A stretch of DNA of 64,000 nt from contig CM120642.1 of assembly GCA_051362555.1 (NCBI GenBank), positions 18,476,001 to 18,540,000 on the forward strand. Direction: 5' to 3'. Below, one piece after another: positions 1 to 64,000 of this stretch (positions are counted from its first letter, which is position 1; each line of letters opens with the position of its first letter). The DNA is from Lingula anatina (Eukaryota; Animalia; Brachiopoda). A model generated the notes under the pieces. That model worked only from the letters and a program-made list of their open reading frames with translations. It was not told where the DNA came from and did not search any database. The position numbers and the translations under genes were made by a program.

Positions 1-455
1 TCAATGCAAGTCACAATCACACAGCAGCTACGCGTTGAAAATGCGTTAGCGATGATGCAGATGAGCACAATCGGAGAAGTGCGCACTGAAACAATCATTG
101 CTGGTGCAGCAATTTGACATGCTTTAAAGCGATAGAGGGTAAGTTTGGTGCATAAATGTTTATAGGAATAGAGTGCATATCTAGTGCATCCAACACAATG
201 CTATTGATCATCTACGTTCACATTATATTTTCATCATAACAAGAAATTCAAACTTTTTCTGGAACATTAGATATACAGAATGACCCCATACATAGCAATC
301 TCATCTTTGAATTTACATACATGTAATTTCACTAAAACGAAAGTTCCCCAAACCAAAGTTCTAAATTAACAGTAAAGAAAACTACAGTACTTTTAATTGC
401 TGTACTACTTTCATTTGCTCAAAAATATCTCTCTGATTTCCAAAACTCTTTCATT

Positions 456-3400
456 TTATAGGCTAAGATAGAGGCGGCCCAACTCGGTCAATTGGCCATT
501 GGTGTCGATGAGACTGATGGTTGGGCATAGAAAGCTTCCCTGACAGCTTGGAAGGCGGTGCTCAAACCAAGCGTACCTGTAGATGAATGAAGACCTCTCC
601 AGCATGGGGATGGCCGCGCGCATGAAATTCTTGATTGGCGTAGCGTCATATCTCGTCCAGGGGCACGAGAATTCCGTCACCCAGAGTGGTTTTTTCACCT
701 GATTATAGACGGCGCCAAGATAGCCCAAGAGGTCGTAGGCGTTGCAGGTATAGTGATGGGTGGCAACGTAATCGATGCGGCAGCCGCCCAGTTGGTTGCA
801 GCGGGCAAAGAATCTCGTGAACCACGTGGAGAATTGCATATTGCACGTATTTTTGTCGTTGGTGTCGCAGGGCGCGGCGGCAGGACTGACCATCTTGACA
901 TTGGCGGGGACGTTCTTCTGAAGTTGAACCCATTTCTCTGCTGCCAACTCCGGACTGATGTTGGCTTGGACTCTGAAGTTCGGCTCGTTAAACCCTGGGG
1001 AAGAATTATGAAAGTTTGAAATTCTTATTTTTATCAACTTGCGGTGCATTCATCTGATCAACTCTTATTATTGCTGGTTACACATTCTGGAATGACAAAT
1101 TGGTAAACACATTACCGGTGCGTGGGGCTCACGTGATGTCGTAACAAAGTGATAGTCACGTGGCTCCCACGTTGTTTCTGCTGAGTGCATGTGGCTTTCT
1201 GTACAAAGTGCTGCAAATACATTTTTATCCTAGCTTTTTTACATTTCTCAGAAAATCACTGAATTAATAGCCATAAATGCACGTGCACAAAAAGAGCGTA
1301 GACCACAAGTTTACCGTATTGTTGCTCATTGATAATTTGGTGATCTCGGACCAATAAATTTTGGTGTTATGTTTCTCCTCTTAAAAAGGAAGTAAAGGAC
1401 TATGGCCTTACTCACCCTGCAAATTAACCAACATACGGTTGTTTCAACTTATGCACTCCCTTTAGACTCGACCATCCTTTCTTTACCTTTAAGTTGCTAT
1501 TATTATTAATTTAGTATCTGTGTCATACAGTTATACTGTGCCCCTTTCCTTTTCCCTTTTTTGTGGCTTAATAACAAATGCTTCATTTGAAATAGCGGAC
1601 GCCATGTCTTACCCAGCACGTATTTGTTTCCTCTGATGTTGGTTATCATTGGCACGTGATCCAGGCCCCAGAACATGGGTACGTATTCCAGGCTGTCGTC
1701 TGTAGTACACTGGTCTTTGCCGCTTACTCGCCAATCATACCTAAATTAAATATGAATACTTATATGAAAATTCTGATTATATTGATACGTAACTAGAAAT
1801 TAAGCACTGCACTTAGAGAGCGCAATTCCCATCACTGGAAATTTTATTGATGATTGATAAATCACCAAAATCCAATTAATTCCAAGTTAGCCCACTCTTC
1901 TGAAAACTTTGTCAAAATCCGTCCATACACTGTAAAAACAGTGTTTAGCATTTAAATACATACAACACACGTTAGGCACCTATACGCATTTAGAAATCTA
2001 TGTAAATGCTAAACGCGTATAGCTTTTCAAACGTTTCAGAGAAGAAAAAGCTAGACACGTTGGCAGTGTTACACGTTTAGCTATGTGTTTAGCTTCACCG
2101 GCATATGGTTCTATAACAAGTCTATCACAAGCTAAGCACATTGGCTAAGCACTTCCCCTGCTAAGCGCGTGAGGCTGCTAAACATATGGAGCTGCTAAAG
2201 GTGTGGAATTCCTTAACGCGTGGAGCTGCTAAACAACATGTTTAGCTTTTCAAGCTCGTCACAGAAAAAAATGCTTCACAATCCCATATATACGATCCCA
2301 TAACAAGTTTATTACAAGACTCAACAATTTTGCTTAACACTTCCCCTTGTAAACATATGGGGCTGTTGGAGGCGAGACGCAGCCTGCTCGAACGCGTTGT
2401 GTCCTTCCTTGCAGTAACGTGTGATTATTTAAAATAGGCCTATTAAGTAATAATCCAAATAACGAATAACGTTTTCACGACTTTATCAGCTGGTTACATG
2501 ATGGTGATGGTATAGAATAACGTCATGGTAACGTTATGGGTGTTTTTAACTCCATGCAAAATGATGCCCTTGCAGTTTTATAAGCGTTTTATAACATTCT
2601 GGAAAAACATTATTTAATGTTTTGAAAACTTTTTTTATTAATCACCAAAACACGTCTTATGCTGTATGAACTGCAGTTAGCGGTTAATTCCAAAATGGGC
2701 TTGGGTAAGTCGGCGACTAGAGCGGTGCGACTTGAAAAATATTCGGACTATCGTTACCAAAATAACCAGCATGTGATGAAAGCTTAAATAAACCATTATA
2801 ATGAATACCCCACCATCATTCTGATGTTCTATTGTTCATTACTTCCGGAAAAAATAAATGAACATCAATACCTTAACGCATTTTATCAAAATATGAAAAA
2901 ATGTTTTAAAGTAAAAGTGTTAGTTGTTTCGTGTCTTTAGTAAACTAGTTAATTTTCCTAACTTGTTTTTCAGAAATATATTCCAATTAACTTCCTCGCA
3001 AGGTCAGCTAACACAAGGATGAATAAGTCCCGCTGTAAAGATGATGGTGTAAATCAACTATGTTGACAGTTCAAGGTACCCTGTTATAGACAGAGATAAC
3101 TATAGCAGTTAAAGGTGACCTTGACTTCGCGCGCGCGTGTGTGTGTGTGAGAGAGTGACTGAAACAGTTGAAAACGTCACAACCTTAAAGTTAAACAAAT
3201 ACACCCTACATTTATTAGGCTTCAAGCACGTCAAAGCGTGTAACATGTTAATAGGCTAAACGTGCTTAGGTGCTAAATGCGTGGAAAAAATGAGACAAAA
3301 CAGGCGCTTAGAAATGTGTCTCAGAGCTAAACACTGTTTTTACAGTGTAAGTTTTTAACTTAGGCTTCTAACCTCAAGATGACAGTAACGTGTTATTTAT

Positions 3401-4331
3401 TAAGGGAGGTACAGTGTAGGGGAGGGGAAAGGGAAGAACATTGAAGAAAAAGCAAAATATAAAATACTTGACAAGTAAATGCTGTATTCCATTTTGCTTG
3501 TTGAACTCTTTATTAATTGCTTTTTTCTTCCTATTTTTCTTTTTTTTCTTTTCTTTTTCTTTTCTTTTTTTTTTTTTTTGAAGGGGGGGGGGGCAAAAGG
3601 AGAGAAAAGAGTATCGAAAATCGGAAAAGTCACAGTGGTATTTCTGGATCCACTATTTCACGAATCACTACATTAGTTTGAACATGCGGCTCATCGATTC
3701 GACTTTATCAGAGCTCAGCATTTGCCATAGCTTTGATTTCAGCAACAATATTGTTTTTTTCAGCAGGCAATTTCAACTTGTAGTTTAAGGAAAATTGTCA
3801 ACTATGAAAAAAATGGAAAAACAGTGCGGTATAAATTTGAAATTATATTTAACCGGAACTGCCCATTTGCAAACTTCATTTTAATTACAATGTAGAATTT
3901 ACCAGCCCGACTGAGGAACTACCAGTACTTGTCTGTGGATAACACCAGGGGGAAGGCATGAAATGGCTGAATTCGACGGAAATGTTAAAGAAAGAAATAT
4001 TACATCCGGGTTCGTCACTATTTATATTTTCTTCCTAGAAGTGATATCCCCCAATGGAGAATTCAGGATTGACCATTCCTTTGTTGAAGTTCTAGTTGTT
4101 TTTATCATTACATGTAGATGTTTTTTTATGTAGATACCGTCTAGATGTTTTTGTTAGATACCCAATTTAAACAGCCACTTACCACCAAGCCAGTTTCCCA
4201 ACAAAAGGAGTGAAATCCCTGCATTTGAGATCCTGCCATCCAAAACCTAGTCCCTTCTTGTAAGACACACCGGTTACTGCAGCAACTGCGATGGCCAAGA
4301 ATAGCACCGACCACACAAGCTTTTCTGTCAT
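456..4331 (-). CDS. Secreted GH128-family (Asl1/Glyco_hydro_cc-like) beta-1,3-glucanase, paralog 1, 271 aa
   Basis: Three coding exons with GT-AG boundaries and matching phases: 4331-4183, 1740-1613, 994-456 (816 nt). Signal peptide MTEKLVWSVLFLAIAVAAVTG, then KKGL..., WWYDW, EYVPMFWG, LGFNEPN (acid/base Glu), DYVATHHY, PLWVTEF (nucleophile Glu), YRYAWF, LTELGRLY, all typical of GH128. Confidence 0.88.
1928..3347. mobile_element. Non-autonomous TIR DNA transposon with CACTG termini (EnSpm/CACTA-like) in an intron of GH128 paralog 1
   Basis: Perfect 22-bp terminal inverted repeat CACTGTAAAAACAGTGTTTAGC at 1928 and its reverse complement ending at 3347; TA on both flanks; many GCTAAAC/GCTAAGC subterminal repeats; no ORF. 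Confidence 0.8.
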
Positions 4332-5140
4332 TTCTATAGCAAAATGAGGAATGCGGTGAAAAAATAATAATAAACCTGAAAGCATGCATCCTTTGCGACG
4401 ACAAACAGGATTTTCGATACCAAAAAATATGGTTTGATTTAGGCTTAACAAATATTACATATCAAAAGTAACTGGCGAAAAAATGGAAAGATTTTAAGAC
4501 CTCTGCTTCAGAAAATCAGAAATATATGTGCCACTTGAAAAATATCACCAAAACCTACTTCTACACCTTAAACCTGGTCGAAAATGAGAAGAGCACATTT
4601 GTTCAGTGCCTAATATATCTCCACATGTAACCCTGGACATAATACTCGTGGCAGTGGACAGGTGGACTGATCCTTGCACGTGCTGGAAAGGTCATCGTCC
4701 AGGCAAGTGGGGTCTATAGAAATAGAACCTGAACCGATTGCCATTATTTGAGGTTTTACAGGGCCAATCCTAATCAGTTTTTGGCGTATCACTAGCCCAT
4801 TTTCTGAATATTGCGAAATTGCGCAATATATTTGTCTGAAATGTGGGCGAAATTTGGTCTATAAGTTGGCGACACGAACGGGAAACGGTTCCAAAGGTTC
4901 CAAGAGTTGATGTTGGGGGGGGGGGGTAATTTATTTTTCTACGCTTCGCTAGATGAATTTTAAAACAGTAGTTCACGAGGCCAGATTGCTCGTTTTTCTC
5001 TCCTTTAACTCGTTAAACCCTGTGGTTTGAGAAGTGGAAGAGAACTACCTGTGACCCTCGACTTAAATACTGAATTTTAAAAATATATACATTACATCTA
5101 CACATGTACTCGTGTATGTTTATATTATAAGTATACTCAC

Positions 5141-5202
5141 TTTTAACGTCGAGGCTTTTAGGTGGTGCATATTGTAGCTCAGGTCTGGATTTACTTTTAT
5201 AG
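5141..5202 (-). promoter_or_regulatory. TATA box and short non-coding first exon of GH128 paralog 1
   Basis: Minus-strand TATAAAA at about 5201-5195, followed by a GTGAGT donor at 5140-5135; the ATG exon is preceded by an AG acceptor at 4335-4334. Confidence 0.55.
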
Positions 5203-6013
5203 CCCCCACACCAATGAACTACTGTGTAAGCTCCGGCAGTAGTTCTTGGAACAGCGTTTTTTAAAACTGCTAACGGGATATTGCAGAGGCAGAGGGTAAC
5301 GTGACGCTCTCTGTATCCTATGTAGTTTAAAATGAACCTGTGTTAATTTTAATATGTGTTTATTTAGCGAACTTGAACTGATTGAAATCTAACCTATTCG
5401 ACAGTGAGTAGCCAAAGGTCTCAATGGACATGCAATCTAATTTCACCAGAATAAGATTTCGTTACGATAAAGTCATCAAAAATTAAGGTCATGTTTTTTA
5501 TTTTTGGTGTTAAATGAATCATCGTGTTGCGTCATAATGAACAATTTAAACAGTGCACAAAACCGGATCTTCTGAGAATCTTGTTACCCATGTCTGTCTT
5601 TCATGCTTCAAAGTAGGATTTGGGTGGTGGTCTCATACTATGTAGATTAAATCTGTATGTACAAATCATGTTGGTTTTTCGAAATTGCCCCTTACGTGTG
5701 CCTTTTTAAATCGACGTTTTTCATCCCATATAGTCCTACAGTGTACAAGTACACATGTAAGTTTTGCGAATAAAGGTAAAATTCAAGCGAGATAGCAGCA
5801 AATAGAGAGTGAACAAAAGAAACTGAGAAAATGTATCACTTCGCATATTTCAATTAAAGACATCCACTTCAAGAAATCCAGTTAACCAAGAATAAATAAA
5901 CAAAACCACTGATGTTAACAGTGATGCACAATTATTATTCCAGTCAAACCGATATCTGAGTCAATTTTACAAAACTTGACAACAACCAGCAAATTAAATC
6001 TACTGACAGTCAG

Positions 6014-7398
6014 TTACAAGCTCAGATAAAGTTGACCAAGATGGGTAAGCTTTCCGCTGTTGTCAAGGATGCTGGTGGACGAACCAAGGAAGTGACCTTG
6101 GGCATGCTCAAGCCGACTCTCGAACCAGGCATATCGGAAGATGAAGGACGACTTCTCAAGCATGGGCACCGCTGCGCGCATGAAGGACATAATCGGAGCG
6201 ACATTATTGTTTGTGTTGGGGCAGGCGAATTCTGTCAACCATATTGGCTTCTTCACCTGGTTGTGCACGGCGGTCAAGAACCCCATGAGGGAATTGGCGT
6301 TGCAGGTGTAGGAATGGGTGGCCACGTAATCTATACGGCAGCCGAGCTGTTTGCACTTGGCAAAGAACCGGGAGAACCACTCGTTGTACTGCATGCTGCA
6401 TTGGCCCGTCTTGGGATTACAGGGGGCAGCAGCCGGGCTGACCAGTTTGACGCTAGAGGGCACTTGCTTCTGGATTTCCATCCATTTTTCAGCGGCAGTC
6501 TCCGGCATGATGTTAGACTGGGCGTGAAAGTTTGGCTCGTTGAAGCCTGAAGGAGTAAACATGACAAATAAATAAGACCGATAATAAACATTACTAAGTA
6601 ATAAATTAAAATCTAATAGGAAATGACAATCGAAACGATCGAAACTATCATTCTCACGCTGCCTTTACACGGCGCTGTTGACCCCTGACCCGTGGCGCCA
6701 TGTTCTGATGAATAAAGCGGACACCTCATAGTATATTCGAATGAGTGATTGGATAAATAAATGAATCACCTATTTGCACGATATGATAAACAGGTCTATG
6801 ATAAATTGTAAGGTCATTGTGTGATTTTTAGCACATTCTTCTCAAGAATATCATGTGCATGTAATCCACCAAAATAATATCAATGGAAAAAAATCTTACC
6901 TAACAAGTACTTCTCTCCGTGAATTGATGTAATGGAGTTCATGGACCCAAGGCCCCAGATCATTGGGACGTACTCAATGTTCGGGTGGCACTGGTTCTTG
7001 CCGGTGGCTTTCCAATCATACCTGTAGAATACGCGACGAGTTGTGTAAAAGATTGCTTCAAAAATGTACAATAGTGACCACAAAATCCACCACTTTTACC
7101 AACACGGAATGGACAGTTTTATAAGATACAAAGTGCCCAGATTTTTCAAGTGCCAAAACTGTGAACAGTGAGAGCCTCAAGGACTTTTATACCCTGAGCA
7201 TTGTGAACTTGTCAGTGACTTTATGATTTAACCAAATACATCCAAAGATTCACTTTTAACGCTGTTCTTGATAAAAAATATTTTAAATGTCTTTCAAAAT
7301 GTATTTTAGAAATTGCTTTAATGTTTGATATGTTTTTCTTACAATTACTATTTTACTATAATCAAATATTTACCATCCCACTTTTATGTGCAAATAAA

Positions 7399-7448
<50 letters not shown>

Positions 7449-8099
7449 TAATTAATTAATTAGTTATTATTATTATATAAAACACGCTGCGTGAAGCTAA
7501 ACTAGGCCTTTCTTTTTAACTGTGCATGTCTGCAGTATGGGACCATTTCCAGACCCTATCGTACTAGTAACTGTGGATCTATCTATCTCCTACGGGATTC
7601 TCGCTAAATTGCAATCAAATCAAGCGGCTTAGATGTGTTTCATCCATACTGAAGCTGCTTGGGGGTAATTAATTATCGTTTAGCAGCTTCAGTAGGCGTG
7701 CCAAACCTCTAAGCCGCTTAAGCTGAAAGGAATTTAGCGAGGAACTTCTTGGAGATGGATCGGTCCTGTTAGTTTGATCTAGGTATGGGAAACCAGTCTA
7801 TGACTAACCTCTCCCACGGCGCCGTTATGCCTTACGTGGGGTGGGGTGGTTGGGGTGGGGTAGAAAAAGTGCCAAATTTAAGAATGTAATAACTCTAAAT
7901 GTGTTTGCTATAAGTCAGTGAAATTTTAATCAATTATGCTTTAAATTATAGCTTCCAGCTCACAGCAGTTTTGATTCAATTATTTTGATGGCATATATTT
8001 GGCAGGCAAATAAGAATAATAGTCCAAAACACGTATTCTTTATCCACAATGATGTCGAAGTGCATTCATAAAGGCAAACAACTAGATGCAGTCCGCCTT

Positions 8100-8138
<39 letters not shown>

Positions 8139-8407
8139 GATCGTTTATGCGATTTCCAACTTGAATCCCAGTCATGGAAAATACTATTTAAAACAGACCG
8201 TTTTACATGTATGAAATTCGGACGAAGGATTGCAGGTCATATGTAGAGATATATCTATACTCACCACCAAGAGATCTTCCCAGTCACTGCGGGAAAATCA
8301 GAACATTTTGCGGCTCCAAATGACAAACCTTTCTTGGGCGACACCCCGGTTACCACGGCAATGCTTAGGCAAAGGAGAAGCAAGGAAAGTGCCAAACTCG
8401 GCCCCAT
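6014..8407 (-). CDS. Secreted GH128-family beta-1,3-glucanase, paralog 2, 265 aa
   Basis: Exons 8407-8265 (MGPSLALSLLLLCLSIAVVTGVSPKKGLSFGAAKCSDFPAVTGKISW), 7021-6900 and 6546-6014 (798 nt). Intron positions and phases equal paralog 1; GFNEP and IWLTEF catalytic motifs intact. Confidence 0.88.
7397..7478. repeat. (TAT)n microsatellite
   Basis: TTA/TAT run read directly. Confidence 0.85.
7540..7793. mobile_element. Palindromic MITE family A, diverged copy
   Basis: Shares core (GATC-ends, GCTAAATTGCA, AAGCGGCTTA, GGGGGTAATTAA, GTAGGCG) with copies near 17.0, 33.3, 34.2 and 34.6 kb; imperfect self-complementarity. Boundaries approximate. Confidence 0.6.
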
Positions 8408-8622
8408 ACTGCACAATGGTTCCTAAACTCCAAAAATTAGAAATAAAAAAGGAAAAACTTATTGCAAAAAAGTCCCCAGTATGGAATCATATTATAACCA
8501 GAACAATATGGAAAAAATTGTTAAATTTTACAGAAATGTGCCTTTAGAATAAAAAAGTTTAAATAAAGCTATTTGTGTGGGTCACTACAGCAAAACGATA
8601 TCAGTGATTTAAATTTGCTTAC

Positions 8623-8667
8623 CTTCAGAGTAACTGAGAAGCTGCAAACGTCTGCAAACTTTATATA
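8623..8667 (-). promoter_or_regulatory. TATA box + initiator and tiny non-coding first exon of GH128 paralog 2
   Basis: TATATAAA at 8667-8660, TCAGTT Inr about 30 nt downstream (8637-8632), GTAAG donor at 8622-8618, acceptor at 8424-8423 just upstream of the ATG. Confidence 0.7.
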
Positions 8668-9274
8668 GGGGCTGCATGATAGACGTTATCGAGGTATTAT
8701 CTTATCTGCCCAGTATTTGATACGAAATACAAACTAAGTCGATACCTGAATCTTCTAGATCTGGAATTGGGTGAAACGGAGCCCAGTTGTCAAAGGCAAC
8801 CGTCACAGCTTGACATATTTTGTAACGTGTGTGAAAATTCGAGTGTGCGAGAGTACGTAAGTTTGAGTGTGTGTTTGCAGGAAAGAGAGGTACGGGACTA
8901 GAAACAAGCAAGGGAAGACTTGGTACCCTACCTATATTCGCGGATAAGCCTTAAGGAATCTAAAATTTTACTCTAGATCTAGGAAAACGCTTCGCAGCGT
9001 TAAAAGCAAGAAATTGCCTACAACTGTACGTTCCCTAATGTAATTTGCAGTAAGCGAATGGGCTTTGAGCGATCTTGAGTCACCATCCGTGACTTTGAAT
9101 TTGATTCAAGACAGAGATTACCCCGGAAGGTGCAGTCAAGATTATCTTTCATGTAGCTAACCGTGTTTGATTAAATGGCAGATGTGATACCACTGGTGTA
9201 CAGTGATATGCTTGCTATTGATTCAGTTACAAACGCATGTGTCTTGCGTCTTGTCCTATGTTCGATATACAATA

Positions 9275-9735
9275 TAATAGACCTCGATCAATCAGGTGCT
9301 TGGTCGAAGCGTTGACGACGATGGAACGCCAAGCCCTTCTGTCACGATATGTTTCTGCACAGTTGTTGGCTGTTTAACCTGCTCTGCACTTCTTGACGTT
9401 ACTTAACCCAAATACGTCTTGAGCGTCCGGGCCTCTGTCTTCCGCTGGTGTCAACTTGGAGAACATTTTTAATGGGATAAAGCCTTATATATGCCCGAAA
9501 TAACGAAGCTTTCGGTGCCCTATGTCTTTCAACAGCCATCTCTGATCTTTCAGTTTCTGAAGAACTCTCTCATTTGATAGTTTTTCAGTTTAAGGTATAT
9601 GCCCCAGCCATCGAAATATCCACATCGCAAACGCTTTTAGTTTTTTAACACCTCTGCGTTCAAATCCCACATTTTATAGAAGTAAAGGAAGTGCCGTACT
9701 GCATAGCATTTCACAAGTCCCATTCTTGTTTTAAG
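9275..9735 (-). mobile_element. Decayed 3' fragment of an RTE-clade LINE
   Basis: Manual translation across stops/frameshifts: LKTRMGLVKCY...LKAFAMWIFRWLGHI..TEKLSNERVL...RKLRYFGHI...GRQRPGRSRRIW...DRRAWRSIV, matching the characteristic RTE ORF C-terminus. Confidence 0.75.
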
Positions 9736-10345
9736 GGTGATATTACGTGATTTCAAAATGTTTTTCATCTGACTGAACCTTGGATTAGCAATTCATATTC
9801 CTCTATGTATTTCTTTACAGCATTTCCCCTCCCTCCTATGTGACTCTTTAACTTGTTTGAGGTAGGCATATAATAATGGAATTAGTTTTTAAATTTTTAA
9901 AATTACCCATAACAAGGCTGTCGGCACTGCATGTCATACGAAACTAGAAAACGTGCGTTAGGTGGGAAAAACTTTTTTGCAGGAATCGCCAGAAACTTCA
10001 ACGTGCAAACAGTACTCTGAAATGCAGGGTGCTACATGCATCTGCGACTTCGAGGCTAATCTTTTAAGCTAGATCTCACGTTTTAAGCGGGTCGCTAAGG
10101 TACTTTTAAGTCAAAAGTTTAACCCATTGGCTTGTTTACAGTCTGAAGTTGCCCTGTAGTCAGTATATGTCGACCATGACAGGCAGGTGATTAGTAATGG
10201 CACGAAAATCTGTCTGTCGTCTTTACTGGGTTTACTGATAATTATTTTAGTGTTCCAACAAATTACCCTGTAAAATTTCCAACTTTGTCAATTTTACTGA
10301 CCCAGGGTAGCTGGGTCATAAAACTGACAAAGGGTCACTTTTCTA

Positions 10346-10434
10346 GGTAACAGACCCAGAATCGCAGACTGGGGGCTCATTTGTGAGAAGGGCGGTGGAT
10401 TTCTGTGGATCATTTCTTCTGGTAACAGCTAAAT
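10346..10434 (-). pseudogene. Deleted duplicate of the start of the TIR exon of the TTC22-TIR gene
   Basis: 10360-10434 is near-identical to 12717-12791 (including the splice acceptor) and is joined directly to GGTAACAGACCCAG, which matches 12591-12604; about 110 bp of the exon is missing between them. Confidence 0.7.
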
Positions 10435-12237
10435 ATAAAAATATTTTAAAAAAATGGATTTTAAAAACATGTTTGAATACATGTACGTGCAGCTACATGT
10501 GGCCTGTCTACATATGACGATACCGATCGCCCTGACTTTGAGTGGCACTTTCCCCAGGCCTTTCCTCCAGGGACTTGCCCCACGAAGTCACAAGCCGAGA
10601 AAACTTTCATGAAAAAAATCATTTATTGTTAAATATCATTGATTCTGAAGCTGTATCTTACGGCATCCTGCACGTTCTCGGAAGCAATTACAGCGAGACA
10701 TCACGTGACAATTGTTTTGAAAAAAAAAGGGCGGTACGGCAAGACATTTAATCTGGCGCCCACGACAAGGACAATATTGTAATCTGACAGAAATATAGCA
10801 GGTCAGGAATAACTTGGTTTAATAATAATAAAACTTGATCAACAGCATACTGAACACATTTGCTAGTACACTGTACATGCATGTCTGTTTGCTTCTAAGA
10901 AATGGGGATACATTTTTGCAGTATCAGTCACATCCCCAGAAATGCACTGCATGACGTCACCCTTAGCCCACTGCGCATGCGTGCACTTTTAATGAGTTGC
11001 TAGATTGCCATAGGAAAATGAATGGGTTCGCGATTCGTGGGTAATTCGTGATAATTGACAAACTAACGGCCTGATGCCGATAGACAGCAACGCTGTGCTA
11101 TGCTTCAAGCAACTCCTGACCAAATATCAATAGGGTTTTAAAAAAAATTCTGTTGTACACACGTACTAAGAAGTTTGCCGTGTATTGCCTATCCTACCCT
11201 CAGCAAAACGCACATATTTTCAGAAATAGTGATTTTAGATTCACTCAGAAACAAAGGCAAACTAATTCGTTGCCGATAGCACCAGCAGATAGCAGCACAA
11301 TACAGAGTCTAATTAAAAACTTTCATGGCAACTGAAGAACTTTTACCACTGTACAGTGGAGTCCAAAAAAGCACTTGGCACAAATGTGAAACTGCCCAGT
11401 GCAAGGCCAAGAATTCAATCAGTATTTTCAATCATATTATCAGATTCTACATAAATTGACTGACAATATCACTACTCAGTATTTAACTAATCTCTTAATC
11501 CAAAATTCCTATCATCATTTAATAATAATGCAAAATTCTTCTTTCAGATTGCTATTTATTTTAAATTTTTATGCTGCAACTGTTCCAAAATAATCTTGTA
11601 GTAAAGGATAAATGCAAATAAGAAGTGGAAGACAAATTTTACCCACATTATTCAATTGTTTGAATATAAAAAGAATAAGATCACAATTTAACAAATTAAA
11701 ATAATCTTTCATGAACTTTTTCATGAATAACATATTAAACAAAATTAAAGTTATAAATTAGTGGTAATGGCTTATTCTGGAATATATGACTTCTGCACAT
11801 CATCAGCACCTGACTTGGTACAGTATAGTTACTACTTGGATACAGAGTTAATTTTAATAATGTAACAATAAGAACAATATATTTTACAATGAACTTCTCT
11901 ACTCATGTCAGACGCTTGTTACCATGAACTAACACTACTTGACAATGGGCTGAGCACTTATCACAGAGTCTGTGTGCGATGCCATTGTTGTGCTGTGATT
12001 GGCTAGTTGAGTCACGTGAAGCCCTACTGTAGCGCCCTCGCGTATCGCGTGAATGCTGCGCATTTCTGGCCATGGCAAGATCGTGACAATGACCTGTTTT
12101 GTTCACAAACCCACCGTCCATTATTTTACATCTAGGCATAAATTTGATTTCACAAAGTCACCAACATCACTTAGCACAGTTGGTCAGCCTCAACAAAAAT
12201 GTCAGTTTCTTTCACAAAGGCCTAAACTATGTATCGA

Positions 12238-15200
12238 TCATTCCAACAAAGAACACTCTATCTTGTGCCAATCATGGTCTTTAGTAGGTCGCCTACTTGG
12301 AACATAAACCTGAAGCTCTTTGGGGATTGAGGGCTCTCCTTGCCCCTTGGTTTCTCTCACAATAGGTATCACATACGAAGCCTTTCTTGTCAGTCCCTCA
12401 TAAACAGCCTGATGTAGCTCGTATTGCCAGTTAGAGTCCCCTACAGCTTCGTGGGATATCACTACAATGGTCTTCATGCTGTTTGCCATTCCTGCTGTAA
12501 TATTTTCCAACACCTTACTCCCAGGAAGAAAATCCCTGTCGCGGAGACACCCTCTGAACTTCAGGGATACTTCCAGCGTTGTGAGCAGATGGTAACAGAC
12601 CCAGTCTCGGTCGCCGTCAGCATACACTACGTAGAAGTCATTCTCAAGTTCGGCGTTTCTTGCCTGTGCGGGTTGGTCGGGTATGCTGTAGCTGATTTCG
12701 GCAGGGACAGTGATTGAATCACAGACTGAGAGCTCATTTGTGAGAAGGGCGGTGGATTGCTGTGGATCATTTCTTCTAGTAACAGCTAAATTGCAGAAAA
12801 AATGTTAGTATAGAATCTTAAATCCCTGACTGGTTCAAGGTCATACAAATAAAGGTCATGAATGCCCTGTATAAAATTTGGAGGGCAAAAGTAATAATTA
12901 TAATAATAATAATATCATCAAATAAAATATTTAAGTATTATGATAAAGAAAATTAATCTCAAATAGAATAAAGATGTAAATCATCCTGCATATTGTTATC
13001 TGGTCTACAATCATTTAAGAATGATTTACCTCGTTCGGTTTCCTGGTTGACACCGATATATTGACTTGGTGTAATCTTTGCTTCCATAGCAACGGACTGC
13101 AAAGTTTGCATTTTATAGGCTCTCTTTGTTTCATCGACCAGATCTCTATCATCATCTCCCGATTCACGGGGTTTTATAGGGTTTGAAGTGCCTAAGGAAC
13201 TTGGCTTTTGTTCTTCTGTCGGTTTCGCTGCCCCCTTCTCACTCTGTAATAATAGGGTGCTATACTATGAGACTCACTGGTAAAATCTTACAGAACATTA
13301 CCATTAAACAGGATCTCAACTGATAATATTTGAAAGACTTCAAGAGAAGAATTATAAAAAACATAAACAAAATTCAAACTGCAATGTTGTATGTCTTACC
13401 TCTAAGGGAATTTTTCTCAGATGTATAACTAAGATAAATAAATAAAGACAAAGACTACATTAAAAAAATATTTCCTTAATAAAATTCGCATTGAAAGAAA
13501 AATTACCTTTTCTGAGAGGCTGTTTTTCGTCAAATCCAGAAAATCTTTTAAATTCTCCAATTTTTCGACATCTGAGAGCTCTTCTTGCGCGGTGACGTCT
13601 GCCAGGAAAGTCTTAAGTACTTCCGTCAAAAATATAGCTGCATTTCTCTCCATCCCTCTCTCACTCTTCATCAATTCTCCAACGAGACTTTTCAAAACCG
13701 TCGGACTGGTTGGATTTCCGGAGAAAGGATCCCAAAGCAATGTTACCTCCTTTTGCAAGTTTGTTAGTTTAAATTTTGAATAAGCTGTGATAAAACAATA
13801 CTTCAATTCACCTAAGTATTTCTTCCCTTTCTTGCCGTCTCGCTCTTGTACGCATGCTTCATATTTATCCATCAGCAAGTTAACCAACTGTACAAAACTG
13901 AAAAGAAATGTGCTGTTGGCTTGTTGGGTATAGACGGCGTTCTTGAAACTTTCAATTGCGCTTCGATCCTGACCAAGATCTTGAAGACATTTTCCTCTTC
14001 TTTGATGTATATCCGGGCACTTCTCACCCTCCATGTGTTCCACGGCATATTTGAACTGAAAGAGAGATTTTCTCATCATCTTCTCATTGACGACTCGACG
14101 GTTAATATCTATGCCGAGAAAGTGGTACATCTCGGCCAGATTTGCAAAATCGGTTGGAGTCGGGTTAAGACAGACGGCCATTTTGATTTTCTTCTTTGCC
14201 TTTTGTGCCAGCGCCCAATTCAAAACTTCCCCTCTTCTGCCTTCGTTGCTTTTCTCGGCCTGATACCACTGGTTTTTGTACAACAGTCGCAGATTATCCC
14301 CCATGGACTTGAAGGCATACCAGTTGCTTTCCGATGAGTCCAATTCAATGGACTTTTTGTGAAGTTGTTCCGCTTTCTCTCTGCTTTTCTCGTCGCCCTT
14401 TCTCCACAGAAAGTAAGCATATCGGTTCAAAATGTCGGTTCTGTTTGGGGTAAGCTCATTCGCGAGTCTGTAACACTTTTCAGCGTGAGCAAGACATTCT
14501 TCTGGGGAAGCAAAATTTTCTTTATGAACACCGTGGATATGAAGCTCTTTCACAACTGCAGGAACTTTGATAGGGAGTGAACTGTGGTCCGAAGAACTTG
14601 GTTCGCCCATCGGGCTCGCTTCTTCTTTCAAATCTTTCAAAACATTCTCAGATAGTCTCCTTTCCCAGAAACTTTCCAAGAAATCCACGAAATGATTTTG
14701 TTCTGTCTCGTTGTCGGAGTGTCGTTGACTTTGACCTGCATCATGTGATCTTTGTGAAGGTTTTATGTCATACCTATATTTGTTTTTTCTTCCTTTGAGT
14801 AACGCAAAATATTTCCCTCCCAGAACCTTTCCCAGCTGCATCCACGCTTGAGCTTGATAATTGGTATCTGCGATACAAGTGACAGCAAAGAAGAATTTGA
14901 CGATTAACGAAAACGCTATTTCATAATCTATCCCTAACTGAGATCGCGCAATTGGATGTCTACTTATATGTCCTAGATTGCAAGCGATGTCTTTGCACCA
15001 TTCTAAAACTTCACTGTACTCAAAAGCCTCAAAGTTGTCATCCACAATCTTGAGAGCCGTCATGTAAAATTTTTGAGCGCGGATGTTGGCTTGCCCGCTC
15101 ACGTCTTGTCTGGCCTCGACGAACACGTCGTAAGCCAGCATATAGCCTTGCTCGAACAGGCATCTTGCCCGGCTGGTCACCTTTGGCTTACACTCTTCGA

Positions 15201-15491
15201 GCCGTTTTGCGTACTTCCCTGCCTCGCTGGAAAACAAAACCTCGCTGAAGATGAACCCCAAATTGGCTAGGGCATTGAGATTCTCGGCATCAATATCTAG
15301 GACCTCTTCAAATGTTTTCACGCTCTTTTCTATGGCGCCGTCCTGGTACTCGAATACACCCTTTAGGTTCAGCATGACACTTCTGTGGGCCCCGGTCTGC
15401 AACAGCCGCATGTAGTTGTGGATGCTCTTCTTGTATTTCAAGTGTTGCTTGTTGGTCTTTGGGTTGACTTTGAGGTTCAGAATATGAAACC
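12238..15491 (-). CDS. TTC22: TTC22-like TPR protein fused to a C-terminal TIR domain (about 915 aa in resolved exons; first coding exon unresolved)
   Basis: Exons 15491-13507, 13243-13030, 12785-12238 join in frame with GT-AG sites. ENLNALANL, ARCLFEQGYMLAYDV, ILNRYA, SNWYAF and PDIHQRRGKCL match motifs recalled from vertebrate TTC22. Last exon: DFYVVYADGDRDWV...CLRDRDFLPG...KTIVVIS...SNWQYEL...VIPIV = TIR domain. Confidence 0.82.
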
Positions 15492-16978
15492 CTGCCAAGA
15501 AAAAATTATGAGATAAAACAATAGTTTTTTCAGGTCACAAATATAATCCCCAGACTAGTTATGTTTCCTTGGGTTTTCTTAAAGCGACTTAACGTAAAGC
15601 TGACACGAACCATGGAATTGCGGATTGTGTTTTGGGCTTTATAAAAAGTATTATTTCATTAATATAAAAAGTTTCATATCACTTGTAATAAAGTAGCACA
15701 ATACGTAATACATAATATCCACGAGAAAATTATATGAATGATGTAAAAAAAAAAAAGATGAAACAAATAGATAAATAATACGACTGCATTTCGAACTCAG
15801 AGACAGTGAATACTTTAATTCATTATGTAGTTTTGTGCGAGACTTATAGGCACTTGCTGGCCCAGACATATGCATATACGCTCTTTGCTAAAAAGTTTGT
15901 GCCATCTTTAGTCCTATGTGCTTTTGTTTACAAATGATCAGATGACAGCTTTTAACTGTTTTAAATAGTGGTTGTAATATGTTATTGTTTAGTGCTTTTG
16001 ATGTGGTAAAATGACATTACGAAGCTGATGTTATTTTACATGACTGCACATCTTAACTAGTAAAAAAGAATGCGGATAATCTATTTTTAAAAATTACATA
16101 ATGAGGAAAAATTCAAAGCAGGCCGACCATGTTGAGACAAGAGATCATTATACAATATTCTTTATCCTATTAATATATATTTATATATATATCTGATAGT
16201 TTAGAGTCAGCCTCTATAACTCACTGAATATACAACCACAAGTAGGATGTGCTTCATGGGTACTGGGTACTGACTTAATCTTATAAATTCTCTGCCCTGC
16301 ATTTTAACGCAAATGTGTTAGAGAAGCTGGACCAAATAAGTAATTGTGTTGAAGTGATAATACTATGAAGTATCTTAACATACGTCCTATTGATATTACA
16401 GCCAATCCTGCCAGAAAATCGTTCACTGATTATCGTTGTTTTTTTTTTCCTGGTTGGAATCAATATTCAAGGTGCGATAGAAAAAGAAAAAAACAATGAA
16501 AAAGAATGTTTAGACAGAGGGATGTCGATGCTTTTGCAGGTAGGGCCAGGTATGTGGATTTAGAACTTACTGGTATAGCAAGTAATGGAAGTACGATCAA
16601 ATGTTTAAGGACATCGGGAAATTCCGCTTATTGCGTCTTTTGGCGTTAACATCCCGGTTAGTGTCAAAGACGCAGAGAGCAGGAGTGGAAAATTTAACAT
16701 GATATACATACTGTTTATTCAGTCAACAGTATAGGCTTCCGAATTCCTAAAAATGAAAAAAACTTAGCCAGTAGGATTGACTCACTTTTGTTTGTGCAAA
16801 TAACTGTTACAGAAAGGGACGCAACAACTGAACGCGGCTGAACTCAAGAAGTCACTTGTACAGAGTGTTAACAGTGGAATGACCGATATTAAGAGATTTT
16901 AAAGACCAATGACCCTGGCGAAGGAGGGGGGGGGGGGGTTCACACCGTATCTCTCTTTTTCCGCCATTGATAAACTAA

Positions 16979-17178
16979 GGGTGCTTTCTTAGAGATTTAG
17001 ATCGACCTAACTCCCTGGGGGTCACGCTAAATTGCAGTCAGCCGAGCGGACACCATAGTTAATTACTCCCTTACAGCGTTTAGTAGGCGGGACAGACGTT
17101 TAAGCCGGCCAAGCTGACAGTAATCTAGTGAGACTCCCCACAGGGATAGATCGATCTAAAAATCTATCGAAATGGGGT
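16979..17178. mobile_element. Palindromic MITE family A copy
   Basis: TAGATCGACCTAACTCCCTGGGGG...GTGAGACTCCCC...GATAGATCGATCTAAA; close match to 34472-34682 (same orientation) and 33231-33435 (inverted). Confidence 0.75.
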
Positions 17179-19747
17179 GTAAAACAGGCTCGTAGGCAGG
17201 AAGAAGGTCGGCGGCGCGGGGGGGGGGGGGGGGGGGGATTTAAGAAAAGCTGCCAGAATAAGTCCACTATAAATAAAAAATTGACCTAGAATCAATGCCA
17301 TTTCTCAGGTTGAGTAAGTAGATAACGAGGATAAAAGTTCAGGTCCACACTTTCAGAAAAGACTCCCCCTCTCCCGAACTTTGAAATTACTGGTTATAGG
17401 AATGTAAGGTTGTATTACCATTAGACGTACTTGTGTATATGACAGCCAGTCCGGGGCTGAGGCCTACAGTTGGGCCAATGCAGTTACTGTCAAGTGCCAT
17501 AAACTCGATCCATTTATAACCTGCACATACCGACTTAAGAATAATTTGTTAGTTTGATGATTATGTGATTTTGGTATTGCGTAAGCAGGAGTCGTCATAT
17601 TCTAGCTGTGGTGTTGATGGTGGGAAAACACATAATCATTAAAGGTGGGGAAAGTAGAGCGCCTCTATACACTCTGAAGCGATATTTATTGACCATCATT
17701 AAATGACGTAAGCCCTCAATTCCAAGTCTTTTATTTCAACTAAGCGTCATCATTAATCTTCAACATGTGAAGGGTAACAGGAGCCTCAGCTTTGATCTTT
17801 GAAATACTTAACATCAAAGTTCAAAAGATAAGAATCCTGATTCAGCTAACTGTCTCAGGTTAACAGTTTCATTTTCGATGTGACCTAAATATAACGCAAA
17901 TTGCTCTATATGGCGACTCACTATTCATATTGTATTAATTGCATGGATCAACTACATGTCTAGCCTGGAATTTATATTGTTGCTTGCGTTGCCCATGTGG
18001 TATTTCTGTGACATTTGATGCTAACTTGGGCTTGTTCAGTGGTTTATTAGTCGTCCAGCCAATGTTTGTGAATTTCTTTCATTCTCTGCTGAAGTAGAAA
18101 CAGTTCTTTGTAGGTGTACATTGTTCAGACAAGTAATTTATTCAATCTGAGTCGGGCTTGAGCGCGCGACACGTAATACGTGTCAATAGAAGTTTATAGC
18201 TCTTAATTTAAGTTAATCTCTTTTCTTATCTTATCTCCTTTAATTATAGTAAAGTCTCAATAAAGATGCAAGTCTGTCACGCAAAGTTAGGTATAAAATC
18301 AGGCTGCGACCTGGCAATAAACGAGTTTTGATTTTTGTAACTAAACAGTGGTGTTGCGTTACTCTTCTCTCCGGGCATAACCCAAGTCGGGAATCGCGTA
18401 CCGTACCTAGAATCTTTCAACGGTGGATTAGAGCCCCTAGCGTCTAGATTATACCCGCGGTATATCGAAGAACTTAGTACAACATGTACCATGCTTTTGC
18501 TGTATAGACAGGCCCGTAACTTGGGGGGGGGGGGGGGGCTGGGTTCGAAAGAACCCCCTACTTAGATGGGAAAAGGTCCCCTCTAGAAAAAAAATCTAGG
18601 TACGCGAAGGTTACATGGTAAAAGGACCACTTTTTCAGCAAAAGAACCCCCCCCCCACCCCATTGAAATTGCATACAGATTGCACGTCTAGAAAAAAAAT
18701 CTTATCTTTGTTTATTCCATTCATATTTGTGTTACACTTTGCGTGAATATAGCTTCCAGCGGTCCATTAATGTTAACTACATGTGATACGTTACTAACCT
18801 GGTTCAATTTCTTCCATTTTGCAGTTTTACTTGGAAACAACTGGTAGATAAACCTCTTCTGGAAAGAAGAGTTAAAACGTACAAGAAAACGCAGAATTTT
18901 ATTCACTGAACGATTATTCGACGTACGAGTGGTTCGTCGCTAAATGTACGATAAAATGTAGACATGCTATCTGGCACAACATGTTTCTCATAGACTCGCA
19001 AATGCACCAAATATGCATATTTACCATTACCCACGCGTGTGCATATTCCTATGAAACCAATCACAATACTTAATACTTCCTCTAGCTTACCTTACTCGGT
19101 TTGGTTCTGTTATCTACCTGCATGCATAGCAGCTATGGAAGGCTTATATGGCATAAAGCAATGTCTGTTATTGGTCCACTTCCAATTGAAATAATCATCC
19201 AATAGATGGCGATACCAGTTGCTATTAAATTTTGTCCCTAATCTATGTAATAAGTATAACTTTTCATAAATAAAAAATTTGAAAAATTTGACAAAGTGGA
19301 CACCAGAAAACGAATAAAATTAATTGCAAAAAGTTTATAATCACAAAGTGTACATTTAAGCCGACATAATTTAATCTAATTTCGATCGGTTTTTGCAATG
19401 GGACATATAGCCAGTAAAGCCCTTATGTCCAAATGTGTCAGTGACACTAAAGCTGGGATGAATTTGTGTTTGCGAAAAATACACGCATTTATCTCCACAT
19501 ATTACATTAAGTGTTGTTTGTTTTTTAAGTCACCGATGACGTAATGAAACACAATTTTTCATGCAGGCAGACCTCAATACAGAAAACGTGCTCCACGTTA
19601 TTACCGTAGTACGTGCGTGTCAGACAGTCGACTGGACTGTAGCCGTAGCTGTAGAACGGAGCCAGTGTAGTGCAGGAATTCCTTGTCTGAGTGGTGCAAG
19701 TGTACATACCGTCAGACTAATATACGTAAAGCGTATATAGAGAGATA

Positions 19748-19825
19748 TGTGCGCGCGTGTGTGTGTGTGTGTGTTTGAGAGAGAGAGAGTGAGAGAGAGA
19801 GGGATGTGTGTGTGTGTGTGTGTGC

Positions 19826-19897
<72 letters not shown>
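19748..19897. repeat. Compound (TG)n/(AG)n microsatellite
   Basis: Read directly. Confidence 0.92.
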
Positions 19898-19898
<1 letters not shown>

Positions 19899-20990
19899 GG
19901 GGGTAGGCATATGGCGGTATGGGGTTGGAGGGGAGATAAGTAGGGTTGACAAAGAAGGTGTATGTGTGTGTGAAAGAAATTTAGATAGAAAGACACGTAC
20001 ATTATACATGTACGTGTCAAACTTAAATTCAGACCCCATTACAGCTGCATAAAGGATCTGGTTTCAATAAAGTACTAATTTTACATTTTAACTTTCTCAA
20101 CACTCATCTATTTACAATGGTCGGGTGAAGTGTGCGTACTTTGTTCGATAGCTGGCAAGCTAAAAGCTTGCCGAGATAAAGCAGTAAAAGCACATTCTGA
20201 GACTGTTTATAATACCACCATTTACTGGTTACTCAACTGTTTATGAAAACACGAGAAAATGCCATCGAACAATGATGTAGCGACACAACATGGCACAAGG
20301 GGGCATGCGAAAGAAAATTGGTTGAAAAACAGGCGCTGGAAGCATAAATATTAGCCGAGTTGATACATGTAGTATCCTATTTAAAGACAAATTTTCGATC
20401 GAATTCACAGTTTTGTTATTTATGGGCAGTACTTGCCTGCGCATTCGAATTTAAAGAATAGGAATTACATACAGTATGTGTATAACCTGATTAGCTTGGT
20501 GGGTACATGTTATCTATGACATCAAAGCGGTTTTGTGTCCCTTTCTTAAAACAAATGGGCTGAATCCACATAATCTAACTCCCCCCCACCCCAATATCCT
20601 CCAATATCCATCTATGATAAAACTGTTTATCTGTGATTCGAACTATATATATACAGCAGTGTTTAAAAATTAGAGGAATCCATTTTTTTCTTTTTTTTCT
20701 ACTTTTCTCATCCCTGAACACCATCATATCCTTTCGGCATTGAAGACGTGGAAGACAGTAGAATTAGACACATGATATATGGGTTGTATACTCTGTCAAC
20801 ACTATGGGTTTCCGAACCGCGAAAGAGTTTTTCCGGATAAATAAAAAGGGATTGATTGAGGACGTTATGCTAGTACAAGTAACAAAAGAGGAAGATCGCG
20901 TTTAAATGAGACAAAAAATTCGCCGCGTGGAATAAAATAGAGATTTAATTGTTAAAAAAGTGAAATGAAAAACATTACTTTTAACTTCTT

Positions 20991-22363
20991 ATTTGAGTCA
21001 GTTCTTACTTCATTTTTATTAATCTGTCATTATAATTTTTTAACCTAGTCATTATAATTTCCGTTTTATCGGTATTTTATAATGTACATGTACAGGTATA
21101 TGAATTGGCTAAATAGTAATTAATAATAATTAATATGATATATACTTAAATAAATATAAAATGAGTGATGTGGAAAAATCCCACAGCAAATGGTACAATA
21201 CGGAAGGTAATAAATCACTGAGCTTTAAGGCGACATTATTTCTTTACTCTTTCTTAATGAACAGTATTAAGGTTTCTTACAAGACCAGTAAGAACCTGTA
21301 GTATATATACGTATACATTTAAATACATATGTAGTATCCCCAGAATAAGACTAAATAGCAGCGTTGGTGAGAAGAGTCCATCTACGGCTTCAGCTCTTAC
21401 ATATGGGCCATTCCACAAAAAGAGTGAACATTTGATCAGAGTCTGGGACACCAATGTATTTTGGGTAATATTTGAATAATTTTGACATGCCCTGTTATTT
21501 TGCTGTTTTAAGCAATACATCTACCTGTATTTGTCTATTGACCCCCCCCCCCCCCCCCCCCCCGTATGGAAAAAAAACTTTGATATAAAACAGTTAAACA
21601 AATATTGCACAAATGTCTGCGTAACTGACGTGCTTCATTAATGTTCGCTAGGCACTTGACCCGTTTAAAGCATGTGCTGCACACGTCTCGTGATATACAT
21701 GTACTAGCGGGGGTACACGTTACTGGTGATTCATTCCATCAAGTGTGTATTAACAAGAACATTGGTTCATGCATGTCTAGCATAATTATGGTGAATAATA
21801 TCAGTTTGAATTTAACTGATATACGGGTATGGATCGACATATGCAAGCTCCAACCGGGAAGTGAAATACGCGCACTGAATAGGCCTACACTGTATAGGTT
21901 GGTTTGATGTAATGTAACACTACATGAACGCTCTCCCGCCGAGTAAAATCAAGGAAAACTTATTGGCCTGTAAATTTTTAAGTTTTTTTTTTCTTCACCA
22001 CACCCTACATAAACATTTACAAAGCTGATGCACGCTAGACCACGTGATGTCTGCTGACCTTCAAATGACCTTTGTTGACCTTACAGTTAATTATCAATGT
22101 ACCATTGGTCGCTTTTTCAAATGTAGGAAAGCTAAATTGTGTTGTAAAATAAGTTCTCAATACTTTTCGAAATAGCTATTATCCTGCTTGGCAGCGCAAG
22201 GCAATGAAGGGGAAATATTTTTGATTGCAAAGGACAAAAATCATTAAATCAGCGAACAACAGATGGATAGGGCCTATGTACAGTGTACATGTAGGCTATA
22301 TGTTTTACACGCCTTAATGGTAATTTAATGCTTGGTGTTACTTTTTAAACAGCATTATTTATT
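20991..22363 (+). repeat. Block A, about 1.35-kb direct repeat of 31109-32428
   Basis: Collinear high similarity from ATTTGAGTCAGT to CTTTTTAAACA-CATTATTTATT, including the poly-C tract and CCGGGAAGTGAA. Confidence 0.88.
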
Positions 22364-23861
22364 CAGCCATGATAAGAGATAAACTCTGTGTTAATGGACA
22401 TCTATTTAATGGACAAACCCACGCAGCATACCCCAGAATACGGAACCACCGCCATGCCCTGCAACCCAGAGAGCCACGGATCACGGGCAAGCCCCCCAAA
22501 GCGCGCCAACATATATATAGCGACGTTACGCGTTTTGTTACAAGACTTTTTCAACCGCGTGAGGGACGACAGCCAATGGAAGAGTCTCCGCATTCCGATG
22601 GAGTTAATACTGGTGAACGAGAATAAATTGATTTAATATCAAAGAAACATATGCATATGACATATGACAGAACTAAGAATAGCCACCCTGAATTGCAGGG
22701 GACTAGGATGTGTGGAGAAAAGAAAAGATGTGTTTGACTACTTAAAAAAAAAAAGCAATATTCGCTAATTTGTTTACAAGATACGCATTTCACGGAAAGC
22801 CAGAAAAACACAATAAGAAGTTGTTGGGGTTTTGAGATTTATTTAAGCCCAGGCAGATCAAATGCTCGAGGCGTGGCGATATTGTTTAGTAATACTTTTG
22901 AGTATAAAGTGTTAACAAGTAAATGTGATGCTATTGGAAATATTCTTATTCCCTGCAAAGCATTTTGCAGGGTAAGTGCTCGTTTGCTGAGCTGCATTAA
23001 ATGAAGCTCAAAGATCCAGAGTAGAGACGAACGCGACATGGGTGGTGTCTATCTCGCATCTATGGAGTTCAGTTAGTGGCAAAACAGACTCAGTCATGTC
23101 ATTTTTGGGGCTCAAAGCTCTGCAGTAAAAGACGAATGCGGTATCGGCCTTGTCAATTCCGCTGCTATAGGGATTAATAACATACGAAAAAGACACGGTG
23201 CATGTCGTTTTCGCATGTAAAGGGGCGTCTAAAACACGCACGCGTAGGCTCCTATGGGCCATGGTTCAATCCCTGGTGTTGCGTGTGACTTTTTTTTTTT
23301 TTGCTTTATTTTGTTTCTATTTTTTGCTGCATATTTAAGCATATGTTAACATTTTTTTATTTATTTATATGCCTTTTTTTGTGGTAAAATAGAATATATT
23401 ATATTTCTATGATTTATTTACAACGTATTTATTGTGAAATATAGATATCATACGAAAAGTTGTTATCCTTTTGAGTACAAGGTTAAAAATCTTAGCCTCA
23501 GTTGTAGAATACCTGGCAAAAGTGCTCGAGGCAAACTACGGAGGACCTCCCTTGACAATTTTGATTTATCAGCGAGACACCTTTGGTCATGGAAGAGAAC
23601 CAGAGCCCTTTGGCAAAATATCAACGTTCGTCAAACCAAGGAGTTGTTATAACCCCTTGGTCAAACGCCGCACCGGTAATGACACAAGAAGAAAAATAAG
23701 AAGAACAAAGTGCATAACTTCACCCTTAATTGAGGAGATAAAAGGCGAGACGAAGTCCATTTAAGCTAACATTCACCCGATCTTTAACCCTCGGTGTATT
23801 TTAGCGCGACCATGCGCCAATTTTCTACTTTATCACCCGCTGGAAATTTTCGCAACCTGTC

Positions 23862-25385
23862 AATAAAGGGAACCGGAGAAGATCAGCATTGGTCAGAATT
23901 GTGCCGGAAGTGACGTGCAGTGGTGTTAGAAACGAAGCTGAGTGGTCATTTTAACATAGAGGTGAACGGCAGTGAAGACGGGTTGTCGGAGGAAAAAGAA
24001 GTTTTCTAAACAACATGGTAAGATAACACTTTTTCTTTACGCATTTTGGGCAGAGAAAACTTGTAGAAATAATAAATGCATGATATGAAAACGTGACACG
24101 GAACTTGAAGGTGCAAAATCGTGCTTAATTGACGGTCAACTTGTTTTAAAATGAATGCTGCATCGACCGCCATTGCGACAAAGAGTGTAAATGGAAAATA
24201 ATTCCCGGGAGGCTGTAAATCGTTGCCATGTGGAAATTTGGCATTAATATAATCCGATATGTCCATATCTAAGTATTTTTGGGGTGTATGAGCTGCAATT
24301 AGAACGAAGTTTTAGAGGTCTTGAAGGACCTTGTGAAAACAAGGAAGTAGTTCGTAACTAACAAGTGAAATGTACCGATCTCCGACTGCTGTGCACAGCT
24401 GTATCTTTTTTCAATATATTGACGAATTTTTGTCACAGGACAAATAAAACATTTCACTGACAAGATCTTCCCAAAAAGACAAAAAGAGAATTAAGGTGAG
24501 CTGACAGGTAATTAAGACTAGCTCAAAGTACTAATAATTGACATTATTATGCAATACTCAGTTGGTAAAACGATTCTCACAGGTAGATAACATGTAACAT
24601 GACCAATTTCTATAGGCTAATGATTGCCAGCCTGAGGAAATTGATTGCCAGTCTCTTTTGTCAGTGATTTTTAACTCAGATAAGAGGCTGTCAGAATGTC
24701 ACCTTTGTCTTGGCATTTGTCACTGATTAGCGCCTTCCCCAGTGTAAAAGGTATATCAGTGTGATCATGTGTGTGGAATTTCATGCCAGATGGACATATA
24801 AAGATCTAAAAGTTCGTCAATATATTGAAAAAAAGATACAGCTGTGCACAGCAGTCGGAGATCGGTACATTCCACTTGTTAGTTACGAACTACTTCCTGG
24901 TTTTCACAAGGTCCTTCAAGACCTCTAAAACATCGTTGTAATTGCAGCCCATACCATAAAACACCCAAAAATACTTAGATATGGACATATCGGATTATAT
25001 TTATGCCAAATTTCCACATGACAACGATTTATAGACTCCCGGGAATTATTTCCCCTTTACGCTTTTTGTCGCGCTGGCGGTCGACGCAGCATTTATTTCT
25101 AAACAAGTTGACCGCAAATTAAGCACGATTTTGCACCTTCAAGTTCCGTGTCACGTTTTCATATCATGCATTCATTATTTCTACAAGTTTTCTCTGCCCA
25201 AAATGCGAAAAAAAAGAGAGTTATCTTACCATGTTGTTTAGAAAACTTCTTTTTCCTCCGACAACCCGTCTTCACTGCCGTTCACCTCTATGTTAAAATG
25301 ACCACTCAGCTTCGTTTCTAACACCACTGCACGTCACTTCCGGCACAATTCTGACCAATGCTGATCTTCTCCGGTTCCCTTTATT
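23862..25385. mobile_element. Foldback element with about 570-bp inverted arms and about 380-bp spacer
   Basis: 23862-24430 is the reverse complement of about 24808-25385 (AATAAAGGGAACCGGAGAAGATCAGC ... GCTGATCTTCTCCGGTTCCCTTTATT) with scattered mismatches; no transposase; no clean direct TSD. Confidence 0.88.
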
Positions 25386-25686
25386 ATCTTGACAGTTTTG
25401 AAACGTATGCAACCCGGAAGTTAGTGGTGTGGTAAAATTTGAAACCCACACTTAGGGCCTTCATGTAAGTTTGTATTTCGCGTAAAGCTTTGCAAAAAGT
25501 GTTTTACTTTTTATCTAAGATGGCAGTTATAGCAGAAGTCATAAGTCCACTCCGTGCTCTGTCTTGCAGTCATTCGAGTTGTGTTTCGATCTCTTTATAC
25601 ATGTACACGGGGTAAAACTCGTCGTGGGTTTTTGCTTTTTGCTTGGAGAAATCTCTTGCCGTGCGTTCTGTTTGTAAAGGAAGAGC

Positions 25687-28600
25687 ATGGAAAAGAACAG
25701 CCAGCCGAGTGATATCACACGGATAGGAGTCACCGTATTTCTGGTGGCATTAATATGTGCTAGTCTCTTCGCTTTGAAGTCCACAACTCGAACGATCCAG
25801 TGGAAGTATACATCACCGCAATCAAATCCAAGTGAGTTTAAGTGATCATCTGGGGGGTGGGGGTGGGGGGCACAAGAATAAGAGAGGCTTCGCTTCACCG
25901 TGCGAAATCTCGTATTAAATTTATTGGCATTATTTTTATCATTATCATTTTTATTTTAATTTTTTAAAAATATTATTATTACTGTTGCTATTATTATTAT
26001 TATGACATTTCGTATGTATACTATATTGTTGTATTGTACGGTGAAAAAAACTATCACGGTGAAAAAACTATCACTATCACTTGAATAATATAAAACAACA
26101 GAGTAGGATAGCTATTCATGGCTTACTTGCGCCAAATGTTATCATTTTGATGTTAAAAGAGCAAATTTTAGTCTCAAAATGCAGTTAATAATGTAATTAT
26201 AAAGTAAATAAATATTTTGAATGTAATGTAAAAATTACTAAATGATTTAATATGAAAAGGATTTATGAGCCTTATAAATTATTATTTAGATGATTTTTGA
26301 ATACTTTCTTTTCAAATGTGATTACATTTGACAGAATACTTCATGTAAATGGTGTCAAAAGATAACACGTTTTTATTTGATTATAATAAAACAACAAAGT
26401 TAGCACTTTCCTCTCACCGTGAAATACAGATTGGTTGTTGTTGTTAATGGCGAGTATGAAGAGAGAACAGAAAAAATCAAGAGGGCGTTGCTCCAACATC
26501 ATGCGGTGTCGTCACTTGTTAAGTTGAAGGGCAGTTTGGTGTATTACCGGACGTCGCCCTCATACATGGAGACATCTAGGTTCCACCGTGCGTTCAGTTG
26601 GTAAACTAAGGCTATGAATGAGAACAGCCAGGCGAGTGTTATCGCCCGGATAGGAGCCACCGTATTTCTGGTTACATTAATATGTGCTGGTCTCTTCACT
26701 TTGAAGTCCACAACTCGAACGATCCAATGGACGTATACATCAAAGCCGGTTGGCGCGGGGTTCGGGGCCCGCTGAAGGGACTCGAAAATTGTTGATACTT
26801 TAAAGGGCGAACGGTGCCATTTGGTACGGTTTAGAACTATAATGTTACTAGTCAAAACTCTAACTTTAAGAGGGGAACATTGGTGTGATTTTTTTCAGAA
26901 ACCGAAGGGGGGTCAAGACCCCCTGGCTGCCCCTCAAACGTGCGCTAGATTTTGAGCTAATAATAAATAACAAAATGATTTTTAAATAATAAAAATACTT
27001 ATGCTTTGACAATTTCGAGTCTCTACTTCTTATCTGTTTTTCTTGAGCAAAAATGTTCATTAGCTTTGTAGTTGGATCATAAATGATAATTAACAAACAC
27101 AAGCGGAAAAAACTTTCATACCGTTAGCTTACGAGCAACCTGGACGTAAGTTTATCAGACTGATGTGAGCAGATGTTGCCACTCACTGACCGCTGGATCT
27201 TTTTTTTTTCTTCTAGATGTCATTGCCAAACAAGTGATTCTTTTAACTCATGACAGATTTGGATCGTCCTGGTTGGGGAGCTCCTGAATTACAACCCTAA
27301 TGCCTTATACTACTTTGAACCTCTACACGCTCTTAACGGAGATATCGAAAGAAGGAGACAGCTCCTATACACATCAGAGAAAACAGAGTGAGCAGTTACC
27401 GATAGCCCCCTGTTTCCCAAAGAACAGATGTCAAATTTGAGCTGTAAACATAGCGACCTCATTTTTTCACTGGATAAGTCTATAGTGTTTCTGCAGAAGT
27501 GGGTGGATAATGACTTTTCTTTGTCTCTTTTTTTTTTTAATTTTAGGGTGAAGAGGAATGATGAATTCCTTGGTAGCTAAGATGGGGTTAGGGGTGGGTT
27601 CGTCATTGTCTTGTGTTCAAATTCAAATATGGCCGTTGTTCTTTTGTGAAACAGACCAAATTTAGTAAATCATTTTAGTAAAATTGTACTTGTGCCATTA
27701 TGTCATGATGTGCATTTCTGCTAGTTAGTTTATTTTTCTTGTGTTTTAAATACATTTTTGCCGCTTTACAGGTTAGGTTGTGTAACATTTTAAAAATGTG
27801 CTTAATTTTCTGTCTCACTTTTTATTTCGTAATGTCTGGATTAATGGTATAAAAATTATCTGTAGAACTCTATAAATTTGTCTATAAAACCCTATGCTTA
27901 CTTTTCATTTGAGTATCAGTCGGCTTATTTGTTCGTTCGTTTAATAATCAAACAAAAAAAAAAAAACAATATAAAACAATTAAACATTCTATGTACATTT
28001 TTACAGACAAGCACCGTTTCCAAAAGAATCGAGAGTTTCAATACGGATAACAGAAAATTTCTTGAACTGCCACTTCGAGAATGTCCCTCTCTCCGTGCTC
28101 GCTCCTGGCGGACTAAAACACAATTGGTTTACTACAGGAGGACGTCACCGCCAGATGACGAGATTTAAGTCATGTATTTTATCCGAAAACGACGACCGGA
28201 CATGCATACCGCTGTTAACATCTGCGTGCCGCAATGCCAGCATCGTGTCATTTAAAACCATCCGAATGACCTTACGGATGACAGCAGGCATGTTGGAGAG
28301 AAACCCGGCTCTGAAAATCCTGTACTTAATACGTGACCCTAGAGGTAATTTGATTTAACCAAGTGTTCTGTTATATATATATATTTCATTACTTATTTAT
28401 CAGACTTTTTGTATATACAGACCACGAACTTATTTTTTGCTGAATATTTTGTTCAAAGTAATTAATTTTGTTGTGGTGAAACAAAAAACTAATCGTCAAA
28501 TCCTACTCGTAATATTTGTATCAAATTCAATGGCATGCATCAGACCCTTTTAAATTTTCTTTGTAGCTACGATGCTTTCGGCATGGAAAACATTTGAAAA

Positions 28601-29045
28601 GCTGAGGACCGAAACAATATCACCCGTTGGGATAAATTTGTTAATTTTTATACGGGAATACTGCAACAACGTAGGGGATAACGCCAACTTGTATCGAGAA
28701 CTGGAAACTAAGTTCCCTGGAAGAATTCTTGTCATACGTTACGAGGATGCCATTAAAGATCCCGTGCGAAAGGCAGAAGAGGTGTATCAGTTTCTAGGAC
28801 ATCGTATGCCTTCAGAAGTAAGAGATTTCGTACGGGATAGCGCCTCAGCGAAAGAAGACAACGGGGTTTTTGGTACGTCACGTACGGATCCCGCTCAGAC
28901 GGCGTACAAGTGGGTTCCCACCATCCCGTTGAAACTTGTGGAACTCGTTGAGGACGCGTGCTCCCATGGGATGAGGCATTTCAACTACACGCCATATGAC
29001 AAACTTAGGAGCAAATATGATGAAATTCTATCTCAACTTGAATGA
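25687..29045 (+). CDS. Golgi type II carbohydrate sulfotransferase (CHST/Gal-GlcNAc-6-O-ST-like), about 377 aa if a 1-bp frameshift at 27275-27278 is repaired; possible pseudogene
   Basis: Exons 25687-25831 (MEKNSQPSDITRIGVTVFLVALICASLFALK, membrane anchor), 27217-27387 (5'PSB-like HDRFGSSWLG, YYFEPL), 28007-28344 (KTIR, LIRDPR), 28567-29045 (ATMLS, VIRYED). Sum is 1133 nt, one short of a multiple of 3; as written TTG GGG AGC TCC TGA terminates in exon 2. Confidence 0.78.
26614..26745 (+). pseudogene. Duplicate of the sulfotransferase first (TM) exon, truncated by a repeat
   Basis: MNENSQASVIARIGATVFLVTLICAGLFTLKSTTRTIQWTYTS parallels 25687-25815; the GTGAGT donor is replaced by repeat sequence. 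Confidence 0.75.
26745..26946 (-). mobile_element. Partial inverted copy of the MITE at 38619-38935
   Basis: CCATTTGGTACGGTTTAGAACTATAA...AGAGGGGAA...GGGGGGTCAAGACCCCC is the reverse complement of about 38630-38820. Confidence 0.7.
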
Positions 29046-29174
29046 AGGACAGGAGTAAACATGAGGACTTAACAGTCCATGCTGGTGAAATGTTTGTTAT
29101 GGAAGACGTTTCCAAGCCAGCCCCTCCTCAGATCGCACTCTGCGTTCAACCGACAGTCCCCTGGTTTGTTTAAG

Positions 29175-30320
29175 TAAAGTATTAACATAATTTGCAGTGG
29201 ACAAATAGCAATTTTGTGGCCTTAGGTATAACACTTAATGCAAATTTGGAAAATATTGAAGACTTAAATTATTCGGATAGATTAATGGAAATTGAAAAGG
29301 AAATAACGTGTTGGAATAGGAGAAATTTAACTCCTTTGGGAAAAATTACAGTAGTGAAAACTCTACTTTTATCCAAATTTACTCACTTATTTCTTTCCTT
29401 ACCCAAACCAAAAGATGAAACGATAAAAAAATTGGAAAACGTATTTTTTAAATTTATTTGGAACAATAAAAGGGATAGGATAGCTAGGAAGGTGTTTATT
29501 CAACCAATAGAATGTGGAGGCTGTCGAATGATTGACATAATCTAATTAACTTGGATAAGGAAACTAATGACAAGAAATGAAACAGACTGGGTTAGACTTA
29601 TGATAGATACACAAAATATTAATATAAGTCGACGTATTGATCGGGGAGACTTGGTTAGGTGTGCGGAAAACGTGACCAATTATTTCTGGAAAGAAATCGT
29701 TCTTTATCTTGCGGATTTTAAAAGAGATATCTCGAGTTCAGATACTTTAAAAGATATTTTGAAAAAAACCTATATGGAATAGTTCAGAGGTGATGGTGGA
29801 TAATAATGATATATATTCCAAGTCTTGAAATGACAGGGGTGTAAATATAGTAAATGACCTGTTTGAAAATAGTGGAAAACTGCATTCTTTTGAAACATTT
29901 AGTTCCCAGTATGACATTAAATGTCCGTTTACATTATTTCTCGGAGTTAAGACTGCAATTACACAACGGTGGCCACAGCTAAGGGAAGAAAACGTCAAAT
30001 TGGCGCTACCCTACAGACCTAAATTTATAGAAATAATCTGTAAAGAATCTAAGGGATCGCGGTCAATATATGATATATTGATTAATAATGCGTATTGTAA
30101 ACCGGCATCTGATACAAAATGTGCAGCCATTAATATACTCATACTGGTAACGAATTATTATATATATGGAAAAAGAATGAATGAAAAAAGATTAGATTCT
30201 CAATGTCTACAAAATAAACTAAAAAACTATTTCGAAATGGAGAAATACATGTATATAAGCAATGGAAAATATATAGAATATACTGAACGATGGAATTTGT
30301 TAGGTAATGTGTTTCAGTGA
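29175..30320 (+). mobile_element. 5'-truncated, degenerate Tx1/L1-clade LINE (post-RT part of ORF2)
   Basis: ORFs 29192-29545 (WNRRNLTPLGKITVVKTLLLSKFTHLF..LP.P...FFKFIW...GG), 29567-29782 and 30000-30320 (INILIL..YYIY...YFEMEKY) are successive broken pieces of a Tx1-like ORF2. Confidence 0.85.
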
Positions 30321-30447
30321 CCTCCTCACATTGTGTCTATTTCCCACTGTATATATTTTATATATGCTTACGAAATGCTATATGATGATTGATATTACTG
30401 ATACTATTGACAATATTTTGTACGATTCCTTTGTATGCTTAAAAAAT

Positions 30448-31090
30448 ATTATTTATTGTCCGGTTGAATGTAAATAAAGCTAAGTAACACCACTGTTCAA
30501 GCATAACAGCTTGTTAAATGTCGATTTTGATATAAAGCACACTTGTTTAAAGGCGTTTTCTTGTCAATACATCGGCCGGTGCCGTATATTGGGGGGGGGG
30601 GGGGGGGGGGGGGGGGGCGGAGGGGGTGCAGGGCGAAGGGGGGGGGGGGGAGGTGATCCAGCGTCTGTACGTACCTTATCGGTGACAACGTAAAAGCTGG
30701 TTTGAAATATGCCACGCTCTCTTTCCAGCTTGCACATGTATCACGAACGGTTATTCGATTTCACGAAGGAGGCGTCATGATGAAATCTAAACAAACGCCG
30801 ACATGCGATCAAGAACGTTTGCATATCTAATCACTCACTCCTACACCCTCTCTCGAGCACTGTGACTCAAAAACTCAAAGATCAACCTTTAATACAAACA
30901 ATTATCACACATTAAAAGCGCCAGTTAATAACAATTTATTTCAACTTTAAGAAGGCTAAAAAGATAACAGAATAAATGAACTAAAACGCAGATATTAAAA
31001 GTTAATGGTATGCATGAAAGAAAAGTAAAAAAAAAAAGTTCTTCAAAGATTTACACTTCACCCAAAGTAAATGAAAGAGAGAAGTGCATA
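30448..31090 (+). repeat. Block B, about 640-bp direct repeat of 32419-33042
   Basis: Collinear from ATTATTTATTGTCCGGTTGAATG to GAGAAGTGCATA, including the poly-G tract. Confidence 0.88.
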
Positions 31091-31108
31091 GTTTTTTTTT
31101 TTTTTTTA

Positions 31109-32428
31109 ATTTGAGTCAGTCTTATTTCATTTTTATTAGCCTGAGCTAGTCGTTCTAATTTCCGTTTTATTGGTATTTTATAATAGACCGGCACCGGTGC
31201 AAGTACATGTACAGGCATATGAATTGGCTAAATAGTAATTAATAATAATAAATATGTTATAAACCTTATAAAAAAGTAAATGAGTGATTTGGAAGAACTC
31301 CACAGCAAATGGTACAATACGGAAGATAATAAATCACTGAATTTTAAGACGACATTATTTCTTAACTCTTACTTAATGAACAGTATTAAGTTTTTTTACA
31401 AGACCAGTAAGCGCCTGTAGTATATATACAGTACTTATACATTTAAATAATATCTCCAGAAGAAGACTACATAGCAACGTTGGTGAAAGGAGTCCATCTA
31501 CGAGTCACGTCTGGGACACCAGTAATATTTGGGTAATGTTTGCATAATTTTGACATGCCCTGTTATTTAACTGTTTTATGCAATTCATATTATTTGTCTT
31601 TTGACCCCCCCCCCCCCCCCCAGTATGGTAAAAAACTTTTAAATTGATATAAAACAGTTAAACAAATATTGCACAAAATGTCTGCGTAACTGACGTGCTT
31701 CAATAATGTTCGCTATATTTGTGGAATGATACATGTACATATGGTATGACCCGTTTAAAGCATGTGCTGCACTCGTCTCGTGATATCCTAGCGGGGGTAC
31801 ATCTTACTGATCATTCATTCCATCAAGTGTGTCTTGACAAGAGCATTGGCTCATGCATGTCTAGCATAATTATGGTGAATAATATCAGTTTGGACTAAAC
31901 TGATATACGGGTCATATGCAAGCTAGAACCGGGAAGTGAAAGACGCGCACTGGATACGCTGTATACATTGATTTGATGTAATGTAACACTACATGAACGC
32001 TCTCCCGCCGAGTAAAATCAAGGAAAGCTTATTCGCCTATAAATTTTAAAGTTTTTTTTTCTTCACCACACCCTACATAAACATTTACAAAGTTGATGCA
32101 CGCTAGACTGCGTGATGTCTGCTGACCTTCAAATGACCTTTGTTGACCTTACTGTTAATTATCAATGTACCATTGGTCGCTTTTTCAAATGTAGGAAAGC
32201 TAAATTGCGTTGTAAAATGAGTTCTCGATACTTTTCGAAATAGCTATTATCCTGCTTGGCAGCGCAAGGCAATGAAGGGGAAAATATTTGATTGCAAAGG
32301 ACAAAAATCATTAAATCAGCGAACAACAGATGGATATGTACAGTACTAGTGAACATGAAGGCTATATGTTTTACACGCTTAATGGTAATTAAATGCTTGG
32401 TGTTACTTTTTAAACAACATTATTTATT
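31109..32428 (+). repeat. Block A second copy
   Basis: Matches 20991-22363 with small indels. Confidence 0.88.
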
Positions 32429-33042
32429 GTCCGGTTGAATGTAAATAAAGCTAAATAACACCACTGTTTAAGCATAACAGCTTGTTAAATGTCGATTTTG
32501 ATATTAAGCACACTTGTTTAAAGGCGTTTTCTTGTCAAAACATCGGCCGGTGCCTAATATTGGGGGGGGGGGGGGGGGGGGGGGGCGGAGAGGGGTGCAG
32601 GGCGAAGGGGGGGAGGTGATCCAGCGTCTGTAAGTACCTTATCGGTGACAACGTGAAAGCTGGTTTGCTTCGCGTACCAGAAATATGCCACGCTCTCTTT
32701 CCAGCTTGCAAATATGTATCACGAATGGTTATTCGATTTCACGAAGGAGGCGTTATGATGAAATCTAAACAAACGCCGACATGCGATCAAGTACGAGTGC
32801 ACATCTAATCACTCACTCCTACACCCTCTCTCGTACAATGTGATTCAAAAACTCAAAGGTCAACCTTAAATACAAACTATATTTATTTCAACTTTAAAGC
32901 AGGCTAAAAAGATAACAGAATAAATTTACTAACAAGCAGGTACTAAAAGTTAATGGTATGCATGAAAAAAAAAAAAAAAGTAAAAATAAGGTTCTTCAAA
33001 GATTTACACTTCACCCAAAGTAAATGAAGGAGAGAAGTGCAT
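32419..33042 (+). repeat. Block B second copy
   Basis: Matches 30448-31090. Confidence 0.88.
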
Positions 33043-33230
33043 ACATGTTTTTTTAAACTTAAACTTACAGCTTAATTACCAAGAACAACATTATCTTTTT
33101 CAGTTGATTAATAAAACCCATTGATAATAATGTTGTTCTGTTACTGTTTCTGACCTTATATTTTCATGATAGAAATCATATTCGAGGTAGCTTGTGAACG
33201 AAGCTGTGGACACCGTGAGACCTATTATAA

Positions 33231-33435
33231 GGGCGCATTCCCATAGATTTTAGACTCCGTGGGGAGTCTCACTTGATTACTGTCAGATAATCCGGCTTAA
33301 ATGTCCGTCCCGCCTACTACAAGCTGTAAGGGGGTAATTAACTTCCGTGTGCGGTCGGCTGACTGCAATTTAACGTGAACCCCCAGGGAGTTAGGTCGAT
33401 CTAGGAAGATCGATGTAAATCTCTGGGAATGCCCT
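33231..33435. mobile_element. Palindromic MITE family A copy (inverted)
   Basis: GGGCGCATTCCCATAGATTT ... AAATCTCTGGGAATGCCCTC terminal inverted repeats; interior is the reverse complement of 16990-17165. Confidence 0.75.
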
Positions 33436-34102
33436 CTTAGGGAACTGCGTACAATACGCGGGAAGGGGTAGACGTTTTTTCGGTGATAAGGAAGAAACGC
33501 CCTATGTCCCGGGAGGTCTACCTAGGAAGCAATACAGAATTATAACTTCATACCTTACTGTCATTTACAGTGTGCATGTATGAAATATTTAGAAATTCAT
33601 TATTGGAAATTTCAATCATTCACTATAATTGTAAGAGTCATGGGATCACTCTTGATCAAAACGCTGCCACACCTCCAAGTCCACATAACTAAAAATAATT
33701 TGCATCACAGCTGTTAAGCGTTTCAAATAGTGATTTTTTTCAGATACCATATCAAACAGGACTAAGTTACTTGGAGACCGCTACTTTTAAAAGCGGTTGG
33801 TGAAAAAAACGATGGAGGTTGCAAAAATATTTCACTTAAAACTGACTTAGTGCCAGGTTGCAATGCTGGAGACTTGATTAAGCGTCCAATTCTCACACCG
33901 TGTGGTACACTTCTCTCTTTCGCATCGTGTTGAGAGATTGACAACTTAATAGCTTGGCAAGATTACGTAAGTGGGTCTCCTAAACAGAGTCCGCTCGCTC
34001 GATATTAATTTCGATTGGTCTGAACAGTTGGAAAGGAACTTGTGGAAGCGAGCTTAACCCCTTGTAATGTAACTATATACAAGGTGGGGGCAGGCATAAA
34101 CT

Positions 34103-34312
34103 GGGTTCCCATAAACCTATCGTACTAGCAGGATCGATCTAACTCCGAGGGGATTCTCGTTAAACTGCATTCAGTTTAAGCGGCTTAAATGTCTGTCACG
34201 CCCACTGAAGCTGCTAGGGGGGTAATTAACTTTCGTGCACGCTTAAACCGAATGCGATTAGCAAGGATGGCCTCGCATATAGATCGATCCCGCTAGTAGA
34301 CCTTTATGGTCC
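34103..34312. mobile_element. Palindromic MITE family A, diverged copy
   Basis: CCCATAAACCTATCGTACTAGC-GGATCGATCTA ... TAGATCGATCCCGCTAGTAGACCTTTATGG; most similar to 7540-7793. Confidence 0.62.
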
Positions 34313-34471
34313 CATAAAGTTGCTTACAGCCAAGCATACCACACAAGGTAAAATGGGCCTTTGTCACCGAGTCAACGATACATGTATACCATGCTGATAC
34401 TGATTTGCGTCTTAAGATATGTTGTGAAACATCAAACGCTCACCCAGTAATGCTATCGTCCACTTTTTCAC

Positions 34472-34682
34472 CCCATTCTCATAGATTAGATCGACCTACA
34501 TTGGATCGACCTAACTCCCTGGGGGTTCACGCTAAATAGCTGCCAGCCGGGCGGACACGAAAGTTAATTACCCCTTAAAGCTTGTAGTAGGCGGGGACGG
34601 ACACTTAAGGGGGATTATCTGACAGTAATCTAGTGAGACTCCCCGCGGTGATAGATCGATCTAAAAGTTGTGAGAACAGAGC
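34472..34682. mobile_element. Palindromic MITE family A copy
   Basis: TTCTCATAGATTAGATCGA ... GATCGATCTAAAAGTTGTGAGAA; interior matches 16990-17165. Confidence 0.72.
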
Positions 34683-35544
34683 CTTTGTAAACGGTATCAG
34701 AGAACTGCTAATGATGGTTCTTGCTAACTATATATGTCAGCTGTTTGAGAAAAGGAACTGCGCTGTGCCAACAGCAGTAAAAAGTACATGGAAATGTTAA
34801 AACTTTTCTGTGTAGGTAATTTTTTTCATTAACCTGAAAACCAATTTCTTCTTCTAAATGGGATAACATATTCGATTATCTGTAAAATAAGTCACAGAAC
34901 ATGACACTTCTCGATTTCGAAAATGGCATTCTTCGGCTCATTAGATTAAGAGAATCACCTCAAGCATCGTCTAAAACGAGACTGAAACAAGTTCTTTTTT
35001 CTTGGATGAATGGTTTCCATTAATTGTTACTTGTAGTTACTTTTACATACTTTTTAAACCTTTATTCCCTATTAACGCCAAAATCAATTAAAGAGATTTG
35101 TACACTTTAACTTCCTTCGATCACTTCCTCGTCTCGTGATGTGTTAAAATAGTAAACGCTGTGGACGTTGTTGTATGGGAATTCCTAACATGGCAATACA
35201 TGCCAATCCAGATGGCGGTTGAGTCCATTAATTGTAATAAAGGGGCGTAAGGTAAATCATTTGGCTGACAGCATTCATAAGAAATGTTATATACATATAG
35301 GTCCGTTTAAAAAGTATTAAAAGCAGCTAGCACTTAACAGTAAGTACATTGACATCTGCATCGGACAATATGAATAAACGGTCCGCTTTCATCAGAAAGT
35401 TATCACCCCCCTTTCTTCTGCCGTTTTCATTCTTATCAGGTCACGGTTATAGGTTATGACTCAAGCGGTCGGGTTTCCCAAGCGTCGTCTATTTCCGTCC
35501 GTTTCCGCCTGTCTCATCACTCAAGCTTGTCAAGTGTCGAACCC

Positions 35545-35664
35545 TATATAAGACGGCCTCGTCGGAAAGGAAAGAGAAAACGGACTCTTTACGTTACGCT
35601 CTTAAGTCTCTACCATCTTCCAGCAGATCTTAATTCATGAAAAGTTAAACATTAAAAGTTAAAG
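35545..35664 (+). promoter_or_regulatory. TATA box and non-coding first exon of the GPCR gene
   Basis: TATATAAG at 35545; AAG|GTAAGT donor at 35664/35665; the GPCR ATG at 36378 directly follows a polypyrimidine-CAG acceptor. Confidence 0.6.
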
Positions 35665-36377
35665 GTAAGTGTTTTCTTTTTCAATCAGTTTAATAATAAT
35701 TTTAGACTAAATCTGTGTCTCTAAAATTATGTTATTTGTAACGAAAAAAATGTAAATTGTATATTATTTTTCACGAAAAAATGTACATATTTTAAACGGA
35801 ATATTTATACTTTAAGATGCGTTGAATTCGAATATATAAGGCATTTAGTTTCTCAGTTATTATGAGAAGTTACTGAATGAAGACGTACATAAACAATATA
35901 CGTTCATCCTTTTCTAAGATATTGCAATTGAGTAAATTAAAAATTCAATTCGCGACAGAAATGGTGTAAACTTAAAAAATTGTGCACTTAAATAAACTTG
36001 GAAACTGTGAAGTGAAAAAAATCAAAAGCATGCTGTGAAACAAAATAACATTAGGAAATAAACCAGATGCAGCGTGACAAGGTAAACTATCCAGAACAAA
36101 AGTGCCTCGAAATGTTACAGCAAGTAATGTTTAGTAAATAGTTTTTTCTGGTTTTCTCGAATGAACGATGTCTGGAACTTGTATCAGTTTCATGACCTTG
36201 AAGTGCCTTGTTAGCATAAAGTAGAACCTTTAAAAATAGCAAATACACTCAACTTCTCTTTTTTCTCGTCTGTCGATAGCATTTCTAGTGTTTGATTTAT
36301 TGGGTATAAAGGTTTGCCACAAAGCTACTTCAAGGACTACCTTTTAAAATATATAAAATATTTTTTATTTCTCCCAG

Positions 36378-38249
36378 ATGTACGGTAGGCGCGGAGATCA
36401 CTTTCTTGTCGGCGAATTCGGTGGCTACGAATTTGGGGATTTCGGAGGAGGAGGCGATAATGATGTAAAAGACCCATCTGGAATCACCACTACAGGAAGC
36501 GTGACCAGCGATACACCCACGACTTCCGCCACTAGCATCTTCTCGCCATCAGCGGCATATACAGGAAATCCGCAAGCAGTGACGAGGTCGAGATTATCTG
36601 ACATTCTGACCCAAGTTGTCACGGGTCGTCCAGATACTGTCCCAGTTCATTCCACAATCAATAAAAACATTTTACAGTCAGAGAGACCAGATTCTTACGA
36701 TATTTTCAGCACTGCGGCGAGGACAGGAAATATAGATACCACTACCTCAACAACAACGGGATCGGATAAACCCATCACTGATGTCTTTACCAGGACATAC
36801 GAACTCATTTCTAGCCATACTACAGACTTAGTCACACATTTAAACACTTCAGTCACAGCGCACAGTGGCAGCCAAGCACAAACACCAGAGAGAAATTTTA
36901 CTTCTCATACAAACATATTTGAACTTTTCAATTCAACAAATATTTCATGGTCAGAGCTACCTGAAACGGATTTTCGCATGTGTCTAGGATGTACACATAT
37001 CATTCATGACATTGTTCTTCCTGTCGTCATAGCTATTGGAATTCTAGGAAACGCAGCAGCGTTTTTGGTTTTGATGAGGAGAATATTCCGGTTGTCTGCT
37101 ACAGCGCGTCTCCTGATTGGTCTAACAGCGTCTGCTTTCTTGCATTGTGTCATTGAAGTTCCTCATCTTCTGTGCAGTGATAAAAGTCTGTATGCTTCGG
37201 AAGGTTTCCAGGTTTTCTACAGGCATTATCTCATCGCAAGGTATGTGTTTATCGCCGCACTGACGAGTGTTTAAATACATTTTATTATGATATTTGTTTT
37301 CATTTTATTAAATTACCTAATTGTACAGAAATAAGTACTGGTCAGTTTTAATATTTCCGTTAGTTTGTAAATTTTAATTTATACATTTGCGGTTTTGATA
37401 AAAATACGTCTTTTTATGCGCTGCACTTATCATAAAAATATAACTACTTAATTGCTGACTACTTACGCTCATCCTTATTCTTCCATTTTCAGGAATGCAT
37501 TGAACCCAATCTTGCTGTCAGCTGTCACCTGTCTGACTGTCGCTGTCGTCTTGGAAAGGTTCCTGTCTCTTCGTTACCCCTTTTCTCCGTCCATGCACTC
37601 TACCGTCCCAGAAGCCAGTAAGACAATTCTTGGGGTATTTGTGGCCGTCACGCTGTTCCATTTGTCTAAGTGCTTTGAGTACGCACCAAACCCTGATCTG
37701 TCGTCTGCGGAACCCCTGATTGCGACAGAGCTGCTTCGGATTGCAGCTTACAAGATATTCCGCCAGTACGTCAACACGACTCTCACGGTCACCCTTCCAT
37801 ACGTCGTTTTGTTTGTGCTATTAGTATTGTTGGTCATCGCCATTTCAAACTTTAGATCTCAGTGTAAAAAATCATTCATAGGACAATCGTCTACCGGAGA
37901 TGCGAGTCACATGACGTCAGGGGTGGTTGCTATGGCAACCATGTTTCTACTGTGTAATTCTCTCAGCTTGTATTTAGCTACAAATATCACAGTTTATGGC
38001 AGCGAAAAGACATTTTCAAGCAGCCTGAATGTTGAACTGAAAGAATTATCTGAAGTTATGATATTTGTTTACATGTCGCTCCCGTTTATCTTGTTTTGCG
38101 CCATCTGTCGGAACTTTAGAAAAGCTACCTGCTGCTGTGGGTCCAGTAATTCAGTGGGATTTTCTACCGACGTCTCCCAGAAAAATTCCCGATCAAACAG
38201 TACATTCACTGGTATTGGGGTGTCGAATTGTAGTCTAGATTTTGTGTGA
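36378..38249 (+). CDS. Class A (rhodopsin-like) GPCR, FMRFamide-receptor-like, with long Ser/Thr-rich N-terminus, 539 aa
   Basis: Exons 36378-37240 and 37493-38249 join in phase 2 (1620 nt). Seven hydrophobic segments; TM1 GILGN, TM3 LERFLSLRYP, TM5 TLPYVVL, TM6 MFLLCN, helix 8 CRNFRK. Confidence 0.85.
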
Positions 38250-38618
38250 TTCTTTTGTGTACCAGTAACATATCAAAAGCATCTTAATGATATCTAGATG
38301 ACCTCTACAGAAATATAAGATTTGCATTGCATTTTTTAGTTGACATATCAAGACTTATTTACATATCTTTTACATATAATTTTCTATAATAATATTGATA
38401 TATTTAAAAATAAATCTTCTTTTCTATAATTTTAGAAACAACATATATAATGGTATAAGCGTTAAATGCACAAATGTATAAAATTATAGTTTTTTTCAAA
38501 TGTTTTCCTTGCTTTATCATGAATTTATACTGTACATAATTTACTGTATATAATTTACTTGTACATCAATAAATAATTTTTCTTTAAAATGGTGACTGGT
38601 TGTATGGGAAATAGTGTC

Positions 38619-38935
38619 CAGTGGCGGATTTATAGGGGGGTCAGGGGGGTCCTGACCCCCCCCCCCCCCCCCCCCCCCCATTCAGTCTCCGAAAAAATCA
38701 CACTAATTTTCCCCTCTTGGAATTAGAATTCTGACTAGTTGACTTATAGTTCTAAACCGTACCAAATGGATTCGTTCGCCCTCTAAAATACCAAAATTTT
38801 TCGGGGCTCTTCAGCGGGGGTCCACAGATGCGAAGCCAACCCCCCTCTCCAAACCCCTCGCTAACGGGGGGGGGGGGTTGGCCTCGCATCTGTGGACCCC
38901 CCCCCCCCCTTCAAATATTCCTGGATCCACCCCTG
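38619..38935. mobile_element. MITE with CAG termini and 5-bp target site duplication
   Basis: CAGTGGCGGAT ... ATCCACCCCTG imperfect TIR; GTGTC on both flanks (38614-38618, 38936-38940); internal G/C hairpins. Confidence 0.72.
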
Positions 38936-40506
38936 GTGTCGGTAATCAAATGTTATAGAAGTGAAATATCATGTCTTAATGGCTCAGAACTTTCCAAACA
39001 ATCATCTAAAGTTGCTGTGGCAGTATTGAAATAATTTTCAATAAAATATATAAACTAAATCAATTTTCTGATGAGTGCAGTACGGGCATGTTAGTTTCTT
39101 AGTACAAAAATATTATCAATGATGTGAAAAAAGATGTATAAGGAGTAGGGTTGATTTGAAAAGTAGAACCGAGTTCCACATTATTCACATTGGTGTTGTT
39201 TCAAGACATTTTCATTTTTATATCAACAAAATGCGAAGGATGTTGCATCTATCAAAAGCATCATCTCTTAAACACAAATTGGTTTACACAGTAAGATAGC
39301 ACCCTCTACCACGGCGGCAGCTTAATTCCATATTTTTTCTTCGAATCGTGCCATGAATTAGCCAAAAACATACTAATATGTATAATACTGACCTTTTCCC
39401 ACCAAAAAGGGTGTCTTTCGAACGCCCCCCCCCCCCCCACACACACACACACACACACATTTCACAGTGTCATATCCCGACACAAATTTTGAGATGAGAT
39501 GCACTACTTTCCAACCTCGCTCAGAATCATCGCTATATCACATCGTGTACTAGGCAAGGGCGGTGTTGGGTCTGGTACTTCGAAGCGCTTACTGATACAC
39601 ACCTTGAAAACGAGTAGTGAAAACGATCTACCTGTGAATTCAGGATCATTCGGTGCCGAGTCTGGTAGTTGGGTAGGCTCTTGTGGGCCATGGCAATCTT
39701 TTACAGGTGAAATCGCCGATTCTTTATGATATTTCTCGTACATATCTCATGTTTACTTTGAAAAAAAGTGTTTTTATAAAAAAAGAAATAAAACTGAAAA
39801 ACAGATACGGTCAACAAAATATTAACATGTGAAGGCATTTGAGAGGCATTTCGTATAATTAGAAGGCATTGATCGATCGTCAAACATCTGTGTAAATTTT
39901 GCTTTAGGAATTCAGTTCAGGTACAGTGTAGTTGGCGATGCAGTTCCACATAGTGTCGATTTCACTTACGTTCATGAAAAACCCCAATATAACCACTGCA
40001 TCTCTACTATCTTAAAATCGATGTATGAATCCATCTCACATATGAATAGGAGTCCACATTTACCGATAACAGGCTAAAAAAGGGATAAATAAAAAATAAA
40101 ACGTAGAGAAAAAGAAAAAAAAAGAATAAAAACATTGAAACGTCATGACACCCACGTGAAAATCCTTCATAAAAAAGGTAATAATTTCAATAATTACCCA
40201 AACGCTCAGTGAAATAAAGTACGAAAATAATGAAAATCATTCAATATCATAATCACATCAGCCTCATACGACGAAGGAGATTGCCTTTACATGAAATCAT
40301 CTTATTACCTGATATATCTCGACTGACTTGGTTATCAACGTCAGTCATTAATGTATTAACTTAAACAGTTAATTGACTTCAAAACAGGACGCCGGCTTGA
40401 TAAACGTTTCCTGTAATATGCTGTAATGTTTATTACCACTCTAGAAATAATCCATGCCTATAACTGACTAATGTATTACATAATTTTTTCTACCAACAGT
40501 AAACAC

Positions 40507-40595
40507 TATAAATACATAGTACAGAAACCGGGATAAATTGGTCTCTGACTTCAGCGAAAGCATTTCAGAAATACTGGCCGACATTCTTTGTCAAG
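40507..40595 (+). promoter_or_regulatory. TATA box and non-coding first exon of the small Cys-rich peptide gene
   Basis: TATAAATA at 40507-40514; AAG|GTAAGT donor at 40595/40596; CAG acceptor at 40836-40838, five bases before the ATG. Confidence 0.72.
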
Positions 40596-40843
40596 GTAAG
40601 TCCTGGCTGAACTTATGATATGGTAAAGCAAATTAACGTACGGTGAGTGCCATTTTAGTAAAATACAAGGAAGTGAGTTTTTTATAATCAAATACAGAAC
40701 CAGAAGGGGAAAGCAATAGTCGACAGTATTATAACACGGAAAATGAAAGCCCACACGGTTTCAATGAATGTTTTTAGCCTTTAAAGCTCTTGGAAAAGTT
40801 CCGCTGGTGTAAATTAATTATTTCTTATCTTATCACAGACAAG

Positions 40844-41290
40844 ATGAACAAGCTGCTGGTTGCGTTGGTGGTTCTTGTAGCGGTTGCCGCCATACAAGTG
40901 GCAGACGCTGCCCCAGGGGTGGTTCTCGAACGCTTTACAGATCTTCAAAACAAAGAGGCTTCGTGGATTAATCAGGTATCTCCTCTATACATAACACGTT
41001 ACTAAAGCATCAATTCACTGCAAGAATGCATGTCTATATACACCGTGCTTTCCAGAATTTAAATTAATAGTTTATATATTGGTTATGTATGTAAACAATA
41101 TATTACCAACACAGATGTGGCAAACTTTTTAATATTCATATTTGAAATGAATATGCATGTATATATGAAAATACCTTTATAAAACTGTTATGTTCTACTT
41201 TCTGTTTGCTTTCAGGGGATAAAGAAACGTGCATATAGGTGTGGTTGTGATCCATCTTGCTACAGTAAATGTGGCAGGTATTGTTGCTAA
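40844..41290 (+). CDS. 68-aa prepropeptide: signal peptide, propeptide, KKR site, mature six-Cys peptide AYRCGCDPSCYSKCGRYCC (defensin/conotoxin-like architecture)
   Basis: Exon 40844-40975 (MNKLLVALVVLVAVAAIQVADAAPGVVLERFTDLQNKEASWINQ, CAG|GT) splices in phase 0 to 41216-41290 (TTTCTGTTTGCTTTCAG|GGG ATA AAG AAA CGT GCA TAT AGG TGT GGT TGT GAT CCA TCT TGC TAC AGT AAA TGT GGC AGG TAT TGT TGC TAA). Confidence 0.86.
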
Positions 41291-41368
41291 ACAGAGCCGA
41301 AATGTATCGAAACCTGTTAAATTTGGCAAAAATTGGCTGTAGCAGCATACATGAATGAATACAAGTAA

Positions 41369-41374
41369 AATAAA
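41369..41374 (+). terminator. Polyadenylation signal of the peptide gene
   Basis: AATAAA about 80 nt after the stop codon. Confidence 0.55.
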
Positions 41375-41782
41375 AGACGTGTTATGAAGTAAAGTATATA
41401 CCGACTATTTTCATCATGGATAAACAAGCTTTATACTGTATTCGATGAAAAAATCTAAATCGATGTTTAGTTGCCAAATAAAAGGTGATTAAAATTAAAT
41501 CAAATTAAAGCCAAATTTCATTTGTAATGTTAAGGCTGTATCTTTTAACCAGAAAAATGAAAGGTACATGTATGTTTGGTCATTTCCCTAGAATAATAAG
41601 CAGTACTAAGATATACTGTATATGCAATCCATCTAATCGCCGCACATTAATGAACTGAGCTTGTGTTCCCGCCGAAGACGCCGCAGCAAGAGCTCTTTCA
41701 AATCTGGTCTTAAATGCAAGTCAACATATGCTGTATAGGCCTATATTAAGTGATGATTTTGGTTTTGATCAACTTTTATCTG

Positions 41783-42037
41783 GGACCTGTTTCACAAAAT
41801 GCCTCGTTTTTTGAACAGTGTAGACTGCCAAAGTGGGACGGCCAAATTATCTTTGTATTGCTGTTCTATGAGCATTTAAGAATGATAGGGTCACAATAAA
41901 TGTACTTGACCTGTTTGAACTACTGTCACCAGAACTTGGTAAAATCATCGAGTAAACGATTTTCTGAAAAGTAACTTACATATAAGCGGCTAATCTTAGT
42001 AAGTCCACAAACTAAATACTTTTTAGGAGACAGGCCC
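41783..42037. mobile_element. Harbinger-type MITE
   Basis: GGACCTGTTTCACAAAA versus GGGCCTGTCTCCTAAAA (reverse complement of right end), CTG on both flanks. Confidence 0.55.
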
Positions 42038-42129
42038 CTGATAAGAAATATAAAGAACAAGTTGCAATAATCATAGATAATAAAGACTCGTGTTGCGAAG
42101 CTGCTGTAGGTGAGCCTGGCGTTTTCCTA

Positions 42130-42367
42130 CACACACTGGACTATGGAAGTGTCACCCCTAATGAACCAATACTTTGGGGGAGATAAATGACTGTCGAATG
42201 ATATGTTCCTGGTATCATTTTATTAACATCAAATTTCACAAAAGAAACGGTTCTGACTGAACAATCCAACTGTACCGATATTCTGACATTACTTATATTC
42301 CGCCTCTTCAGGTTAATAACTGTGATTACTCCGATTCAGGGGTGACACTTCTATTGTCCAGTGCGTG
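42130..42367. mobile_element. TA-flanked MITE
   Basis: 30-bp TIR CACACACTGGACTATGGAAGTGTCACCCCT versus CACGCACTGGACAATAGAAGTGTCACCCCT; TA on both sides. Confidence 0.75.
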
Positions 42368-42594
42368 TACTTTGGTAACGCTATATTATTGAATGGGTGA
42401 ATATATTTAAAAGATATAAGATAAAATCAACACTTTTTTCGAAAGGAAAGAATGGGTAGAATTAGATGATCTGGCAGGTATGAGCCAAGATACGTTTTCG
42501 TTGAATGAACTAGAAAAATTTAGAATTTAATCAATTTACTGATTGTTCTCCTCATCGTGGTAACAGTATATCTGAAAAGCTAAAACTATAATAA

Positions 42595-44187
42595 TCATAT
42601 CAAAATATAAATGCCTATGGGAAGAACTGTCCATGTGAATAGCACGTTAACACCAGTATTATAAAGGACTGATACGTTAACAGCTTTAACGCTTTGCCAT
42701 TCCGTCCAATGACCACGATGATGTAAACACACTGACCTATGACTGACCAGTAGTGGACCATACCCCGGCCACGGTTCAAACCCTGTCCCTATCCGCCAAT
42801 ATAGAACATTACTCAAGTACAGCCTTGACAAGTCCAAACATTTATATCTGGCGCGGCAGCTATTTGTTAACGTCGCCATGACAACGTGGCCTCGTGCTCC
42901 TCTATGAGAAGGGAAAGCTATGTATTCCAGTACGCCATATGTCAGTATGCTGAAAGCGTGGGCGGTTATATTGACAACTTCGCCATCCTCTGCCTCCCAC
43001 ATACCTGAATATTGATCCGCAAAGGTACCAAATCTGGTTATTTTATTGAACGTATTGTTGCAGTGCCCACAATGCTTGAGGCAACGGTGCCCGGCAGGAC
43101 CTATCGGGCCCATATCACAGACAGATTTATCATCACATTGTCTATCGTCTTTGCAAGCTGTTGTTTGAATGGTCATTTGTTTGGCCAAATGCAACGAAAC
43201 AAATAGAGGGTTCATTTTTTGGTCGCCTGTTGAATACGTCGGGTCGAAAAGAGCACCTTTTATCAGAAGAGCTGGGAAGTTGTTGTCCGCGTTTGACGTG
43301 AACCTTAATGTCAAGACGTTTTTATTGATATTGGTTTGTATAAGTATAAAAATGAACCTCCCTGTATTCAAATAACCTAAGCACGTCCCTAACACTGTGC
43401 TGCAGTAAGGATGGTAAACCACATCGCTCAGTTGGCAAACTTCTTCCCTAAAATCCAACGCAACTGGTTCGCCTGGTAGGCAGCCTGCTTCCAGGATAAG
43501 AGATTCACATTCTTTTACACGATAGGCGACGCTTTCCCCATATACCGTCTTCCTGAACATGGTACTGAGAACACTCGCGAAGGACATCAAGTAAGCTCCG
43601 TCAAGGGGACATTTGACCTCGTATTGCCTCATCTCCTTCCAGGTTTCGAAGTGTCGAACCAAAGGCCACGTGACAGTCTGAAGACGCTCGTCGTCACAAA
43701 TGTCATTTCCCGGGTGACCTTTTAGAAAATGCCTGGATGATATTCTCAATTGTATCACACCCATACTTATATTAATGAACTGGAAACAACTGTAGGCAGA
43801 CATGTTCAGTGTATTTATATATTCACTAAGAATATACTTCTGCCCGTCTACGTCGGTGGCGTTTTCCTCCCCGGTCACTTGGCTGTTGCATGTTAAAATA
43901 TAAGGGGTAATCTCTTCTGTACTATTGACCATATTTGTCGGACGAATCGATTCTCCTGTCATTGCAGTTTCATTAAAAATTACCTCGGTTCCTGGACTTG
44001 GAGCGCCGTATTGGGATGTGGTGGTAGAGCTACTAGGTATATCCCCTGTCACGAATCCTGCATGCCATCTTTTGGCCTCCCATACTGTACTGGGAAAAGA
44101 GCACCGCTTCACTACACTGGTTGTGTGCTTGCCAGTCGTTTGTAGAATTATCATGCTGAATAACCATGCCAATGAATTGCTTGGCAT
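42595..44187 (-). CDS. Intronless 530-aa Cys-rich secreted/GPI-type protein with an ShKT-like module
   Basis: Single long ORF; ATG at 44187 starts a hydrophobic leader (MPSNSLAWLFSMIILQ); hydrophobic C-terminus (VLFTWTVLPIGIYILI); CKDDRQC-DDKSVC-x11-CLKHCGHC fits ShKT spacing; repeated CSFP..W / CPLDGAY / F...YSGMW starts suggest three beta-rich modules. Confidence 0.75.
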   Translation of the reverse strand: MPSNSLAWLFSMIILQTTGKHTTSVVKRCSFPSTVWEAKRWHAGFVTGDIPSSSTTTSQYGAPSPGTEVIFNETAMTGESIRPTNMVNSTEEITPYILTCNSQVTGEENATDVDGQKYILSEYINTLNMSAYSCFQFINISMGVIQLRISSRHFLKGHPGNDICDDERLQTVTWPLVRHFETWKEMRQYEVKCPLDGAYLMSFASVLSTMFRKTVYGESVAYRVKECESLILEAGCLPGEPVALDFREEVCQLSDVVYHPYCSTVLGTCLGYLNTGRFIFILIQTNINKNVLTLRFTSNADNNFPALLIKGALFDPTYSTGDQKMNPLFVSLHLAKQMTIQTTACKDDRQCDDKSVCDMGPIGPAGHRCLKHCGHCNNTFNKITRFGTFADQYSGMWEAEDGEVVNITAHAFSILTYGVLEYIAFPSHRGARGHVVMATLTNSCRARYKCLDLSRLYLSNVLYWRIGTGFEPWPGYGPLLVSHRSVCLHHRGHWTEWQSVKAVNVSVLYNTGVNVLFTWTVLPIGIYILI

Positions 44188-44782
44188 TGCTCCGATATAC
44201 TTATTCCTTTCCAACAAAGAAAATGGATTTCAAATCGAAAGCCTTGTCAGCAACACATGAACATGATTAGTCCACGACAGAACAAACAGAGGTTAAAAGC
44301 ATCTGGATGATTTTTATTACATTTCTCAATACTTAACTTGCTGCAGGAATAAATGATTCAGGCGATCGTTCCCCTGGGTTTAATTAAGCCGCCGAACTAA
44401 ATTTATTTATAATGCATCAAAGTCTACTCGAAATATCTGGCGATTTCGTGTAAGGAGGGCATTACATGTACACATTCCTTTTCATCGATTGATACGTCAC
44501 AACCATCCTGGATTAACAATGAACAATCGGTAAACCACGTATATAACCAGTGCAACTACAGCTGATGCAGAAAGTCCCTTTACACTAGATTACGGCTTCG
44601 TTAACGCTGTATGCAGTTTGCAAAACTTTAACAGTAACGAATGGTACATGTTTTTAAATGCTTTTTTATAGTTTTTTAAACATCGCAAACTATTAATCAA
44701 TTTACAATAAAATTTTTTTCAATATTTCACAACCAAAAAGAGATTTCATTGAATTGTTTACATACTTCATAGCAATAATTAA

Positions 44783-45111
44783 AGGTACACTCCATGGGTT
44801 TGAAAATCCCCAAAATGCTTATATTCGCCATCCACATTTTATCATAAAAACTGACTAACACATTAAAATGATTTAACCCCTTAAATATTTTTAGAGCATA
44901 CCTGACGTTGATATTTCCACTGGAGCGTATAGAAAATGATCACTGTTATAACACCTGGTCAGTCATTTTAAGCTAAAATCAACCTTTATAGATTTTATCA
45001 AAGGTCGAATCCAAGTGCAGAAAGGAATAGATAAATGATTCGTGAATACGAAAAAATTGCTTATTTTTTTCAGGAAAATCCATTTTGGTGGGTAAACCTC
45101 ATGGAGTGTAC
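44783..45111. mobile_element. MITE relic (Kolobok-like TTAA|AGG left end)
   Basis: GTACACTCCATGGGTTT versus GTACACTCCATGAGGTTT (reverse complement of right end); right TSD not preserved. Confidence 0.5.
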
Positions 45112-45270
45112 ACACCAGCTACACTGTACGTTAATAAGTTTTGGTGACAGAAAATTTACATTTGCACTGTACAGCATTTATAGGCCCTGCTCTGAAAATT
45201 GATATACTCCAAATGGGCTAATATTCAACAATTATACATGAACAACAAACGCATCCCTTAAACGTGCCTC

Positions 45271-48200
45271 TTATTTCCAAAACAAGACCGTTACAATGAC
45301 TAGCGCCAAAACTCTGGTCAGCTCACGCACTATGCTACGGACATTGTATCCATGCCCGGCACTCGTTTTCTGCTCGGAAGTCAGTACGTCTCCTTCGTTA
45401 CACCCATCTTTGTTGCACGTGCGCCAAGTTAGCTCAGCATTGAAATATGCTCCGGCCCTTTGCTTTAAACTCTTGATAGATTTTGGAACGAACTGGAAGA
45501 AACTTAAGCCGTCTTTGTCACTGAGGGTTTGAATCTGGTCACGTAAGTGTAGTCCCGCACATTGCCGCTTTATCATGGTTATCTCTAAGTTCTCCTCCTG
45601 AAAAATGTTGGTGTTATTATGAACGTGATTTAAAACAAAATCATATCATTAACTATATGGAAGTGTTCCTTGAGTTAGTTATCGTGATGATGCTTAATTG
45701 GCCTTGGTCAAAGCATAAAAGAGATACATATACTACATGTATGGTACACATGTACCTCTACAGCCTTTGTTCATTAGTACATACTGTATGTCAAATTCCA
45801 AATCAGCTTTTCACATTTTGAATAACATGAACGGTTTGCATACGTTTGTGTATATTTTGATCAAATACATGTACGTACTTTTTTCCAGTGGTCTGGTGCC
45901 TGTGTAACGAAAATGAGGATACGTTTAACAGAAAGTCCGCCATCCATTTAGTTATTATGGTAAGGGTAAGCCTGACGTAAGTGAGTCAAAATCTAGGGCG
46001 AGGCGGACTCTCTATCATGGGGGACTCTAGGTGTCACGTTACACCGGTATTGTTTGAGTTTCAATTTAACTTTATGGCGTATTTTCACACTTTTAAATCT
46101 CAGGTGAAACTAAAGGCGACGAATGGATAAAAAAAGCAAATTGAATTTTAAATAAAATTGAGTTCTTTGATACAATCATTCCTGCATGAGAAACACTCCA
46201 TTTTTCCTCAAATAAAACTATACTTCATGTTTGTCAACATCTTTATTAAATCTTGTAAAGCTAGAAAACAAACAGACTATTATTTTTACTTTATTTCTAT
46301 TTTTCATTATTTTATTTAATTATTATTGTTTTTAATTTTCATCATTATTATTTTTTAATGATTACTATTATTATTATTTTGCATTTAACATTCCCCGAGA
46401 AGCAATGCGCTGGCATATTTCATAAGAAAAGGACTCTCTGAGCAGAATGGTCTGGTCACGTGACGGGGTGTCCTAGTCACGTGCCACACCGGCTTTGGGC
46501 CTCATTGATCCAGAAGATAAATGAATAAGCCTATAAACAAGAAAATTCAATCTGCGCTGAAGAGCACATTCAGAACTGCGGACAAACAGTTCTGCGGATC
46601 AGATATGGTTGTCACACTCGAATGCTTGTTGCGTAATCCCCGCGGGATTAATTTGATCCGCCGATATGTTGGTCCGCTGTTCTGAATACGCTCTAACTCA
46701 CCGGTTTGGGGTACTTGTTGATAGACATATTTGCTTTAAACTCCAGCACGAGACAGGAGCCAGCACACTGCACGAGTGGGGTGTTAGCTGTGTCATTCAC
46801 ACACTCCACATCGAGACCAGCACTGGCTGGATTTATCTGGTCGTACTGCCGCTGAGACTCGGGGTCTGAGGAATTGTACTCCATCCACATACATTCATGG
46901 CACTGCGTTTCTGGGACTGAAATATGAAAAGATTTATTAAACTAAGCTCCACTTGCACCCGGGCGCTGTGTGTACCGTACATATGTGGGTACATGCATTG
47001 TAAATTGTAGATTTTTAAAATAATTTTTATAAATTAGCGATATCACAAAAAGAGTTGAACAATGAGTGGCTAAAACCATTATATTATATTATATTATATT
47101 ATATTATATTATATTATATTATATTATATTATATTATATTATATTATATTATATTATATTATGCATTTGCTAAGATATAACCTGCGTGAGCAGACACTTG
47201 CCACTCGAGTTGGCATTTGGCAAATGCAGCTAAGCTATTTTAAATGAAGAGCCCAGACTGACATTTATTAACCAAGATAAGGTGCTTTTTTTCGTTGGGT
47301 AATCTTTCGAACAGATATTCCAACAAGATAGATAGTTTGGATAAGGCCATATATCCGCCAACGCCAAAACACCGTGATGCAAACTGGCCTCTAATTCATT
47401 ATTTTTTCTATATAAGAAACGTTGCTTTTTAATGTATTCGAATAACTGCATGTATTTTTTCTATGTATTCTACACTTGCTTTGTTACTGTTGCTGATGTA
47501 ATGAGTAAATTTTCATGCATGTGTTTTCGAGCACGCACATGTTCATGTTTGTATACCAACGGCGGTTCCGGGAGGGAGGATACAGTGAGTCTCGTGTTCT
47601 CTTTAAAATTCTCAGGGACAGGTGCCCCTTTTCCCCTCCAAAAAAGAAGTAGATCAAGCTAAACGAGATAAAATCAACAAATTATCCCATGTATCCCTTG
47701 CATATTATAATTAAATTGTTTTCGTTTGTTTTATATGTTATAACTTACATGTACATATAACGAGACAAGCTGACCCCCATCCCCCCCCCCCCCCCCCCCC
47801 CCCCCCGGCACCACCCGCCAGGGCATACCTTACCTTGAACAACAGGAGTCGACAAGTCTTGTCCGTTACAGCTATCGGAGTTGCAGGCACAGATAGACCC
47901 ATTCAAATTTCCCATTATTTTAATAGCGTAGCCGCCCTTCAAAGTGTAATCCAAGATTTCCTGGAGGCTTTTCTGGCCAGGGCTCGTGGTGTTGCTGTCC
48001 TTGGGGTCACTGGACACGGAACTACACCCCTCATTTTGACTGGCAACGGGACTGCAACCCCGGTAGGTAATGGTGACTGGCGAATCTTGCTAAAAGCGAA
48101 CATAGCTAAGACTGTTGAAGTTGGAATATGTGTAACCATCTTAGGCCGAATTCAGGGTCAAATATGGCGACCCACTAAAAAGCTTGCCGTGTAATCCGCT

Positions 48201-48543
48201 AATAGAAACTGAATAGATTCCCCTTGAGAAAGTATTCAAGTGGGTCGGTCATATTTGATCTGTGGACTTGTTAGTCCGCTGTTGTGAATGCAGCCTTAAT
48301 TTCGTCATAAAATGTACATGTATGTATACTGCACATGTACATCTATAGTATGCTGACGTCATAAAATATACATGTATACTGCACATGTACATCTATAGTA
48401 TGCTGACGTCATAAAATATACATGTATACTGCACATGTACATCTATAGTATGCTGAAACATATATGGGTTTTACACTACTACTACTACAGTACTATTACT
48501 ACTACCACCACGACTAATAATAAAAATTATTATAATTATAAAT

Positions 48544-48576
<33 letters not shown>

Positions 48577-51500
48577 AGTTTGGGCCATGATCATTTCTAA
48601 TTCTGGTACTTACCGCTCTATATATATTCCCTGTAACGCGGCTAAATATGCAAGATCCTGGACAAGGAACAGTTTCATTGATGCTTGTTGGGCTATCAGC
48701 ACATCTACTATCCATATGCTCCCGGTATATTAACTTCAGCACTGATATATCTTGATCAGACTCAAGGTACAGACAGGACACACAATCAACCGCAGAACCT
48801 GAAATCCCAAACGAAAACAAGTCAGAGAAGAATTTCATCAGCTGTGTAATGTTATAAGAATGAAGAATTTTTTTCTTCAGTCATCAGCTTAACATTGAAA
48901 TAGTTTGACCTCCAATATTTCGATGTCAAACAGAATTGAAAATGATTAAGGTGATTGACAGCGAACCAACAGAACATAACAGGAAAGTCCTTGAAGCCAT
49001 CTACATCAAGAAGACAGGGGCCAGTCTCAACAGAAATGATGGTACCATCCTCCTTGACCTCTACCTCCCTTTCCTAGGGCAAAATAGTGGGGGGGGGGGG
49101 GGGGGGGGGGGCAAGTATATCTCCTGAATAGAAGCTATTCACCTGGGCCCAGTTTCATAAAGGATGTTCAGCACTAACCAGTGTTTAAGTCTAACCAGTG
49201 GATAAATTCTCCTAACACCCGTTAACTAAACAACGGTTGAAATTGTGTTCATAAACAGTGTTTAAACAGCCGGTTAGTTAACTGACCTTTAAATATGTTA
49301 TCCAGTTAAACATTGGCCAGTGATGACGATATTCTATAAGACATCGAAATATTGGAGGCAAAAGTATTTCAATATTAACCTGTTGATTGAAGAAAAAATT
49401 ACTTCATTCAAATGAAAATATGAATTTAATTGTTATCTGAAGAGAGAATTATTTTCTCGGCATTTTGAAGTAAGAATTGCGGAAAATAATATTCTTTCTG
49501 CCTTAATGTTGTTAAGACTAAGATTTAACCTACATATACAAGAAGGGGCTTTGAACAATGCGCTTGCGAAAGCAATATATTCCTTTTATTCACGATATTT
49601 TAGGCCTTGAACAGTGACTCATATGTTTCTTTTCAGTTTTGTACAATTGGTAAACTTGCTGATGGATAAATATGAATCATGCGTACAAGAGCGAGACGAC
49701 AAGCAAGGGAAGAAATACTTAGGTGAATTGAAGTATTGTTTTATCACAGCTTATTCAAAATTTAAACTAACAAACTTGCAAAAGGAGGTAACATTGCATT
49801 GCTCCTCTGGTTTACTGTAATATCAGTTTCATTTCTTAACCTCATACATAACATGTGGTTATAATATTCAAACCGCATCATTCAAGATTGCCCGTCTTTG
49901 TGTTTGAGTGCTGTGCATAAAGTAATAATAATAATTATATTATATTATATTCCAGATACATAAAGGACCCTTCCGCATTTTCTTCATCGCCAAATCCAAA
50001 AGATAAATAATCAACATCACAACATACATTAGGGATTGGTGAAATAAAACAAGAGATGATATTCCAAGATAACAACATACAGTATAACTTTATTTCACCG
50101 TTTTAACTAAGTGCATTCTCTTGTATGTAAATTCCGGAGTCCTAAGTACTGTACCGCCATTTGTGCACATTTATGCACTCCTGTAATGTGGTTCTCGTTG
50201 CTTTATTACCCCTTTTTCGCGCGCGGAACATTTCCAGGGCATACCTAGCTCAAGGTGATATACTCAGTATCTGAATACTGGACGAGTCAATGAGGGGATT
50301 TCCATAATGATCTTCCCCAAGTAAAAGGAGGATAAAACGTTGCTAATAGGAGAGAAACACAGTAAAATAAAATAAATCAAAGAACAGGACATTATTTATC
50401 ATATCACTTTGGACTATGGTTTTGTACCAGAATTCACATGGATCGTATGAAATCTGTAAAAGAAAATTACCTTGAGCTAGAATGCAATACCTTATATATT
50501 GTATAATAGCGGTACAAAGTGTAAAGGGAATATACTGTACATCATTAGCAGCGATTTTTGAAAAATTAATATTAAAGAGTTAATTAATTAGTTAATATTA
50601 AATTTAGAGTTGGATGCGTTTTTTTTTTTTTTACTCACACTAATTCCCTTTATCCGCAACGAGGAAACGAAGCACCCTTACCTTTGTCAGCGCCTTAATA
50701 ACAAGAGCTTCAATCTATGCAGGCAGGTTTTTAGCAATCTTGCGGTCTTAAGACCAGTCATGGTAAAAGGGGCATGCATGTTGTCTGGGTTTTCGAGGTA
50801 ATTCTAACTTTCCTCAAGAAAAAGGCATTTTAGCCTACGAACCATTGATCGACCCGTCCCTGCACCAGGACTCGATATTCATACCAATATTAGATATCTT
50901 AGTTCTGAATACATGGCCAAACATTAAGATCTGCATTGTCTTAATACCAGAAATAAATATATCGACATCGGGCACTCATAACGAGTTTTATTATTTTAAG
51001 GTGGGATTGTACTTAAATAGGGCTGAAAATCACGTTTTTATAGATAAAATCAACAATGAGTCTTCACAGAAAAATCCCCAAGCCCCTTTTGTAGTATTTT
51101 GTTCACTTGTTTTAATGCCATTAAAAGCATGTTTATAGCTATCCAGGTGCCTGAGAAAATCATGAAACCGAAAATGATGTTTTTGCCCGAAAAATTCCAA
51201 TATTACGTCTCGGGAAGAAAAGGTAGCTGTGTTTCAAGCATAATTAGATGTTTTGAAGATCCATTAAATGAATGCAACAGGAATAAAGAAACTAGCACCT
51301 TTAATTTAAAATAAAATCTCCAACCTGCAGTCCAACCTTTAAGGTCTATATCGGGAAAGATAGGTATCTAGCTTTAACGGGATTTTTAGATATACGTGTA
51401 TTAACATGACTTTGGGAATAAAGCGGTTTTTAGTATACGTTTAATGGGGAAAACACATTCTCATGTCCATAAACTGCACTTGTTTTCGATTTTGCAGAGC

Positions 51501-52331
51501 GTTACGCTCGTATTCATACGAAGCTACAGCCACATTTTACAATGATTTATATCCATAAATGCCTGCAATACGAAGGAAGGGTCAGTACGCGAGGCACTAT
51601 TGTAATGCCAAAATGTGAGAATAGTACACAATGCAATGTGTTTAAAGTTTTTCAACAACCGTTTGCTTTTTGACCAACTTTAAACAGGTTTTTGGCGCCG
51701 TTTAGATCTTTGGTTCCTTATCAATGGCATACCAGATTATAATACTCATCAGTCAAATGCTTAAAGTAATTAGGTATCTATCCAACGCGACCAATTAATT
51801 GCAAAAGGACAGGACTCTTTTTAATCAGAGCGGTATTATTAGAATTTTATGGGAATGACTTCATTAGTTGTATCTCGACAATTCGATATTCCACACATAA
51901 GAGCTCGAGGTGGTAATTAATGCCATTCAAGATTACAGAAATTTAAATAAAAAGGTCTCGAAAACGTTTTTGAAAGGGGATTTGGAGAAATGAACCAAAC
52001 GGAACTGACACAAGGCAGAGAGAGGATGGAAGAGAAAAGGGATAGAGAACTAGATTTAGATAAATTTCATAAGATTTCACGATTCATAAACACCTTTGCA
52101 GTGATTGATAACAAGGTAGAACGATTGCTTTCTATAAATTAAGTTGGAAGTTAACCCAGTAAGTGTCTTATGCAAGATACGCCAACGGACTGAACATGCA
52201 TAACAACTAACAGCTCGGACGACGATCTTATTCTTAAGTAATGCAGAATTTTAAGAAAAATTATCAAGCGGGACCAACATGTACCTAGTTTTAATAGTAC
52301 AACTCACCTTCGATTTTTCACTCTCAGGCAT
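45271..52331 (-). CDS. Two-domain Ly6/uPAR (three-finger, quiver/sleepless-like) GPI-type protein, paralog B, about 356 aa
   Basis: Firm exons 48798-48614, 48089-47834, 46916-46702, 45597-45271 (phases 1,0,1,0); tentative leader exons 52331-52308 and 50534-50471 (MPESEKSK-YIPFTLCTAIIQYIRYCILAQG). CVSC...CPGSC...CACNSDSCN; CHEC...CAGSC...TCNKDGCN; hydrophobic tail VLALVIVTVLFWK. Confidence 0.78.
47080..47162. repeat. (ATATT)n pentanucleotide microsatellite
   Basis: Read directly. Confidence 0.92.
48303..48456. repeat. Three tandem copies of a 50-bp unit (intronic minisatellite)
   Basis: CGTCATAAAATATACATGTATACTGCACATGTACATCTATAGTATGCTGA at 48303 (plus 4 bp), 48357 and 48407. Confidence 0.88.
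48545..48574. repeat. (GATA)n microsatellite
   Basis: Read directly. Confidence 0.85.
48936..49080 (+). mobile_element. Penelope-like element 3' fragment (C-terminal to GIY-YIG endonuclease)
   Basis: KVIDSE....RKVLEAIYIK.....LNRNDG..L..LY..L matches the characteristic Penelope ORF terminus. Confidence 0.65.
49626..49797 (+). pseudogene. Inverted, transposed 172-bp fragment of the TTC22-TIR large exon
   Basis: Reverse complement of about 13737-13908 with five substitutions counted by eye; encodes FLFSFVQLVNLLMDKYE...LQKEVTL. Confidence 0.88.
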
Positions 52332-53609
52332 AGCGCTCCTTCTTCTGTTAAATGCTATGAGCATTGTTTTAATTTGTTAAAGTTCAAACACATATGAATA
52401 TTTTCAATAACCATCTGCGGGAATAGTTTTTGAAAACCCTTTTCAATAAAAAACACAGCTTCAACAATTCTAAAATTTCATTCAACCGCGTCTCAAAATA
52501 AAGGCTGTCAAAACACACTTACTTCCTTGCGATTCAAGCAAGACTAGAGACAGGATGATGAAAATCTTCATTTTTCTGTTGCAAATCTCCGTACAAATAA
52601 TCCGATGCTCAAACCTGCTTGAATATTGCTAATACAAAACAAATCTCGGTGCAGCGCGTCTAGCCCTTGCTTTCACTCCTTCTTCACTTCCACCAAGCTA
52701 CTGTAAAGACCTCCGCTAAGCTATACGGAATCAAAAAACAGTTTAACTCGGGTGAAGCACGCGTAATATGACACCAAGTAGCGGGAGCAAGTACGATTAG
52801 AAATATGGAGAGAACGTTGGCATTTCTGGGCTGTTTATGGACCATCAAATGACTGAAGGAGAGAAGCACAGGCGAGGGCGCGCAGTTATTTTCTAGTTAG
52901 ATTACCTTGGAATAAGTACACTGACTGGACTGACCATTTAGCCTGTTCAGTGGACTAGAGGAAAAGGGCCAGATTGTGAAACTTTAGGTGTCCCACCTCT
53001 TTATTAGTCCTATCAGTATAAAAACAATGATAATATCCAAAAATATGCAGAATGCGCATGTGCGTAAATAAGCTCTGGAGATAGTTGTCGCCATAAAATC
53101 TCGTTTGACTACGCCAAACTTTCCTTGCTAATTCACATTGCAATTAAGTCTTATTCGGGCGAGTTTCCAGTGACAACTGAATATCGGGGTAGGGTCATAC
53201 TGGACCTGGTTCCTCTAAATACAGTATCAGTATAGGTTTGCAACGGTCATGGATGGATTTTCATCATTTGTACATTTGTGTTTGTTTGTTTGTTAATCTA
53301 TTTATTATGAAGTTTTTTTTTCCGTAGATCAATGTGTAAACATCAGTATATGCCACATGTTCCTCTAGACCTACAACAATACACCACCCGTACCCTGTAC
53401 AGGAGATCTACGTACATTACCGTTAATAAACCCAATACAGCACACATATATTGTAAAAAAATAAAAACTGATAAAAATACATAAATGTACTTGCCACTTG
53501 AAAAGTGAAATATGAGAGAGAAATCTTTTCAGTTTGAAAGAATGCTTCCAAACTTTATAAAGAATAACAGAACACGTACAGCAGGTGCCGCGTAGGCCTC
53601 TGTACTTCG

Positions 53610-56600
53610 CTACCAATAAAAATTTGTTAAAACGACAAACACAGTCAACATCATAACCACCCGTGGATAAAAAGAGCAACTGCTGACCGCCGATGTCAAT
53701 GACACCCGACTAAAGTCATTACAACTGTGGCTGTCGCAGGTACAAATACTAGCCACGGCTCCAGTAAAAGTGAAATCATTGTCTTCCATCCTCTCAACTG
53801 GCAATAATTGTTTGACGACTGGCTCGCTGCCAGAAATATCTTGGCAGTGAGAAGACGGCGTTGTTTTGATACCGGTGCAATATCGGTTCACCAAGTAAAG
53901 ATCCGCGTTTTTGGTTCCTCCAAAATGTCGTGCTTTCTACAACATAAAAATATAGTTAAAAGGATGTGAAGTTGAAAAGGACGTGATTGTGACTCTGTGA
54001 TAAAATGTGAATCCCCATGACTTTACTGGTCCACTAATGAGGCACGTACACTGTAAATAATTTGAATGACCTTGAATTGCATAAAACAGGACCGGTTATA
54101 CTTTTACTACTGATATACTAGGCTGTAACAAAGGTACACTAAATAAGACGATTTCCCAATAATTAAAACCAATTTCATCAATCAAAATTTAAATAATTAG
54201 TTAATAAATTGACTATGGAATGAAAAGAAAATGTATGAAATACAAGAAAAAACAAAAAAACTGCGTAAAATGTTGTTACGGTCGGTCCTAGCTCTGCTGC
54301 GACGTGCCCATTAAATTATGAATTATTATGGGCGAAATTGGATTGCAGAGAACAAATATCCTTTATATGCATAAAAACTGACAAAATGGTTTCTCATATT
54401 TTATCAAAATATATCTCATGTAAATAACTGAATAAGTAAATTAATGAAAAAAAATATATATATAAGGAATAATAATAAAAATCTAAGGACAAGAATAAAA
54501 AGTAATGAATAAGCACATCAGATAACATGTTCTTACTGTTGTTAACTGTACTCTGATTTCCGTGCTCTCACACGCGCCGTTACACATGGAGGACGGCGTC
54601 GCGTGCGTTACTACCCTGCAATTCTCGTCGTGTCTCGTAGCGTTTCTCGAACCAAACTTTGCCTGCAAGTCTCTCTCCAAAACGGTGTCATCGGATGAAT
54701 ATTTCATCCATAAACAGTCATGGCATAAGCGGAGCTTTCCTGGAAGAGTTAATTATTCACACGTTACTCTTAATTTTCCCTGTTTTCCTTATTTACAAAC
54801 ATATTACCTAGTCTCTTACTAATATATATATATTAAAAGGAATTCTTTAACAATTATTTGTAGGCTGCTTTGTATTTCAAAAATCATGTTGAAGGACTCC
54901 TCTACAAGAGACACGATAAGCCATCTTAATGTAAAAAATATATGAGTAATATATTACCGAACACAATCTAGACCGTAGTTTACCTCTCTCTAACGTGTCC
55001 AATAATGTAGTGTCTTCATTGCACCTATCAGAGTTGCAGTAACAAACTTTACCAGTGCGTGCTGTGCCCTCTAAACCAATCATAAAGAGAACATTAAGAT
55101 ACTGTAGGACACTTGGCAATGCGTTTGCAGACAGCTGCTTGCATCCCGATCTGGCGCTTTTTATAGGATTGCAGGTTCGCAGAAAAAAGTGTACTTCCAT
55201 TGGTTCGGACTTCTGGAGCGAATTCATTTGGTCCTAGGAGAACGAAGAAAATAGCCGTAACCCCATTAACATTGTTCAAAGGCTGAAAAAAGCAATAACA
55301 GTGGAAATGATACAATTATACTCTGCATTTCTGGTATTTCACAATCATCAGTGGATATAGATTTGAAACACAAACAGAACAACAAAAAATCTCACCTAGC
55401 ACATTCATTTATACCGCATAGTAAGGTAATTGCCAGTTTTGTTGCAATGCAATACTTGACTTGGTAGCAGCCTGTGAAACCTGCTGTAAGCTAAATGTTC
55501 TTAGTTCAATGAATACATATAATGCAAGCTTACTGAGGGAGAGAAAGATTTTATCTTATATACTGCACGCTTTGAAAAACAACAGCTGTATATCAAAAAA
55601 TGTACACGAGTAACAGGCAGGGCAGGGGATACAGCTCCATTAAGCACACCAGCTGTTGGAATGCAGAATCCTGCAGCGTTTTCCACTTGAGATGCTAAAT
55701 TAACTGCTACTGCAGTAGTCTTTTGTATCCGTGAGGTTACCTACTCTTCGGCTGACTGTTTGGTCTGATAGATCTCAAGTCTGTATCCCACAAAGACAAT
55801 TAGAAATTTCATCACAACCTCACTTGAGTTCATTTACATTTTACCGGTACACCAAAAACAAAAAAGAATTCACAATTACACTGCGTAGAGAGTGCCCGCT
55901 AAAGTTAACGCACTCACCAGGCTCATGCAAACTTACATTTCATACATACAATACGGATCTGGGATTATTCGAAGGGGGGTGCGGGTATTTTTTTTAGTTT
56001 TAGGAATGAAAGGCCTCGGATGCAAAGCCGACCCTCTCCCCCATGGCGTGGGGTTAGGACCCGCACAAGCCCCCATCCCCACCCCCACCCCCACCCCCGA
56101 AAAATGTTGATGCTGGAGGGCAAACGGTGCTTTTTGGTGCGGATTAAGATTTTGATTCAGCTAGTCAAAATACTAAATTTAATTTTTTTCCAATTCGATA
56201 ACCAAAGGGGGGGGGGAGGACACCCCCCCTCCCCGCCACTGCATTTACATGTACCTGTCGGGCAATCCTCGCCGTAAACGTACTCTGTATACACGAGCCA
56301 TCGCATGACACGGTTCTGGCTACCTCGGTCGGGTTTCTGGCACAATCGGAGTCATACCAAGCCGCAAACTGTTTGTCTAACCGGTCCTTCGTCCCCATGT
56401 CCTTGCCGGTTATTTGGTAAGCAATGCAAGAGATACATTCCAAAGTCTCGACTGAAAAAAAAACCCTTAATATTTAGACACCAAATATATGGTTCTCCAA
56501 CAGCATGAGGAATCATGTTATTATGACCTCAAAAACATGCACTGTTGTTCGAAATATGTTTTTCAGTTGCTATGGCATGCGGTAACTGTCTGACATCACA

Positions 56601-57356
56601 CTCTTTGCACATTGCCTTAAGTACAATTATACCGTCACGGGCACTTGATTATACATATTAGCCACTCTTCTGTTTCAATACTATCATTTATTATTTTTAC
56701 GAGAATTATTAAAAATGGATTACTAGCTATAGCTTACTGTCTTACTTTATTGATCAAGTTACATCAAATAATTACAATTTTATTGGGACAGCAGAGAAAA
56801 AAATATGATGAACTACATGTACTTACATTTAAATGCAAACGAAATATACATGTATTTGTATAATTAGCCAAGATGCACGTTATTAATCCTTATTTGACCT
56901 TAATCATTTAACTTAAATTTTATAAAAAATTATTTTACATTATCAAGAAAACTAAAACATTCATTTGAACACCACTGCAGAAGCTCGATTAAAAGTTCTC
57001 CCGATTCAACATAGAACAAGTACATATATACCTAAGAACGAGCCACATGTAGCTTATTTTAGTGTGTTCCTAATATCAAACCACAAACACTCAAAACCTA
57101 AATGTTACATTCTCTTTTCCTCTCATGTCACCTTACTCAGGGTCAACATAGATGGTGGAGTAAGGAGCGTTAACAAAGTACATATATACATGTAACGATG
57201 AACATCCGCTTAGAACTTGCTGCAGAATCACTCTACGTGGAGTAAAAAGATCCACATTGTATCTAGTGGATTAACATCTTTTATCTCACCTGTGGACCAT
57301 GCAGTCGATGTAACAAGAACCACAAACGCAAACTGGTAGAGCAGATGACTATCCAT
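53610..57356 (-). CDS. Two-domain Ly6/uPAR (three-finger) GPI-type protein, paralog A, 347 aa
   Basis: Exons 57356-57290 (signal MDSHLLYQFAFVVLVTSTAWSTV), 56451-56255, 55233-54984, 54739-54537, 53936-53610 (1044 nt, GT-AG, phases 1,0,1,0). Each domain has 10 Cys: CISC...CDGSC...CYCNSDRCN and CHDC...CNGAC...CTCDSHSCN; hydrophobic C-terminus. Confidence 0.85.
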
Positions 57357-59989
57357 GTGAAATGCCCTCTTCTAAATTAAAGTTAGGTCTCAGTCAGTGA
57401 TATAGAGGTACGCGTAATGTTAAGAAATGGCCTATAGCTTCCTGGTAATAACTACCGCATTGCACACATAATACACACTACGTTTTAGGACACTTCACCA
57501 AAACCACATTACTTTCTCCATTATAGACCGACCTGCGAAGGTGCTGATTACATTAGCATTGGATCCCTATATACATGAGAACTTGACATCAATGTACATT
57601 AGCCGGCTTTCCACTAATAATATGCAGAGTTATATCGTCCCTAAAGAAAAAAATATTCACAGATGATTTAATGAAACCGCAAATAAAAATGCTGCATAGC
57701 ATTACCTCTGTGCAGCATTTTGTGGTGGAGGATATTTATATAATTATGATAATTAAATGAGCTATTCTTGTCCCCACGCCTCCCAAAACTGCATTTGGAT
57801 ACATATATTCGTGTGAAGTCAAAGTTAATTCAAAACGACACGGTCGAAGTGAAGGTTCATATTTGTATTGTTTATAGCGATCCACGTGGAAAAAATTATG
57901 TAGGTTTCTCACAGCGTGCTGGCCATATGCATCTTATTTAGGTATTCAGCAGAGCGGAATGAGAAAAATAACACACTGGACTAAAAATCACAACTAGCAC
58001 ATCCCCCTCTAGAGGAAACGTCTAAAGTCGTGGTGCTCCTTCTGGTTAATGTATAAAATGCTGTATAAACTGTTCCTTATAATGAAAATTTGCCTATGAT
58101 ATGGCTATCACAAAGTGAAAACACTCATACATAATGTAATAGTGGCATTTTATGACTCACAGTGTTTATCCATTGAAAATCATCAACCAATGAAGGTAAA
58201 AAATGTAATAAAACTCATTTTTGAGTAACAAGTTTTCCCCATATTGATATCATACATTTGTCCCCTGACAAAAGGGCAAACATGTGTATAGTTAAAATTT
58301 GTTATTCATAACATATGTTTTTTCTTAGAGCCTACCGCTCCTTTTTTGAAAACGAGGCCAAATCTAATATTTTCCTAAATAACCGTCTGGTGGCTCCCGG
58401 GCTGCATGTATTTGTCCTTGGCCGAAAATGGAACATCTTCACCTTAAGGGATTTGCATTCGCCATTAATTATCTCACGCTCTAAACTATCCATAATTGCT
58501 TCTTTGCTGTTTTGACGTATAAATTTCATAATATTTAAATTTTAAAATAATTATTTAGCGGCATATGACGTGGAAAATGGGGAGTGTTTGGGTCTATTGT
58601 TGTCATATAAAATCTCTACATTCTACCTACCACGACTTTTAAAGTTACCACCCTTCTTTTCAGACGAATATCCTGAAAACCAAGATGGCTATCACTAAAA
58701 GTGGTTTTTGCATATTGATGTCCCGACATAAGGTTACATTTAACGCACCCAAATTGTATTCTGCATTATGCTGATGTGTCATCTTTTGAAATAATTGGGT
58801 CAATTAAATATAAGGGACGTCCAGAATTATAATGAAATCAATAACCATAAAATTAAATATATTAACCAGCTCAAGCTAAACTTTGAATGATAACCCATGA
58901 CTGGAATTAATGCTCATCGTTTACAGACGTGCGATTATTTAAAAAATGTACAAAGAATGCCGTTGAAAAAGGCAGCACTAGTAGCAACGAGTTATATTAA
59001 TAAAGAAAACGCTTAGAATCTTGCGATACACAACAGCCGTCTGTATTAAAGGGACAAAAGATAGGATCTGAAACGCTTTCTTAGTGCATGGATTGCTTCT
59101 TTTTGAACTTATCTGAGAACAATTGCTATATTTAAAACATAGAATGGCACATAAATGGCCTTAATCAATACCAATGTACTCATACAGCTTTATTAAAATT
59201 AAATATTCATACGTATCACCTAGGTAATTTCGATGAGGACAATGTCCACCTTTAACGATTTTGATGCATGGTGCATTTATTATTAAAGGTCCAAGCTTTT
59301 ATATATAGCTTGGTTGTCATTGACCTGGAGGCGCACTTTCTACCAGACACCCAAATCTGACTGAAGGAACTTCATTCAACATTGTGGCTGCTAGAACAAG
59401 TGAGTGTGAGTGTCAGAGCTGTTGCTATGACAACAAATGGGTTGAGTTGATTTTTAATGCAAATTAGCCGTGACTCTTTGTCAAATTATCAGTTCACTAT
59501 CAGTTCCACTTCAAAGTTTGACATTGGTAGACCAATAAAGTAGGATGTATATATTTAATTCGGATTAAAGGCAAACCAGTTCGACCTCCTAAGGTTTCCT
59601 TTTTTCGTTAAATTACCTTCTAATAGCGTATCGACTTTTGAGATAAATTTGCCGTATACCAGTCAATATCATCATAACGTGATATAATCTCAACAATACA
59701 GTTGCGTCTCCGGCAATACAATGCATAACAAAAGTTGAGAAAATGTTTACTCCTGGTGTTATTGGATATTCGTTTTCCGATGTAATTGGTCCACACGACC
59801 AATAACGTGATCCACTTTTTATACATGTATTTTGGCAGAGCTGCTTAATCAATGTTCTTTTTGTGCCCAAACTAGTCCGATACTTCGACATCGCCACTGG
59901 GGGTTGTGAAAGAGAGCCGTGAATGACAGCAAGGGATATAGATATTTTATTCTAATTTTCCTTACTGATATATGTTTATAAGCTACGCA

Positions 59990-60323
59990 ATGGGGTCGCG
60001 GATAAAAACATCCGTAGTTCTGCTTTGTTTGCTGTCCATTCTTTTATGTAGAGGACATTCATATACCTGGGGATATTTCAAAAGTTCCAACGGCTCAAGA
60101 CTTACAAATGGAGTTTTCAGTGGCGCACAACCAACGACGTACAGCGTGCGCGACAAAGCGCATTGCACCGTTCTCTGTCTTCATCTCGGCATAGCGAGCT
60201 GTACATCTGTCAACTACCATAGCAGTAGTAAAACGTGTGAGATTAATGATAGAACAAAATACGATGACGCTGGAACAGTGTCTGTAGCGGATGAAGACTG
60301 GGAACACCTGGATGCAGACTTAG
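59990..60323 (+). CDS. First coding exon: signal peptide + PAN/Apple domain
   Basis: MGSRIKTSVVLLCLLSILLCRG leader; C-x3-C...C-x-SVNY-x6-CEIN...W PAN pattern; G|GTGAG donor, phase 1. Confidence 0.75.
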
Positions 60324-60713
60324 GTGAGCTGATTTTTATCTGTCTCTTACATGTACGTGCGACTTGATGAATCTTTTACTTTGTTTGGACGGTCTTAGCA
60401 GATACATCGGTGCGTCTCCGCTTGTGTACGGTCTTCCACTTAATTACGGTGGTTTTTTTAACATGTATGACCATGGGAAAAAGGCTTTTATAGTGTTGGG
60501 GAAATATAAAAGTGACTTTTTAACAAGTGCCATATACAAGTTTCAGAATTAACATATAGACTTTGATTTCTTGTTTTTAACTTTGCATGCATTTTAGTTA
60601 TGTTTTAAATTTGTTTACATATGTCTTTTAATATTCCTTTATTCCTACTTACTAATGGTTTTATTAAACTATGATGCAATGATTGTAATTATCCAACCCT
60701 CGGGTTGCAAGTT

Positions 60714-60716
<3 letters not shown>

Positions 60717-60753
<37 letters not shown>
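60717..60753. repeat. (AAT)n microsatellite
   Basis: Read directly. Confidence 0.85.
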
Positions 60754-60754
<1 letters not shown>

Positions 60755-63136
60755 GTCCTCCTCGGAACAACACACATACTACGGAGGGTGCTATCAATGA
60801 AGTAGAAAGGAACAACTAACCTCTAGCGCCTTAGGACCATTGTTTAGACCCGGTTCTTTAGGATGTAATAAACAACGCAGAAAGAAAACTAAATAATAGT
60901 AATAATACTAATAATGATCCAGTGTAAAGTCTTGGTAGAGTCCAATGCCAATTTTACTGTATCATACAGTTTACTTAAGTTCAGGCCCATGACTGGAATA
61001 TACAACATTGGTCAAAAAGGTTGTCCCACCCCCATTTCCATGTACTTTTATTTACAAATGATCACCTCACAGTTGTAAATTGTTAGAAATAGTGCTTTTT
61101 ATTACATATACCGTGTCTAACATGATTAATGGTTAAAAAAATACAAAATAGTGGTGAAAATATACACATGTTATACCATTTAGTAAATTTTATTAGATGT
61201 ACCCCCTCAAATCCACTGTTTCACTGTGACATCTACAGATGTAAAGAAATGTCAATTAAATTGAAAAGACGCCATCAAATGTCACCAAATTCACACACAA
61301 TTAGCATTAGGGTGTGCTCGTTAAAGATCACTTGCCTAACAGCATGTGCGTATACTGAAAAATCTATTCAAATTATTGTCGATCTAAAGGTATCCCATCC
61401 AGGATTTTCCCACCAAATAGATTATCACATGAAAAAAATGCTCTTATTACAAATCATTGCTCGACTCCTGCTATTGGATTTTACATCATTTTTGATAAAT
61501 GAGTTCTTACTATTTTGTAAAGGTTGAGACCATTATGTCTTCCAGTAAGTTTCGGCAGAAATATCGACATCAGGAAGTTTCATTGGAGGCGTTTCCTCGT
61601 TTTTTTGCTCTGAATAGAGAAAGATAAATAGCATTTGCCGGATACGCAGATAATGAAACCATCAGCTTGGGACAGTTTCAAAAGCGGAGTAGTCCTTTAT
61701 TTACCTAGTTGTCAAAAGGGTCCATGCATTTCAGTGATTCTTACAATTTATATGTCAAAATGCTCACCATGGCATGTTCAATTGTTTGCACATCACTCAG
61801 GTGAGCACTAGAATAATAATCGATTACTACCAACTGCGCTACAACATGGTTAGTTTTACACAAACTCTAACCGGGTTATACGTAGCTGAACCTTTAGTAC
61901 TAACAAAGGGAGGCTACTGTACCTATGCGTCAGCCTCATGTACAGATGTATACGTAGAAACATACATTGTAACGTCAGCGGTGTCAAACATTTTCCCCAA
62001 CTAATTTTTTAAAAAGTCTAAGTGAATGTTTAGTCTGTCTTTTTCATATCGATCACGCATTTGCTTGGTTTTCGTAACATTAGCTTTGCGTGATTACCAC
62101 AATTTTACGTTCTGATTTGTCATTCGCCCATTCAACATGCCCTCTTTTGTCTCCAATTAAAAAGTCTAAAATCTACTTTTGTCTTCCCTGTCTGAAAAGC
62201 TACGGAGCACTTAACATTCTGAATTCAGACATTGAAAGACTTTATGTTTAAAAAATGCCCGCCCTCAACTTAAAGTTCCTGGTGTTTACATATCCTTCTG
62301 CAAAATTACTTATGGCTGTCTACATTACTGGATAGTTACACATTACTATAGTACCTAATTAGAAATGGTACAAAATATCGAGCTCCAGTTTACGGATGGG
62401 TCGAACAATGATTCGTGAGTAAGAAATTTTTTTATTTCCTATTTAGGTATGATATCTTTAATGACTACTTAACAGCTCTTTATAAAGGGTCGGAAACAAA
62501 CCCTCTGTTGATTGAGGATTGTTTGGGTTATACATACAAGCCTCTAACTGCATGTGATATTACATGTAGCCATTAAAAGCAATTTTTAAGCAATTTGATA
62601 ATCCTGTAACGCTTGATGTGAGATCAATATTAACATGCTTAAGAGCAATTTAAATAGTTAGAGGGAATCGGGAGTACGAACTTAACAAAAATATACCATG
62701 GGTTATTTGTGTAATTATGCCATCGATTTTTTCTACCGATGTAAGTATCACTCTCAAGAAGGTTAACTTAATCATACTATTATTTTTACAAAGTGCTCTG
62801 TACGATTGAAAATCGATAAATAAAAAATTCGATTATACGGCAGTCTTTTGTGCCTTTCATTCCGGCCAAGCAATGCTGCTTTCATTAGAAGGAGACCCTT
62901 TTTCGATTGCAGGTCAGTTAATTGTAAAGGATAAGTCGGGTAAATTGCATTTACTTACTAAAACGCTTTAGACAAAGAAATGATTTTGTTAAACAAATGT
63001 TTTCCATGAGTGGTACGGGTGTGTATAGCTTACAACTTTCTAGTGAATAAGGAGGGTGCCTTCTTGGCTTAAAAAAGCTCTCTGGAAACATCCCCATTGA
63101 GCTTGACAGTGTTTTAAAAGTTCCTTTTTGTTCTAG

Positions 63137-63451
63137 GACCTCCACAATATCCAAGTTTTATCTACGTGAACGAAAGCCAAACCAATTCCCTAGAAATCAC
63201 GTGGATGTCCGGCTTCAATGGCGGGTTAACTCAAACCTTCACTTTAGAGGTAACGCCCCTGAGTGCTGCTGACGTCACCAATGCAACTGTACTGCGCCTG
63301 GAGGACCCTGGGTACCTTCAGACCACGACTAATCTCATCACTGGGCTACAAGAAGGGGCGAGCTATACCGTACGACTGACTACCGAAACTAACAGACCTG
63401 TAGGTGTCCGGAGCAGGAACATATCGACGACAGCCACCACTTATTCCAGAG
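63137..63451 (+). CDS. Fibronectin type III exon, probably the same gene as the PAN exon; continues beyond the window
   Basis: TTCTAG acceptor, G|GTAGG donor, 315 nt phase 1/1; GPPQYP...SLEITWMSGFNGGLTQTFTL...ITGLQEGASYTVRL is an FN3 consensus. Confidence 0.78.
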
Positions 63452-64000
63452 GTAGGACAAACTTTGCTTCTTGTGTTAAGAACTTTCATTAGTACATATT
63501 CTCATATTTCATTCTATATACTACTCTTTGAAGATACATTAATTACATATGAAACTTTCAATTTGTCAATTAGCAAGAGATGATGGGAACATAGCCTTTT
63601 ATCCCATAAGCGTACACTGTCATAAGTATAATTCAAATGCTCAGTGATTGAGAATTTTACAGGACCCTTCACTTGCGACAAACTGAAGCAAGATGGTTTG
63701 AGCAGCGGGTACCATACCATCCAAGCAGAGGGCCCTGGGGTAATGATCCAGTTTCAGGTGGAATGTGACATGACCTTTGACCCCCCATTGACCATTGTCC
63801 ACCATGATATAGAAGGTCGAAGCAGTCAACTTGGGCCTGGTCAGGCGGGCTATACTTACAGAGATCTGACGTATCCTACTGCTTCTATATACCAGATGAC
63901 TGCCTTATTGAATATGTCTGGTCACTGTCACCAATACAGACAAATAGAGTGTCACGGGCTAGGAAGTAAGTACGATAGAAACCATTTCTTTATTGTTATT

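What the first reader, a model, noticed from the sequence alone, without database searches (positions are those of the whole stretch)
12238..15491. TTC22-like TPR sensor fused to a TIR domain with the NADase-type glutamate
Seen: TTC22-type TPR array, low-complexity linker, then a TIR with SNWQYEL (Glu codon 12420-12418); no signal peptide, TM or LRR in the spliced model. Known: vertebrate TTC22 has no TIR; enzymatic TIRs (SARM1, plant TNL, bacterial ThsB) use a W-x2-3-E glutamate, though signalling TIRs can retain it too; TPR arrays act as pathogen sensors in IFITs and bacterial Avs. Inference: a cytosolic sensor-effector immune receptor, hinting at an ancestral immune role for TTC22.
Basis: partly seen in the sequence, partly recalled or inferred. 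Interest (0 to 1): 0.8.

Follow-up and report, generated by a model that had tools for sequence, protein, structure and literature searches.

The report
IFIT-shaped TTC22 fused to Toll TIR
This intact lamp-shell gene joins a relative of the little-understood vertebrate protein TTC22, predicted to fold like the antiviral IFIT proteins, to a Toll-receptor-type signalling domain, so it likely works as an immune sensor inside the cell, though its ligand and any enzyme activity are untested.

Summary
RNA reads cover the TPR and TIR exons and 14 of 16 listed coding differences are synonymous; the splice joints were not seen. Two paralogs share the layout. The label 'NADase-type glutamate' is overstated: the TIR is Toll-like-receptor type (RDFLPG loop), and the Glu is the one that inactive TLR2 also has; the neighbouring Trp is displaced and not kept in the paralogs. 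New here: the predicted TPR array matches IFIT5/IFIT1 end to end better than other solved TPR proteins, though sequence support is weak and IFIT's RNA-binding residues are not kept. Best reading: a cytosolic receptor whose clamp likely binds a ligand and clusters a scaffold TIR (0.5); cADPR production is a live rival (0.2). The scan already noted IFIT-like TPR-TIR genes in other invertebrate genomes. The breadth of the family and the direction of fusion or loss could not be tested.

The parts
18799..18817 (-).
   Evidence: Only place in the window's six frames that gives the N-terminal peptide of P0001; GT donor, phase 1; reads in this bin in 3 of 4 runs
15492..18798 (-). Intron 1, 3307 nt, GT-AG
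13507..15491 (-). One exon for the whole TTC22-like TPR array with predicted IFIT-like overall fold (residues 7-668), with a variable insert at about residues 241-340 that TTC22 lacks
14422..14427 (-). N362-R363, invariant in three Lingula paralogs and lizard TTC22; tentatively at IFIT5 R253/Y254 in the RNA pocket
   Evidence: the IFIT5 stretch is not significant on its own
14320..14325 (-). N396-W397, invariant in the same four proteins; tentatively at IFIT5 H286/H287
   Evidence: same caveat
13030..13243 (-). Linker exon, polar, predicted disordered
   Evidence: 22-26% identity to the paralogs over the linker
12238..12785 (-). Last exon: end of the linker, TIR domain, stop codon
12241..12642 (-). 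TIR domain of Toll-like-receptor type
   Evidence: Pfam TIR E 9e-13; TLR15 E 7e-12, TLR3, TLR1, TLR2 next
12520..12537 (-). BB-loop motif RDFLPG; RDFxPG in 3 of 3 paralogs
12418..12420 (-). Glu862 (Y-E-L), in the column of the TIR catalytic glutamate; Y-E kept in 3 of 3 paralogs

Best explanation
The gene encodes one protein that joins a TTC22-family TPR array, predicted to form an IFIT-like clamp, to a Toll-like-receptor-type TIR domain, and it likely acts as a cytosolic immune receptor. Shown: the exon structure and open frame, TTC22 homology, the TIR type, transcription of both ends, coding constraint, and two paralogs with the same layout. Predicted: the IFIT-like shape. Inferred: a ligand (a foreign or stress-altered RNA, RNP or protein) held in the conserved groove brings several molecules together; the long flexible linker lets their TIR domains meet; the TIRs then build a BB-loop-dependent scaffold that recruits a MyD88-like TIR adaptor, as TLRs do, but without a membrane. 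The glutamate is inherited from the TLR-type TIR and is probably not the main output.
For: Open 921-codon frame over three GT-AG introns, equal to the NCBI protein but for 3 residues. Two paralogs with TPR and TIR at 35-36% identity; TPR core 41-48% and TIR 42-43% identical against 19-26% for insert and linker. Reads on the TPR and TIR exons in 3 of 4 runs; 14 of 16 listed coding differences synonymous against 0.21 expected. TTC22 homology (top Atlas hits by features and structure). IFIT-like fold: IFIT5 ranks first, Z 18.9, rmsd 5.6, 423 of 476 residues, N-terminus to N-terminus; 11 of the top 15 rows are IFIT1/IFIT5; 9 IFIT rows have TM(query) 0.39-0.45, the other 34 listed rows at most 0.30; IFIT clusters follow TTC22 in the Atlas. 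TIR nearest to TLRs; TLR-type TIRs form scaffold assemblies (PMC8635717 passages). A TPR-plus-TIR cluster of 54 mostly echinoderm proteins scores 0.98 against the whole protein.
Against: No ligand, partner, induction or activity was tested. No splice joint appeared among the 15 joint rows shown of 160, and the two bins over the linker exon have almost no reads in the two runs that cover both ends best. By Z the OGT TPR domain (18.1, 339 aligned) and designed TPRs tie with IFIT; by Foldseek E-value IFIT ranks only 14th; on the first, weaker model LGN ranked above IFIT. No IFIT among PDB sequence hits of the window's protein or its profile; lizard TTC22 alone hits IFIT5 only at E 0.0026, below Ski3. 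In that tentative alignment none of 7 mapped IFIT5 RNA-pocket residues is identical in this protein. Ttc22 knockout mice show no overt phenotype (PMC13693868 passages). The models rest on alignments of 3 and 7 rows, the 7 holding 4 distinct genes.
Confidence: 0.5

Rival explanations
1. Enzyme output, the first reader's reading in milder form: clustering switches on the TIR as an NAD+-processing enzyme that makes cADPR as a second messenger, or less likely depletes NAD+.
For: Y-E kept in 3 of 3 paralogs. In bioRxiv 10.64898/2026.04.20.719644, 12 of 61 Glu-bearing animal TIRs were active, among them TLR4 and a Lingula TLR, so TLR-type TIRs can be enzymes. The oyster TIR-STING TIR, suggested there to deplete NAD+, is a weak hit (E 0.013).
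Against: 49 of those 61 showed none of the products measured; TLR2, IL-1R9 and IL-1R10 keep the Glu and are inactive, and TLR2 is among the nearest solved relatives. The Trp before the Glu is not conserved among paralogs and the box-1 Ser of TLRs is Val or Ile here. Most active animal TIRs did not deplete NAD+.
Confidence: 0.2
2. Adaptor or brake: the TPR array is a protein-binding scaffold as reported for human TTC22, and the TIR tethers it to TLR or MyD88 assemblies to tune or damp them; nothing foreign is sensed.
For: Human TTC22 is described as a protein-interaction TPR that binds RPL4; knockout colon shows raised infection-related genes (PMC13693868 passages). IFIT RNA-pocket residues are not kept. 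The TPR core is well conserved among paralogs, not fast-changing as many pathogen sensors are (own knowledge).
Against: Three divergent paralogs and look-alike clusters in echinoderms and molluscs fit an expanded receptor family; the BB loop is intact.
Confidence: 0.22
3. Gene-model artefact: a TTC22-like gene and a small TIR gene lie next to each other and are joined only by prediction.
For: No joint seen; near-zero depth over the linker exon in runs X7 and X9.
Against: The TIR exon has a splice acceptor and no Met before the TIR domain, the frame stays open over both introns, two paralogs at other loci carry the same fusion, and run X4 has reads in both linker bins.
Confidence: 0.05

Closest known systems
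Vertebrate TTC22 (here lizard TTC22, P0004)
   Same: Collinear homology over the whole TPR array (440 columns); 89 invariant columns with the three Lingula proteins, tail columns included
   Different: TTC22 is 564 residues with no TIR among its Pfam hits; the Lingula protein adds an insert of about 90 residues, a linker and a TIR
IFIT5 and IFIT1 (PDB 4hot, 4hor, 3zgq, 5w5h, 5udi, 6c6k)
   Same: Predicted overall TPR clamp, aligned from the N-terminus over 398-423 residues; a tiny first coding exon followed by one long exon (PMC3688568 passage)
   Different: 16-18% identity; RNA-pocket residues not kept in a tentative alignment; IFITs have no TIR and are reported only from jawed vertebrates; the first intron is after 19 coding nt here, after ATG plus 2 nt in mammalian IFITs
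Toll-like receptor TIR domains (TLR15, TLR1, TLR2, TLR3; also a cADPR-making Lingula TLR TIR)
   Same: Best sequence matches, RDFxPG loop, Y-E-L glutamate
   Different: No LRR ectodomain or inferred membrane helix; the W-C pair before Y-E and the box-1 Ser are not kept
SARM1, plant TNL and bacterial ThsB enzymatic TIRs
   Same: Sensor-repeat-plus-TIR logic; a Glu in the catalytic column
   Different: None is named among the 41 PDB hits to E 10; no SAM or NB-ARC oligomerisation domain among Pfam hits
Metazoan TIR-STING (6wt6)
   Same: Invertebrate fusion of a sensor domain with a TLR-like TIR; weak TIR match
   Different: The sensor is STING there, a TPR clamp here

Membership tests
TTC22 family | Collinear homology over the whole TPR array | tested here: met
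   hhalign probability 99.85, 440 columns; two BLAST blocks, E 4e-14 and 1e-12; TTC22 clusters rank first in the Atlas by features and structure
TTC22 family | Orthology by tree with invertebrate and IFIT outgroups | not tested
   Only 4 distinct genes were in hand; the wide profile search was never run
TIR domain, TLR/IL-1R type | Pfam TIR above cut-off and closest solved relatives are TLRs | tested here: met
   48.8 bits against 21.3; TLR15, TLR3, TLR1, TLR2 lead
TIR domain, TLR/IL-1R type | BB-loop motif RDFxPG (motif name recalled) | tested here: met
   3 of 3 paralogs; aligned to TLR15, TLR1, TLR2
Toll-like receptor | LRR ectodomain and membrane helix | tested here: not met
   No LRR family among Pfam hits; hydropathy peak not shared by paralogs
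Enzymatic TIR (SARM1, TNL, ThsB type) | Glutamate on helix alphaC | tested here: met
   Glu862; 3 of 3 paralogs; shared with TLR2, which is inactive
Enzymatic TIR (SARM1, TNL, ThsB type) | Trp four residues before the Glu (spacing in SARM1 and plant TIRs recalled; seen in TLR15, TLR1, TLR2) | tested here: not met
   Three before in this protein, four in P0002, Met in P0003
Enzymatic TIR (SARM1, TNL, ThsB type) | Sequence closer to known enzymatic TIRs than to scaffold TIRs | tested here: not met
   39 of 41 PDB hits are TLR, IL-1R, Toll-related or adaptor TIRs; the other two are TIR-STING (E 0.013) and an unnamed 'TIR domain protein' 7uxr (E 0.19; recalled as bacterial)
Enzymatic TIR (SARM1, TNL, ThsB type) | NAD+ cleavage dependent on the Glu | not testable with these tools
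   Needs an assay
IFIT family | IFIT overall fold | tested here: met
   IFIT5 first, Z 18.9, rmsd 5.6, 423 aligned; TM(query) 0.39-0.45 against at most 0.30; tied by Z with OGT TPR and designed TPRs; predicted model only
IFIT family | Sequence homology beyond generic TPR | tested here: inconclusive
   IFIT5 E 0.0026 from lizard TTC22; none from the window's protein or the profile; Atlas features 0.94-0.95
IFIT family | RNA 5'-end pocket residues (IFIT5 T37, Q41, K150, R186, Y250, R253, Y254, R260, Q288; table in PMC9677429) | tested here: inconclusive
   0 of 7 mapped residues identical, K150 and R186 not mapped; mapping rests on two short phmmer stretches through TTC22, one not significant
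IFIT family | Induction by interferon or virus; RNA binding | not testable with these tools
   No challenge data; motif matches in intron 1 are within chance

The most novel reading that the evidence does not exclude
TTC22 and the IFITs are sister branches of one ancient animal family whose ancestral form was a cytosolic clamp-plus-TIR receptor; the Lingula protein keeps that form, senses foreign RNA or RNP in the IFIT-like groove and signals through its TIR, possibly by making cADPR. Vertebrate TTC22 and IFITs would be receptors that lost the TIR, which would push the origin of IFIT-type sensing back before interferon and give TTC22 a testable immune role.
Probability: 0.2. Interest if true: 0.85.

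Novelty: new variant of a known kind. Interest (0 to 1): 0.58.

Why it matters
IFITs are reported to arise with jawed vertebrates (PMC3688568) and TTC22 has no clear function (PMC13693868). An intact, expressed, constrained invertebrate gene that is TTC22 by sequence, IFIT-like by predicted shape and wired to a Toll-type TIR ties these two loose ends together and points to a class of membrane-free TIR receptors in animals. It is directly testable: the TIR fits the published E. coli LC-MS and Thoeris reporter screen, and the clamp can be assayed for RNA-end binding.

Tried and rejected
No whole genome was held, so paralogs came from protein searches only. Three word-based protein searches returned only Lingula proteins and one lizard TTC22 gene; they missed even other vertebrate TTC22 proteins, so this is no evidence that the fusion is confined to Lingula. 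The search of 1.84 billion representatives never ran, nor did the wide structural search or a complex prediction of TPR with TIR; family breadth, a tree and autoinhibition are therefore open. A metagenome scan found 328 pattern matches, none confirmed. No RNA holder was listed by index; runs came by species label. The lay of reads was swamped by poly-G artefacts and a repeat in intron 1, and showed no splice joint among the rows kept. The first structure model (whole protein, pLDDT 51) gave only generic TPR matches and left the TIR unresolved, so the Glu's orientation was not examined. ISRE-type and kB-type consensus matches (patterns recalled) in intron 1 are within chance and were not used. 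Rejected: 'NADase-type TIR' as a family label; a membrane helix at residue 198; membership of TLRs. Papers: Gerdol et al. on Lingula immunity (2018) and on bivalve TIR proteins (2017) are not held, nothing of them was seen, and they may already list this domain pair; an Aplysia survey has 'TIR-TPR' in its abbreviation list, so TPR-plus-TIR proteins are known as a category. Term look-ups for TPR in PMC2575513 and PMC2858798 found nothing.

Full report
The gene. The minus strand holds long open frames at 15534-13429 and 12804-12238. A protein search with the first found an NCBI protein of Lingula anatina, LOC106153060 (P0001, 924 residues), at 100% identity, and two paralogs at 35-36% that also carry TPR and TIR families. 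The N-terminal peptide of P0001 maps to one place in the window, 18817. Exons 18817-18799, 15491-13507, 13243-13030 and 12785-12238 join over three GT-AG introns (phases 1, 0, 1) into 921 codons and one stop; the product equals P0001 but for a 3-residue insertion in the record.

Expression and constraint. Four of nine listed RNA runs were laid. Three show a depth of about 1 to 5 over the TPR and TIR exons; the fourth (X1) shows almost none. In run X4 the first mates lie almost all on the plus strand over the coding bins, which fits a minus-strand transcript in the usual stranded library. No splice joint was among the 15 joint rows shown of 160, the list being filled by poly-G artefacts, and the two bins over the linker exon have 0.55 and 0.25 in X4 but 0.07 or nothing in X7 and X9. 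So the join of TPR and TIR in one transcript was not observed. Of 40 difference rows shown (189 not shown), 16 fall in coding exons: 14 are synonymous (11 of 13 in the TPR exon, 3 of 3 in the TIR exon), against 0.21 expected under uniform change (rough, transition bias ignored; the reads may be from another population or a close paralog). Both ends are under coding constraint.

The TPR part is TTC22-like. The profile of the three Lingula proteins retrieved a lizard TTC22 at E 7e-44; hhalign gives probability 99.85 over 440 columns; the single sequence gives two collinear BLAST blocks; TTC22 clusters lead the Atlas by features (0.96) and by structure. The Lingula protein has an insert at about residues 241-340 that TTC22 lacks and that varies among paralogs (19-21% identity against 41-48% in the flanking core).

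The TPR part is predicted to be IFIT-shaped. In the Atlas, IFIT clusters follow TTC22 at 0.94-0.95. A model of the TPR exon (mean pLDDT 73.4, pTM 0.67, 7 rows from 4 genes) gave, by Foldseek, 9 IFIT rows with TM(query) 0.39-0.45 against at most 0.30 for the other 34 listed rows, although IFIT ranks only 14th by E-value. VIA-align on Foldseek's top chains (954 aligned) put IFIT5 first (Z 18.9, rmsd 5.6, 423 of 476 residues, model residue 1 on IFIT residue 15), with 11 IFIT1/IFIT5 rows in the top 15; the OGT TPR domain and designed TPRs tie by Z over fewer residues. Against this: the first, weaker model ranked LGN above IFIT; neither the window's protein nor the profile finds an IFIT by sequence; lizard TTC22 finds IFIT5 only at E 0.0026. 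Carried through those two short alignments, none of 7 mapped IFIT5 RNA-pocket residues (list from PMC9677429, passages and table) is identical here, yet two family-invariant pairs, N362-R363 and N396-W397, land on pocket positions. This suggests a conserved groove with other chemistry; it is a lead, as the second stretch is not significant.

The TIR is Toll-like-receptor type. Pfam TIR scores 48.8 bits. Of 41 PDB hits to E 10, the best are TLR15 (7e-12), TLR3, TLR1 and TLR2; 39 are TLR, IL-1R, Toll-related or adaptor TIRs, and SARM1, plant and ThsB TIRs are not named. The RDFxPG loop and Y-E are kept in 3 of 3 paralogs; the Trp is 3 residues before the Glu here, 4 in P0002 and replaced by Met in P0003. 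The Glu is in the column of TLR15 QYEL, TLR1 HYEL and TLR2 KYEL. Hurieva et al. (bioRxiv 10.64898/2026.04.20.719644; parts 1-4 of 6 read, methods not read, supplements not visible) tested 61 Glu-bearing animal TIRs: 12 were active, mostly making cADPR, including TLR4 and a Lingula TLR; TLR2 was not. The text has no mention of TPR or TTC22. So the Glu permits but does not predict catalysis; the base rate in that screen is about one in five.

Breadth. With the whole protein, the Atlas's best cluster scores 0.98: 54 members of about 749 residues, TIR in 89-91%, TPR in 78%, mostly echinoderms; two mollusc clusters follow at 0.96 and 0.95, for which only TPR families are shown. These are leads without alignments, and I could not tell whether they are TTC22-type. 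Earlier notes of this scan describe IFIT-like TPR-TIR genes in other invertebrate genomes; they are unchecked AI notes, and I reached the IFIT lead, before seeing them. Whether the fusion is ancestral or a repeated gain is open.

Mechanism. Most likely a cytosolic receptor: a ligand in the clamp clusters the protein, the disordered linker frees the TIRs to meet, and they seed a scaffold assembly of the TLR-MyD88 kind (PMC8635717, passages). These steps are inferred. Rivals are cADPR output (0.2), an adaptor or brake without sensing (0.22) and a mis-joined model (0.05).

What is in print. Ten library searches (listings and abstract starts) showed no paper on a TTC22-TIR fusion or on a TTC22-IFIT relationship: TTC22 with IFIT gave 18 papers whose titles are expression or association studies; TTC22 with invertebrate and immune gave one unrelated paper; none of the 30 rows listed held both terms. 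PMC3688568 (passages) places the origin of IFITs in jawed vertebrates. PMC13693868 (passages) reports no phenotype in Ttc22 knockout mice but raised infection-related genes in colon. Passages or term look-ups only were seen for PMC7075850, PMC8195603, PMC9334734, PMC6321704, PMC13197388, PMC2575513 and PMC2858798. The two Gerdol surveys most likely to list this domain pair are not held, and 'TIR-TPR' appears as an abbreviation in the Aplysia survey, so the domain pair as such is probably known; the TTC22 and IFIT link is what I did not find.

Verdict. Observation confirmed; interpretation partly supported. A real, intact, little-studied receptor-like gene, a new variant of the sensor-plus-TIR kind, with the enzyme claim weaker and the IFIT link stronger than first stated. 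Interest 0.58.

Noticed in passing
window 17865-17876 and 16616-16625 (intron 1): The window's only full ISRE-type match (26 of 100 shuffles have one somewhere) and one of its two kB-type matches (3.2 expected) both lie in intron 1 of this gene; within chance, but worth checking on immune challenge.
   Followed up: partly
window 456-1049 and 6014-6664, minus strand: Two tandem genes with a Glyco_hydro_cc (PF11790) catalytic core, E 1e-39 and 4e-42; recalled as a beta-glucanase-like family, unusual-looking in an animal.
   Followed up: partly
window 23862-25385: Large inverted repeat: arms of 422 and 126 nt at 95-96% complementarity around a 417-nt spacer; looks like a foldback or head-to-head duplicated element upstream of the gene.
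   Followed up: partly
window about 16980-17240: A repeat inside intron 1 draws hundreds of partly fitting RNA reads in all four runs, so a related element is abundant in transcripts elsewhere.
   Followed up: no
window 27984-29045, 36357-38249, 42595-44229, 59969-60367, 63118-63492: Neighbours: sulfotransferase, GPCR (Srw-like), DUF7043 protein, PAN-domain and fibronectin-III exons; 29186-30320 reads like a LINE relic (by eye, no Pfam hit for the piece tested). No immune gene cluster is evident.
   Followed up: partly
P0007, N-terminal 190 residues: This alternative model of paralog P0003 begins with what reads like retroelement sequence, probably a gene-model fusion with a LINE piece (by eye).
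   Followed up: no
window about 14715, against P0001 residues 260-262: The NCBI protein has three extra residues in the variable insert, so window and record are different alleles or assemblies.
   Followed up: yes

Follow-up and report, generated by a model that had tools for sequence, protein, structure and literature searches.

A spliced orphan gene predicted to encode a secreted six-cysteine mini-peptide in the brachiopod Lingula anatina

Introduction

Precursors in which a signal peptide, a propeptide and a basic cleavage site lead to a cysteine-rich C-terminal peptide, with that peptide on the last exon of a gene of two to three exons, are familiar from the alpha-defensins and hepcidin. 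Alpha-defensins start with C-x-C and end in CC; they are mammalian peptides of 29–35 residues with an anionic propiece and loops much longer than those of the peptide described here. Hepcidin has eight cysteines.

A comparable layout is seen in the MgCRP-I peptides of Mytilus. In these (PMC4558851) the signal peptide is followed by a short pro-region that closes with a basic site for convertase cleavage, and then by a six-cysteine mature peptide with the array C(X3-6)C(X1-7)CC(X3-4)C(X3-5)C. Their genes, with four exons and with coding introns in phases 1 and 2, make up a large multigene family that is known from mussels only and is hypervariable in the mature region, and synthetic MgCRP-I peptides are reported to have no antimicrobial, antifungal or insecticidal activity (PMC4558851).

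Trissin, an arthropod cysteine-rich neuropeptide, is the ligand of the trissin GPCR (PMC7179676). The ancestral pterygote trissin has the pattern C-x2-C-x3-C-x3-C-x7-CC followed by a four-residue tail, 27 residues in all; the peptide is non-amidated, is flanked by RKR (sometimes KKR) and is encoded by a single-copy gene with a precursor of 88–117 residues (PMC7179676). Thiel et al. (2021) call the lophotrochozoan orthologues of the trissin receptors orphan; in their supplement, brachiopods, nemerteans and molluscs are scored as having receptors of the trissin type, and phoronids and annelids as lacking them. Our literature search found no paper on a lophotrochozoan trissin ligand.

Here we describe a gene from Lingula anatina with a related layout. 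It lies in a stretch of 64,000 nucleotides (contig CM120642.1 of assembly GCA_051362555.1, positions 18,476,001 to 18,540,000), the whole of which is called the window below; coordinates are those of the window. The gene had been proposed in a sequence-only reading of this DNA. The gene, an orphan not listed before, is predicted to encode a secreted six-cysteine mini-peptide by way of a precursor of familiar layout.

Gene structure and expression

The gene is a compact three-exon unit on the plus strand of the Lingula anatina window (40508–41389), and all of the features given in this section lie on that strand. A TATA box, TATAAATA, was read in the sequence at 40508–40515. Exon 1 (40549–40595) is a non-coding 5' UTR, delimited by RNA depth and junction reads; its 5' end is approximate and may lie slightly earlier. 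The donor of exon 1 reads GTAAGT directly after 40595, and intron 1 (40596–40838, 243 bases, GT..AG), placed by the joint table of reads and by its donor and acceptor letters, closes with a polypyrimidine tract and CAG ahead of the start of exon 2 at 40839. Exon 2 (40839–40975) supplies five more UTR bases, the start codon at 40844, the predicted signal peptide of 22 codons (40844–40909) and the first 22 codons of the propeptide (40910–40975). The ATG at 40844 is the first of the transcript, with an A at −3, and the 5' UTR holds no upstream ATG. The donor CAG/GTATCT after 40975 opens intron 2 (40976–41215, 240 bases, GT..AG, phase 0), and the acceptor TTTGCTTTCAG/GGG places the opening of exon 3 at 41216. 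The coding part of exon 3 (41216–41290) encodes Gly-Ile, then Lys-Lys-Arg (41222–41230) and the 19-residue peptide (41231–41287), and ends with the stop codon TAA (41288–41290). Within the 3' UTR (41291–41389) an AATAAA signal lies at 41369–41374, and molecules end close behind it, at 41376 and 41389.

Raw reads of four RNA-seq runs from three studies were compared with positions 40300–41600. The oligo-dT run, X20, gave 1492 reads on this stretch among 11,053,536 records read, all of them confined to the three exons. Two reads came from X14 (12,427,783 records read), both across the first junction, and two from X17 (9,506,110 records read), both in the 3' UTR; X15 (12,366,745 records read) gave none. 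The first junction, 40595/40839, is crossed by 449 X20 reads with 63 start places, besides the two from X14, and the second, 40975/41216, by 518 X20 reads with 127 start places; each has GT..AG borders. Expression in X20 amounts to about 135 reads per million on an mRNA of about 0.37 kb. The transcript is thus abundant in one sample and nearly silent in the three others. Reads with clipped ends at 40564 match the window over 40549–40563 save for one SNP and a 1-base deletion, so transcription starts no later than about 40549, which is roughly 35 bases past the TATA box.

Transcription and splicing thus follow the sequence-only reading to the letter. The TATA box, the non-coding exon, the exon for signal and propeptide, the peptide exon and the AATAAA all lie where they had been placed, the coordinates and counts are right throughout, and both introns are GT..AG. 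RNA-seq reads over the second junction had been named as a check on the model, and all 518 of the X20 reads counted there use the acceptor at 41216.

Some details of the X20 reads differ from this simple picture. Four reads run from the exon-2 donor (40975) into at least 30 foreign bases, and a 30-base tail taken from beyond that donor had no match in the window with up to three mismatches allowed. The tail may derive from a rare alternative last exon beyond the window, from the transcript of a paralogue or from a chimera. In the 3' UTR the X20 allele has three SNPs, and a 6-base insertion is found in 48 of 219 reads. On our reading of the consensus of clipped ends over 41347–41357, a change of G to A at 41357 makes another AATAAA, which would lie upstream of the reference signal by about 15 bases. 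The depth of X20 reads drops about tenfold over the same interval, which suggests either allele-specific earlier polyadenylation or loss of mapping.

Conservation of the frame and the predicted precursor

The X20 reads are mostly 95–99% like the window, and the differences, listed at 11 places, provide a measure of selection on the frame. Five fall in the coding part (40861, 40900, 40924, 40933 and 41248), and all five are synonymous third-position changes, four of them in exon 2 and one in the peptide exon (TGT to TGC at 41248). The remaining six, together with two indels, are all in the UTRs. Of the 612 single-base changes that the 68-codon frame allows, only 140 are synonymous; if changes were random, five out of five would have a probability of about 0.0006, or of about 0.004 with transitions only counted. 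It follows that the frame is under purifying selection, in the exon for signal and propeptide as well as in the peptide exon.

A cysteine-dense stretch is, on its own, not beyond chance in DNA of this kind. The real window has five matches with at least six cysteines in 20 residues, which lie at three places, and 20 shuffles of it gave between none and four each, with an average of about 0.5. It is the joint occurrence of splicing, a signal-like N-terminus and variation that is synonymous only that exceeds chance. Other cysteine-dense matches in the window stem from a long (TG/CA)n plus (TC/GA)n microsatellite at 19620–20063, which yields Cys-Val and His-Thr repeat frames. A further open frame of 62 codons, at 55425–55613 on the plus strand, opens with six cysteines in 20 residues; it has no in-frame start codon or signal peptide and is probably due to chance.

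The joined frame encodes 68 residues, which divide into a predicted signal peptide of 22, a propeptide of 27 and a mature peptide of 19. The signal-like N-terminus, assigned by the (−3,−1) rule only, consists of MNK, a hydrophobic core of 14 residues and A-D-A ahead of the cut, with a GRAVY value of 1.96. The tribasic KKR stands immediately ahead of the cysteine-rich part. The predicted 19-mer has six cysteines in the spacing C-x-C-x3-C-x3-C-x3-CC, with the stop codon directly after the final CC, and three tyrosines; its computed pI is 8.3, its computed charge at pH 7 is +1.7, and its computed monoisotopic mass with all six cysteines oxidised is 2130.73 Da. The division 22/27/19 with KKR, the spacing and the three tyrosines agree with the sequence-only reading, which had put the charge at about +2 against the +1.7 computed here. 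A structure prediction by AlphaFold2 was uninformative, with a mean pLDDT of 53.7; its input was an exon-3 open frame of 35 residues, 11 of which are intron-encoded and bring in an extra cysteine.

Search for related sequences

The precursor was compared by a word-index search with a collection of 5.8 billion proteins that includes the Lingula RefSeq proteins. Six candidates (lengths 37–119) were returned for the full precursor and 396 (lengths 78–2000) for the product of exon 2, none of them with an E of 10 or better. A full HMMER pass over 1,835,955,588 representative proteins gave no match at an E of 0.001 or better. Pfam assigned no family to exon 3, and for exon 2 its one match, to a lipoprotein signal, fell below the threshold (E 0.27, 12.2 bits, with the cut-off at 20); among PDB sequences there was a single chance match, to a nanobody (E 4.6). 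Neither the Pfam nor the PDB sequence search gave a match to an alpha-defensin or hepcidin.

The peptide's own sequence is absent from collections in which the neighbouring Lingula proteins are present, which indicates that such collections miss small split genes and makes the blanks weak evidence. By the same token the gene is unannotated in the collection that holds those neighbours. Being short and split, it escapes annotation based on open reading frames as well as annotation based on proteins.

Metagenome DNA was searched with a degenerate form of the pattern, [KR]-[RS]-x3-CxCx3Cx3Cx3CC-stop/Trp, which gave at least 123 matches in at least 118 loci. Among the matches listed, 77 have a true stop, 35 have no internal stop and two have exactly six cysteines; most of the others listed are TGY repeats. 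Both six-cysteine matches were taken as chance. One (L047) sits within a dehydrogenase-like gene but in a different frame, and the other (L111) overlaps a longer same-strand open frame in another frame and opposite-strand open frames as well.

Four fragments of the peptide are printed in none of the papers searched, and a set of four is likewise absent from the supplement on the neuropeptidomes of brachiopods, phoronids and nemerteans (PMC8557429), whose 3.87 million characters include Lingula precursors. A search of the literature on Lingula cysteine-rich or antimicrobial peptides found nothing relevant.

The absence of a clear match to a described peptide family, on which the claim of novelty had been made to depend, is borne out by the protein, Pfam and PDB searches and by the literature. 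The cysteine spacing, which the sequence-only reading had not recognised, likewise occurs in no paper or database searched. As to a new peptide family, the searches speak for novelty, having given no clear match to a described family, but the word family does not yet apply, as one gene is known, no second copy was found within the 64-kb window by pattern, tblastn or blastn, and the searches beyond it gave no relative. The suggested choice of an antimicrobial, toxin or signalling role is a three-way guess. Paralogues elsewhere in the Lingula genome are possible.

Comparison with MgCRP-I (PMC4558851) shows a shared plan and different particulars. The precursor layout is alike, the first exon is non-coding in both, the last exon holds the cleavage site, the peptide and the 3' UTR together, and both are orphan and taxonomically restricted. 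The cysteine arrays differ, however, C-x-C-x3-C-x3-C-x3-CC in Lingula against C-C-CC-C-C in MgCRP-I, and so do the exons, three with one phase-0 coding intron in Lingula against four with phase-1 and phase-2 introns in the mussel genes.

The order C-C-C-C-CC is shared with conotoxin framework XXV (as25a) and with the centipede families SLPTX 7 and SLPTX 20, which were compared on order alone (PMC4278219, PMC4379518). Those peptides come from the venom glands of cone snails and of centipedes (PMC4278219, PMC4379518); the present host is a brachiopod. A conotoxin-superfamily signal was not seen, the Lingula exon for signal and propeptide having no relative in the protein searches. The earlier comparison with framework XXV thus holds as far as cysteine order goes; a resemblance to trissin, taken up below, had been missed.

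Possible processing and function

The gene is transcribed from a TATA promoter, both introns are removed, the transcript is polyadenylated and the frame is kept by purifying selection; from this we infer that the 68-codon frame is translated. General knowledge of the secretory pathway suggests that the 68-residue product would enter the ER co-translationally and that the signal would be cut after Ala22, with small residues at −3 and −1. Going by convertase specificity, a furin- or prohormone-convertase-type enzyme would then cut after Lys-Lys-Arg, and the six cysteines would oxidise to three disulfides, leaving a very compact secreted 19-mer. We consider this chain of processing, up to the secreted disulfide-rich peptide, highly likely. 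At 19 residues the product would rank among the smallest three-disulfide scaffolds encoded by animal genes, it would be easy to synthesise, and its transcript is among the more abundant of one sample despite having escaped annotation.

The 19-mer may act outside the cell, in defence or as an effector against microbes or other organisms. This is a guess from base rates: most small six-cysteine secreted invertebrate peptides of such a layout are defence or toxin-like. Very high and sample-restricted expression is consistent with such a role, and so is the mild cationic charge (+1.7, pI 8.3), even if +1.7 is a low charge for an antimicrobial peptide that acts on membranes. Genes for defence and toxin peptides are often clustered, but no tandem paralogue was found in the 64 kb. 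The layout matches that of the effector-like MgCRP-I genes; since the synthetic MgCRP-I peptides are reported inactive (PMC4558851), however, layout does not predict activity. The variation observed here is synonymous only and not diversifying as in the mature regions of MgCRP-I (PMC4558851), and a single copy combined with conservation suits a neuropeptide or hormone no less well, or even better. We favour a defence or effector role, as against signalling, tentatively and with somewhat less than even confidence, and the explanation taken whole, with the role included, is put forward at the same strength. If it is right, the peptide would be the first lineage-specific defence peptide of a brachiopod among those that our searches brought up.

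The same processed 19-mer could instead be an endogenous signalling ligand, a neuropeptide or hormone, and in its sharpest form this explanation makes it a brachiopod counterpart of trissin. We regard a signalling role as only slightly less likely than one in defence. The single copy within the window and the five out of five synonymous coding differences agree with it, while a level of about 135 reads per million would seem high, for a bulk sample, if the product were a neuropeptide in an animal with a diffuse nervous system. Trissin and the Lingula peptide have in common the cysteine order C-C-C-C-CC, second and third loops of three residues, a glycine after the fourth cysteine, an adjoining tribasic site and the lack of amidation, and the single copy of trissin has its parallel in Lingula within the window only (PMC7179676). 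The loops of trissin are 2/3/3/7 residues long (PMC7179676) and those of the Lingula peptide 1/3/3/3, so that the first and the fourth differ. Trissin continues for four residues after CC, whereas in Lingula the stop codon follows directly (PMC7179676). The order of the precursor is also reversed: trissin comes directly behind the signal, with RKR and the C-terminal remainder of the precursor after it (PMC7179676), unlike the Lingula peptide, which is preceded by a 27-residue propeptide including KKR and ends the precursor. The pass over 1,835,955,588 representatives, a library in which the presence of trissins is unconfirmed, gave no match to trissin precursors at an E of 0.001 or better, and indeed no statistical similarity to anything among these 1.84 billion sequences. 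In favour of a trissin counterpart, the lophotrochozoan receptors are orphan and are scored as present in brachiopods (Thiel et al. 2021), and the literature searched yielded no lophotrochozoan ligand for them. The class A GPCR next to the peptide gene (see below) is generic or Srw-like and, judged by eye, lacks the TM2 motif common to the trissin receptors printed in the supplement of Thiel et al. (2021).

The trissin interpretation is attractive, but with a peptide of only 19 residues and no statistical similarity it must be rated low. That the 19-mer is the missing ligand of the orphan trissin-type receptors of brachiopods, nemerteans and molluscs seems to us improbable, and the shortened trissin, shifted to the C-terminus of its precursor, that this would entail is a correspondingly long shot. 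Were it true, this would be the first trissin outside the arthropods, and any role as a ligand would give the orphan peptide receptors of lophotrochozoans a concrete candidate partner.

A structural or material role is unlikely. The 19-mer would here be a component of mucus, pedicle cement, chaetae or shell matrix, its cysteines and tyrosines serving for cross-linking, and three tyrosines and six cysteines in 19 residues would suit this, as would expression that is very high in one sample and about nil in three, which is usual for products of secretory tissue. A processed peptide of 19 residues is very small for a matrix component, however, propeptides that carry a convertase site are characteristic of bioactive peptides, and the precursor has no repeats, no low-complexity sequence and no relative among the proteins searched. 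It is very improbable that the transcript is a non-coding RNA with a chance 68-codon frame, for although the protein is absent from the 5.8-billion-protein collection with its Lingula RefSeq entries and shuffled windows yield about 0.5 chance cysteine-dense frames each, all five coding differences are synonymous, the frame begins at the first ATG and is kept across a phase-0 intron, its opening is signal-like and the tribasic site stands exactly ahead of the cysteine block.

Genomic context

Neighbouring genes were typed by Pfam on long open frames. The window is brachiopod DNA, as follows from a gene for a TPR-plus-TIR protein on the minus strand (12238–15534), whose 701-residue frame (13429–15534) is 100% identical to 'uncharacterized protein LOC106153060 [Lingula anatina]'. 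This protein has two Lingula paralogues at 35–36% identity and so belongs to an expanded TIR-adaptor-like family. Two exons with the C-terminal half of a Glyco_hydro_cc catalytic core lie in tandem on the minus strand (456–1049 and 6014–6664; Pfam E 1e-39 and 3e-42) and represent a local gene duplication. A sulfotransferase, and PAN and fn3 exons, were also identified in the window by Pfam.

The peptide gene lies between a GPCR gene and a gene for a DUF7043 protein. The former (36357–38249, plus strand, 2.3 kb upstream) has two exons and encodes a class A receptor whose long N-terminal part is rich in Ser/Thr; Pfam classes the receptor as Srw-like, the ESM Atlas as generic rhodopsin-family. 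A functional link between the peptide gene and this receptor was considered and rejected, the receptor being generic class A or Srw-like. The DUF7043 gene (42595–44229, minus strand) is situated just downstream, and its family is mollusc-rich. Farther along, three open frames on the minus strand (45271–45645, 47745–48089 and 54877–55233) each carry a cysteine-rich segment that ends in a C-N-x-D-x-C-N-like motif. They gave no Pfam match at an E of 0.01 or better; the ending of the segments is reminiscent of Ly6/uPAR three-finger domains, and the three frames may form a small cluster of genes for short secreted or GPI-anchored proteins.
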